From Heterodontus francisci (lineage: Eukaryota): a DNA stretch of 64,000 nt. The notes under the pieces were generated by a model, which saw nothing but the letters and a program-made list of their open reading frames with translations, did not search any database and was not told the DNA's origin. The translations under genes and the position numbers were made by a program. Positions 1 to 64,000 of the stretch are shown here, in pieces; position 1 is the first letter of the stretch, and each line of letters starts with the position of its first letter. The stretch is taken from assembly GCF_036365525.1 (NCBI RefSeq), contig NC_090399.1:54034430-54098429 (forward strand), given 5' to 3'.

Positions 1-319
1 TAGAGAAAAGAAGCTGGTGGTTTTCTTTGCTTTCCAGGATGATCCTGGAATAGTGAGCAGTTTCTGCAGAGAGCAGGACCTGATTGTGCTTTATGTGGTT
101 CTGCCAGCTCTGGCAGGGAATGCCCAAACCAGTTCTCATCCATTGAAGTCTGCACCTGTTGAACTTCAGGGAGTGGAGAAGGGGGCTGTTCTAGGGTGAG
201 AATAATAGCTTTATTGGGGAGTGGAGCATCAAAGGTGGAGTTAAAGGTGTGGTTGAGCAGATCAGCAGAATGAAGGGCCAAAGCCTGGCTCGCTGTGATT
301 TTTGAAAGTGCAGTTAGTC

Positions 320-570
320 AGTCAATTGTTATACAGCACAGAAACAGGCCCTTCGGCCCATGTCTATGCTGGCCATCAAGCACTTATCTATTCTCATACC
401 ATTTTCCAGCACTTAGCCCATAGCTATGGTGTTTCAAGTGCTCTTCTAGATACTAAAATATTGAATGTTCCTGCCTCTCCTACCCCTTCAGGTAGTGTGT
501 TCCAGATTCCAACCACCCTCTGGGTGGAAATTCTTTTCCTCAAATCCCTTCTAAGCCTCCTGCCCCTGAG
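320..570 (-). mobile_element. CR1 LINE 3' fragment
   Basis: Minus-strand ORF reads STQRVVGIWNTLPEGVGEAGT (CR1 ORF2 C-terminus), followed by the CR1 3' UTR motif gggccgaagggcctg. Confidence 0.8.
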
Positions 571-2262
571 TGAATTGGGAGTTTGTTTCCAGGGTGGACA
601 CAGACAGCAATAGGGTTGTGAAGTGGTTAAGTGGAAGTGATCGGAGATGGCCTTATTGGTGACTAACACAATAGTGAAGCCACGTGAGGTGCCAAGGCCA
701 GGGGGAAGACCATGAATATGGGTTGGAAAGATTGAGGGAGAATGGAAGAACAGTGAACTTGAGAGAACATGATGAATTGAGGTGGAGCTTGAAATCAGCA
801 AGGAGACAGCCCCTGCACCAGGTGACTGAGGGAGGAAAGTTGTGAATATTCACTGAATTTTTATGGTTCTTAGATGGACAGTAGAGAATGCCCTTGACCT
901 GGGCCATCTTGTGGCCTCACTATTCCCATCATCTCTAAGAGGTCCATGATTGCTTCCTTGCATTGCCCTCCACCCACATTTCCCCCTACCCTACCCCTTC
1001 CATGTCTCTTCTCCACACCCACACCCCCAGAAAACATGCTTTTCCAATTCATTTATAACTACACTTCCAAAATCATGACATCAGATCATTGATATATTGA
1101 TTGCCAGTGCCAATGATTCATTGCCCTCTGAAGGATGAGAAACATTGACTGGAGAGGGTTTTCTGATTGAATAACAGATGTGAACATCCTGAGCCAGTAC
1201 CATACAAGGGAGAATCCTAGACTTCAGTTCTGTGAAGCAGTCAAATATCACTCTACCTGTGAGTTGTGGACTTTCCCAATGTTGTCTTGACTTTTGCACC
1301 AAGTGAATCAATGGCATTCCAGGCTGGAATGTCCTATAGGCAAGGAATGCTGAGTGACACCAACCACAGACCTTGGCATCTGACCATCTCAACCGGGCTC
1401 TCCTAGCAACTCATTTCTGCATTCAATCCTCCTCATGCCTATGTTTCACTCAGTGTTCCCTACATTTCACTTGGTGTTCCCTGGTCTAACTCTCTCCCCT
1501 TGGACTGGATATTGCTGGGCTGGGTCTTGCTGTAGGTGGATTGAGTGATGCTGCTTTGCATTGATCAGTCTCTGCCCTGAGCTGATCTTCACTCCTGCTG
1601 TTTCGCTCTGCATTCCCTGGTTCAACCCTCCCCTGGCCTGGAATTTGCTAGGGTCGTGTTGGTCAGTCTCTGACCCTATGAGCTGATATAGCTCAGCCAT
1701 GCCCACACATCCTAGTACTTTGCAATAAACTGCACCCACCTGGACCTCAGTTAAATATGCCCCTGATCACTGCCTCTGGTGCCACCTAGTCCTCCTCCCA
1801 GTTTTCACTGGAGGTTTGTGAACAAGCATTGAGGATCCACTTGCAATCATAGTACAAAGTAAGAAGTGGGCTTGTAGGGAAAGTCGCCAGGAACTACTGG
1901 ACCAGTTGCAGCACAGTAAATGGAGGGCTGACATCCCATTACTGATTGACTTCTCTGTTAGATATAATGCAGTGGTAACAAGCTCTCTATGAAGCTATTG
2001 TAAATCATTGTCTATTTGGGACGGAACATGAGACAAATAACATTGATTATTCAGTGGGAATCTCTCTGCCTTTCTTTCATGCACTGATCTTCACCTGAAT
2101 GAAGATTGGAACTTGCAGGCAAGGAACTGAATTAGGGTTTTCAGCAACTGTGTACAAACAGCAATAAGGGCTGGGGGAGAATCCGACATGAATGGAAACA
2201 TTTACTGAAATTATACTGTTCTTTCTATATTTCTAAAGTTAGCTTTTTTCTTTCTGTTCTAG

Positions 2263-2544
2263 TCGAACCCAAGGTCATTGTCCGACCTAAAACATCACAA
2301 CGTTCTGGCCAGTCAGCCCTGCTCACGTGTCATGTCACTGGATTTTACCCTCCCCAGATCAATGTCACATGGTTGAAAAATGGAGCACCAATTCCCAATG
2401 GTACCATCAACACTGCCCTACTATCGGATGGTGACTGGACCTATCAGGTGGAGGAACTCCTTCAGTATCAGCCAGTGCCTGGGGATAAGTATACCTGTCG
2501 TGTGGAACATAGCAGTCTGAAAGAACCCAGGAGCACAAACTGGG
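2263..2544 (+). CDS. MHC class II beta chain, beta2 (Ig C1-set) exon
   Basis: 282-bp phase 1-1 exon between ttttttctttctgttctAG and GTAAGA. Translates xEPKVIVRPKTSQRSGQSALLTCHVTGFYPPQINVTWLKNGAPIPNGTINTALLSDGDWTYQVEELLQYQPVPGDKYTCRVEHSSLKEPRSTNW, with C1-set CxxxGFYP, W and YTCxVxH, plus the class II beta-diagnostic GDWT (W153). Confidence 0.96.
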
Positions 2545-2584
2545 GTAAGAGACTCAATACGACCTGGAGCAGCTTGGGAGTAAC

Positions 2585-2720
2585 AACAAAATGCTGGAAA
2601 TACTCAGAAGGTCTTGCAGCACCTGTGGATAGAAACAGTTAGTGTTTGAGCTCAGTGACCCATTGACAGAACTGGGAGAGCTTAGATAAGGAACAGTTCG
2701 TAAGCTGTGGGGGGGGAGAG
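2585..2720 (-). mobile_element. Penelope-like terminal-repeat fragment (degraded)
   Basis: aaatgctggaaatactcag...gcagcacctgtggatagaaacag is the reverse complement of the repeat seen at 16720 and 32700. Confidence 0.6.
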
Positions 2721-2732
2721 AGAAGAGAGAAT

Positions 2733-2977
2733 GACTTTCATTTATACAAAGCTTTTCATGACCACTGGACATCCCAAAATGCTCGACAGCCAAGTACTTT
2801 TGAAGTGTGATGTCAGAAATGTGAGTCAATTTGTACACAGCAAGCTCCCACAAACAGCAATGTGATAATGACCAGCTAATCTGTTTTTGTGATGTTGATT
2901 GAGGGATAAATATTGACCAGGACCCCGGGGATAACTCCCCTGCTCTTCTTTGAAATAGTGCCCTGTGATCTTTTGTC
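2733..2977 (-). mobile_element. Deu-type SINE 3' part
   Basis: Reverse complement matches 36200-36400 (gcaggggagtt...cctggtcaatatttatccctca). Confidence 0.7.
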
Positions 2978-3139
2978 TTGATGAGCAAGGGGATGAGAGG
3001 ATTGGACCTACATCGCCCTGTCACCCCTCATGGCCTGCTTTGCTTCTTCAGGCAGAGCAAGTGGCCGAGAGGAGGGAAGCAGCATGGCCCGTGGCCTAGA
3101 GTTAACATCTGGAGTGGTGGGGAGGAAACGGGGTGTGTG

Positions 3140-3670
3140 GCCATCTACTACCACCCTCTGACTTCTATGGGCCAGCCAATGTTGTATCCAGACAGCCAAC
3201 TTTCCCTGTATCCCATGCCTCCTTACTTTCTGAATGAGCCTGCCATGGGGAACCTTATCAAATGCCTTGCTAAAATCCATATACACCACATCCACTGCTC
3301 TTCCTTCATCTGTGTTTTGTCACATCTTCAAAGAATTCAATAAGGCTTGAGACATGACCTGCCCCTCACAAAGCCATGCTGACTGTCTCTAATCAAACCA
3401 TGATTTTCCAAGTAATCATAAATCCTGTCTCTCAGAATCCTCTCCAATAATTTGCCCACTACTGACGTAAGACTGACTGGTCTATAATTCCCAGGGTTAT
3501 CCCTATTCCCTTTCTTGAACAAGGGAACAACATTTGCCACCCTCCAATCATCTGGTACTACTCCAGTGGACAGTGAAGATGCAAAGATCATTGCCAAAGG
3601 CGCAGCAATCTCTTCCCTCGCTTCCCGTAACATCCTTGGGTATATCCCCTCTGGCCCCAGGGACTTATCA
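3140..3670 (-). mobile_element. Internal CR1 reverse-transcriptase fragment, same young subfamily as 25205-28318
   Basis: DKSLGPEGIYPRMLREAREEIAAPL...NYRPVSLTS...DVVYMDFSKAFDKVPH is nearly identical to the 805-aa ORF. Confidence 0.92.
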
Positions 3671-3674
3671 GTTC

Positions 3675-4175
3675 TGTGATGGGGTGGAAATGGATTGGAG
3701 GGATTCAGACATGGAGTTCTGGAAAAGATGGGCACAGATTTGCGAGGTGACAACATGTTCAATGAATTTTTGTAGAGGAAAGGAAGGTTGGAGATGGGAT
3801 GGTAGTTTGCAAGGATGGTGGGGACGAGGGTTGGCTTTGTGAGGAGATGGATGATGACAGCCATTTTAAAGAAGAAACAATTAATAGTTTAAATGAGAAC
3901 AGTTAATATCAGCTGGGTCCAGGGGGGAGGTTGGATGGGAAGTTTAGTGAGAATAGGGTCGAAGGAGAATGAGGTGAGCTAGGAGAAAACTAGAGAAAGA
4001 TGAGTTGGGGCAGGGGGATCTTCAGAGGCAGTTTGGACAGGTGGGCGACTGGAAGGGAAGGACCCAGCAGAGGCAGCTGATGGTCTTTGTCACTAAGATA
4101 GAGACCATCTAAGAGCTCCTCACTTATTGTTGGAGGTGAGGGTGTGAGACAAGGGAGGCATTTAAGATTTAGCAT
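3675..4175 (-). mobile_element. L2-like LINE fragment
   Basis: Minus strand gives KPTLVPTILANYHPISNLPFL (L2 RT N-terminal motif); similar to 17400-17940. Confidence 0.7.
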
Positions 4176-4374
4176 TGATTGTCAAAGGTAAGTGGTTAGA
4201 TTCTTTTTTTGTTGGGAGGCGTGTTTAAGAAAATGTAAAATTTAAAGTTTCTGTTCTTGTCCAATACCTTTTGACTCATGGCAACTAGCTCATTAAAATC
4301 ACAGGCCAATAGAAAGCTTGGAGTAGGGCTTGGTGCTTTCCTCCAATACTTTTTGCAAATTTCACAATTCTCAA

Positions 4375-5200
4375 TCTATTCGCCTTGTATATTTGGCAAA
4401 CCTTTCACCCCCTTGCTGATCAAGAATCTATCTACCCCTGTCTTAAATATTCAAAGACTCTGCTTCCACCGCCTCTTCTTTTGAGGTAGAGAATTCCAAA
4501 GACACTCTATCCTCAGAAAAAAATTCTCCATCTGTCTTAAATGGGCAACCCCTTATTTTTTAAACAGTCACCCCTGGTTCTAGATTCTCCTGCAAGAGGA
4601 ACCATCTTTTCCACACCCACCCTGTCGAGACCCCTCAGGATCTTGTGCTTCAATCAAATCACCTCTACTCTTCCAAATTCCAGCAGATACAAGCCTAGCC
4701 TGTCCAATCTTTCCTCATAAGACAACCCATTATTCCAGTATTCGTCTAGTAAACCTTCTCTGAACTGCTTCCAATGCACTTACATCCTTCCTTAAATATG
4801 GCAACCAATACTGTACAAAGTAATCCAGATGTGGTCTCCAATGCTCTGTATAACTGAAGCATAACCTCCCTACTTTTGTATTCAATTCCCCACACAATAA
4901 ACAATAACATTCTACTAGCTTTCCTAACTGCTTGCTGTGCCTGCTTACTAACCTTTTGTGATTCATACACTAGGACAGCCAGATCCCTCTGCATCTGAGC
5001 TCTGCAATCTCTCTCCATTCAGATAATGCTTTTTTTATTCTTGCCAAAAAGGATAATTTCCCACATTGTACTCCATTTGCCAGATCTTTGCCCATGCACT
5101 TAACCTATCTACATCCCTTTGTAGCCTCCTTATGTCCTCTTCACAACTTACTTTCCTACTTTTTGTGTCATCAAATTTAGAAACTGTACCTTTTGGTCCC
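4375..5200 (-). mobile_element. CR1 LINE 3' fragment
   Basis: KFDDTK, WAKIWQMEYNV and RPHLDYFVQYWLPYLRKDV, with frameshifts. Confidence 0.9.
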
Positions 5201-6526
5201 TTCAAGTTTAGCCATATGTTGAGTTCCCTCATCATTCTGTCCTTTTCTATTCTCATACATAGCTGAAAAAGTATTCCAGAGATTACCAGCCTGCTTCCTA
5301 ACCTCATTTCATGTCACTCAGTCCTTTCCTATCTTGACTGCATGTGGATCATGACTGCTGTCCTTTCCATAACCTCTTCACAAGGTCCCTTATCCTCACC
5401 CCTGAGAATCTACAGGACTCTTGATCTGGACTGCACAAGATGCTGCCCAGCACCCTAATTAAGTCTCCTACCCCAACCCCTCCCAACATTTTTTTGTTGC
5501 TGTATTCCCTCACTTGCCGTCACCACTCCTTTATCACTGCCCGCTCCCCATCACACTCACTGGAGTGGCTACTCTCAAACTCTTGCTCTGGAAATCTCTC
5601 GTGTTATCTGTCTCCAACTCCCCCCTCACATTCTGACTTCTTAAACTTGAGTAATCTCAGTTGGAGACATCTCCCATGGATAGTTTTTGTTTGGGTTAAC
5701 ATCATCTATTCAATTTCTACATCCTGCACAAGCCAAACATCTGCCCTTCTTGTGCTGACCAGAAATGGTCATTCAGTTGGAGTTGGACGGGAATTTAAAC
5801 TGCTCTCTTCCTCCTTTTTCCCCTCTGTTAAATTCCCATGGTGGCATTATTGTCCTCTAGCTGCTACCAGCTCATTCCATTGTCAGCTCTCAGCTCAAAC
5901 TGCTGTATGAATTGCTTTGTGACCTTTTGATCCTGTTCCATTGGTGTAAAATATCAGGAATCTCATGTATCCTGTTCTGCAGTTTGACTCAAAGCAGTTT
6001 ATTAGTTGGAGGCAAGAGGATCATCACCAGGTGTCTGAGGATGTTAGAGTCCTTCCTGTGAAGCTTACTTTCACAGGGACAAGTGTAACCACATTCAAAC
6101 AGTTCATACAGATCCTATGCTTTGCTGGAATTCAGATACCTGCTGGAGCTGGAAGAGGTCACACAGCTGGAAATCCAGTGTAGTCAGCACCTTGTACCTT
6201 CCCAGTTTTCCATTCTTTTGCTTCACTCTCTGCAATTTTGCAAATTTCTCCAACTGCTGTCTGACTTCTGACACCATCAGAAACACACTTGGTACTGCTT
6301 GAGTGTCCATTTCCCTGGAAACTCAGGAGGGCACTCTCCCTCTTTCCTCCCAATGACTTGCCAAAGGCTGCTGTCACACCACATCACTTTCAAGTGCCTG
6401 AATGTGATTTCAGGCTGAACAAGGGTTTGAACTGGAATCCCATTCCCCAGTGATGTGACAGCAGGTTCTGTAGTTCAATAGGACACCTAGTGCTGTTTTA
6501 ACACTCGGATTGTTTCACTTGGACAG

Positions 6527-6643
6527 AAGTACAGGATACATCAGAATCGGAGAGAATCAAGATCATGGTTGGAGCCCTGGGCTTTGTGGTTGGGCTGATC
6601 ATCCTGTTGGCTGGAGTGATAATTAAGCTGAGGAATGCTAAAG
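6527..6643 (+). CDS. MHC class II beta chain, connecting peptide/transmembrane exon
   Basis: 117-bp phase 1-1 exon (cAG|AA...AAG|GTGAGA), in frame with the beta2 exon: EVQDTSESERIKIMVGALGFVVGLIILLAGVIIKLRNAK. Has the class II beta GxxGxxxGxxxxxxG TM motif and RNxK. Confidence 0.95.
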
Positions 6644-8089
6644 GTGAGATCCAGTTCCTGTCTGCAGAGTACAGGGGACTCCTGTTGTCTGTATCTGGGG
6701 ATTTCTGTGAGCCTTTGTTGGGGGAGGGGGCGGGGGGGTTGCAGGGGATGTCTGTAAGCTGCTGCCTCCTTGCACTGTACAAAGTGCAATCAGACTGATT
6801 GATTGTCTGGGAATATCCAGATATTAATTTAAAGTCTTCCCAGCTGACCTTAGTAAATCCAGCAGGTTGACATTGCTACCACTGGTGAGGCAGAGTCCTC
6901 CCATTGGGAACAGCTGATGCTGGTTTGGGTCTTGGTGCAATGTTTAAAAAAAAACTGAAACCAGGACAGCATAACTTTAATGTTCCTGGCATTCCAAAAG
7001 CAGAGTGAAATTCCTTGCCCCCTGAGCACCCCATCCCTGACCCAAATCAGGAACCTCTAACCATAAGTTGGAATATTATAAGCTGGGGTAGCATGTTTCT
7101 CAACTTGTCCTTCAGTATCAATAAGCCAGATAATCCTAAACTGTCGTAGTAACCCAAGTAAGTGAGTGCACATGGATGGCCCTCTGCCAACCATACAGTT
7201 ATGCCAAGTTCTTTCAGTCCCTGATTATGAAATTGACCATGACTCTAGATAGTTTCTAAATTCCATTTATTGTTTGAATTTTAGTATTTAGACATGGGAT
7301 GAGTTGCTGACGATATTGTGGCTGATGCTTCCTTTTACTCATAATCACATGACAGTGATCAGTCTGTGGTTGAATGTAAATAGTCAGTTGATCAAGCTGC
7401 TGCTGTCTTGACTTCCTCCTCCCCTCGACAGCAAGGATTGGCACCGATCTTTGTCCTTTACGTTTTATACAGTAGGACGTGCTAGGATGTTCCTTTCGGG
7501 CAAAACGCGAGCTAGTTAGTTAAGTCTATTTGCTTCGGAACACCGCAGGCTTCATCCAATTTCCACAGTTCTTTTGATATGCCAGTATTCTTTGTGATTT
7601 CCATCCCCACAATTCTTTTTGTTGACCTTATCAGCATAGGTACCTGCAAGTCTCAAGCATGTATAGTGTGCTGACTGGCATAACACCTTTTGCTTATCAG
7701 CCGTTTCATCCTGCAGGCCAGCACCCTGTGCTGATCACCTGGTCGATTGACTTCTTGTCTCCACAGAATGCCCTTCCCTCTGACATCAAACCTCCTTGCA
7801 AGGCTTGCTGGATCTTTTTGATCAAATTACCCAGTTTTGATTGGGCAGGCAGCATTCGCAAGCCTTGCCCAAGTGAATTTGATTGCGGCTGTAAGTATAC
7901 TGCAGGAATAGTCCAGCACATGCCACTGAAGGTATAAAACTATCAGGTCAAGAACAATTAGTGCTAGCTCTTACCAGAGGAACAAGAAACAGCAGCTTGA
8001 TAACTGTCTACATTCAACAACTGACTGATCCACTCTAGTGTGATTCTCAGTAAGTGGGCCCCATCTGGTGACCAATTGTAATATTTCCA

Positions 8090-8955
8090 ATTTTGCAGAT
8101 GACACAACTTAGTGGGAATGTGAGTTGAGGAGGATGCAAAGAGACTTCAAGGGGATTTGACAGATTGAGTAGGAAAGAACATGGCAGATGTAATATAATG
8201 AAGGTAAGTGTGAGGATATCCACTTTGGTAGGAGGAACAGAAGTGCAGAGTATTTCTTAAATGGTGTGGAAAGTGTTGATGTCCAAAGGGATTTGGGTGT
8301 CCTTGTTCATGAGTCACTGAAAGCTAGGATGCAGGTGCAGCAAGCAATTAAGAAGGCAAATGACATATTAACCTTTATCGTCTGAGGATTTGAGTACAGA
8401 AGCAAAGAAGTCTTTCTTCAGTTGTAGAGAACATTGGTAAGGCTGCACTGTGTGCCGTTCTGGCCTCCTTGCCTGAGGAAGGATATACTTGGCATAGAGG
8501 GAGTATAGTGGAGTTTCACTAGACTGATTCTTGGGATGGTGGGATTGTCCTATGAAGAGAGACTGAGGAGACCAGGCCTGTATTCTCAAGTTTAGAATAA
8601 TGAGAGGTGATCTTGTAGAAACTTACAAAATTCTTAAAGGGATAGATAGGGTAGATACAGAAAGGGTATTTCGCCTGGCTGTGGGGTCTAGAGCCAGGGG
8701 ACACAATCTCAGAATAAAGAACAAGCCATTTAGGACTGAGATGAGGAGGAACTTTGGAACTCTCTGCCCCAGAGGGTGGTGGACGCTCAGTCACTGCGTA
8801 AGTTCAAGACCGAGATCGATTAGATTTCTAGTTGCTCATGACATCAAGGGATATGGGGTTAGTGCGGGAATCCGGTATTGAGGTAGACGATCAGCCATGA
8901 CCTAGAATGGCGGAGCAGGCTCGAAGGGCTGAATGGCCTACTCTTGCTCTTATGT
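8090..8955 (+). mobile_element. CR1 LINE 3' fragment
   Basis: FADD region at the start, MRGDLVETYKILKG ORF, and 3' UTR ggctcgaagggctgaatggcctactc. Confidence 0.9.
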
Positions 8956-9644
8956 CTAAATACTAAAATGCAAACAAATTAAATTCAGAAACTAGAGTCA
9001 TAATCCAAGTTTGTAATCCTAGAGTAAAAAAAGCTGGGCATTGATTTACTTTGCAGCATATTTCCACATTCTACACAGACTTAAAGTCCATCTTTTCAAA
9101 ATTCGATTAAATTGTACCTGCATTAAATTGTGATGTAACCAGACACTAAAGTTCATTAAAAATACAGCAATCCAGTAACTGTTAGATTCTGACAGCATTT
9201 CAGTGAACAAGGAATGAAGCCCAGGCAGTGATCATTCACAGCAGGTTAAGTCCAGGGGAAACGCAATCTCAATTAGATATGGTATTGTTGGTTCATCAGA
9301 AACCAGTCATAAAAAAAAAATGTAATGCTGCAAACATGTGTTGTGAATTTAACTGGGCATGTGCTGGCTAGTATTAGTGTGAAAGCTGTTGTAAATCCTG
9401 TGTGGACTTTCCCTGCCACTATCTAAACATTGGAGAGATATGGAACACTTGAGTTTCAGATAACTAATTTTAATAGGAAGTAAATTAGGACAGCTCCAAA
9501 CCTGTCTCTGACCTCTGATCAGTGCTTCCATTGAGAGACTGCTAGCAGGCAGAGACTTGAATTTATCCCTGTGTTCAATGCATTAGCTGACTGGAGCTCA
9601 ATGAGGCTTGATCACCTGTACTGACCATGTTTACTTTCTTTCAG

Positions 9645-9671
9645 ATATCCTGGATTTCAATCTCCGCCCAC
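9645..9671 (+). CDS. MHC class II beta chain, short cytoplasmic exon
   Basis: 27-bp phase 1-1 exon after ctgacc...tttactttctttcAG and before GTATGT; gives DILDFNLRP. Size fits the small cytoplasmic exon of class II B genes. Confidence 0.85.
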
Positions 9672-10309
9672 GTATGTATCCCAGCAGGAAGATTATTTTC
9701 GATCTATTGCTGTGGGAGGATTGCTCTCAAATGAAGAGTCTACTCTTGACAAACAACAATTTTATTTCCTAGCATTCCCAGCTAGAAGTACCCAGGGCAG
9801 ATATATCAGGGGGCTAGATAGGGTAAAGCTCCCTCTTCACTGACTGGGAGTTGGATTGACACTGTCCTGAATCTAATTAACACAGGATCTTCACTGTTGG
9901 TCGAGATATACCTTCCATCCTGAGTGCAGGTGTAGGTGAAAAGCCTGTGCATGAACCCCGTGTTCCATTGGTCCCATCTCTAATAACACAAAAATCAGGC
10001 ATGTTACCCATGTGATGGAGATACTTTCTCAAGCCTGAGCTATCCAGGTCCCTAACATGTTGCAGACTGATCAATTGGCTGCATGGGTGTAAACACTCCC
10101 TCATCACCAGGTCTTAGTCTAGGTGTTCCCTTTGCTACAAAGATGACCCCTGATCCCCACCTAATATTTCCAGCCTTGATCATTTCTGGAATTGTACTGT
10201 ACAATCCATTACACTCCATTACAGTCCAGTGTATTGTACAACTCCAGCTTATTGCTACCTGCATACTGAGGTTAATAGCAGACAAGCCATGTGCTGTCTA
10301 ATGATTCAC

Positions 10310-10905
10310 ATTAGAAACATAAGATTTACAGAACAGAAGGAGGCCACTTGGCCCATGTCCATATCAACTGAAAAAGATCTATCCAGTCTAATCCCACCTT
10401 CCAGCTCTTTTCCCCTAGTGCTGTAGGTTACAGTATCTCTGGCGCAAATCCTTTTTTTTTAAAATCACGAGTTTCTGTCTCTGCTACCCTTTCAGGCAGT
10501 GAGGTCCAGACTGCCACCACTGCAGTTATTGACCTCTCTGAACAGAAATGGGCCCTTCCTACCCACTATATCTAGGCCCCTCATCATTTTATACACTTCA
10601 ATTGAATCTCCCCTCAGCCTCCTCTGTTCCAAAGAAAATAAACTCATCCTATCCAATCTTTCCCCATAGCCTAAGTTCGCCTTTTCCCAGCAACATCCTT
10701 GTAAATCTTTTCTGTATCTTCTCTCATGTGATCACTTCCTTCCCGTAATGTGGTGACCAGAACACTCTAGTACTCTAGCTGCAGTCTAACTAGTGTTTTA
10801 ACCATTCTAGCATAGCCTCCCTGCTCTTACACACTAGACCTCAGTCAATAAAAGAAAGTCTCCTGTATGCTGCCTTAAACACCTGTCCTGCTACCTTCAG
10901 GGATC
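10310..10905 (-). mobile_element. Degraded CR1 3' fragment
   Basis: Begins with the reverse-complemented CR1 tail (gaaacataaga...ggaggcc) and continues into ORF2 C-terminal-like sequence. Confidence 0.7.
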
Positions 10906-11029
10906 GAGATGTTGGGATGGCCACATGTTGAGGGGTGTGGGTGGTTTTCCCCCACCTCCCTGTGCACACAAACACACTTACTCCTTTTTGTGGTGTGTGG
11001 TACTGAGCTTTCAGCATCTACATAGACTT

Positions 11030-12410
11030 TTTTTCCATATCTGATTCAGTATACTCTTTGACATCAAGGGAGTCTAAATTTCCCTTTTACTTTGAGTATA
11101 TTTGTTCTAAACTCTATCTGCTAGTTGAATGCCTCCCACTGCTCTGACACTGACCTTCAAGTAGCTGTTTCCAGTCCACTTTTGCCAAATCACATCTCTG
11201 TTTAGTAAAATTGACATTTTCCCAACTTCAAACTTACTCTTGGTCTTGGTCATCTTTATCTTTTTCCATAACTACTGTAAATCTAACTGAACTACAATCA
11301 GCGTCACTAAAATGCTTTCCCACTGATTCCCTTCCACCTGCCCCGATTTGTTCCCTAAAACAAAGTCCAGAACTGTCCCATCTCTTCGAGTCATAGTTAT
11401 ACAGCACAAAAACAAACCCTTCGGCCCATTGTGTCTGTGCTGGCCATCCCGCACCCAACTATTCTAATCCCATATTGCTGCACTTGGCCTGTAGTCTTGT
11501 ATACTCTGGTGTTTCAAGTGCTCATCTAAATACTACTAAAATGTTGAGGGTTCCTGCCTCTCACCTCTTCAGGCAGTGCGTTCCAGATTCCAACCACCCT
11601 CTGGGTAAGAATGTTTCCTCAAATCCCCCTAAACCTCCTGCCCCTTACCCTAAATCTATGCCCCCTAGTTATTGACCCCCTCCACTAAGGGAAAAAGTTT
11701 CTTCCTATCTGACCTATTAATGCCCCTCATAATTTTGTATACCTCAATCATGTCCCTCCTCAGCCTTCTCTGCTCCAAGGAAAACGACCCTAGCCTTTTC
11801 AGTCTCTCTTCATAGCTGAAATGTTCCAGCCTGGGCAACATCCTGGTGAATCTCCTCTGCACCTTTTCCACTGCAGTCACATACTTCTATAGTGTGGTGC
11901 CCAGAACTGTACACATTACTCCAGCTGTGTCCTAACTAGCATTTGATGCAGCTCCATCATAACCTCCCTGCTTTTGTATTCTGTGCCACGGCTAATAAAG
12001 GCAAGTATCCCATATGCCTTCCTAACCACCTTATCTACCTGTGCTGCTGCCTTCAGTGATCTATGGACAAGTACAACAAGGTCCCTCTGACCTTCAGTAC
12101 TTCCTAGGGTCCTACCATCCATTGTATATTCCCTTGCCTTGTTGGTCCTCCCAAAATGCATTACCTCACAATTTTAAGGATTAAATTCCATTTGCCACTG
12201 CTCTGCCCATCTTACCAGCCCATCTATATATCCTGTAATCTAAGGATTTTCTCCACTATTTACAACACCAATTTTCGTGTCATCTGCAAACTTACTGATC
12301 ATACCTCCTATATTCACGTCTAAATCATTCATGTACACTACAAACAGCAGGGATCCCAGCACCAATCCCTGCAGTAAAACCACTGGTCACAGGCTTCCAA
12401 TTGCAAAAAT
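11030..12410 (-). mobile_element. Two abutting CR1 fragments (endonuclease part about 11030-11390; 3' RT part about 11392-12410)
   Basis: TRRDGTVLDFVLGN; MHFGRTNKAREYTMDG; EKVQRRFTRMLP; 3' UTR hairpin at about 11415-11430. Confidence 0.88.
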
Positions 12411-12819
12411 TGTTGGGTTTACTATGTGCTAGCTTAAAGTTCTGAATGCATTTTAATAGTTCTGTGCCCTGTACCTTTTCGTACAATGAATTTATTCCAG
12501 TTACTATTCAGGTAGTTGAAATCTCTTATTTACTGCCCTTTTTTTCTTTTCCAGCAATTAATCTACATATTTTCTCTCTCCCTATGACTGGGGGTCTATA
12601 GTTTACTCTCAACTGTGCATTTGTCCCTTTGTTGTTCAGCTAGACCCACATGGATTCATTTGATGCTCCTTCTAGCATAGCATCCCTGCTATAGCTGTGA
12701 TTATTTCTTTAACCAATATTGTAACCCCTCTATCCTGTTAGTCGTGTATATGCACTGATGGAATATTAACTGGTTCTGTACTGAGTCCTGTACTTTCTAA
12801 CCCTGGTAACCTTTTTTAG

Positions 12820-12845
12820 GTCTGATGGGTCCAACTGTCAGTTAA
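12820..12845 (+). CDS. MHC class II beta chain, terminal coding exon (RLMGPTVS*)
   Basis: Acceptor ctaac...cttttttAG|GT CTG ATG GGT CCA ACT GTC AGT TAA, phase-compatible with the 27-bp exon and followed by unique 3' UTR-like sequence. Confidence 0.85.
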
Positions 12846-13361
12846 CTGACCTGCTTGTGTGGATGCGATCTGAGACATTGGAACAGACAGGATTAAACAG
12901 CTTGAAAATTCATCTGAACTCCTTCCCCTGAGTCCATATCTGACATGATGACCACTCACTGGGTGTCAAGGTGCTTGACATTGCGGTTTTTATTGTTTGA
13001 GATTAGTTTTGTGATGTTGGAGATTTTTACACTGCGGCTTGTTTATCTTGTTAATGTCCCTTTTTTTTTTAGCGATGTATTTTTCAAGTGTGCAGCTGGA
13101 TCCTGATCAGTGACAAAGCTTCCCCCAGTACAAATAGCTCTGTTCAGTGTAGACTCCCAGTACAAGTGTGTGAAACGAGGATCAGTGCTGGTTGTAGGTC
13201 TGTGACCCTCCCACTCGTCCTTGTCTGTCTCCATTCATCCTCATTTGTAAATATTTTGAACTCTATATTTTTACTTGCCAAGTTCTCTATTTTATATCTG
13301 AATTATTGCAAATTTTAATTTAACCTTTTTAATCTTTGCATCTCATAGCAGAACCAGTTTA

Positions 13362-13367
13362 ATTAAA
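13362..13367 (+). terminator. Probable polyadenylation signal (ATTAAA) of the MHC IIB gene
   Basis: ATTAAA about 520 bp after the stop codon, after AT-rich UTR and before a T/GT-rich tract (tcctttctgtttag). Confidence 0.6.
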
Positions 13368-13831
13368 GATTGTTTATATTTGCAAGTCCTTTCTGTTTAG
13401 TCCTTTACTGTCACACTCACCACTCACTCAGCAGTTTGAGACTCTTCATAATTACTCCACTTTAGGCCTCTAATCCAAGCACAGGAGGGGCATCAGATCT
13501 CTTTCACCTTTTTTGCTGGCAGTAAGGGTTGGATGTGCATTGTCTTCGGGTAGTCTGATCCCAGCTCCTGGTGTCAACTCTATACTGGCCATGGTACAAA
13601 ATGAGCTGTTCACCAGTCAGGAAAGAGGCTGTGTTCTGCAATGAACAGTTCACACTCTAACCCTACATCTCCCTCCACCATCAGTCCAGAATAACAGAAT
13701 ATTGATCACTCATCTGGGTTGCTATATAGCCATGAGAATCAAAGCTGAACACCATTCACCACAAAGCAGTTTGCTCGATTTAGTACCGACATTGGATTCA
13801 GTGCAAATATACCTGGTTACCAGAGCAAGTA

Positions 13832-14334
13832 AGGGGAGGTGGTGGCGTAGTGGTATTGTCACTGGACTAGTAACCCAGAGACCCAGGGTATTGCTTTGGG
13901 GACATGGGTTCAAATCCCACCACAGCAGAAGGTGGAATTTGAATTCAATTAATAAATCTGGAGTTAAAAAGTTAGTCTAATGATGGCCATGAAACCATTG
14001 TCGATTGTTTAAAAACCCACCTGGTTCACTAATGTCCTTTTTAGGGAAGGAAATCTGCTGTCCTTACCTGGTCTGGCCTACATGTGACTCCAGACCCACA
14101 GCAATGCGGTTGACTCTTACATGCCTTCTGAAATGGCCTAGCAAGCCACTCAGTTGTATCTACCCACTACGAAGTCAATAAAATCAGCACTGTGGGTGTA
14201 CCTACCCCACGTGGACTGCAGCGGTTCAAGAAGGCAGCTCACCACCACCTTCTTGAGGGCAATTAGGGATGGGCAATAAATGCTGGCCTGGCCAGCAATG
14301 CCCACATCCCATTAATAAATAAAAATAAAAAAAA
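13832..14334 (+). mobile_element. Full-length tRNA-derived SINE with LINE-derived tail
   Basis: Pol III A box TGGCGTAGTGG and B box GGTTCAAATCC; A-rich tail; flanking AAGTA duplication; 3' part matches the 3' end of the LINE at 52405-52560. Confidence 0.9.
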
Positions 14335-14399
14335 GTACTGGGAGCCAGATTTGGGGCAGCTTGTCGTCTGTTGGAAAGGGCACCAATGAGTAGTTAATT

Positions 14400-16000
14400 C
14401 AGACTAGCACTAGCACTGCCTATTTGAATGGAGACTGAGATACTGATTCACTGTCTTCATTTCATTACAGCTGTAGACCCATAACTGGGCTCTACAGCTG
14501 AGAATAACAATGTCCCATACACAGGAAGATAATGTATGTATAACTGAGCATTGGTCAAGCTACCCAGAGCTTTGCCATCTCTCAAGTACAGATCTACATT
14601 GATGGTATTACTCAGTGCATAACAATCTCTTGTCGAAGGTATACAGGTACAGGCTAACATTGAAAATATCACTTGTTGCATGTCCCTATTGGTGCTTTTT
14701 GGAACTTGATACATGAATTAAGTAAGCTCCCTCTGAATTTCCAGTTGAAGTTAATCTCTGCTAAATCTTTCAAGAGAAATCTGTACCTGAAGAGAGACAA
14801 AATAAAAACTCTGGTTCATGACTGGACTACTCCAGCTTGTAAGACTCTAGGAGAATTTGGTCGAATAGGCCTGACTGCGGTGCTTGGATCCTTGAACTCT
14901 GCTCAGATAACCCAGGTAGAATCAGTTTCAGCAAGTGTGTAACAGGGCTGCCTGGCAAGGGTTGTGCTCGAGTTTTAACACCCTTCGATAGTTCAAGGTG
15001 AGCACTGCCTGATCAAGCACTTCAAGGCAACCTATAACAGTGGGTCACAAAGGGTGAAGTTCCAAATACTCACCTAGTGAGTCGAGATTTCCAGTATAGC
15101 GCAATATTAGGCTATACAATTCGCGAGCATCAGTAGTTTAAATGAAATACAGAAAACTAACAATCTGGCCATGTGCATTGCGAAGGCTAAAAGGGCATTT
15201 TGAGCTAAAGTAACCTGTTGAGAGCTGCAAGCTGTTTTTCATTACAGATAAGCAGTCACTGCTGAAAAAACACTTTAAAGCTATAGAATATTTAGCAAAA
15301 AGCAGGGAAGTAATAAAAACCAATAACTGCACATACTTCAAAGCTATACATCACTTTCATGCCAAGTTAGCGATGCTTCACATATGCAAACATATGGAAC
15401 TATGGTGCCTGGATCCATGAAGATAAGCGATTGACGTGACTGAGCATGTTTTAAGAAAAATGCTAATTCAGCTGGACTAAGTGGTCCAAAGTGTTTTGAC
15501 ATTGACTGATGTCAGAATTTGCCACCTTTTGAAATGTCAAGGAACTAACTCCACAAGAATGCTGTGTTTTTATACACATCAGAAAAAGTCTATCTTTAAT
15601 TCACTCAGCAACAATTTGTAACAAGTCAGTAACTTGATGGGACTCATTGTTTAGTTGTCCTTTGGTTTTAAAATGTGAAGGAGACCAGGAAAGGAAGGTG
15701 TTATTGTGTTTGCTGATAAAGATCTTGATGGCATCTGTAACGTCCAGTCATGAAATTACTGAAGGAAATGTAAACATATGCTCATCATCAAGGCAGTCTC
15801 TAATATCCTGGTTTGAACAAAGAATGAGACACCTCATTGGACAATTTAGCTTAGATTTTGATAGGACAGTATGATCTTGCCAACAGAACATCCGGCCCAC
15901 CTTGGAAAAGAAAGGTGTAAAAATTGTCATAAAGACTGATTTGGTGCTGCAGCCAAGCAGCTTGATCAGTTGTTGAAGAGGGCGATAAACGGGAAGTGAC
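14400..16000 (-). mobile_element. Possible highly decayed DNA-transposon (hAT-like) coding relic
   Basis: Only faint motif resemblance on the minus strand (AP*FHMFAY ~ YxHCxAH; CFFSS; SQCTW ~ CxTRW); many stops. Confidence 0.25.
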
Positions 16001-16199
16001 TGCTCACTGAGTGATCATATGTATAACTCCTTGTAATGTATTTGTGTCTAATGGATATATTGTATTGCTAACTGATATCTGTATGAAACCTAGTATTTAA
16101 TATGTGATTTGTGTGTTGTCTCATTATTTTTTGTAATTCTTGTATCCAAACAATCAAGGAGTAGAAGGTTATGTCTTACAGTTATGTCTGCAGAAAATG

Positions 16200-17940
16200 T
16201 CACCAATGGACAGTAAGTAGATGCGAAACAGGAGCAGACCAAGAAAATATCCTCGGGGGACTCCAGAGGTAACAGTGGGAAGAGAAGCCATTGCTGGGAA
16301 GGCTGTATCGGAGCAGGTAAGTTTTGGATGAGTTGAAGTTCATGGAGGATGGAGTTCATGAGGCCAGCCAGGAGAACATTGGAATAGTCAGATCTGTAGG
16401 TAACAAGAACATGCATGAGAGTTTCAGTGGCAGATAGGCTAAAGTAGGGGTGTAGGCAGGCATTGATATACAGGTGAGGATAGTGATCTTTGTGATAAAG
16501 AGAATATGGGGTTGAAAGCTCAGCTCAGGGTCAAGTGAGTGAACCTTCTCTGAACTGCCTCTAATGCATTTATATCCTTTCTCAAATGAGGAGACCAAAA
16601 CTGTACACAGTACTCCAGATATGGTCTCACCAATACCATATACAAATACCATAAACGGCAACATTCCATTTGCCTTCCTATTCTCTTGCTCTACCTACAT
16701 AGCAACCTTTTACGATAACTCTGCTTCTCTCTCCACAGATGTTGCCAAACCTGCTGAGTATTTCCAGCCTTTCTTGTTTTTATTTCAGATTTCCAGCATC
16801 TGAAGTATATTGCTTTTATTAACCATTTGTGTTTATGTACCAGGACACCCAGCTCCCTCTGTACCTTCGAGTTCTGCAGTCTCTCTCCATTTAAATAATA
16901 TGCTGCTTCACGGTTCTTCCTGCCAAGTGGATAAGTTCACATTTTCCCACATTATACACTGCCAAATTTTTGCCCACTCACTTAGCCCATCTATATCCCT
17001 TTGCAGACTCCTTATGTCCTCTTCATGACTTAATTTCCTTCCATCCTTACTTCCCAAAGATAACGGCTTCAGTTTTCCCAATATTTAGCAGGAGGAAATT
17101 GCTGCTGATCCAAAACTGGACACTAGACAAGCAGTCCAAAAAGAATAAACAGAGACAGTGGAGGGGTCGAGAGAGGTGTTGGAGCAGTGGATCTGAATGG
17201 CATCAGTGTATGTGTTGAAGCTAACTATGTGCCTGCAGATGAGGGTGAAGGATCCTTCAGAAACTCAAGATAACTGAGAATTAGAAACAAAAGATCAAGA
17301 TGCTCCAGCTATAATCAGATGGGCAAGTGGATCACAGAGGAGAGGTTTTGGAGCAGGATGGTTTAGTTACCTGTGCCAAAGGTGAGAGAGTGGTTGAGGA
17401 AGGGTAGTGTATGCTCGTCTCAGTCACAAAGGATGTAATTTATGACTTTGCTAAGGGCTGTGTTAGTACTGTGACAAGGGTAGAAATCTGAGGTATTCAA
17501 ACATGGAGCTTCAGGAAAGATGGACATGAATTTGGGAAGCGGCAACAATTAAGCGATTTTGGAGATGAGGCGGTAGTATGCAAAGACAGAGATCAAAGGT
17601 AAGTTTTTTTTTTTGAAGTGGAGGGTGATAATGGCAGCTTTTAAGGGGCGGAGCACAGTACTTGCAAAGAGAGAATGGTTAGCAATATCAGCCAACATGG
17701 GAGCCAGGAAGAAAAGTTTAGAGGAAAGGGGTCAAAGGAACAAGAGGTGGATCTCTTGGGCAAGATAAACTTTGAGAGAACATGAGAAGAGATAGAGAAA
17801 CTAGCAGAAGGTGGAGTCTAGGGCTAGGACAGGAAGAAGCCTGGGGTAGGTTTGGCCTGGTGATCGAGGGGAAGGAAGGAAGAAAGCAGAGGCAGCTTAT
17901 CAAATCGTCTCAACTTGATGACAAAAGTACATGAGCTCCT
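16200..17940 (-). mobile_element. L2 LINE remnant with nested CR1 (about 16535-17030) and Penelope (about 16718-16820) fragments
   Basis: HVLVTYRSDYSNVLLAGL (L2 C-terminal RLDYCNxLL motif); CR1 piece [14 protein letters not shown]; Penelope repeat ctctccacagatgttgccaaacctgctgagtatttcc. Confidence 0.75.
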
Positions 17941-17944
17941 CACA

Positions 17945-19258
17945 GTTCACAGAATGGTTACAGCACAGAAGGAGGCCATTTGGCCCATTTTGTCTGTGCT
18001 GGCTCTCTGCACGAGCAACTCAGCTAGTGCCACTACACCACCCTTTCCCTGTAAACCTGCAATATTTTTCATCTTCAGATAATTATCCAATTCCCTTTTG
18101 AAAGCCTGCTACCATCAGACTCTCAGCCAGTGCATTCCAGATCCTAACCACTCGCTGCACAAAAAACATATCCTCATGTCGCTGTTGCTTCTCTTACTAA
18201 TTACTTTAAATCAGTGTCCTGTGGTTCTCAACCCTTCCACCAATGGGAATAGTATCTCCCTATCCACTCTGTCCAGATCCCTCATGATTTTGAACACCTC
18301 TATCAAATCTCCTCTCCAAGGAGAGCAGACGCAGCTTTTCCAAACATATCTGAAGTTCGGCATCCCTGGAACGATTCTCGTGAATCATTTCCACACACAC
18401 TCTAATACCTTCACATCCTTCCTAAAGTATGATGCCCAGAACTGGACTTCTAAGAAAGGTTGAGCACGTTGGGCCGATACTTATTGGAATGGAAAAGGAC
18501 GAGAGATGATCCTATTGAAACGTATAAGATTCTGAGGGTAGATGCCGAGAGGATGTTTCCCCTCATGAGGGAATCTAGATCTTGGGGGCATAGTTTCAGA
18601 ATAAGGGGTCTCCCATTTAAGACCGAGATGAGGAAGAATTTCTTCTCTCAGAGGGTCGTTAATCTTTGGAATTCTCTTTCCCAGAGAGCAGTGGAGGCCG
18701 GGGCACTGAATATATTCAAGGCTGAGTTAGATAGATATTTGATCTACAAAGGAGTCAAGAGTTGTGGGGGCAGACAGGAAAGTGGAGTTGAGGCCAGGAT
18801 CAGATCAGCCATAATCTTATTGAATGGTGGAGCTAGCTCGAGGGGCCGAAGGGCCTACTTCTGCTCTTATTTCGAAAGTTCTTATCATCTTATGAACCGG
18901 TGTTTTATACAGGTTTATCTTAACTTCCTTGCTTTTGTACTTGATGTCCCTATTTATAAAGCCCAGGATCCCATCTGCTTTATTAACTGCTTTCTCAACC
19001 TGCCTTCCACCAGCAATGATTTGTGCACATGTACTCCCAGGTCCCTCTGCTCCTGTACTCTGTTTAGAATTGTGCTCTTTATTTTACATTGCCTCTCTCT
19101 CCATTCTTCCGAACAGAATGGATCACTTCACACTTCTCTGCATTAAATTCCATCTGCCACCTGTCTGCCCATTCCACCATCCTGCACGTTCCCTTGAAGT
19201 TTATCACCACCCTCCTCACAGTTCACAATACTTCCAAGTTTAGTGTCATCCACAAACT
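17945..19258 (-). mobile_element. CR1 3' fragment interrupted by a + strand CR1
   Basis: KFVDDTKLG at about 19250 and CR1 tail at about 17950; split at about 18450-18890. Confidence 0.8.
18450..18888 (+). mobile_element. CR1 3' fragment nested in an opposite-strand CR1
   Basis: RDDPIETYKILR...FFSQRVVNLWNSL and 3' UTR gaggggccgaagggcctac. Confidence 0.88.
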
Positions 19259-19259
19259 T

Positions 19260-20400
19260 GTTGGAGGTGAGGGTGGAGGGAGCAGGGGAGAGGGGTTTAG
19301 AAAGATGGTTTATAGTGGAGGAAAATAATCTGCTTATCTTTGCTGTCCGGAACAAACCTGAAGTGTTGAGCTGTTCTGGTATAGAGGAGTGAGGCCTGAT
19401 GACATGAGATGTGGTCAAGCCAGATCTGGTGATGTCGGTTAAACTAGCTTTGAGCCAGATATGCTCAAATGTGAGGCCTTGGACTTGAGCAAACAGAGAT
19501 CAGGACCACACCAGGGTAAGGAGAGAGTTAAGGTTTCACTGGAGATGAGAGCATAAAAGATGGAGGTGAGGGAGTGATTAGACAGAATAGTAGCTGCAAA
19601 AATATTGTGACAAATACAGGGTAAAGACCAGAGAGTTGGGAATTTGTAAGCACTGATCTGGGGGAAGGTTTCATGCAGGGATAGATGAAAAAGAAAGTTG
19701 GATGGAAGAGATTGTGAGTTACAAGGAAAGTAAGGAACTGGTCAGAGATGACCTCATCGAAGGCAGTGGAGAGGTGACGGGAGAAGGCAACTTCAAGAGG
19801 GTGGGCATGAATATGGATAAAAGAGTTTATGTGGAGGAAGAGATCAAGGGAAGGCAGGAGGTCAATGCATTCAAGAGAAAAGGCAAGATAATTTGAGATG
19901 GTTAGAACTAAAGTGAGGAGTCACACAGTGCAGAGGCTGAGAGGCAAGGATTGAGGATACCTCAGTGAGAAACTCGAGGTAGGGCTTGGGAGGCAGAGTA
20001 CAGCGAGGACTTTAATGCAGAGGGTGGAGAGGTGGAACAAGGTGAAGTGTTCGAAAGGGGAGAAGGTATCAGAGGAATGGAGGAAAGACTTGTGACTTGG
20101 TGATGAGGCCACACCATCACTGTGGTGGTCTGGGCAGGGCAGGTGCAGGAAGGTATAAGTAGGCCAGGAGGCTTCAGTAAAGGACAAGATGTTGCCACTC
20201 TCAATCCATGTTTCCATCAAGGCCATGATGTCGATGAACTCATCCTCAATAAGGTCCAGGATGGCAAAGGCCTTACTCACAATTGAACAGATATTCTGGA
20301 AGGGCATGTGAAGCGGGGTGGTGAGAGCTGATCCACTGGCAGAGGCAATGGTGGGTCGGGTAGGCAGGATGAGATGGTTAGCGAGGATAGTCCCCAGCGG
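19260..20400 (-). mobile_element. L2 LINE endonuclease region, degraded
   Basis: NICSIVSKA...DIMALMETW (APE endonuclease motifs); continues the L2 interrupted at 17940 (both ends align with contiguous sequence near 4100-4150). Confidence 0.75.
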
Positions 20401-20684
20401 GTGCACTGGGTAGGAGGGTCAGTGAGAGATGGGGATGGGCTACAGTAACAACACAGAACATCAAACAACTCTCTACAACTCTGAAAATGGGCTTTATTGC
20501 AAATACAACCCTTGCCCTAGCCCCCCTCCATCCCCACTCCCACACAGACATGCACACTCTGTGCCACACACTGACACTGTTCTGATTTCACTTCCTCTTT
20601 CTTTGATGGGGGGGAAGTGAAAATGAGATAAAATAGAAACTTTAGTTTGGCAGATGACTGTTCCAAATATTATTACATCTCGGA

Positions 20685-23600
20685 CCAGGACTAATATCCT
20701 CACAGGGAGATTTGTTAGTGCTGTTGGGGAGGGTTTAAACTGGCTTGTCAGGGGGATGGGAACGTGAGGGGTATCTCAAATTGGAAGGAAGTAAAGCTGG
20801 TGACAGAAGGTAGAAAAGTAGCAAGTAACATTAGAAGGCAGGCAAAACAAAAGCAAGCATCAACTAGGCTTAGAATACAGAATAATATCAAGAAGACAAG
20901 GTTAAGGGCACTCTACCTGAAGGCACACAGCTTTCGCAATAAGGTAGATGATTTAAAGACCCAAATAGCAATAAATGGGTATGATCTAATCGCCATAACA
21001 GAAACGTGGCTACGGGGTGACGAAGACTGGAAACTGAATATTCAAGGATATTCGACATTTCGGCAAAAAGGAAGAGGAGGTGGCGTTGCACTGCTAATAA
21101 GGAATGGGATTAGTACATTAGTAAGGAAGGATTTCAGATCAGAAGAACAAAATGTGAAATCTATTTGGGTGGAGCTAAGAAAGAGCAAGGGGCAGCAAAC
21201 ATTGTTATGAGTTGTTTATAGGGTCACCAAACAGTACTAGTAGTGTGGGGCATCATAATAATCAGGAGATTAGAGAAGCATGTGCATGGATAATACAGTA
21301 ATCATGGGTGACTTCAATCTGCATATAGACTGGGTAAACCTAATGAGCACTAATGCTGTGGAGGATGAGTTTCTGGAGTGTGGTTGGGATGGTTTTCTAG
21401 AGCAGTATGTTAAGGAACCGACTAAAGAACAGGCTATTTTAATCTAGTTTTATGAAATGAGAAAGGGCTAATTAATAATCTTGTTATAAAAGAACCTTTA
21501 GGGATGAATGACCATAACATGATAAAATTTTACATGATGTTTGAAAGTGAGGCAGTTCAATGTGAAGCTAGGGTGTTGAATTTGAACAAAGAAAATTATG
21601 AAGGTATCAGGGGCAAATTGGCTGAAGTAGCTTGGGAAAATACATTAAAAGGTATGACAGTACGTAGGCAATGAATAGTCTTTTAAAGAAATATTACATA
21701 GTTCACAGCAACCATGCATTCCTCAAGGCACAAAAACCCCAAAAGTAAAGGCAGTCAACTGTGGATAACAAAGGAAGTTAGGGATTGTATAAGATTAAAA
21801 GAAAAGGCCTATAAAGTTGCCATAAATAGTAGTAAACCTGAGGATTGGGAGGATTTTAGAATACAGCAAAAGAGAACGAAGGAATTGGTAAAGAAAGCAA
21901 GAATAGAATGAATGGAAGTTCACAGAAAATATAACAACGGACTGTAAAATCTACTAGGGGTACGTAAATAGGAAATGTTCGGCTAAGACAAATGTGAGTC
22001 CATTACAGGCAGAGTCAGGAGAATTTATAATGGGGAATAGAGAAATGGCAGAGAAGCTAAATGATTACTTTGTGTCTGTCTTCACTGAGGAAGATGCAAG
22101 AAATCTCCCAGAATTAGAGATCCAAAGGATGAGGGGAATGAGGAATTGAAGAAAATTAGTATGAGTACGAAGGTTTTATTGGGAAAATGAATGGGCCTGA
22201 AGGTTGATACATCTCCAGGACCTGATATTCTACATCCCAGAGTGTTGAAAGAGGTCACTATGGAGATAGTGGATGCATTGGTGATCATCTTCCAAAATTC
22301 TATAGATTCTGGAGCGATTCCTGCAGACTGGAAGGTCGCAAATGTTACCCCAATATTTAAGAAGGGAGGAAGAGAGAAAACAGGGAATAAGGACATTACA
22401 TCATTCGTTGGGAAAATGCTAGAATCTATTCTAAAGGATGTGATAAATGGATACTTGGATAATAATTATCTGATTTGGCAACACAGATTTATGAATGGGA
22501 AATCATGTTTGATGAACCTGTTGGTGTTTTTGAAGATGTTACTAACAGAATTGATAAAGGGGAGTTGGTGGACATGGTATACTTGGATTTTCAGAAGACT
22601 TTTGATGAAGTCCCCCACAGGAGATTGGTTAGCAAAATTAAAGCATATGAGATAGGAGGTAATATATACTGCCATGGATTAAGGATTGGTTTGCAGGCAG
22701 AAAGCAAAAAATAGGAATAAATGAGTCATTCTTGCATTGGCAGGCTGTGACTAGGGGGGTACCGCAGGGATCAGTGCTTGTGCCCCAGCTGTTCACAATA
22801 CATATCAATGACTTGGATGTGGGGACCAAATGTAGTATTTCCAAGTTCGTGGATGACACAAAACTAGGTGGGAATGTGTGTTGTGAGGAAGACGCAAAGC
22901 GGCTTCAAGGGGATTTGGGCAGACTTAGTGAGTAGGCAAGAATGTGGTAGATGGAATATAATGTTGAAAAACGTGAGGTTATCCACTTTGGTAGGAGGAA
23001 TAGATGTGTAGAGGATTTCTTAAATGATAAGAGATTAGAAAGCGTAGATGTACAAAGGGACCTGGGTGTCCTTGTCAATTCGTCACTGAAAGCTAACATG
23101 CAGGTGCTGCAAGAAATTAGGAAGGCTAATGGGATCCTAGCCTTCATTGCAAGTGGATTTGAGTTCAGGAGTACTGAAGTCTTGCTTCAATTGTATAGAC
23201 CCTTGGTTAGACTGCATCTGGAGTACTGTGTACAGTTTTGGTCCCCCTACCTTAGGAAGGATATGATTGCCATAGAGGGAGTGCAACGAAGGTTCACCAG
23301 ACTTGTTCCTGGGATGGCAGGACTGTCCTAAAAAAAGAGATTGGGGAAACTGGTCCTGAATTCTCTAGAGTTTTGAAGAATGAGAGGTGATCTCACTGAA
23401 ACCTACAAAATACTTAAAGGGATAGACAGGGTAGATGCAGCTAAGATGTTTCCCCTGATTGTGGAGTCTAGAACCAGGGGGCACAATTTCAAAATGAGGG
23501 GGAAGCCACTTAGAACAGAGATGAGGAGAAATTTCTTTACTCAGAGGGTTGTGAATCTTTGGAATTCTTTACCCCAGAGGGCTGTGGAAGCTCAGTCATT

Positions 23601-23780
23601 GAGTATGTTTAAAGCAGAGATTGACAGATTTCTAAATACAAATGACATAAGGGGATATGGGGATAGTGTGGGAAAAAGGCATTGAAGTGGATTATTCAGC
23701 CATGATCATATTGAATGGTGGGACAGGCTTGATGGGCTGAATGGCCTACTCCTGCTCCATTATTTCGATGTCTCTATGTT
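20685..23780 (+). mobile_element. 5'-truncated CR1 LINE spanning the end of ORF1 and all of ORF2 (frameshifted)
   Basis: YDLIAITETW, GGGVALL, SPGPDILHPRVLKE, GVPQGSVL, KFVDDTK, RGDLTETYKI, 3' UTR and (tatgttc)-type tail. Confidence 0.95.
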
Positions 23781-24274
23781 CCATGTCCAAATAAGGAAGT
23801 GTTTGTGCTTGTCTGTTACTCATACAGTAACAGATTCACTGTCAACAAGAGAATTAACCACATACCAACAGTTTCCATTTGGAAATGACACCATCACATC
23901 TGTAAATATTATTTGGGTCATCACAGTGCCAGCTAACCAATAAGATCCTTCCAATACCAATTTGTCATCAGTTGTTAACAGCCTGTCACATACAACAACT
24001 CAAAGTGAAGCCTCAGTTGTGTTAGTGGATGGAAACCATTCTCCAGAGACACTGGATTCGAATAAGATGGAGGCTGTGCCCTCCATAAATATCCTTCCAG
24101 ACCGAGGTGAAGGTGGAACAAGTGCTGCAAAACTGTGGCCTTGAATCTCACCTCTTCATACACCTGGTGGCTGGACACAGAAAGCAGAGGCTTCCTGTCA
24201 TAGGAACATAGATAAAGACCAGGGTTCATCTTGTTTACTTTCTACCATACTGGTAATCACATCATGAGCCATGA

Positions 24275-24575
24275 GTAGACACTGAGAGGTTGTTTCCCCT
24301 GGCTGGGGAATCTAGAATACCAGGGCAGTCTCTCAGGAGAAGGGGTTGATTATTTAGGACTCTCTATCCTAGAAGTTGTGGATGCTCCAACATTGAGTAT
24401 ATTCCAGGCTGGGAAAGATAGATTTCTGATCTCTCAGGAAATCAAGCGAAGTAGGGAGTGGGCGAGAAAGTGGAGTTGAGACAGAAGATCAGACATGATC
24501 ATACTTAATGATGGAGCAGGCTCAAAGGGCCTTATAGTCAACTCCTGATCCTATTTCTTATCTTCTTGTGTTCTT
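24275..24575 (+). mobile_element. Degraded CR1 3' end
   Basis: tttcccctggctggggaatctagaa...gcaggctcaaagggcc...tttcttatcttcttgtgttctta. Confidence 0.7.
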
Positions 24576-25204
24576 ACGATACAATGATAATGGAGTTGTC
24601 GACTAATCACAGCGATCGATCTCTATTAATTAGTCTACAACAAACCCAGACTTGAGGTGAGGAAAACCCCATTAGTGGAGAGCTTTGGGAACCATTGATC
24701 TAAAGTCACCTGTTCCTCCCAATCACGGTGCACTCACCACACACCACGTCTCAAATTACTCATATACAGGATCCCAAAATATTATTTTCGGAAAGAAATA
24801 TATTGTGATGTCCTCAGGACGGAAGTGAAGTTTAGTTGGGTTTGGTATAAGATATGTGAGCCAGAGGCTGCAGGCTGCTGAACATAATGGTTTCTTCTTT
24901 ATTCTGTCTTAGTTTTGCTTTCCCTTTACTAGCATGTGTGTTCTACAGCAGCTCCAAGTGCACACAATGCACAATACAATTGCAATTTCAAAACACTACA
25001 ACACTACATATATTTAATTTGCATTTGAATGAATCAATATGCATGTTTCCGCCAGCTCCCTGGGGCGCCTTTCCACTGATTGGCCACTCACTCACCGAAA
25101 TATTGCTTCACCAGATCAGCTTTGAATTTATCCCCCTTCACGTTCAGGCTGTGTCCTCTGGTTCCACTGGACTGGACAAGGGGAGATAACTTGTCATAGA
25201 CCAC

Positions 25205-28200
25205 ATTATCTAATCCTTCTGGGGAAGGTGGGACCTGTACAAGAAGGACGGGTTGCCTCTGTACTGGAGGGGCACCAATATCCTGGGCGGGAGGTTTGCT
25301 AGAGCTCTTCGGGAGGGTTTAAACTAGTTTTGCGGGGGATGGGAACCGGAGCCACGGATCAGTGGATGGGGTAGCTGTTGAACAGGCAGATACAGAGTGC
25401 AGAGAGTCTGTGAAGAAGGTTAGACAGTTGACAGGGCAAAGTTGCAGCCAGTATGATGGGTTGAAGTGTGTCTATTTTAACGCAAGAAGTGTCAGGAATA
25501 AGGGTGATGAACTTAGAGCATGGATCAGTACTTGGAGCTACCATGTTGTGGCCATTACGGAGACATGGATATCACAGGGGCAGGAATGGATGTTGGATGT
25601 TCGGGGGTTTAGATGTTTCAAAAGGAATAGGGAGGGAGGTAAAATAGGTGGGGGAGTGGCATTGTTAATCAGGGATAGTATCACAGCTGCAGAAAGGGAG
25701 GTCGTCGAGGAGGGTTTGTCTACTGAGTCATTATGGGTGGAAGTCAGAAACAGGAAAGGAGCAGTCACTTTGTTGGGAGTTTTCTATAGACCCCCCCCAA
25801 TAGCAACAGAGACATGGAGGAACAGATTGGGAGGCAGATTTTGGAAAGGTGCAGAAGTAACAGGGTTGTTGTCATGGGTGACTTCAACTTCCCTAATATT
25901 GATTGGAACCTCCTTAGTGCAAATAGTTTGGATGGAGCAGTTTTTGTCAGCTGTGTCCAGGAAGGTTTCCTGACTCAATATGTAGATAGGCCGACTAGAG
26001 GGGAGACCATGTTGGACTTGGTGCTTGGCAATGAACCAGGCCAGGTGGCAGATCTCTCGATGGGAGAGCATTTCGGTGATAGTGATCACAACTCCCTGAC
26101 CTTTACTACAGTCATGGAGAGCGACAGGAGCAGACAGGATGGGAAAATATTTAATTGGGGGAGGGGGAATTACAATGCTATTAGGCAGGAACTGGGGAGC
26201 ATAAATTGGGAGCAGATGTTCTCAAGGAAATGCACGACAGAAATGTGGAGGTTGTTTAGGGAGCACCTGCTGCGACTGCTGGATAGGTTTGTCCCGATGA
26301 GGCAGGGAAGGGATGAAAGGGTGAAGGAACCTTGGATGACGAGATGTGGAACAGCTAGTCAAGAGGAAGAAGGAAGCTTACTTAAGGTTGAGGAAGCAAG
26401 GATCATACAGGGCTCTAGAGGTTACAAGGTAGCCAGGAAGGAACTGAAGAATGGACTTAGGAGAGCTAGAAGGGGACATGAAAAAGTCTTGACGGGTAGG
26501 ATTAAGGAAAATCCCAAGGCGTTCTACACTTATGTGAGGAACAAGAGGATGGCCAGAGTGGGGGTAGGGCCGATCAGGGATAGTGGAGGGAACTCGTGCC
26601 TGGAGTCGGAGGAGGTAGGGGAGGTCCGAAATGAATACTTTACTTCAGTATTCACTAGTGAGAGGGACCTGGTCGTTTGTGAGGACAGCGTGGAACAGGC
26701 TGATATGCTCGAACAGGTTGAGGTTAAGAGGGAGGATGTGCTGGAAATTTTGAATGATATGAGGACAGATAAGTCCCTGGGGCCAGACGGGATATACCCA
26801 AGGATATTACAGGAAGCGAGGGAAGAGATTGCTGCGCCTTTGGCGATGATCTTTGCATCTTCACTGTCCACTGGAGTAGTACCGGATGATTGGAGGGTGG
26901 CAAATGTTGTTCCCTTGTTCAAGAAAGGGAACAGGGATAACCCTGGGAATTATAGACCAGTCAGTCTTACATCGGTAGTGGGCAAATTATTGGAGAGGAT
27001 TCTGAGAGACAGGATTTATGATTACTTGGAAAAGCATGGTTTGCTTAGGGACAGTCAGCATGGCTTTGTGAGGGGCAGGTCATGCCTCACAAGCCTTATT
27101 GAATTCTTTGAAGATGTGACAAAACACATAGAAGAAGGAAGAGCAGTGGATGTGGTGTATATGGATTTTAGCAAGGCGTTTGATAAGGTTCCCCATGGTA
27201 GGCTCATTCGGAAAGTAAGGAGGCATGGGATACAGGGAAAGTTGGCTGTCTGGATACAAAATTGGCTGGCCCATAGAAGTCAAAGGGTGGTAGTAGATAG
27301 AAAGTATTCAGCATGGAGCTCGATGACCAGTGGTGTTCCGCAGGGATCTGTTCTGGGACCTCTGCTCTTTGTGATTTTTATAAATGGCTTGAATGAGGAA
27401 GTGGAAGGCTGGGTTAGAAAGTTTGCCGATGACACGAAGGTTGCTGGAGTTGTGGATAGTGTGGAAGGCTGTTGTAGGTTGCAACGGGACATTGACAGGA
27501 TGCAGAGCTGGGCTGAGAAGTGGCAGATGGAGTTTAATCTGGAAAAGTGTGAAGTGATTCATTTTGGAAGGTCGAATTTGAATGCGGAATACAGGCTTAA
27601 AGACAGGATTTTTGGTAGTGTGGAGGAACAGAGGGATCTTGGGGTCCATGTCCATAGATCGCTCAACGTTTCCACCCAAGTTGATAGGGTTGTTAAGAAG
27701 GCGTATGGTGTGTTGGCTTTCATTAACAGGGGGATTGAGTTTAAGAGCCGAGAGGTTATGCTGCAGCTCTATAAGGCCCTGGTTCGACCACACTTGGAAT
27801 ATTGTGTTCAGTTCTGGTCGCCTCATTATAGGAAGGATGTGGAAGCTTTAGAGAGGGTGCAGAGGAGATTTACCAGGATGCTGCCTGGACTGGAGGGCAT
27901 GTTCTACGAAGAAAGATTGAGGGAGCTAGGGCTTTTCTCATTGGAGCGAAGAAGGATGAGAGGTGACTTTATAGAGGGATACAAGATGATGAGAGGCATA
28001 GTGGATAGTCAGAGACTTTTTCCCAGGGTGGAAAGGGCTATCACCAGGGGGCATAATTTTAAGATGATTGGAGGAAGGTTTCGGGGAGATGTCAGAGGTG
28101 TGTTCTTTACAAAGAGAGTGGTGGGTGCGTGGAATGCGCTGCCAGCGGTGGTAGTAGAAACAGATACGTTAGGGACATTTAAGCGACTCTTGGATAGGTA

Positions 28201-28318
28201 CATGGATGATAGTAGAATGAAGGGTAGGTAGTTATTCGATCTTAGAGTAGGTTAAAGGTTCGGCACAACATCGTGGGCCGGAGGGCCTGTACTGTGCTGT
28301 ACTGTTCTATGTTCTATG
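25205..28318 (+). mobile_element. Young CR1 LINE: ORF1 end plus near-complete ORF2 (APE endonuclease + RT)
   Basis: ORFs 25362-25973 and 25814-28231 are joined by a frameshift in the C-run at about 25791-25798. Motifs YFNARS, AITETW, MGDFN, SDHN, PQGSVLGP and FADD; tail tgttctatgttctatg. Confidence 0.97.
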
Positions 28319-30312
28319 AAAGGAGTTCCAGGGCTTTGACCTAGCTACAGTGAAGGAACGGCGATATAGTTCCAAGTTAGGATGGTGTATGGCTTGGAGG
28401 GGAATCTGCAAGTGGTGGTGTTCCCATTCATCTACTACCCTTGTCCATCTGGGTGGTAGAGGTCACGGGTTTGGAAGGTGCTGTCAAAGGTGGTGTGGTG
28501 AGTTGCTGCAGTGCATCTTGTAGATGGTGCACACTGCTGCCATTGTGTGTTAGTGGTGAAAGGAATGAACGTTGAAAATTGTGGATGGGGTGCCAGTCAA
28601 GCTGTTGGAGTTGCACTAATCCAGACAAGTGGAGAGTATTCCATCACACTCCGGAATTGTGCCTTGTAGACAGACATTGGGGAGACAGGAGGTGAGTTAC
28701 TCACGACAGAATTCCCAGCCTCTGACCTGATCTTGTAACCACAGCAATTATGTGACTGGTCCAGTTCAGTTTCTGGTCAATGGTGATCACCCAGGATGTT
28801 AATAGTGGGGGATTCAGCGATGGTAATGCCATTGAACATCAACGGGAGATGGTTAGATTCTCTCTTGTCAGAGATGTTCATTGCCTGTCACTTGTGTGGC
28901 ATGAAGCCTGGATGTTGTCCTCATTTTGCTGCATGCAGACAGAGACTGCCTCATTACCTGTGGAGTTGTGAATGGAACTGACCACAGCAATTATCAACAA
29001 ACATCCCCACTTGGAGGGAATGTCATTGTTGAAGTAGCTGAAGGTGGTTGGGCCTAGGATGCTACCCTGAGGAACTCCTGCAGTGATGTCCTGGGACTGA
29101 GGTGATTGACCTCCAACAACCACAACCATCTTCCTTTGCACTAGGTATGACTCCAACCAGTGGAGAGTTTCCCCTGATTCCCATTGACTCCAGTTTTGCT
29201 AGGGTTCCTTGATGCCAGACTCGGTCAAATGCTGCCTTGATGTCAAGCGCAGTCACTCTCACCTCACCTCTTGAGTTCAGCTCTTTTGTCCATGTTTGAA
29301 CCAAGGCTGTAATGAGATCAGGAGCTGAGTGGCCCTGGCGGAACCCAAACTGAGTGTCACTGAGCAGGTTGTTGCTCAGCAAGTGCCGCTTGATAGCACT
29401 GTCAATGACATCTTCTGTCACTTTGCTGATGATTGAGAGTAGACTGATGGGGCAGTAATTGGCCAGGTTGGCTTTGTCCTGTTTTTTGTGTACAGGACAT
29501 TCCTGGGCAATTTTCCACATTGTTGGGTAGATGCCAGTGTTGTAGCTGTACTGGAACAGCTTGGCTAGGGACATGGTTATTTCTAGGCACAAGTCTTCAG
29601 CACTACAGCCAGGATGTTGTCAGGACCCATAGCCTTTTCTGTATCTAGTGTGCTCATCTATTTCTTGATATCACATGCACTGAAACGAATTGTCTGAAGA
29701 CTAGCATCTGATGGTGGTGGCCAAGATAGATCATCCACTTGGTACTTCTGGCTGCACATGGTTGCAAATGTTTCAGCCTTGTCTTTTCCACTGATGTGCT
29801 GGGGATGTTTGTGGAGCCTCTTCCTCCGGTTAGTTGTTTGATTGTCCACCACCATTCATGACTGGATGTAGCAGGACTGCAGAGCTTAGATCTGATCCAT
29901 TGGTTGTGGGATCACTTAGTTCTGTCTATTGCATGCTGCTTCCATTCTTTATCATGCATGTTGTCCTGTTGTAGCTTCACCAGTTTGGCACCTTCTTTTT
30001 AGGTGTGCCTGGTGCTGCTCTTGACCTGCTGTTGCAACTCCTCATTGAACTAGGATTGGTCCCCCAGTATGATAGTAATGATAGAGTGGGGGATATGCCG
30101 GGCTATGAGGTTACAGATTGTGGTTGAGTACAATTCTGCTGCTGCTGATGGCCCACAGCGCCTCTTGGATGCCCAGTTTTGAGCTGATAGATCTGTTCTG
30201 AATCATTTATCAGGGTGGTAGTGCCACATAATGCATTACAGAGTGTTCTCATTGTGAAGACAGGACTTCATTTCCACAAACACTGTGCAATGATCACGCT
30301 GACCAATACTGT
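28319..30312 (-). mobile_element. Second LINE family (CR1/L2-group RT), fragment
   Basis: WKIAQECPVHKKQDKANLANYCPISLLS...QFGFRQGHS...LDIKAAFDRVWH; GVPQGSILGP. Confidence 0.9.
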
Positions 30313-30315
30313 CGT

Positions 30316-30625
30316 AGAAATTTAAAGCATGGAAAGAGGCCATTCAGCTCATCATGTCCATGCTGGCCGACAAGTAGCCATCCAGCTTAATCCCACTTTC
30401 CAGCACTTGGTCCATAGCCTTGTAGGTTACAGCACTTCAAGTACATATCCAAGTACCTTTTAAATGCAATGAGTGTTTCTGCCTCTATCACCATTTCAGG
30501 CAGTGAGTTCCAGATGCCCACTGCCCTCTGGGTAAAGAAATCTCCCCTCAAATCCCCTCAATACCTCCTACCCCTTACCCTAAATCTATGCCCCTGGTGA
30601 TGGACCAACCAACCAAGGGGAATAG
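30316..30625 (-). mobile_element. CR1 3' fragment
   Basis: Similar to 320-570 and 11400-11690. Confidence 0.75.
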
Positions 30626-30950
30626 GACAGTGCTATCAAGCAGCACTTGTTCAGTAATAAACTGCTCACTGAATGCCAGGGCCACTCAGCTCCTGACCTC
30701 ATTACAGCCTTGGTTTAAACATTGACAAAAGAGCTAAATTCCAGTGTGAGGTGAGAGTGACTGCCCCTGACATCAAGGCAGGATTTGCCCAAGTGTGGAC
30801 AAAGGAGCCCGAGTAAAATTGAAGTCAATGGGAATCAGGGGGGAAACTCTCCACTGGTTGGAGTCATACCCAGAACAAAGGAAGATGGTTGTGGTTGTTG
30901 GAGGTCAATCATCTCAGCTCCAGGGCAACACTGCAGGAGTTCCTCAGGGT
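30626..30950 (+). mobile_element. Fragment of the second LINE family, inverted relative to 29070-29400
   Basis: gacagtgctatcaag...gccactcagctcctgacctcattacagccttgg...gcaggagttcctcaggg is the reverse complement of 29065-29403. Confidence 0.85.
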
Positions 30951-31015
30951 TAAAAAAAGGATGAACCTTGTTACAGTCAAACAAACCTGAGACCCCCTTC
31001 TCACCTGGCTGTAAC

Positions 31016-31560
31016 AGTATGGCAAGGGGTGAAATTAGAAGAAAGGATGGGGTCAGAGGGAAGGGAAGGGGAAGAAAAATCTGGAGGAGTGTTAGTCCCC
31101 ATCAGTTGCTGGAGCTTACGTTCCTTAAAACCTGAAAGGAGGAGAAAACGTTTTTTGTCAATGCGCGGATAAGACAAAGGATGAAATGAAACTGCGGAGT
31201 AGAACAGCTTTGAAATAAGGTGAGGAGGTGCTTCTGGTGAGAAACGTTCAGTGTGTACATGTGGTAGACACTTTATCAAACACCAGGAGGGAAATAGAAA
31301 GCGATGAACAAGGTAAAAGAGACAAATGGTAAACCAGTCGGAGAGAAGAGCAGAACTTCTTCAAGGTAGGCATTCCTGGAAGAGAAGTGGTAGTCAATTA
31401 AATACTAAAATAAAAGCAAAATACTGCGGATGCTGGAAATCTGAATTAAAAAACAGAAACTGTTTGTCTCTCCAAAGATGCTGCCAGCCCCGCTGTGTAT
31501 TTCCAACACTTTCTGTTTTTATTTCAAATTTCCAACATCTGCAGTATTTTGCTTTTATTT
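31016..31560 (-). mobile_element. Penelope-like element 5' relic with inverted terminal-repeat pair
   Basis: Minus-strand ORF-like IDKKRFLLLSGFKERKLQQL; aataaaagcaaaatactgcggatgctggaaatctgaa (31408-) is inverted relative to ttcaaatttccaacatctgcagtattttgcttttatt (-31559). Confidence 0.65.
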
Positions 31561-32272
31561 ATCCCAGCAGTGATTCCCCATCACACATGTTTTTATAAGT
31601 GTGATTGTCAGTGTGAGAGTCAGTAATGATAAATGACACCACACACCCTCTGACAGCTTGATGCTGCCCCGGGATCAGATCCAACACAGAGATTCCAGCG
31701 TCAGTGGTTAGAACACGTCTGAACTCATGTCTGTCCTTTCTTCAAACCTTATCAGCAGCTGTTTGATGGAAGTTGTGTGAATCTGTATTCCAGGTTGTCA
31801 GTGTTTATTTTAGATACCAAATACTGAAGGTCCTTGTATATACAATGGCTGCCTCGTGTTCAGCATTTACTCATGTTGGTTGGGCTTTCCTTTTTCCAGT
31901 TGGAGTCGATGGGAATGCTGGTATAGATGGAAACAGCAACGTAAGAACAGGAGGAGGCCATTCAGCCCCTCAAACATGTTCTGTCATTCAATTAAATTAT
32001 GACTGTTCTGTATCTTAAGTCTATTTATCTTGGTTCTATAATTCTCAATACCCCTATCTAACAAAAACACATTACTCTCAATTTTGGAATTTTCAGTTGA
32101 CTCTGAGCCTCAAAAGCTTCGTGGAAGAAGAGAATTCCAGATTTCCACTCGCCTCTGTGTGAAAAAGTGCTTCCCGACATCACCCCTGAATGTCCTGGCT
32201 GTAATTTTAATGTTATGTCCCCTTGTTCTGGACTCCACCACCAGAGGAAATAGTTTCTCTCTAACTACTCGA

Positions 32273-33446
32273 TGTGACAGAAATCACACCTGCCAAATGG
32301 AAACATATTAATTTTGTCATGTTAAATACTGCTTGAGAACTTTATTTTACTGGACACTATAAATTACTTTTTGTAAAAGCAAAACTGAACAGCTGAAAAA
32401 ATGGTTGCATATTTGCATTCTGAGAAAACAAGGGCTGGCTGAGAGACCGAAGGAAATTACCCAGTTTAGCAGGAACAATGGGGGTGCTCCCTGATTCAAT
32501 TAGCGAGATTGGTTTGGTCAATAGGGGTAATCAAAAGACGTTGACACCCCTTGACTTTGTAAGAGCCAAACTCCGCCCCTCACCGAGTATGTCTAAAAGA
32601 TGCTGAAAGTCAACAACTCTCCAGGAACTGTTGTTTCAAACAGAGAGACGGTCACAGGACCATCTGAAGAAGGGTCTCTGACCTGAAACGTTAACTCTGC
32701 TTCTCTCTGCACAGATGCTGCCAGACCTGCTGAGTATTTCTAGCATTTCGTGTTTTTATTTCAGATTTCCAGCATCTGCAGTATTTTGCTTTTATTATTC
32801 CGGTCATAGGACCTACCTGCCGGTATAACCCGGAGGTTTTTGAATTGTGCCTCAGAGAAAGCAAGGAGACGGCAATTTTGAACTTCAAGAGAAGGGATCT
32901 CTCTAGGGAAACCACAGGAGCAGCACCTACACCTCAAGACTACAGAGCTTCACAGGTGATCATCTAAAGGACAGACAAAGCCTCTCTTTGGCCTTCTGGT
33001 ACCAGAGAAGAAAGCCTGAAATTGTGCGCTTGGCCCCAGCGAGGACTCCAGGACTTTAACTTCAATCAAGGACAATGAGGACATGAAAGACAGTATCTGC
33101 ATTCCATTTATTACCAACTCCACTTCAATCAATCTCCCAACTCTTTCTTCCCCTTTTATCTATTTGTGTGTATGTGTGCCTCTTGCATGCAGATGAGCGT
33201 GGATGTGTCGCATATTTTAGTAATTTTAACCAGTTTAGATTGATAAGGTTAATAAACTTTCTTATTTAAACTCGAGAAAACCTGTCTGATTTGTTCATTT
33301 GCAATAGCAATTAGAATGCAGTGAGCAGAGACTCACTGAGGTGGGAAGCTAAAATCAGTGTGTTTCAAAAGATAAACCCTGTTATGGCCAAACCAGAGAA
33401 GGAGCGATAGGGAAGCCTCAGAGCCCTTCCTCACCTGGTTGTAACA
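32273..33446 (+). mobile_element. Solo LTR (Gypsy-type)
   Basis: TGTGAC...GTAACA termini; flanks tcga/tcta (4-bp TSD, 1 mismatch); internal aataaa; interrupts a CR1. Confidence 0.85.
32664..32799 (+). mobile_element. Penelope-like terminal-repeat fragment with hammerhead ribozyme core
   Basis: CTGAAGA-a-gggtc-tct-gacct-GAAAC-GTT followed by the repeat seen elsewhere in the window. Confidence 0.7.
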
Positions 33447-34062
33447 TCTATCAAGTCCTTTGCTCATCATAAACAAGTCGATTAGATCACCCCTTAATCT
33501 TCGATATTCAAGAGAATAGAAGCCCAGTCTATGCAACCTGTCCTCGTAATTTAACCCTTTTAGCCGGGGATCATTCTGGTGAATCTGTGCATCAATGGTG
33601 ATGTGGGTAAGGGGGAGTGAGGAAGGGGTATAGAGACAGTAGAAGGGAGGGCATTGGGGTGGACAGAAGAAAGACAGAGGGGGTAAACTGTTCCATCCTT
33701 TAAATTTCTTTAAACCAGGAGCTAACAGGCCCATGGCCCTATTGCACAGTGGAGGAGGGGTTATGAGGGGTGGTCTTCCCTCATTCAGAGCCCAATTATC
33801 AACTCATTGCATGAGAGGGAGCTACTCTCCTACAGGCCTCGACTGTGTACTCAGTTCAGGGGAGGACCGACTATTCCCCACTCGATCGACACTGTTGTTT
33901 ATTCACTGAGTAAATCTAACATGAGTCTTACTGTAGGCAGCCATTGTGGAAACTTTTTATTTACACCTCCCCAACAGAGGGGCAGCAAAGTGGCAGTATA
34001 GCAGTTTAACAAAATGCTTAGCTATCACAATACGCAAACTCAGCCAGTTTAATACAATACAC

Positions 34063-35912
34063 TTCTTCTTCTTTGGCCTCCTTGTCTCAAGAGACAATGG
34101 GTAAGCGCCTGGAGGTGGTCGGTGGTTTGTGCAGCAGCACCTGGAGTGGCTATAAAGGCCAATTCTAGAGTGACAGATTCTTCCACGGGTGCTACAAATA
34201 AAATTGGTTGTCGGGGCTGTTACACAGTTGGCTCTCTCCTTGCGCTTCTGTCTTTTTTCCTGCCAACTGCTAAGTCTCTTCGACTCGCCATGCTTTAGCC
34301 CCGCCTTTATGGCTGCCCGTCAGCTCTGGCGATCGCTGGCACCTGACTCCCATGACTTGTGATCAATGTCACAGGACTTCATGTCGCGTTTGCAGACGTC
34401 TTTAAAGCGGAGACATGGACGGCCGGTGGGTCTGACACCAGTGATGAGCTCGCTGTACAATGTGTCCTTGGGGATCCTGCCATCTTCCATGCGGCTCACA
34501 TGGCCAAGCCATCTCAAGTGCCGCTGGCTCAGTAGGGTGTATATGCTGGGGATGTTGGTCGCCTTGAGGACTTCTGTGTTGGAGATACGGTCCTGCCACC
34601 TGATGCCAAGGATTCTCCGGAGGCAGCGAAGATGGAATGGATTGAGACTTCACTCTTGGCTGACATACGTTGTCCAGGCCTCGCTGCCGTAGAGCAAGGT
34701 ACTGAAGACATAGGCCTGATACACTCGGACTTTTGTATTCTGTGTCAGTGCACCATTTTCCCACACTCTCTCGGCCAGTCTGGACATAGCAGCGGATACC
34801 TTTCTCATGCGCTTGTGATTTCTGCATCGAGAGACAGGTTTCTGGTGATAGTTGAGCCGAGGTAGGTGAATTCTTGAACCACTTCCAGAGCATGGTCGCC
34901 GATATTGATGGATGGAGCATTTCTGATGTCCTGTCCCATGATGTTCATTTTCTTGAGGCTGACGGTTAGACCAAATTCGTTGTAGGCAGCCGTAATCCTG
35001 TCGATGAGTCTCTGCAGACATTCTGTGTGGGATGTTAATGCAGCATCATCAGCAAAGAGGAGTTCCCTGATGAGGACTTTCCGTACTTTGTTCTTCGTTC
35101 TTCGACGGGCAAGGTTGAACAACCTGCCACCTGATCTTGTGTGGAGGAAACTTCCTTCTTCTGAAGACTTGAACGCATGTGAGAGCAGCAGGGAGAAAAA
35201 AGTTCCCAAATAGTGCGGGTGCGAGAACACAGCCCTGTTTCACGCCACTCAGGATAGGAAAGGGGTCTAATGAGGCACCACTATGCTGAATTGTGTCTTT
35301 CATATTGTCTTGGAATGAGGTGATGATACTTAGTAGCTTTGGTGGACATCAAATCTTTTCTAGTAGTCTGAAGAGACCATATCTGCTGACGAGGTCAAAG
35401 GCTTTGGTGAGATCAATGAAAGCAACGTAGAGGGGCATCTGTTGTTCGTGGCATTTCTCCTGTAGCTGTCGAAGAGAGAACAACAGGTCAATGGTGGATC
35501 TCACTGCTCGAAAGCCACAGTGTGCCTCAGGGTAGACATGCTCAGCCAGCTTCTGGAGCCTGTTTAAAGCGACTCGAGCGAAGACTTTCCCCACTATGCT
35601 GAGCAGGGAGATTCCACGGTAGTTGTTGCAGTCACCGCGGTCACCCTTGTTCTTAAAGAGGGTGATGATATTGGCATCGCGCATGTCCTGTGGTACTGCT
35701 CCCTCGTCCCAGCACAGGCAAAGCAGTTCGTACAGTGCTGATAGTAGAGCAGACTTGGCACTCTTGATGATTTCAGGGGTAATGCCGTCCTTCCCAGGGG
35801 CTTTTCCGCTGGCTAGAGAATCAATGGCATCACTGAGTTCCGATTTTGTTGGCTGCACATCCAACTCATCCATGACTGGCAGAGGCTGGGCTGCATTGAG
35901 GGCGGTCTCAGT
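34063..35912 (-). mobile_element. RTE-clade (BovB-like) LINE, 5'-truncated
   Basis: KAPGKDGI, NYRGISLLS, FIDLTKAFD, GVKQGCVLAP, LLFADD, LLYGSEAWT, RWLGHVSRM; (GAA)n tail at 34063-34072. Confidence 0.93.
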
Positions 35913-35935
35913 GACACTGTATCCACTGACTTGAA

Positions 35936-36400
35936 AGGTGTCAGCTGTGACTCAGTAGTATTGTTCAAACCACCGAGGCAGAAGGTTATGGATTGAAGTC
36001 TAACTCCAGAGACTTGAACATACAATCGAGACTGGCATTCCAGTGTAGTACTGAGGGAGTCAGAGGGTCATTACTACGGGAGTGCGACATGTCGGAGGGT
36101 CAGTACTCATGGTGTGCTGCACTGTTAGGGGGCAGTATTGAGGGGGTGCTGCACTGTCAGAGGTGCCATCTTTCAGATGAGACTTAAAAACATGTGGATT
36201 TAAATGGTCGCAAAGCAGTATTTGAAGTAAAGCAGGGGAGTTCTCCCCATTGTCCTGGTCAATATTTATCCCTCAAGCAACATCACTAAAACAGATTATC
36301 TGGTCATTGTTGTTTGTGGGATCTTGCTGTGCACAAATTGGCCGCTGGGTTCACCTACACTTCAAAAGTAATCCTGCGGTGAAAGGTACAATATAAATAC
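35936..36400 (+). mobile_element. DeuSINE-like element
   Basis: Degenerate tRNA-like head, then Deu-domain-like cagtgtagtactgagggag...tgcactgtcagaggtgccatctttcagatgagac. Confidence 0.75.
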
Positions 36401-36544
36401 ATGTAGCCATTCCAGTACAGCTGTGACACTGTCAGCTACCCAATAATGTGAAAGAATGCACAGGTATATCCTCTCCACAACAGAACAGGATAAATCTAAC
36501 CCAGTCAATTAACACCTATCAGCCTCCTCCTGCTCATCAGTAAA

Positions 36545-36738
36545 GTGATGGGATTATTAACAGTCACACCGAGTGATCCCCAGTCACCAACACTCAGTTC
36601 AGGTTCCACCAGAAATATCTCCAGACTTCATCATAGCTTTGACCCAGACCCTGGGCACATGAGCTGAATGTCAGAGGAGGGGAGGTGATGGGATCATTAA
36701 CAGTGACACCGAGTGATCCCCAGTCACCAACACTCAGT
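36545..36738. repeat. 54-bp direct duplication (36545-36598 and 36685-36738)
   Basis: gtgatgggat(t/c)attaacagt(c/g)acaccgagtgatccccagtcaccaacactcagt; 2 mismatches, 140-bp offset. Confidence 0.95.
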
Positions 36739-37092
36739 AAAAGTGACATGTTTAGTGAGATTCTCTCTGTGCTCACACTCGCTGTTTGATCAGACATTAA
36801 TAGTGAGCGGGGGATGGGTGAGTGTACACTCATTTAGTGAAATGCCTTTTGACCTGAAACCCTGTTGGTAAAATTCATTCACACTGTACAGAGTGAAACC
36901 TTTCTGTAATGTCTGAGGTTCAAAGCCCTTTATTACAGCCCGTGCAGTGAAAGGTTAGTGTTTCAGTGTATTCGAGAGCTGGCCATTGCCCTCCTGAGTT
37001 TGGTTCACCTATAACATGGTGTTAATCAGCTGCAGTGAGACTCAGAGGCTCAGTAATGAGTGTGTAGGAGCTCAGAGCAGTTTCCTGTTCTA

Positions 37093-37116
37093 GGGGAAGT
37101 TTCATGTGAAAGTCCC
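37093..37116. promoter_or_regulatory. Pair of NF-kB-like sites
   Basis: GGGGAAGTTTC and TGAAAGTCCC (reverse complement GGGACTTTCA), 3 bp apart; ETS-like gtttcct just upstream. Confidence 0.45.
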
Positions 37117-37227
37117 TGGGTCCCATTCAATGTCACTGATATAAATTAACACTGAACATTGATTTTTTAACAAAATTAACACTGTAATTTATTCAGTTTG
37201 GATATTAAGTTACATTTAGCTGTGACT

Positions 37228-37272
37228 AACCAACGAATTGCCAGTTTCGATGCAGTGTCATCAGTTGCTGGG
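37228..37272 (-). promoter_or_regulatory. MHC class II-like X1/X2-Y module
   Basis: Minus strand cCCAGCAACTGATG-ACA...(21 nt)...ttcGTTGGTT: X1-like RFX site, overlapping TGAC (X2), and a degenerate Y box at near-canonical spacing. Confidence 0.55.
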
Positions 37273-37394
37273 TAAAGTTGGTTTGGAATTGTTACCCAGT
37301 TAGAGATCAGCACTGCATTCCTGACTGACATTATAAAAGTAAAATACTGCAGATGCTGGAAATCTGAAATTAAAACATAAAATGCTGGAAAGTT

Positions 37395-38215
37395 ATTATT
37401 GTATCTGCTTCCACCATCCTTTCAGGCAGTGCATTCCAGATCATAACAAATCACTGTGTGAAATAAATTCTCCTCATCTCCCCTCTGCCAATTACCTTTA
37501 ACCTGTATTCTCCAGTTACTGACCCTCCTACCACTGGAAACAGTTTCTCCTTATTTACTCTATTAAAACTCTTCGTGATTTTACACCTCCATAAATCTCC
37601 CTTTAACTTTCTCTGCATCTAAGGAGAACAATCCCAGCTTCTCTAATCTATCCACATAACTGAAGTCCCACATCCATGGTACCATTCTTGACCAGGCTCA
37701 ACTTGTCCTTCCACCCTTAAAGATTTGTTCACATACAACCCCAAATCTTTGTCCCCTTACCCACTTTAAAACTGACCATTTCGTTTATATTGTCTCTCCT
37801 CCTTCCACCAAAATGCATCATTTCACAATTCTCCGTTAAATTTCACCTGCCTTGTGACAGCCCATTTAACCAGTCTGTCCAGATCCTCCTGAAATTTCTT
37901 CACATCCTCCTCACTGTTTACTACATTTCCAAGGTTTGTGTCATCTGCAGTTTGAAATTATATCCTGTATATCCCAGTCTGGGTCATTAATAATATTTCA
38001 ATAACAGCAGTGGTCTCAGTACTGACTCCTGGGGAACACCATTGTATACATCCCTCCAGTCTAAAAAACAGCTGTTCACCACTGCTCACTGCTTTCTGTC
38101 CTTTAGTCAATTTTAAATCCAATCACCCGAAACCCATTTAATCCCAGGGGCTTCAATTTTGATAACATGTGGAAGTTTATCAAACATCTGTTAAATGCCC
38201 GTATGCACAACATCA
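37395..38215 (-). mobile_element. Degraded CR1 fragments (short Penelope piece at about 37335-37392)
   Basis: Reverse complement of GVPQ, ADD and C-terminal CR1 segments. Confidence 0.75.
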
Positions 38216-38398
38216 ACTGTTTCAAACTGTTTAAAAGATGGTATAAAAGAGTCAGGTTGAACAGCTGTCACACAGAGCCCCAGCTAAAGCAAACTTCATT
38301 CACTGAGAGGTAGAGAGAATGATTCTGAAATGGAAGCATTCAGAAAAATGAATGGTGCCAGATTCATGTGAGTTGTAGAATATTTGTTAGATTGACCA

Positions 38399-41300
38399 TC
38401 ACTCAATAGCTGCAAGGAAAGGAGAGAGAATGTCAGTAACAAGCTGGGATTAGACAGAGGACAGAGAGGGCCAGTAACCAGCTGGGATTAGACAGAACAC
38501 AGAGAGAGTCAGTAACCAGCTGGGATTAGACAGAGGACAAAGAGAGTCAGTAACCAGCTGGGATTAGACAGAACACAGAGAGAGTCAGTAACAAGATAGG
38601 ATTAGACAGAGGACAGAGAGGGCCAGTAACCAGCTGGGATTAGAAAGAACACAGAGAGAGTCAGTAACCAGCTGGGATTAGACAGAGGACAGAGAGGGCC
38701 AGTAACCAGCTGGGATTAGACAGAACACAGAGAGAGTCAGTAACCAGCTGGGATTAGACAGAGGACAGAGAGGGCCAGTAACCAGCTGGGATTAGACAGA
38801 ACACAGAGAGAGTCAGTAACCAGCTGGGATTAGACAGAGGACAGAGAGAGTCAGTAAACAGCTGGGATTAGACAGAGGACAGAGAGAGTCAGTAACCAGC
38901 TGGGATTAGACAGAGGACAAAGAGAGTCAGTAACCAGCTGGGATTAGACAGAGGACAAAGAGGGCCAGTAACCAGCTGGGATTAGACAGAGGACAAAGAG
39001 GGTCAGTAACCAGCTGGGATTAGACAGAAGACAAAGAGGGCCAGTAACCAGCTGGGATTAGACAGAACACAGAGAGAGTCAGTAACCAGCTGGGATTAGA
39101 CAGAGGACAGAGAGAGTCAGTAACCAGCTGGGATTAGACAGAGGACAAAGAGGGTCAGTAACCAGCTGGGATTAGACAGAAGACAAAGAGGGCCAGTACC
39201 CAGCTGGGATTAGACAGAACACAGAGAGAGTCAGTAACCAGCTGGGATTAGACAGAGGACAGAGAGTGTCAGTAACCAGCTGGGATTAGACAGCGGACAA
39301 AGAGGGCCAGTAACCAGCTGGGATTAGACAGAAGACAAAGAGGGCCAGTAACCAGCTGGGATTAGACAGAACACAGAGAGAGTCAGTAACCAGCTGGGAT
39401 TACACAGAAGACAGAGAGAGTCAGTAACAAGATAGGATTAGACAGAGGACAGAGAGTGTCAGTAACCAGCTGGGATTAGACAGAACACAGAGAGAGTCAG
39501 TAACAAGATAGGATTAGACAGAGGACAAAGAGAGTTAGTAACCAGCTGGGATTAGACAGAGGACAAAGAGGGCCAGTAACAAGATAGGATTAGACAGAAG
39601 ACAGAGAGAGTCAGTAACCAGCTGGGATTAGACAGAGGACAAGATTAGATTAGATTAGAACATTACAGCGCAGTACAGGCCCTTCGGCCCTCGATGTTGC
39701 GCCGACCTGTGAAACCATCTGACCTACACTATTCCTTTTTCATCCATATGTCTATCCAATGACCACTTAAATGCCCTTAAAGTTGGCGAGTCTACTACTG
39801 TTGCAGGCAGGGCGTTCCACGCCCCTACTACTCTCTGCGTAAAGAAACTACCTCTGACATCTGTCCTATATCTTTCACCCCTCAACTTAAAGCTATGTCC
39901 CCTCGTGTTTGCCATCATCATCCGAGGAAAAAGACTCTCACTATCCACCCTATCTAACCCTCTGATTATCTTGTATGTCTCTATTAAGTCACCTCTCCTC
40001 CTCCTTCTCTCTAACGAAAACAACCCCAGAGTGTCAGTAACCAGCTGGGATTAGACAGAACACAGAGAGAGTCAGTAACAAGATAGGATTAGACAGAAGA
40101 CAAAGAGGGCCAGTAACCAGCTGGGATTAGACAGAAGACAGAGAGAGTCAGTAACAAGATAGGGTTAGACAGAGGACAGAGAGTGTCAGTAACCAGCTGG
40201 GATTAGACAGAAGACAAAGAGGGCCAGTAACCAGCTGGGATTAGACAGAAGACAGAGAGAGTCAGTAACAAGATAGGATTAGACAGAGGACAAAGAGGGC
40301 CAGTAACCAGCTGGGATTAGACAGAAGACAGAGAGAGTCAGTAACAAGATAGGGTTAGACAGAGGACAGAGAGTGTCAGTAACCAGCTGGGATTAGACAG
40401 AGGACAAAGAGGGCCAGTAACCAGCTGGGATTAGACAGAAGACAGAGAGAGTCAGTAACAAACTGGGATTACACAGAACACGAGAGAGAGGGTCAGTAAC
40501 CAGCTGGGATTACACAGAACAGGAGAGAGAGGGTCAGTAACCAGCTGGGATTACACAGAACAGGAGAGGGAGGGTCAGTAACCAGCTGGGATTACATAGA
40601 ACAGGAGAGAGAGGGTCAGTAACCAGCTGGGATTACACAGAACAGGAGAGAGAGGGTCAGTAACCAGCTGGGATTACATAGAACAGGAGAGAGAGGGTCA
40701 GTAACCAGCTGGGATTACACTGAAATGCCCCCTACTTTACCAGATTTCAGTCGTGTTAAGGGGATACTGATGGAAGTGTATGATGGGCCATCCTGTGGAT
40801 GTGATATTGTAATTCATTCCTATCAGCCTGTTCGAGCAATATAAATCTTCCTTAGACAGTATTAGAGGAAAAGTAGGGATATCTCCCAGTGTCCAGGACA
40901 ATATTCCTCCCTCAATCAATACCACCAAATCTCACACAAATCTGCTGCTGTGTTTCCCATTACACAGTGACTAACCTTCAAACATGAATCACTCAGTGGA
41001 AAGATTATTCGGAAAATCCTGTGGATGTGGCTAATTCTTTTAATGCTAGTTCTACATTATTGTGGTATCACTGGAGAGTGCAGGTACAGACTGGTGTGGG
41101 GTCAGTCTAGGATTGATATGGGGAAGGGTCACCACACAGAGTGATGGAGTGAGGTGAGGTTATCAGTAGCTGGAATCTCTGACTATAATTACTGTATAGA
41201 GCAGCAGAGCAGTGTTTTCAGGATCACTCTCAGTACTGACAGGGTTACATTTTATTGTCAATTATCAGAGGTGGAAAGTCCCTCAAACTGAAACCAGTCA

Positions 41301-41404
41301 TGCGGTGAAACCACAGACCAGATGTTGGTGTAAATATAAACCGACTCAAAACCCAGCTTTGGAGAATAAAATATTTCTGGAGAGTCACCTGACTCTGGAT
41401 GAAC
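38399..41404 (-). CDS. Candidate cytoplasmic-tail exons of an unidentified minus-strand gene (41404-41389, 40792-40741, 38409-38399)
   Basis: AG/GT-bounded segments splice in frame to xFIQSQ|DGPSYTSISIPLTRLKS|AIE*. Strong acceptor ttctctctcctttccttgcAG at 38410; no homology recognised. Confidence 0.3.
38432..40720. repeat. 38-bp minisatellite, about 50 copies (last 6 or so are a 40-bp variant), split by a CR1
   Basis: Unit gtcagtaaccagctgggattagacagaggacagagaga. Confidence 0.98.
39643..40027 (-). mobile_element. Young 5'-truncated CR1 inserted in the minisatellite
   Basis: Uninterrupted ORF2 C-terminus FSLERRRRRGDLIETYK...DEKGIV*; CpG-rich 3' UTR; (TCTAA)n tail. Confidence 0.95.
41273..41295. 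promoter_or_regulatory. NF-kB site abutting an ISRE-like site
   Basis: GGAAAGTCCC (perfect GGGACTTTCC on the minus strand) followed by tcAAACTGAAACC. Confidence 0.55.
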
Positions 41405-41960
41405 CTGTTAAAACAGTCACTATTTCTCTTTACAATGTGATAGTGCCCTGGCACCCTCTAGTACAACAATAGTGAACTGCCTCAAACACACAGCATTGCA
41501 AGAGTTGGGGGAAAGGTTAGGATTTGGAATGGGGTTGGGGACGTCGGAGCGGGAATAAGCAGGATGTGGTCCATGTTAAGAGGATACTGGGAGAGGAATA
41601 GACACTAAAAAGCATTGCTCCTTCCCCACTGTTTGTCCATATGACAGTCATGCCCGTATATCAGTCATCCTACTGATCTGTTGGAGAACAGATTGCTGAT
41701 TTGCTATGGTCCCGTGGAAGCCCAATTAAACAGTGGTATCCAGAGTCATAAAGGCATCAGTCTGAGCTTCCATTGCAGCACTCAGACCTTTAATGGAAGT
41801 TGTTTGTGTTGCTATGGAAGCTGCGACATCGAACATTGTATCATGTGGGTCCACAGCTGTACTGCTGGAGGTGTCCAGCCTTTCCATGTTGGTAGTATAG
41901 GCTCCAAGCTCCACACAAAGCCCTGTGTCAAGTTGGTGCTGGACTCCTCCATGCTCCTTG

Positions 41961-43043
41961 TGTTCCGAGAGTCCATATGTTTTGTTAAAACTTGGAAATC
42001 TATATTTTTTTAAACTAAAAGAAAAGATTTCATGGAGATTGACACATCTGGAGATAGTTGAACTTTATGGATGCGGTTTTTTTTAAAAGCAAGGTCAATA
42101 AGAGGTTGATGGTTTTGACTAGTAAATAAATACTAGAAACCAGGTGATTTCAAGTAAACCACAAGGGGTTTTGACCGAAGAGCTACCCTTTGTTGTGACA
42201 AGAGAGAATTTATGATTGTCATGGGATTTGCTTGGAAAAACTCTAGTTTCACTTTGAAATGTTAAAAGATGCTGTTTTTTAGACTGAAAGCAGGCAGTTG
42301 GAATCTGCAAATGGACCTGCCAGGACATCAGAAGAAAAAATAGAGAACTGTTACCTCTCTTTGAAGAATACTTGTTAGTGAAAAGCAAAAGCCCATATGA
42401 AATGGTACTGTTACCTCCTGCATTTTTGAAGAGAAGCTGAACATTTGCAGAAACCTTGCATCTTTAAAAGGACTTTTGCATTGAATGGGGCTGAGAACTG
42501 ACCTGTTGCTGCACACCTGATGTAAGACCTATATGAAGCTTCTGCAGCTAAATTTCTTTGAACACCTACCCAATACAGACTGTTCATCAACTTCATCTGG
42601 AAAGACTTGCAGTGGCATCTAATTATTCGGCTTTGGGACACTTCACCAAACCAAAGGACTTCCTTCCAAATCATTGCAGTCTAAGTTTCTTTTATGTTCC
42701 TTTTATTCCTTTGCAACAGCTGTGAACAAAAGTCCCTTTTTTTCCTAGTTAACTGTTTTTTGGACATTTATATATGTGCATGAGGGCTAGGATAATAATA
42801 CGGGGCTTTAATATTTCAATTCGTGTATATATTTACTTCATCATTGGTTAAAACTTGGTTTTATAATAGACAGATAATTTTGTTGTTTATTCAAGTAACC
42901 TGGTTGGTGTGTTTTATTCTGGGAAAATAAAGTATTTAATTGGCTGTTTCGGTAAGTGGGATACTATATTGATATGCTTTGACCTGTGGGAAAGTGGGAC
43001 TGAATTCAGAGTGCAGTGCATAACATAACCCTTGGTCATAACA
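41961..43043 (+). mobile_element. Solo LTR (Gypsy), related to the adjacent element's LTRs
   Basis: TGTTCCGA...TCATAACA termini with a perfect CTTG TSD; 3' half resembles 43650-44179. Confidence 0.9.
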
Positions 43044-43058
43044 CTTGACACTGAGTGG

Positions 43059-46000
43059 TGTCATAAGAGTTTTTGTTTTTAAAGCTAAGAGGTCTGTGTG
43101 CCTTTAAGACTGAAAAAAGGACTTTGTGTGAACAGTGACTGTAGAGACTTGTTGTGGTATTTGGAGGCAGGCTGCAAGGCAATGTGTATCCAAGCAACCA
43201 GAAGGTTTTATGACTATCTTGTGACTAAGGTGTTGTTGTAAAGTTAGTTTCACTTTTGGATTGTTCAGTTACTGCTGGAGACTGGCCAGGTATACAGCCC
43301 AGAGGAAACTCTTTCTCTTGAAAACTAAATCCTGTATCTGGTAAAATTCTAATTTCTTCATGATGTTCAAAGAGTTTTGAAGGAGTTGCAAATCTAATGT
43401 ATGGGTGCCAAAAGCCTTGTTGCTGTTTATGCCTGAAGAGAAGAAAAAACCCAGGAAAAAGAGGAGTTGCTACATTCTGTGGAGAAACTCTGCTTTGCTG
43501 AAAGGAAGCCTGCATTGTTGAAGGTAGCAAAATTCCTATTGTCTCCAGTCTCTCAAAAATCTCTGCCTCAAGTGTAATTTTTGTATTTGTGTTTTTGGAG
43601 AGATCCTGAAATCTCAAGAAAGTTTCTTCTGTTAGACTACTACTTTAAAATTTAAATAGACCTGTTGCTGAGAGATCTGTGTGATGCCTACTGCAGACAA
43701 AGTACCTTGAACACCTACCCACCACAGACTATTTATTCATCTAACCTGGAGACTTTGAGTGGCATCTGAATATTCGACTCTGGGACACCTCACCAATCTG
43801 GAAATATACTACCAGAAGTTACAACTAAGTTATTTTATTATTCCTAAGAAACTGTAGTAAAGTTAATATATCTGTTTTCCCTGATTAAACGTTGGCAATT
43901 GTATGTATGTGTGTGCATGTGGGTTGGGAAGATTAAGGAGTTCTAAAATATTTTCATACATATAGATTTATCTCATTATCATTTAAAACTTGGTTTATTA
44001 ATATTTAGTTAATTTTGTTGTTGTTTAACGCAACCTGGTTTGGCATCCTTTAATATGGGGATAAACAAAGTGATTAATTTGGCTATTTTTTCCGGTAGGT
44101 GGGGAGACGTTATTAATATGCTGTGACCTGAGTAGTGGGACTGAATTAACAGTGCATTACTCCCACCTTAGTCATAACATATTAATTTGAATCCGGGATT
44201 CAAATCCAGTGAATTATAAGGGGAGCAATAATTTGAAAGACAAAAAAAATAAAAGAACCAGGTGTCTTGTATAAGGGTAAAGGCTATACCATCGGAATGG
44301 CATTAGCAGATGCTGCAGCTTTTCTGGGAAAGGAGAATGTGTCCCTCGGTGAAACTTGAACTAAGGATACATTGATAGAACTGGCAGCAAAGTTGGGGTT
44401 AGAATTGAAATCAGGTGCTAAAAAAGCAGAGATAATCAATGTAATAAATCAACACCTGAAATTGGAAGAAGATGAACAAGAAGGTAGAAGGCAAAGGATG
44501 ATGCAGTAGAATTGGCTAAAATTCAGTTACAGTTGAGGCAACTCAAGCTAAAACAAGAGAACGATAATGAAATAGAATGATGAAAACCTGAGGCTGAAAA
44601 AAAAACTTGAATTGGAAAAGGAGGAAAGGGAGAAAGAGAGACCACTTCAGAGAGAAAGTGAAAGAGAAGCAAGGGAATTCAAATTGAAAGAGATGGAATT
44701 GAGACAAAGGGGTGATCTTGACTCCAGGGTAAATTCTGGTCAGGAAGAATCTGAATCCAGCCCAGGACCCAGCAAAAAGCTGTTTAAATTTATACAAACT
44801 CTCCCAAAGTTTGAGGAAAGGGATGTAGAGGCATTTCTCATTTCTTTTGAAAAAATAGTCAAACAAATGAAATGGCCAAAAGAAAGCTGAACACTGCTTG
44901 TGCAAAGCAGGTTGATGGGCAGAGCTCATAAAGTTCATGCCAGGCTTCCTGAAGAGGTTTCTGCAGATTGTGAGATGGAAAAAAAGGCTATTCTAGCTGC
45001 ATATGAATAGGTCCCTGAAGCTTACCATCAGAAGTTTCAGAAATTACAGAGAGTGACTGAACAGACCTACGTAGAATTTAAGAGGGTAAAGCAAGTTAAT
45101 TTTGATTGTTTGATATGGGCATTAAAGATGGAAGCCACGTATGAGAACCTTAGAAAACTGATTCTCTTGGAAGAGTTTAAAAATTCAATCCCTCCAGTAG
45201 AGAGAACTCATGCAGAGAACCAGAAAGTTTTAAAAGTCAGGCAAGCAGCGGAAATTGCTGATGATTTTGAGCTTGTGAATAAGTCAAAATCTTTTGTCCG
45301 TCAGCCCCATAGACCCGAGAAGGATAGGAGATGGGAGAGTGAAAGGAAGACAAGTAGCCTGGGACAAGAAGGAACAGCTGGGAATGCCCCAGGATCTCCT
45401 CCTCAGGCCAGAAAGGAAGGTGCTGAGGGTAGAAGTGAGGTTCGCAAGCCGAAGTGTTATCATTGCCACAAGGTGGGACATCTTCGTTCAGAAAGCTGCA
45501 AGTTACGGAGTAAACCCATGGGACTTACTGGAGGACACAAAGCTAATGCAGAGAAAGAGCGGCTGACTAAGAGTACCGCAGGCCACGCTGTAGTTTTAAC
45601 GGCAGCTGTAAAACCAGGCACCAAATCTAAAGTGAGTGTAGAGGTTGAGAATAAGATACCTGAAAGTTATAGGGGATTCTTGTCAAAAGGAAAAGTTATA
45701 CCATGTCCCTCAAGTGAGGCAAGAAAACCTACTATTATACTCAGGGATACTGGAGCAACCCAGACTCTTTTGCTGGGGAAAGGTATAACATTTCCACCAG
45801 AGAGCACACTGAACGCTAAAGTTTTAGTTAATGATATTGGCAGGGAGTATATACCCGTGCCTTTATATAGTGTGCATCTATAGTATGACCTGATATCTGG
45901 GATGGTAACGGTGGGAGTGTCCATAGTTTGCCAGTAGAGGGAATTGACCAATTTCTCAGGAATAATTTTGCTGGATCAAAAATATCAGTTTCTCCCATAG

Positions 46001-48459
46001 TCATAGAGAAACCAAGTGAAGTTAAAGAAATAGAACAATTACAGGTACAAGTTCCGGGAATATTTTCTGTGTGTAGTAACCTGAAAAATGGTTAAATATG
46101 TTCCATTGTTGGAAGTAAAATTGGTACCACAGACACATAGCCAAGTATCTGAAAATGTATTTGGGGATTTGGATAATCCAGCTGAGATGCTTAACAAATC
46201 TTCTATAATTGCAGCACAACAAGCTGATCCAGATTGATATAGAATAGCACAGTCAGTTCTGACAGCAGCTGAGGCAAAAGGAGTTTCAGAAGACTATTAT
46301 ATTGAAGATGGGGTTTTGAGGAGGAAATGGAGACCGCCTCATAGACCTGTGGATGAAGGCTGGACAGTTTTTCATCAGATAGTGATACCAACTAAATAAC
46401 ACCAGGAGTTATTATGTTTTGCACATGGCATTCCTCTAGCAGGACATATGGGGATCCGGAAGACCAAATCACGTATCAGTCAACATTATTACTTGCCAGG
46501 CCTTACAAAGGAGATGAAGCTGTTTTGTAGGACATGCCATACATGCCGAATGGTGGAAAAACCACAACCTACCATAAAACTGGCACCACTAATTCCCATA
46601 CCAGTTATTGAGTAAACATTTAGTTGGGTATTGGTAGACTGTCTAGGACCTTTGCCAAAAACAAAAGAAGGACACCAATATATACTTAATATCATGGATA
46701 TGGCTACCCGATTTCCAGAGGCTATTCCTTTGAGGACAATTACTGCTAAAGTAGTCGTAGAGAAGTTAACCCAATTCTTTACAAAATATGGATTACCACT
46801 TGAAGTTCAATCAGATCAATGTTCTAATTGCATGTCTAAAATATTTCAAGAAATCCTGGGCAATTTGGGTATCAAACAGTTAAAATCTTCAGTGTATCGC
46901 CCAGAGACACAGGGAGCTTTAGAGAGGTACCATCAAACTCTCAAAACAATGATTAGAGCATCACGAATATCCGCATAATTGGGATAAAGGGCTAGACTTT
47001 CTTTTATTTGCCACCAGGGATTCATCGAATGAGTCTACAGGTTTTAGTCCTTTCAAATTGGTTTATGGGTGTGAAGTAAGAGGCCCTCTAAAACTCATCA
47101 AAGACAGGTTCTTAGAACAAAGGAATGAATCTCTGATACTAGATTATGTATCTGTGTTCTGGGAAAGGCTCATGAAAGCTTGCAATGTGGGTCAGGAACA
47201 CCTTAAAGCATCCTAAGCTAATATGAAAAAATGGGCAGACAAGAATGCAAAGAACCCAATTTTTCAACCCGGGTGGTTTTATTTTAATTAAAAAAAGTCA
47301 ACAGATGAAACTCTCCACCGAATATATGTTAAATTTTTTTTTCAATTTTTGGTTTACAATGTAATGAAACACATTCAAGAATGGAGTTTCATTTCGCCAA
47401 GGGCAAAAGTGTGCCTTTAAGTCTGAAAAAGCTTTCTTTGAACAGTGACTGCAGAGACTTGTATTTGAAGTGTAGGCTGCAAGGCAATTTGTATCCAAAC
47501 AACCAGAAAGTTTTATGACAATCTTGTAACTAAGGTGTTGTTGTAAAGTTAGTTTCACTTTTGAGTTGTTCAGTTACTGCTGGAGACTGGCCAGGAATAC
47601 AGCCCAGAGAAAACTCTTTCTCTTGAAAATTAATTCCTGTATCAAGTAAAATTCTAATTTCTTCATGAAATTAAAATAACTTTGAAGGAGTTGCAAATCT
47701 AATGTATGGGTGCCAAAAGCCTTGTTGCTGTTTATGCCTGAAGAGAGGACAGAACCCAGGGAAAAGAGGAGTTGCTACATTCTGTGGAGAAACACTGCTT
47801 TGCTGAGAGGAAGCCTGCATTGTTGAAGGTAGCAAAATTCCTATTGTCTCCAGCCTTTCAAAAAGCTCTGCCTCAAGAGTGATTTTTGTTTTTGTGTTTT
47901 TGGAGAGATCCTGAAATCTCAAGAAAGTTTCTACTCTTAGACTGCTACTTTAAAATTTAAATAAACCTGTTGCCACAGCCTGTTGCTGAAAGATCTGTGT
48001 GATACCTGCTGCAGATGAACTACCTTGGACACCTACCCATCACAGACTACTCATTAATCTCACCCAGAGACTTTGAGTGGCATCTGATTATTCAACTCTG
48101 GGACGCCTCACCAATCTGGAAATATCCCAACAGAAGTTACAACCCAGTTAATTTATTATTCCTAAGAAACTTTTGTAAAGTTAATGTACCTGTTTTCCCC
48201 AATAAACCATTGGTAATTGAATGTATGTGTGTGCATGAGGGTTAGGAAGATTAAGGAATTATAAAATCTTTTCATACATATAGATTAATCTCATTATCAT
48301 TTAAAACTTGGTTTATTAATAAATAGTTAATTTTGATGTTGTTTAAAGAAACCTAAAGTGATTAATTTGGCTATTTTTTTTGGTAGGCAGGGAAAATTTG
48401 CTAACATGCTGTGACCTGTGGAGTAGTGGGACTGAATTAACAGTGCCTTGGTCACAACA
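43059..48459 (+). mobile_element. Gmr1-type Gypsy LTR retrotransposon, decayed and lacking RT/RNaseH (5' LTR 43059-44179; 3' LTR about 47409-48459)
   Basis: Paired similar LTRs; gag from ATG 44297 with LPKFEERDVEAFL/WPKE and SCAN-like LILLEEFKNSI; knuckle CYHCHKVGH; protease LRDTGATQ; then integrase HxxxxxGH...CxxC and VDCLGPLP...DMATRFPEAIPL...ERYHQTLK. Confidence 0.93.
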
Positions 48460-49269
48460 GCACAAGCTTTCCAGAGAACCAAGCATTTGGTTATGTCCAC
48501 CCTTCAGCCTTCTTCTGTGGCCGGGCCCATCAAAGTCCTCATTTGAGTCCTCTGCAGTCTCTGAGATGGTGGCTGTGAGTGTAAGGTCGAGTGACAGAGT
48601 CTGTTCATCTTCACTTTCTTCCCCGTCCTCCTTCCTCCACTGATTGGGAAGGTTGCAGTTTTTGGGTATCTGAAGTGAAAAAGGGTCAAGGGTTAGATTG
48701 TGCTGAGGGGAGAGGAGAAGGTAAGAAGTGTGTGCTTACACCATCTGCAGCTTGTGAATCAGGAGAGAGTCAGGGATTAGGGAGAAGTGGGAGGAGAGAA
48801 AAGGAGAATTGGTACCTGTGTTCTCTTTGCCCCTGCCTTGGCTCCTACATGCTTGTGCCCAGTGTCTCAACACGTGCGGATCCTCTTCTATCTTAGCCTC
48901 TAAAATATGCTTAGGGTCAGTCTCTGAGCTGGTGCCTGCTGGTGTCTCTTCATCTTCAGTGTCTTCTTCCCATTTGTACTCTGGCTGGGCAGGCTCCAGT
49001 TCTTGGGAATCTCAATGAAAAAGGGACCAGGGTTAGATTGTGGTGAGAGGCAGGGAGAAATTAATAACTGCATGTTTACACTATCTTTTAAAAAAAATTC
49101 TTCTTGGGATGTGAGCGTCACTGGCAAGGCCACACAACCCACACTCACACCAGCTTGTACACCCACACATCACACTCACACTGCCTTGTACACACATCCG
49201 ACACTCACATCACCTTATACACACCCAGCACACTGCATCTTGTACACATCCAGCACACTCACTGAGGCA

Positions 49270-51040
49270 TAAAGAGGCTACAAAGGGATATATGTAGGTT
49301 AAGTGAATGAGTAAAGACCTGGCAAATGGAGTATAATGTGGGAAAATGTGAAATTGTCCATTTTGGCAGGAAAAATAAAAAAGAAGCATATTATCTAAAT
49401 GGTGAGAGATTGCAGAGCTCTGAGATGCAGAGGGACCTGGGTGTCCTAGTGCATGAATTGCTAACGATTAGTATGCAGGTACAGCACATAATTAGGAAAG
49501 CTAATGAATGTTATCGTTTATCGCGAGGGGAATTGAATACAAAAGTAGGGAGGTTATGCTTCAGCTATACAGGGCATTGGTGAGACCACATCTGGAGTAC
49601 TGTGTACAGTATTGGTCTCCTTATTTAAGGAAGGATGTAAATGCGTTGGAGGCAGTACAGAGAAGGTTTACTAGACTAATAACTGGTGTGACAACCAGGT
49701 TAGAAAGGTGTCTAAGGGTCCCTCTCAGCCTTCACCTGGTCTTACTGTAACAGGGTTTAATTTTAAGCACATTGTTTTCAGCACCCCCTTGGTGAAACCC
49801 TTTTCACCGCTTTCCAATTGTAAGGCAAAGAAACCAGCACAAACAAGCTTTCTCAGGTTCAAAGAAGAAAAGTTGAAAGTTATTAAACTTAATCTTAAAC
49901 TATAATTCGGTTAACGTCTACGGATACACGAAGTGCCCATGCTAGCATGCACACGAGATACACACACGTAAATAGAGACAGAAAAGAGCAGACGAAAAAT
50001 AAAGTGGAAAAATTTGAGGCAATGTCTGAGTGTTTGTTACGGTTCTTTGAGCTCACTGTACAGTCCTTGATTGTAGGTAGATCTTGCTTTGCTCTGGGGC
50101 TCAGTATTCTTCTTAAACGTTGTTCGCTGTAGGAGACTTTTCTCTCATGAGGTTCATATGTCTACAGTGAATTCAGTGGTTTGTGAGAAAGAGATGGGAG
50201 CAGACAGGGGAGAGATCTTCTCAGTTCAGGAGCAAACAGCTTTCTGTTCAAACTGTTTGTACAAATTCAAAAAAACTCAGGTTGCCCAGCAGGTTAGTCA
50301 TGTGACTAGCTGTTTTGACCATGTCTGTTTGTGTATTTGGCCATCTTGGCAGTCAACCTGGAATGTGAGCTCCCCCACCTTCAAAGTCTGGTGATCAAAA
50401 GTCCATTGTGGGTTGAATCTGTCAGCTGCTTTGTCCTTCCAAACACTATCTGTTAATATGCAAATGTCTTTTCCAGCCATGACTGATCTGTTTATCAAGT
50501 CCTTTCTTACTGCAGTAACAGTTTAAAATCAATGTTCATGACGAAATTAATGTGCCTCATTCTTGGCAGGTTGGGGCCTAGCATGACACTGGAATGGGCG
50601 GGCTGTCTTACGAGGCAAGAATGGACAAGCTAGGCTTGTATCCGCTGGAGTTTAGAAGAGTACAATGCGACTTGATTGAAACATATAAGAACCTGAGGGG
50701 TCTTGACAGGGTGGATGTGGAAAGGATGTTTCCTCTTGTGGGAGAATCTAGAACTAGGGGTCACTGTTTAAAAATAAGGGCTCACCCATTTAAGACAGAG
50801 ATGAGGAAAAACAATTTTCTCTGAGGGTCGTGAATCTTTGGAATTCTCTTCCTCAAAAGGCGGTGGAAGTAGAGTCTTTGAATATTTTTAAGATTGAGGT
50901 AGATAGATTCTTGATAAGCAAGGGGGTGAAAGGTTATCGGGGCTAAATGGAACTGTGGAGTAATCAGTTCGGCCATGAACTTATTGAATGGTGGAGTAGG
51001 CTCGAGGGGCCGAGTGGCCTACTCCTGCTCCTAATTCGTA
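49270..51040 (+). mobile_element. CR1 3' fragment split by a solo LTR
   Basis: MEYNVGKCEIVHFGRKN...QRRFTRLITG | MGGLSYEARMDKLGL...; 3' UTR at about 51000. Confidence 0.92.
49687..50588 (-). mobile_element. Solo LTR (Gypsy-type)
   Basis: TGTGAC...ATGACA termini with a perfect CTGG TSD; the end resembles the reverse complement of 33350-33446. Confidence 0.92.
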
Positions 51041-51049
51041 GGTTGATAT

Positions 51050-52250
51050 ATTCACACCACCTTCTACACACAACCACACTCACCACCTTACACACACCTA
51101 CCACATTCTCACTCCCTTATTCACACATACACACCACTCATACCACTCTGCACCTTGTATGTGCACACAACACATTTGCTCCACGTTGTGTACACTCACA
51201 CCACTTTGTACACACACCCCACACTCTCACCACCTTGTGCACAGAACCCACACTCCACACTATCACCACATTGTACACACACCACACTCAGACCACTGTA
51301 CACGTGCCACACACACCACCTTGTACACAGCCCATAGTCACACATCCTTGTACTTACAGTAAACACTGACTCCCCTTGCACACACACACCACCTTGTACA
51401 CACATTCCCACACTTACACCATCTTGTACACACACACTCCACATTCACACCATCTTGTATCCACCCACCACACATACCTTGTACACACCCGCCACACTCA
51501 CACCACCTTGTACACACGCACCCCACATTCACACCACCTTCGACACACTCCACTATTACACCACCTTCTACATATATACCCCACATTTACACATCTTGTA
51601 CACACACCTTGCACTCGCACCACATTTTACACACAGCAAACACAGACTCCCCTTGTACACACACAACCGAAACTCGCACACCTTGTACACACACACTCAA
51701 CACTCACAAAAGCTTGTACACAAGCTCTGCACATTCACAACACTTTATACATACATCCCACAGTCACACTTCATTGTACACACAACACACGCTAACATCA
51801 CCTTGGACACACACCTCACACTCACACTACATTGTACACACACCATACATTCACACCACCTTGTACACACACACTACGCTCACATCATCTTGTTCACACC
51901 CATCACACTCACACCACCTTGTACACACATCCCACATGCCCACCACATTGTACACACACCACATTCATACTTCAGTGTTCATGCAAACCCCACAGTCTCA
52001 CCACTTTGTCCACGAGCCCCATGAGCACATCACATCATACACACACACCACATGCACACATTGTATACACATATTATACTCACACCATCTTGTATACACA
52101 CCTCATATGTACACCACCTTGTACACATACTCCCCACACTCATACCACCATGTACACCCCAGACTCACATCAACGTGTACACACACCACACTCATTGCAC
52201 CTGGTACACACACACACATAGCACAAGCGCACCACTTTGTACACACAACA
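51050..52250. repeat. Degenerate CA-rich minisatellite (also 49130-49260)
   Basis: Diverged copies of cacactcacaccaccttgtacacac. Confidence 0.9.
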
Positions 52251-52255
52251 CAAAC

Positions 52256-54722
52256 TGGCTGGGATTTTAATTGTCCCTCGACGATCCCGACAGCTGTACC
52301 GAAAGTTGGCGCAATTTCCGCTTCTGCCATTTTCTCATATCCCACATGATTTTATATTTAAATGAACAGTGTGACAATGGGCATGGGAGACATGTGGGAT
52401 CATTTTTTAAAAATTCAGTCATGGAATGTGGGCATCGCTGGCCAGGCCAGCATTTATTGCCCATCTCTAATTGCTCTTGAGAAGGTGGTGGTGAGCTGCC
52501 TTCTTGAACTACTGAAGTCCAGGTGGAGTAGGTACAACCACAGTGCTATTAGGAAGGGAGTTCCAGGATTTTGACCCAGCGACAGTGAAGGAACAGTGAT
52601 ATAGTTCCAAGTCAGGATGGTGTGTGACTTGGAGGGGGACTTGCAGATGGTGGTGTTCCCATGGATTTGCTGCCCTTGTCCTTCTAGTTGGTAGAGGTCG
52701 TGGGTTTGGAAGGCGCTGTCTAAGGATCCTTGGTGCATTGCTGCAGTGCATCTTGTAGATGGTACACACTGCTGCCACTGTGTAGGAGGGAGTGAACGTT
52801 TGTGGGGTACTAATCAAGCGGCTGCTTTGTCCTGGATGGTGTCGAGCTTCTTGAGTGTTGTTGGAGCTGCACCCATCCAGGCAAGTGGAGAGTATTCCAT
52901 CACACTCCTGACCTGTGCCTTGTAGATGGTGGACAGGTTTTGAGGAGTCAGGAGGTGAGCTACTTGCCACAGGATTCCTAGCCTCAGACCTGCTCTTGTA
53001 GTCACGGTATTTATATGGCTACTCCAGTTCAGTTTCTGGTCAATGGTAGCCCCTAGAATGTTGATAGTGGGAAATTCAGTGATGGTAATGTCATTGAATG
53101 TCAAGGGGAGATGGTTAGATTCTCTGTTGTTGGAGATGGTCATTGCCTGGCAGTTGTGTGGCATGAATGTTATTTGCTATTATCAGCCCAAGCCTGGATA
53201 TTGTCCAGGTCTCGCTGCATTTCGACACGGACTGCTTCAGTATCTGAGGAGTCCCAAATGGTGCTGAACATTGTGCAATCATCAGCGAACATCCCCACTT
53301 CTGACTTTATGCTTGAAGGAAGGTCATTGATGAAGCAGCTAAAGATGGCTGGGCCTAGGACAGTGTCTGAAAGCTGCATGGCCCAAGACTCCTCCTCTGG
53401 GAAGGAAGATGAAACCAATGCCCCAGAGGGTGCCCCGTCACCTGCCTCTTCTTCCACCTCGGCCAGCGCAGATACATCCACACGGTCAGATGGGGTGGAG
53501 TTTAAGATTAGAATCTGGGTCACAATCTGGTGGTCATGACACAGATACATCCCAGCAGCTGAGGGAGCATGTGCCAGCAGAGTCACCTGACGATGGGAGG
53601 ACTGCTGGGGACCAGGCCCCTGCTCAACCCACACTCATGATGATCCTCTGTTTGTTGCTATGAGAAGTCTGCTGGATGTGCAGCAAAGCCATGTGGAAAA
53701 TATGTCAGAGATGCCTGAGGTCATGTGTGGCTTTGTATGTGCCATGGAGGAGTCCATGCGAGCCATGATGTCTGACATGTCCCAGGCATTTGAGCGTATG
53801 ACTTCCTCAGTCGAGAGTCTGGTGAGTTGCATGGTGAGTCTGGTTAAACACTCGAGCCATCTGTGATCTGACCTGCACCCAATGCTGTTGCTGTGGGGTC
53901 CATGCAGCAGAGTCTAAGTGAGAGGGGGCAGAGGAACCTGGACCTCCCTCCAGGTGCTCCATCCCCTCAGGGAGACTGGCAGGTGCCATCATGTACCCAG
54001 ATGGAGGATGAGCACGTGCCAGCTTCCCCGGGGCCTTCCTCTCAGGACAGCACCAGGGGTAGGCAGCGTCTCGCACTCCCCCCGACATTGAGCCCCTTAC
54101 CTCCAGCAGGTGAGCACACGGGGGAGACTCGAGCACCATTGCTGCAGACCCCCAGTAGGATGGAGCCATCAAGGACCCGTTCCGGCAGAGGATGCCCACC
54201 ATGGTCATCCACAGTAACGGGGCAGCGCACTGAGCAGACTGACTCCACCTCAGCTGTTGTTGTCAGGGTTGTCCTCCCCTCCTACCTCCCCTGCTCCTCC
54301 ATGTAGACCCACCCATGCCTTCACCACCATTCTCTGAGAAGAATCGCCCTTGCTAGTGCCGAACCTGGAGCCAAACATCCATTCCAATGTTGGTATTCCT
54401 TTTACCAATGAGTTCAAGAAAGAAAGACACTGACCTCAGACACAACTGCACAAAGGACTGTTATAAACCAGGATCAAGCAAACGTCAATCAGGTAGCAGA
54501 GAAATACCATTCAGCGTTCACTTAATCTGGCAGGTCAGACGGAATTCAAACTAAGTGTAGGGTAATGAATATTCATGGTATGTAAATGAATGCAAAGCTG
54601 TAATGTGCCACCGTGCAGGGGGGAGCCCCAGAACGCCACAAACACACCGATGACCTAATTTCTCTAAAGAAATCCTGCAATCGGAAATCCGAAAAAACAA
54701 CTCACGCCTGATTAAATCTCCC
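52256..54722 (+). mobile_element. Harbinger-like relic with an inserted LINE
   Basis: Imperfect inverted ends (ggctgggattttaat / attaaatctcccc); coiled-coil-like LLDVQQSHVENMSEM...MEESMRAM coding relic at 53400-54260. Confidence 0.45.
52405..53361 (-). mobile_element. Second LINE family, 3' fragment
   Basis: VLGPAIFSCFINDLPS...MFADDCT; TIYKAQVRSVMEYSPLAW; 3' UTR gggcaataaatgctggcc. Confidence 0.92.
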
Positions 54723-54784
54723 CACACACACCAAAGCTGTTCTTGCAGGGAACATAACATTCCACCCACTGACTCCACCTTCTA

Positions 54785-57717
54785 CACGAAGAGCACACAC
54801 TCATATCACCTTGTACACACCCGGAACCCACACCACCTTGTACACACACATCCCACACTCACACCACCTTGTACACACACATCCCACATTCACACCACCT
54901 TCGACACACACATTCCATACTCGCACCACCTTCTACATACACATTCCATACTCACACCACCTTCGACACACACATCCCACACTCACACCACCTTCGACAC
55001 ACACATTCCATACTCGCACCACCTTCGACACACACATTCCATACTCGCACCACCTTCGACACACACATCCCACACTCACACCACCTTCGACACACACATC
55101 CCACACTCACACCACCTTGTACACACACATCCCACACTCACACCACCTTCGACACACACATTCCATACTCGCACCACCTTCGACACACACATCCCACACT
55201 CACACCACCTTCTACATACACATTCCATACTCACACCACCTTCTACACACACATTCCATACTCACACCACCTTCTACATACACATTCCATACTCACACCA
55301 CCTTCTACACACACATCCCACACTCACACCACCTTGTACACACACATCCCACACTCACACCACCTTCTACATACACATTCCATACTCACACCACCTTGTA
55401 CACACACATTCCATACTCACACCACCTTGTACACACACATCCCACACTCGCACCACCTTCGACACACACATCCCATACTCGCACCACCTTCTACACACAC
55501 ATTCCATACTCACACCACCTTCTACACACACATTCCATACTCACACCACCTTGGACACACACATCCCACATTCACACCACCTTGTACACACACATTCCAT
55601 ACTCACACCACCTTGTACACACACATCCCACACTCGCACCACCTTCGACACACACATCCCATACTCGCACCACCTTCTACACACACATTCCATACTCACA
55701 CCACCTTCGACACACACATCCCATACTCGCACCACCTTGTACACACACATTCCATACTCACACCACCTTCTACATACACATTCCATACTCACACCACCTT
55801 CGACACACACATTCCATACTCGCACCACCTTGTACACACACATTCCACACTCACACCACCTTCTACACACACATCCCACACTCACACCACCTTCTACATA
55901 CACATTCCATACTCGCACCACCTTCGACACACACATTCCATACTCACACCACCTTGTACACACACATTCCATACTCACACCACCTTCTACACACACATCC
56001 CACACTCACACCACCTTCGACACACACATTCCATACTCGCACCACCTTCGACACACACATTCCATACTCGCACCACCTTCTACACACACATCCCACACTC
56101 ACACCACCTTCTACACACACATCCCACACTCACACCACCTTCGACACACACATTCCATACTCGCACCACCTTCTACACACACATCCCACACTCACACCAC
56201 CTTCTACACACACATCCCACACTCACACCACCTTCGACACACACATTCCATACTCGCACCACCTTCTACACACACATCCCACACTCACACCACCTTCTAC
56301 ACACACATTCCATACCCACACCACCTTGTACACACACATCCCACACTCACACCACCTTCGACACACACATTCCATACTCGCACCACCTTCTACACACACA
56401 TCCCACACTCACACCACCTTCGACAAACACATTCCATACTCGCACCACCTTCGACACACACATTCCATACTCGCACCACCTTCGACAAACACATTCCATA
56501 CTCGCACCACCTTCTACACACACATCCCACACTCACACCACCTTCGACAAACACATTCCATACTCGCACCACCTTCTACACACACATCCCACACTCACAC
56601 CACCTTCTACATACACATTCCATACTCACACCACCTTGTACACACACATCCCACACTCACACCACCTTCGACAAACACATTCCATACTCGCACCACCTTC
56701 TACACACACATCCCACACTCACACCACCTTCTACATACACATTCCATACTCACACCACCTTGTACACACACATCCCACACTCACACCACCTTCTACACAC
56801 ACATTCCATACTCACACCACCTTCTACACACACATTCCATACTCACACCACCTTGGACACACACATCCCACATTCACACCAAATTGTACACATGCAGCCC
56901 ACACTCACACCACCTTGTACAGACATCCCAAACTCACACCACCTTGTACAGACATCCCAAACTCACACCACCTTGTACACACATCCCACACTCACACCAG
57001 CTTGCACATACATCCCGCACTCACACCACCTTGTACACACATCCCACACTCACACCAGCTTGCACATACATCCCGCACTCACACCACCTTGTACACACAT
57101 CCCACACTCACACCAGCTTGCACATACATCCCGCACTCACACCACCTTGGACACACACATCCCGCACTCACACCACCTTGGACACACACATCCCACACTC
57201 ACACCACCTTGTACACACATCCCACACTCACACCACCTTGTACATACATCCTATACTCACACCACCTTGTACACACACATCCCACACTCACAGCACCTTG
57301 TACACACATCCCACACTCACACAACCTTGTACACACACAACCTACACTCACACCACCTTGTACATACATCCCGCACTCACACCACCTTGGACACACACAT
57401 CCCGCACTCACACCACCTTGGACACACACATCCCACACTCACACCACCTTGTACACACATCCCACACTCACACCACCTTGTACATACATCCTATACTCAC
57501 ACCACCTTGGACACACACATCCCACACTCACACCACCTTGTACACACATCCCACACTCACACCACCTTGTACATACATCCTATACTCACACCACCTTGTA
57601 CACACACATCCCACACTCACAGCACCTTGTACACACATCCCACACTCACACAACCTTGTACACACACAACCTACACTCACACCACCTTGTACACACATCC
57701 CACACTCACACCACCTT
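54785..57717. repeat. 31-bp (29/31-bp at right end) CA-rich minisatellite, about 95 copies
   Basis: Unit cca(c/t)actc(a/g)caccacctt(cta/cga/gta)cacacacat(c/t). Confidence 0.98.
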
Positions 57718-60700
57718 AAACCTGTATTAAATTAGTGAGTGAGCTCGATTCACTGATGGTCCATGACTGGGATTGGATTCAGTGGGAGACAGTGATCAGG
57801 GTCCAGTTAAACCTGTATTAAATTAGTGAGTGAGCTCGATTCACTGATGGTCCATGACTGGGATTGGATTCAGTGGGAGACAGTGATCAGGGTCCAGTTA
57901 AACCTGTATTAAATTAGTGAGTGAGCTCGATTCACTGATGGTCCATGACTGGGATTGGATTCAGTGGGAGACAGTGATCAGGGTCCAGTTAAACCTGTAT
58001 TAAATTAGTGAGTGAGCTCGATTCACTGATGGTCCATGACTGGGATTGGATTCAGTGGGAGACAGTGATCAGGGTCCAGTTAAACCTGTATTAAATTAGT
58101 GAGTGAACTCGATTCACTGATGGTCCATGACTGGGATTGGATTCAGTGGGAGACAGTGATCAGGGTCCAGTTAAAACTGTATTAAATAAGTGAGTGAGCT
58201 CGATTCACTGATGGTCCATGACTGGGATTGGATTCAGTGGGAGACAGTGATCAGAGTTCAGTTAAACCTGTATTAAATTAGTGAGTGAGCTCGATTCACT
58301 GATGGTCCATGACTGGGATTGGATTCAGTGGGAGACAGTGATCAGGGTCCAGTTAAACCTGTATTAAATTAGTGAGTGAGCTCGATTCACTGATGGTCCA
58401 TGACTGGGATTGGATTCAGTGGGAGACAGTGATCAGGGTCCAGTTAAACCTGTATTAAATTAGTGAGTGAGCTCGATTCACTGATGGTCCTTGACTGGGA
58501 TTGGATTCAGTGGGAGACAGTGATCAGGGTCCAGTTAAAACTGTATTAAATTAGTGAGTGAGCTCGATTCACTGATGGTCCATGACTGGGATTGGATTCA
58601 GTGGGAGACAGTGATCAGGGTCCAGTTAAACCTGTATTAAATTAGTGAGTGAGCTCGATTCACTGATGGTTCATGACTGGGATTGGATTCATTGGGAGAC
58701 AGTGATCAGGGTCCAGTTAAACCTGTATTAAATTAGTGAGTGAGCTCGATTCACTGATGGTCCTTGACTGGGATTGGATTCAGTGGGAGACAGTGATCAG
58801 GGTCCAGTTAAAACTGTATTAAATTAGTGAGTGAGCTCGATTCACTGATGGTCCATGACTGGGATTGGATTCAGTGGGAGACAGTGATCAGGGTCCAGTT
58901 AAACCTGTATTAAATTAGTGAGTGAGCTCGATTCACTGATGGTTCATGACTGGGATTGGATTCATTGGGAGACAGTGATCAGGGTCCAGTTAAACCTGTA
59001 TTAAATTAGTGAGTGAACTCGATTCACTGATGGTCCATGACTGGGATTGGATTCAGTGGGAGACAGTGATCAGGGTCCAGTTAAACCTGTATTAAATTAG
59101 TGAGTGAACTCGATTCACTGATGGTCCATGACTGGGATTGGATTCAGTGGGAGACAGTGATCAGGGTCCAGTTAAACCTGTATTAAATTAGTGAGTGAGC
59201 TCGATTCACTGATGGTCCATGACTGGGATTGGATTCAGTGGGAGACAGTGATCAGGGTCCAGTTAAACCCGTATTAAATTAGTGAGTGAGCTCGATTCAC
59301 TGATGGTCCATGACTGGGATTGGATTCAGTGGGAGACAGTGATCAGGGTCCAGTTAAACCTGTATTAAATTAGTGAGTGAGCTCGATTCACTGATGGTCC
59401 ATGACTGGGATTGGATTCAGTGGGAGACAGTGATCAGGGTCCAGTTAAACCTGTATTAAATTAGTGAGTGAGCTCGATTCACTGATGGTCCATGACTGGG
59501 ATTGGATTCAGTGGGAGACAGTGATCAGGGTCCAGTTAAACCTGTATTAAATTAGTGAGTGAGCTCGATTCACTGATGGTCCATGACTGGGATTGGATTC
59601 AGTGGGAGACAGTGATCAGGGTCCAGTTAAACCTGTATTAAATTAGTGAGTGAGCTCGATTCACTGATGGTCCATGACTGGGATTGGATTCAGTGGGAGA
59701 CAGTGATCAGGGTCCAGTTAAACCCGTATTAAATTAGAGAGTGAGCTCGATTCACTGATGGTCCATGACTGGGATTGGATTCAGTGGGAGACAGTGATCA
59801 GGGTCCAGTTAAACCTGTATTAAATTAGTGAGTGAGCTCGATTCACTGATGGTCCATGACTGGGATTGGATTCAGTGGGAGACAGTGATCAGGGTTCAGT
59901 TAAACCTGTATTAAATTAGTGAGTGAGCTCGATTCACTGATGGTCCATGACTGGGATTGGATTCAGTGGGAGACAGTGATCAGGGTTCAGTTAAACCCGT
60001 ATTAAATTAGTGAGTGAGCTCGATTCACTGATGGTCCATGACTGGGATTAGATTCAGTGGGAGACAGTGATCAGGGTCCAGTTAAACCTGTATTAAATTA
60101 GTGAGTGAGCTCGATTCACTGATGGTCCATGACTGGGATTGGATTCAGTGGGAGACAGTGATCAGGGTCCAGTTAAACCTGTATTAAATTAGTGAGTGAG
60201 CTCGATTCACTGATGGTCCATGACTGGGATTGGATTCAGTGGGAGACAGTGATCAGGGTCCAGTTAAACCTGTATTAAATTAGTGAGTGAGCTCGATTCA
60301 CTGATGGTCCATGACTGGGATTGGATTCAGTGGGAGACAGTGATCAGGGTCCAGTTAAACCTGTATTAAATTAGTGAGTGAGCTCGATTCACTGATGGTC
60401 CATGACTGGGATTAGATTCAGTGGGAGACAGTGATCAGGGTCCAGTTAAACCTGTATTAAATTAGTGAGTGAGCTCGATTCACTGATGGTCCATGACTGG
60501 GATTGGATTCAGTGGGAGACAGTGATCAGGGTCCAGTTAAACCTGTATTAAATTAGTGAGTGAGCTCAATTCACTGATGGTTCATGACTGGGATTGGATT
60601 CAGTGGGAGACAGTGATCAGGGTCCAGTTAAACCTGTATTAAATTAGTGAGTGAGCTCAAATCACTGATGGTTCATGACTGGGATTGGATTCAGTGGGAG

Positions 60701-63700
60701 ACAGTGATCAGGGTCCAGTTAAACCTGTATTAAATTAGTGAGTGAGCTCGATTCACTGATGGTCCATGACTGGGATTGGATTCAGTGGGAGACAGTGATC
60801 AGGGTCCAGTTAAACCTGTATTAAATTAGTGAGTGAGCTCGATTCACTGATGGTCCATGACTGGGATTAGATTCAGTGGGAGACAGTGATCAGGGTCCAG
60901 TTAAACCTGTATTAAATTAGTGAGTGAGCTCGATTCACTGATGGTCCATGACTGGGATTGGATTCAGTGGGAGACAGTGATCAGGGTCCAGTTAAACCTG
61001 TATTAAATTAGTGAGTGAGCTCGATTCACTGATGGTCCATGACTGGGATTGGATTCAGTGGGAGACAGTGATCAGGGTCCAGTTAAACCTGTATTAAATT
61101 AGTGAGAGAGCTCGATTCACTGATGGTCCATGACTGGGATTGGATTCAGTGGGAGACAGTGATCAGGGTCCAGTTAAACCTGTATTACATTAGTGAGTGA
61201 GCTCGATTCACTGATGGTCCATGACTGGGATTGGATTCAGTGGGAGACAGTGATCAGGGTCCAGTTAAACCTGTATTACATTAGTGAGTGAACTCGATTC
61301 ACTGATGGTCCATGACTGGGATTGGATTCAGTGGGAGACAGTGATCAGGGTCCAGTTAAACCTGTATTAAATTAGTGAGTGAGCTCGATTCACTGATGGT
61401 CCATGACTGGGATTGGATTCAGTGGGAGACAGTGATCAGGGTCCAGTTAAACCTGTATTAAATTAGTGAGAGAGCTCGATTCACTGATGGTCCATGACTG
61501 GGATTGGATTCAGTGGGAGACAGTGATCAGGGTCCAGTTAAAACTGTATTAAATTAGTGAGTGAACTCGATTCACTGATGGTCCATGACTGGGATTGGAT
61601 TCAGTGGGAGACAGTGATCAGGGTCCAGTTAAACCTGTATTAAATTAGTGAGTGAGCTCGATTCACTGATGGTCCATGACTGGGATTGGATTCAGTGGGA
61701 GACAGTGATCAGGGTCCAGTTAAACCTGTATTAAATTAGTGAGAGAGCTCGATTCACTGATGGTCCATGACTGGGATTGGATTCAGTGGGAGACAGTGAT
61801 CAGGGTCCAGTTAAACCTGTATTACATTAGTGAGTGAGCTCGATTCACTGATGGTCCATGACTGGGATTGGATTCAGTGGGAGACAGTGATCAGGGTCCA
61901 GTTAAACCTGTATTACATTAGTGAGTGAACTCGATTCACTGATGGTCCATGACTGGGATTGGATTCAGTGGGAGACAGTGATCAGGGTCCAGTTAAACCT
62001 GTATTAAATTAGTGAGTGAGCTCGATTCACTGATGGTCCATGACTGGGATTGGATTCAGTGGGAGACAGTGATCAGGGTCCAGTTAAACCTGTATTAAAT
62101 TAGTGAGAGAGCTCGATTCACTGATGGTCCATGACTGGGATTGGATTCAGTGGGAGACAGTGATCAGGGTCCAGTTAAACCTGTATTAAATTAGTGAGAG
62201 AGCTCGATTCACTGATGGTCCATGACTGGGATTGGATTCAGTGGGAGACAGTGATCAGGGTCCAGTTAAACCTGTATTACATTAGTGAGTGAACTCGATT
62301 CACTGATGGTCCATGACTGGGATTGGATTCAGTGGGAGACAGTGATCAGGGTCCAGTTAAACCTGTATTAAATTAGTGAGAGAGCTCGATTCACTGATGG
62401 TCCATGACTGGGATTGGATTCAGTGGGAGACAGTGATCAGGGTCCAGTTAAACCTGTATTAAATTAGTGAGTGAGCTCGATTCACTGATGGTCCATGACT
62501 GGGATTGGATTCAGTGGGAGACAGTGATCAGAGTCCAGTTAAACCTGTATTAAATTAGTGAGTGAACTCGATTCACTGATGGTCCATGACTGGGATTGGA
62601 TTCAGTGGGAGACAGTGATCAGGGTCCAGTTAAACCTGTATTAAATTAGTGAGTGAGCTCGATTCACTGATGGTCCATGACTGGGATTGGATTCAGTGGG
62701 AGACAGTGATCAGGGTCCAGTTAAACCTGTATTAAATTAGTGAGTGAGCTCGATTCACTGATGGTCCATGACTGGGATTAGATTCAGTGGGAGACAGTGA
62801 TCAGGGTCCAGTTAAACCTGTATTAAATTAGTGAGTGAGCTCGATTCACTGATGGTCCATGACTGGGATTGGATTCAGTGGGAGACAGTGATCAGGGTTC
62901 AGTTAAACCTGTATTAAATTAGTGAGTGAACTCGATTCACTAATGGTCCATGACTGGGATTGGATTCAGTGGGAGACAGTGATCAGGGTTCAGTTAAACC
63001 TGTATTAAATTAGTGAGTGAGCTCGATTCACTGATGGTCCATGACTGGGATTGGATTCAGTGGGAGACAGTGATCAGGGTTCAGTTAAACCTGTATTAAA
63101 TTAGTGAGTGAGCTCGATTCACTGATGGTCCATGACTGGGATTGGATTCAGTGGGAGACAGTGATCAGGGTTCAGTTAAACCTGTATTAAATTAGTGAGT
63201 GAGCTCGATTCACTGATGGTCCATGACTGGGATTGGATTCAGTGGGAGACAGTGATCAGGGTCCAGTTAAACCTGTATTAAATTAGTGAGTGAGCTCGAT
63301 TCACTGATGGTCCATGACTGGGATTGGATTCAGTGGGAGACAGTGATCAGGGTCCAGTTAAACCTGTATTAAATTAGTGAGTGAGCTCGATTCACTGATG
63401 GTCCATGACTGGGATTGGATTCAGTGGGAGACAGTGATCAGGGTCCAGTTAAACCTGTATTAAATTAGTGAGTGAGCTCGATTCACTGATGGTCCATGAC
63501 TGGGATTGGATTCAGTGGGAGACAGTGATCAGGGTCCAGTTAAACCTGTATTAAATTAGTGAGTGAGCTCGATTCACTAATGGTCCATGACTGGGATTGG
63601 ATTCAGTGGGAGACAGTGATCAGGGTCCAGTTAAACCTGTATTAAATTAGTGAGTGAGCTCGATTCACTGATGGTCCATGACTGGGATTGGATTCAGTGG

Positions 63701-64000
63701 GAGACAGTGATCAGGGTCCAGTTAAACCTGTATTAAATTAGTGAGTGAACTCGATTCACTGATGGTCCATGACTGGGATTGGATTCAGTGGGAGACAGTG
63801 ATCAGGGTTCAGTTAAACCTGTATTAAATTAGTGAGTGAGCTCGATTCACTGATGGTCCATGACTGGGATTGGATTCAGTGGGAGACAGTGATCAGGGTC
63901 CAGTTAAACCTGTATTAAATTAGTGAGTGAGCTCGATTCACTGATGGTCCATGACTGGGATTGGATTCAGTGGGAGACAGTGATCAGGGTCCAGTTAAAC
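57716..64000. repeat. 91-bp tandem satellite, about 69 highly homogeneous copies, running off the window end
   Basis: Unit ttaaacctgtattaaattagtgagtgagctcgattcactgatggtccatgactgggattggattcagtgggagacagtgatcagggtccag. Confidence 0.99.

What the first reader, a model, noticed from the sequence alone, without database searches (positions are those of the whole stretch)
37080..37300. Orphan MHC-II-like X1/X2/Y module plus paired NF-kB sites, far from any evident first exon
Seen: minus-strand CCAGCAACTGATG, overlapping TGAC, a Y-like ttcGTTGGTT 21 nt later, a second RFX-like half-site (gttaccc), and two kB-like sites 110 bp away, all in unique sequence. Established: the 13-mer matches the HLA-DRB X1 box as I recall it, and mammals have both promoter S-X-Y modules and distal inverted S'-Y' enhancers bound by RFX/CIITA. 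The Y core is GTTGG rather than ATTGG and the S box is poor. Inference: either the promoter of a decayed minus-strand MHC gene or a distal CIITA/NLRC5-type enhancer, which to my knowledge is not described in sharks.
Basis: partly seen in the sequence, partly recalled or inferred. Interest (0 to 1): 0.7.

Follow-up and report, generated by a model that had tools for sequence, protein, structure and literature searches.

The report
Shark MHC class II distal X-Y module
A gene-less, reversed copy of the MHC class II on-switch motif, paired with two NF-kB-like sites, lies 24 kb past the end of a shark class II beta gene; it is likely a long-range enhancer like those known in mammals, and this copy is likely weakened by a one-letter change.

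Summary
The motifs are real and at the stated places. The element lies 24 kb past a complete class II beta gene, spliced in two RNA sets, 48 kb from that gene's own X-Y promoter and reversed to it. It is low-copy, not unique: three copies, all in the class II region. The 99%-identical copy has an intact ATTGG, so the G here is likely derived. No leader exon, TATA box or MHC exon remnant follows it, so a decayed promoter is unlikely. It is one of 11 gene-less X-Y modules outside genes in about 1 Mb; four of six families carry kB-like sites just past Y. Best reading: a distal RFX/CIITA-type enhancer, likely weakened in this copy (0.6); a dead remnant is the main rival. S box and Y core fail; binding, chromatin and cross-species conservation are untested. 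I found none in print for sharks; this scan noted similar modules in other shark and skate genomes (unchecked).

The parts
37259..37272 (-). X1 box (predicted RFX site)
   Evidence: Exact match located; identical in all three genomic copies; same 14-mer as the module at C29:52226215.
37255..37260 (-). X2 half-site TGACAC (predicted CREB/ATF-type site), overlapping X1
   Evidence: unchanged in copies 2 and 3.
37228..37237 (-). Y box with a changed core (GTTGG; ATTGG in copy 2, ACTGG in copy 3), 24 nt after the X1 14-mer
   Evidence: Spacer length is kept in all three copies although 5 spacer letters differ in copy 3.
37291..37297 (+). RFX-like half-site at about the S-box position; no S-box consensus
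   Evidence: place; 4 mismatches of 7 to the recalled S consensus; changed by one letter in copy 2.
37107..37116 (-). kB-like site, 1 mismatch from the recalled kB consensus
   Evidence: the 24-mer spanning both kB sites is identical in 3 of 3 copies and found nowhere else in the genome at up to 3 mismatches.
37093..37103 (+). second kB-like site, facing the first
   Evidence: It did not pass the 1-mismatch kB pattern; weaker than the first.
37078..37087 (-). ETS-like purine core next to the kB pair (label recalled)
   Evidence: unchanged in copies 2 and 3.
37007..37146 (.). 140-bp block with 1 difference from copy 3, covering the kB pair
   Evidence: longest run with at most 1 mismatch, p = 0.00095 in 20000 permutations of 48 mismatches over 583 aligned bases; gene conversion could give the same.
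36059..38190 (.). 2.1-kb block shared at 96% (core 99%) with copy 2 at C29:53801205-53803327
23937..23979 (-). second reversed X1-X2-Y module in the window, intact ATTGG at the same 24-nt spacing, weaker X1
   Evidence: 19.0 bits; paralogue at C29:53792435 (91%).
41273..41399 (-). third module: exact kB site plus ISRE-like site; X degenerate and Y lost in this copy
   Evidence: paralogue at C29:52193726 keeps ATTGG.
2261..13354 (+). 3' part of the MHC class II beta gene (beta2, transmembrane, cytoplasmic and last exons), the nearest candidate target
   Evidence: C1-set and class II beta matches; GT..AG joints 2543-6526, 6641-9643, 9671-12820 in RNA contigs; promoter, leader and beta1 exons lie before the window.

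Best explanation
This is a gene-less, reversed X1-X2-Y module with a kB-like pair, 24 kb past a shark class II beta gene, and it likely acts as a distal enhancer of the class II alpha/beta pair, likely at reduced strength in this copy. Shown: the motifs, their order and spacing, the locus layout, three copies, an intact Y core in the nearest paralogue, and a series of like modules around both class II gene pairs. Inferred from mammalian work: RFX on X1, a CREB-type factor on X2 and NF-Y on Y would form a platform for CIITA, which would open chromatin and contact the promoter 48 kb away; NF-kB on the paired sites would add an inflammatory input. Inferred from the sequence: the A-to-G change in the CCAAT core would weaken NF-Y binding here, while the intact copy 77 kb upstream of the alpha promoter and the neighbouring modules could cover for it.
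For: (1) Genome-wide the X-Y arrangement is an MHC-chromosome signature: 13 of 15 strict matches lie on C29, all at one spacing, control 1; 27 of 44 looser matches lie on C29, which is 1.2% of the genome, controls 3. (2) The same arrangement sits at the real class II promoters, each followed by a leader exon. (3) In 998 kb, 17 sites score 18 bits or more: 5 promoter-type, 1 inside a IIB intron, 11 gene-less outside genes; 13 score 22 or more against a shuffle mean of 0.17. 9 of the 11 are reversed to the class II genes; one of the other two is copy 3, inside a local inversion. (4) The 24-nt spacing recurs with an intact ATTGG in copy 2 and at three sites unrelated to the finding (spacer identity 2-3 of 20); two of those branches share only 11-12 of 20 spacer letters yet keep the length. 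ATTGG lies at offsets 22-24 in 13 of 358 X-box hits, against 32 over the other 52 offsets, 8 of them at offset 14. (5) kB-like sites (up to 1 mismatch) lie within 220 nt past Y in 4 of 6 gene-less families and 0 of 5 promoter-type sites; background 16%. Two families that blastn does not align keep X-Y-ISRE-kB at like distances (z = 9.3). (6) Position behind the beta gene is kept in both class II gene pairs. (7) RFXAP, RFX5-type and NLRC5-type domains are encoded in this genome. (8) Mammalian distal X-like and SXY-like elements bind RFX and CIITA and act as enhancers (PMC7866136; PMC1802633 Table 1); imperfect Y boxes can still bind NF-Y (PMC2278383); human class II XY motifs span a 3-bp length range (PMC4381081).
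Against: The Y core is changed in 2 of 3 copies, this one included. Motif positions are not significantly better kept than the rest against copy 3: 3 of 60 versus 45 of 523 differ, p = 0.25. The 99% identity to copy 2 runs on into a repeat fragment, so it reflects recent duplication or conversion, not selection. No S box (4 of 7 mismatches; true promoters 2-3). The spacing is 1 nt longer than at the IIB-2 promoter and at 24 of the 27 C29 matches, and 2 nt longer than at the IIA promoters. The kB enrichment is modest once the two related families are merged (3 of 5, p = 0.03; 3 of 6, p = 0.06). No binding, chromatin or reporter data; no second species could be compared; CIITA itself was not looked for in this genome. 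The target is assigned by distance alone.
Confidence: 0.6

Rival explanations
1. A dead remnant: the module was once functional, was copied with the class II unit, and this copy is now decaying neutrally while other modules do the work.
For: Y core changed in this copy and in copy 3; no significant excess of conservation at motif positions (p = 0.25); the neighbouring module at 41273-41399 has lost its Y in this same unit; S box absent.
Against: X1, X2, spacer length and the kB 24-mer are unchanged in 3 of 3 copies; a 140-bp block over the kB pair has 1 difference where about 11 are expected (p = 0.00095); imperfect modules are still bound and active in human cells (PMC2278383).
Confidence: 0.24
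2. The promoter of a lost or unrecognised minus-strand gene (a deleted MHC gene or a non-coding transcript).
For: Such orphans exist here: a class II alpha-type promoter with its leader exon and no further exon found lies at C29:53748285. X-Y followed by kB sites resembles the mammalian invariant-chain promoter (recalled; not confirmed by search).
Against: No TATA box and no ATG-leader-donor in the 627 nt after Y; no class I or class II exon remnant by tblastn with 6 probes at E up to 1; 3 of 111 low-copy ORFs hit Pfam, all transposon domains; no Rfam match; the flanks do not resemble the IIA or IIB promoters.
Confidence: 0.07
3. A CIITA-independent element: an RFX-family site plus kB and ETS-like sites, in which the Y-like sequence is incidental or no longer needed.
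For: The best-kept parts are X1/X2 and the kB block, not Y; a second RFX-like half-site lies 20 nt from X1.
Against: The likely ancestral state is a perfect ATTGG at a spacing shared with unrelated modules.
Confidence: 0.07
4. Chance match or a transposon-borne look-alike.
For: A dispersed LINE-like family carries an X-24-ATTGG look-alike: 13 of the 17 off-C29 matches; 9 were fetched and align with each other.
Against: The printed blastn hits of those 9 repeats (first 40 rows) do not touch the finding or its copies; only three copies genome-wide; composite score rare in nulls.
Confidence: 0.02

Closest known systems
Distal S'-Y' enhancers and XL (X-box-like) elements of the human MHC class II locus (DRAe, Ii S'-Y' and Y''-S'', sites #2, #4, #6, #8; XL4, XL7)
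   Same: Gene-less X1-X2-Y arrangement at promoter-like spacing, scattered in several copies between class II genes (PMC7866136; PMC1802633; 12 intergenic CIITA sites in PMC4381081).
   Different: No recognisable S box; Y core changed in this copy; a kB-like pair follows Y; it lies 3' of the beta gene; it is in a cartilaginous fish; binding is untested. The founding paper (Krawczyk 2004) was not available, so its exact spacing rule was not seen.
Proximal SXY module of MHC class II promoters, including this shark's own IIA and IIB promoters
   Same: X1, X2 and Y order; X1-to-ATTGG spacing within 1-2 nt (22 at IIA, 23 at IIB-2, 24 here).
   Different: Reversed, no TATA box or leader exon behind it; kB-like sites present here and at 0 of 5 promoter-type sites.
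NLRC5-type SXY module of class I promoters with enhancer A (kB) and ISRE
   Same: Joins an X-Y module to kB-like (and in sister modules ISRE-like) sites; NLRC5 modules allow a 3-bp X-Y range (PMC4374748).
   Different: NLRC5 specificity rests on a distinctive S box, which is not evident here; the kB sites lie on the Y side, whereas at mammalian class I promoters they lie upstream of S (recalled); the nearest class I-type exon found downstream is about 458 kb away.

Membership tests
Distal S'-Y' enhancer (RFX/CIITA) | X1 box | tested here: met
   Same 14-mer as other MHC modules of this genome; 18.4 bits on the X1X2 matrix.
Distal S'-Y' enhancer (RFX/CIITA) | X2 box overlapping the 3' end of X1 | tested here: met
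   TGACAC at 37255-37260, kept in 3 of 3 copies; half-site only.
Distal S'-Y' enhancer (RFX/CIITA) | Y box with an intact inverted CCAAT core | tested here: not met
   GTTGG in this copy; met in copy 2, not in copy 3.
Distal S'-Y' enhancer (RFX/CIITA) | S box at fixed distance upstream of X | tested here: not met
   Best match 4 mismatches of 7 to the recalled consensus GGACCYY; the four shark class II promoters give 2-3, so the mammalian consensus may fit sharks poorly.
Distal S'-Y' enhancer (RFX/CIITA) | Promoter-like X-Y spacing | tested here: inconclusive
   24 nt, against 22-23 at IIA and IIB-2 promoters and 20 to the first ATTGG at IIB-1; human motifs vary over 3 bp but the measures could not be mapped exactly.
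Distal S'-Y' enhancer (RFX/CIITA) | Away from any first exon, within the class II locus | tested here: met
   48,230 nt from the IIB-2 X box; no gene found behind it.
Distal S'-Y' enhancer (RFX/CIITA) | Bound by RFX and CIITA in vivo; enhancer activity | not testable with these tools
   No ChIP, ATAC or reporter data.
XL (X-box-like) element | Intergenic homology to the class II X box | tested here: met
   Definition from PMC7866136; sequence and place.
NLRC5-type class I SXY module | Distinctive S box that confers NLRC5 specificity | tested here: inconclusive
   Requirement from PMC4374748; its consensus is in a figure that I could not see; no S-like motif is evident.
MHC gene promoter | Leader exon with splice donor within about 300 nt of Y | tested here: not met
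   Present at the IIA and IIB promoters, absent here.

The most novel reading that the evidence does not exclude
Sharks surround their class II genes with a dense field of reversed X-Y enhancers that, unlike the shark class II promoters, are wired to NF-kB and interferon-type sites, so long-range CIITA control of class II, with a direct inflammatory input, dates to the origin of adaptive immunity. The modules are born and lost by duplication, and the one-letter Y-box difference between two 99%-identical copies flanking one gene pair is a natural tuning variant.
Probability: 0.3. Interest if true: 0.7.

Novelty: new variant of a known kind. Interest (0 to 1): 0.46.

Why it matters
Distal RFX/CIITA enhancers of the class II locus are described in the mammalian papers I read; two genomic surveys of shark MHC contain no mention of promoter, enhancer or CIITA. 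If these modules work, long-range coordination of class II genes is as old as jawed vertebrates, and the added kB/ISRE sites point to a blend of class I-type and class II-type control. Two near-identical copies that differ at one base of the CCAAT core give a ready-made test of NF-Y dependence.

Tried and rejected
RNA: no RNA holder listed for the element. Three RNA-type contig sets of one sample gave no cover over 36404-37243 while two of them showed spliced class II beta joints; tissues are unknown and contigs drop rare RNAs, so this is not counted as evidence. Other species: only one organism label held the stretch in the run index, which finds near-identical DNA only, and no related genomes are offered, so conservation in other sharks is untested. 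Look-ups of earlier notes by sequence, relatives and nearby place were blank. PF00969 found no beta1 exon genome-wide; both beta1 exons were then read directly. Wrong-spacing controls with the composite matrix were uninformative because strong X boxes pass alone; replaced by the offset count. Whether the G is fixed, heterozygous or an assembly error is open: the one DNA contig over the site carries the intact letter, but its depth of 15.7 fits a G fixed in this copy (15.7) a little better than heterozygous (16.9) or absent (18) if each copy gives depth 9; weak either way. A reversed-strand fold was misaligned for copy 3 and redone. The first repeat-masking script timed out. Literature searches for helical-phase spacing (0 papers) and invariant-chain kB sites gave nothing usable. 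The X box at window 31100-31113 has no Y behind it and was rejected.

Full report
1. Observation. The X1 14-mer (up to 1 mismatch) occurs twice in the window, shuffle mean 0.07. A matrix built from four other modules of this genome gives 24.3 bits, reached once in 8 shuffles of 0.66 Mb, in none of 12 shuffles of 1.0 Mb and in none of 48.8 million Markov positions. Three of the four training sites came from a pattern written around this X box, so the score is somewhat flattered. The motif names are recalled; their arrangement is confirmed by PMC7866136 (passages).

2. Place. The window is C29:54034430-54098429 of a 6.0-Gb genome; C29 carries both class II alpha hits and 58 of the 64 class I hits. 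The window starts inside a class II beta gene (IIB-2): beta2 exon with C1-set and class II beta matches, spliced joints 2543-6526, 6641-9643 and 9671-12820 in RNA-type contigs, beta1 and leader exons upstream of the window. Its promoter is an X1-X2-23-ATTGG module with a TATA box and leader exon at C29:54023471. The finding lies 48,230 nt from that X box, about 24 kb past the last exon, on the opposite strand. The alpha promoters (C29:53879239 and 51964638) have spacing 22; IIA-2 was read through to its leader exon and IIA-1 aligns with it at 78%. The IIB-1 promoter has its first ATTGG at 20 and several more behind.

3. Copies. The 331-bp core has 3 matches in the genome, all in the class II region; the 24-mer over the kB pair also has 3 at up to 3 mismatches. 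Copy 2 (C29:53802407, 99%) has an intact ATTGG and lies 76,832 nt upstream of the IIA-2 promoter, in a block collinear with window 19.5-41.5 kb, so the IIA-2/IIB-2 pair is flanked on both sides by the same block. Copy 3 (C29:52141891, 92%) lies behind the other beta gene inside a local inversion and reads ACTGG. Copies 2 and 3 share the A, so ATTGG is the most parsimonious ancestor; because the G forms a CpG, two independent losses of G cannot be excluded. Against copy 3, X1, X2 and spacer length are unchanged while 5 spacer letters differ, and a 140-bp block over the kB pair has 1 difference (p = 0.00095), but motif positions as a set are not significantly better kept (3 of 60 versus 45 of 523, p = 0.25). 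The 99% identity to copy 2 extends into a repeat fragment and so is not evidence of selection. I cannot exclude that the duplicated units are divergent haplotypes placed in tandem by the assembly.

4. Not a promoter of a visible gene. No TATA box and no ATG-leader-donor follow Y within 627 nt. Six class I/II exon probes found no remnant in the fetched DNA at E up to 1 beyond the known exons and two short hits at E 0.6-0.8. Of 111 low-copy ORFs of 50 aa or more from window 13.4-54.5 kb and the 40 kb past the window's end, 3 hit Pfam, all transposon domains; the first 34 kb past the window are mostly satellite. Short exons could be missed. By contrast a true orphan, an alpha-type promoter with leader exon at C29:53748285, is easy to recognise.

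5. One of a series. Genome-wide, 13 of 15 strict X-Y matches lie on C29, all at spacing 23, control 1; a looser pattern gives 27 of 44 on C29, controls 3, and 13 of the other 17 are one LINE-like family whose printed hits do not touch the finding. In 998 kb around the two class II pairs, 17 sites score at least 18 bits (shuffle mean 5.3) and 13 at least 22 (mean 0.17); 2 of the 17 are training sites. Five are promoter-type, one is intronic and 11 are gene-less outside genes, 9 of them reversed. I checked for genes behind the window's own modules; for those at 52.12-52.23 Mb only by MHC probes and by reading 520 nt. They fall into six families. Spacing 24 with intact ATTGG recurs at C29:53792435, window 23979 and C29:52183171, unrelated to the finding in the spacer (2-3 of 20 letters), so 24 looks like a tolerated spacing and not decay. 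kB-like sites follow Y in 4 of 6 families and 0 of 5 promoter-type sites, background 16%; two of the four are old relatives that keep X-Y-ISRE-kB (z = 9.3), and merging them leaves 3 of 5 (p = 0.03).

6. Mechanism. In mammals RFX, CREB and NF-Y bind X1, X2 and Y together and recruit CIITA; distal X-like and SXY-like elements bind RFX and CIITA and enhance class II expression (PMC7866136, passages; PMC1802633, passages with Table 1; PMC4381081, passages). Modules lacking S and with an imperfect Y can still bind NF-Y and drive CIITA-dependent reporters at 25-40% of HLA-DRA (PMC2278383, section 11). RFXAP, RFX5-type and NLRC5-type domains are present in this genome; CIITA was not searched. I therefore infer a distal enhanceosome platform with an added NF-kB input, acting on the IIA-2/IIB-2 promoters, weakened here by the Y change (0.6). 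Rivals: dead remnant (0.24), lost promoter (0.07), CIITA-independent RFX/kB element (0.07), chance or transposon (0.02). No step of binding, looping or activation is shown.

7. Comparison and novelty. It works, if at all, like the human S'-Y' and XL elements. It fails strict membership of the S'-Y' class on the S box and on the Y core of this copy, and meets the looser XL definition. Term searches for shark or fish X-Y modules (listings only) showed no paper on distal modules in cartilaginous fish, and PMC10751288 and PMC8010645 contain no 'promoter', 'enhancer' or 'CIITA' (term counts); subscription papers are not covered and Krawczyk 2004 was not held. PMC1351924 (passages) and PMC4374748 (passages) cover mammals only. 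[quoted passage not shown]

8. Verdict. A real, low-copy X-Y/kB module in the class II locus; likely a distal enhancer, likely a weakened copy; new variant of a known kind; interest 0.46.

Noticed in passing
window 23937-23979 (-); paralogue G000:C29:53792435: A second reversed X1-X2-24-ATTGG module with intact Y, 10 kb past the beta gene's last exon; X1 is more degenerate here than in its paralogue.
   Followed up: partly
window 41273-41399 (-); paralogues G000:C29:52193726 and about 53830300-53830600: ISRE-like site plus an exact kB site behind a degenerate X; Y is lost in the window copy and kept at 52193726.
   Followed up: partly
G000:C29:53748285 (-), L057: Class II alpha-type promoter with an intact-looking leader exon and donor, but no alpha1 or alpha2 exon found behind it: a likely orphan first exon.
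   Followed up: partly
G000:C29:65097004-66464522 (L043-L052): Ten near-identical X1-X2-23-ATTGG modules in three clusters, 3-32 kb apart within clusters; the three read are followed by a tandem repeat of about 42 bp and no leader exon was seen.
   Followed up: no
G000:C29:52196930, 52212111, 52226215 (-): Three tandem copies of a high-scoring X-Y module followed by ISRE-like and kB sites, between the first class II pair and a class I-like gene; one copy has lost the ISRE.
   Followed up: partly
G000:C29:52033706-52034050 (+): The IIB-1 promoter has its first ATTGG only 20 nt after X1 and a run of further Y boxes before the TATA box.
   Followed up: no
G000:C29:52117394 and 50592368 (-): A duplicated distal module, 1.5 Mb apart and about 75% identical, that keeps X1, Y and a kB-like site.
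   Followed up: partly
L003:773 (G000:C29:52141105, +): A second perfect X1 14-mer 786 nt from copy 3, with ATTGG 13 nt later, about one helical turn short of the usual spacing; single copy in the fetched DNA.
   Followed up: no
L135-L143 (several contigs): A dispersed LINE-like family whose reverse-transcriptase-like coding stretch mimics X1-X2-24-ATTGG; a source of false hits in motif scans (family type judged by eye).
   Followed up: partly
window 38420-40724, 54654-57735, 57716-64000 and beyond: Tandem arrays, including a 91-bp repeat that runs past the window's end, followed by about 33 kb of further satellite.
   Followed up: no
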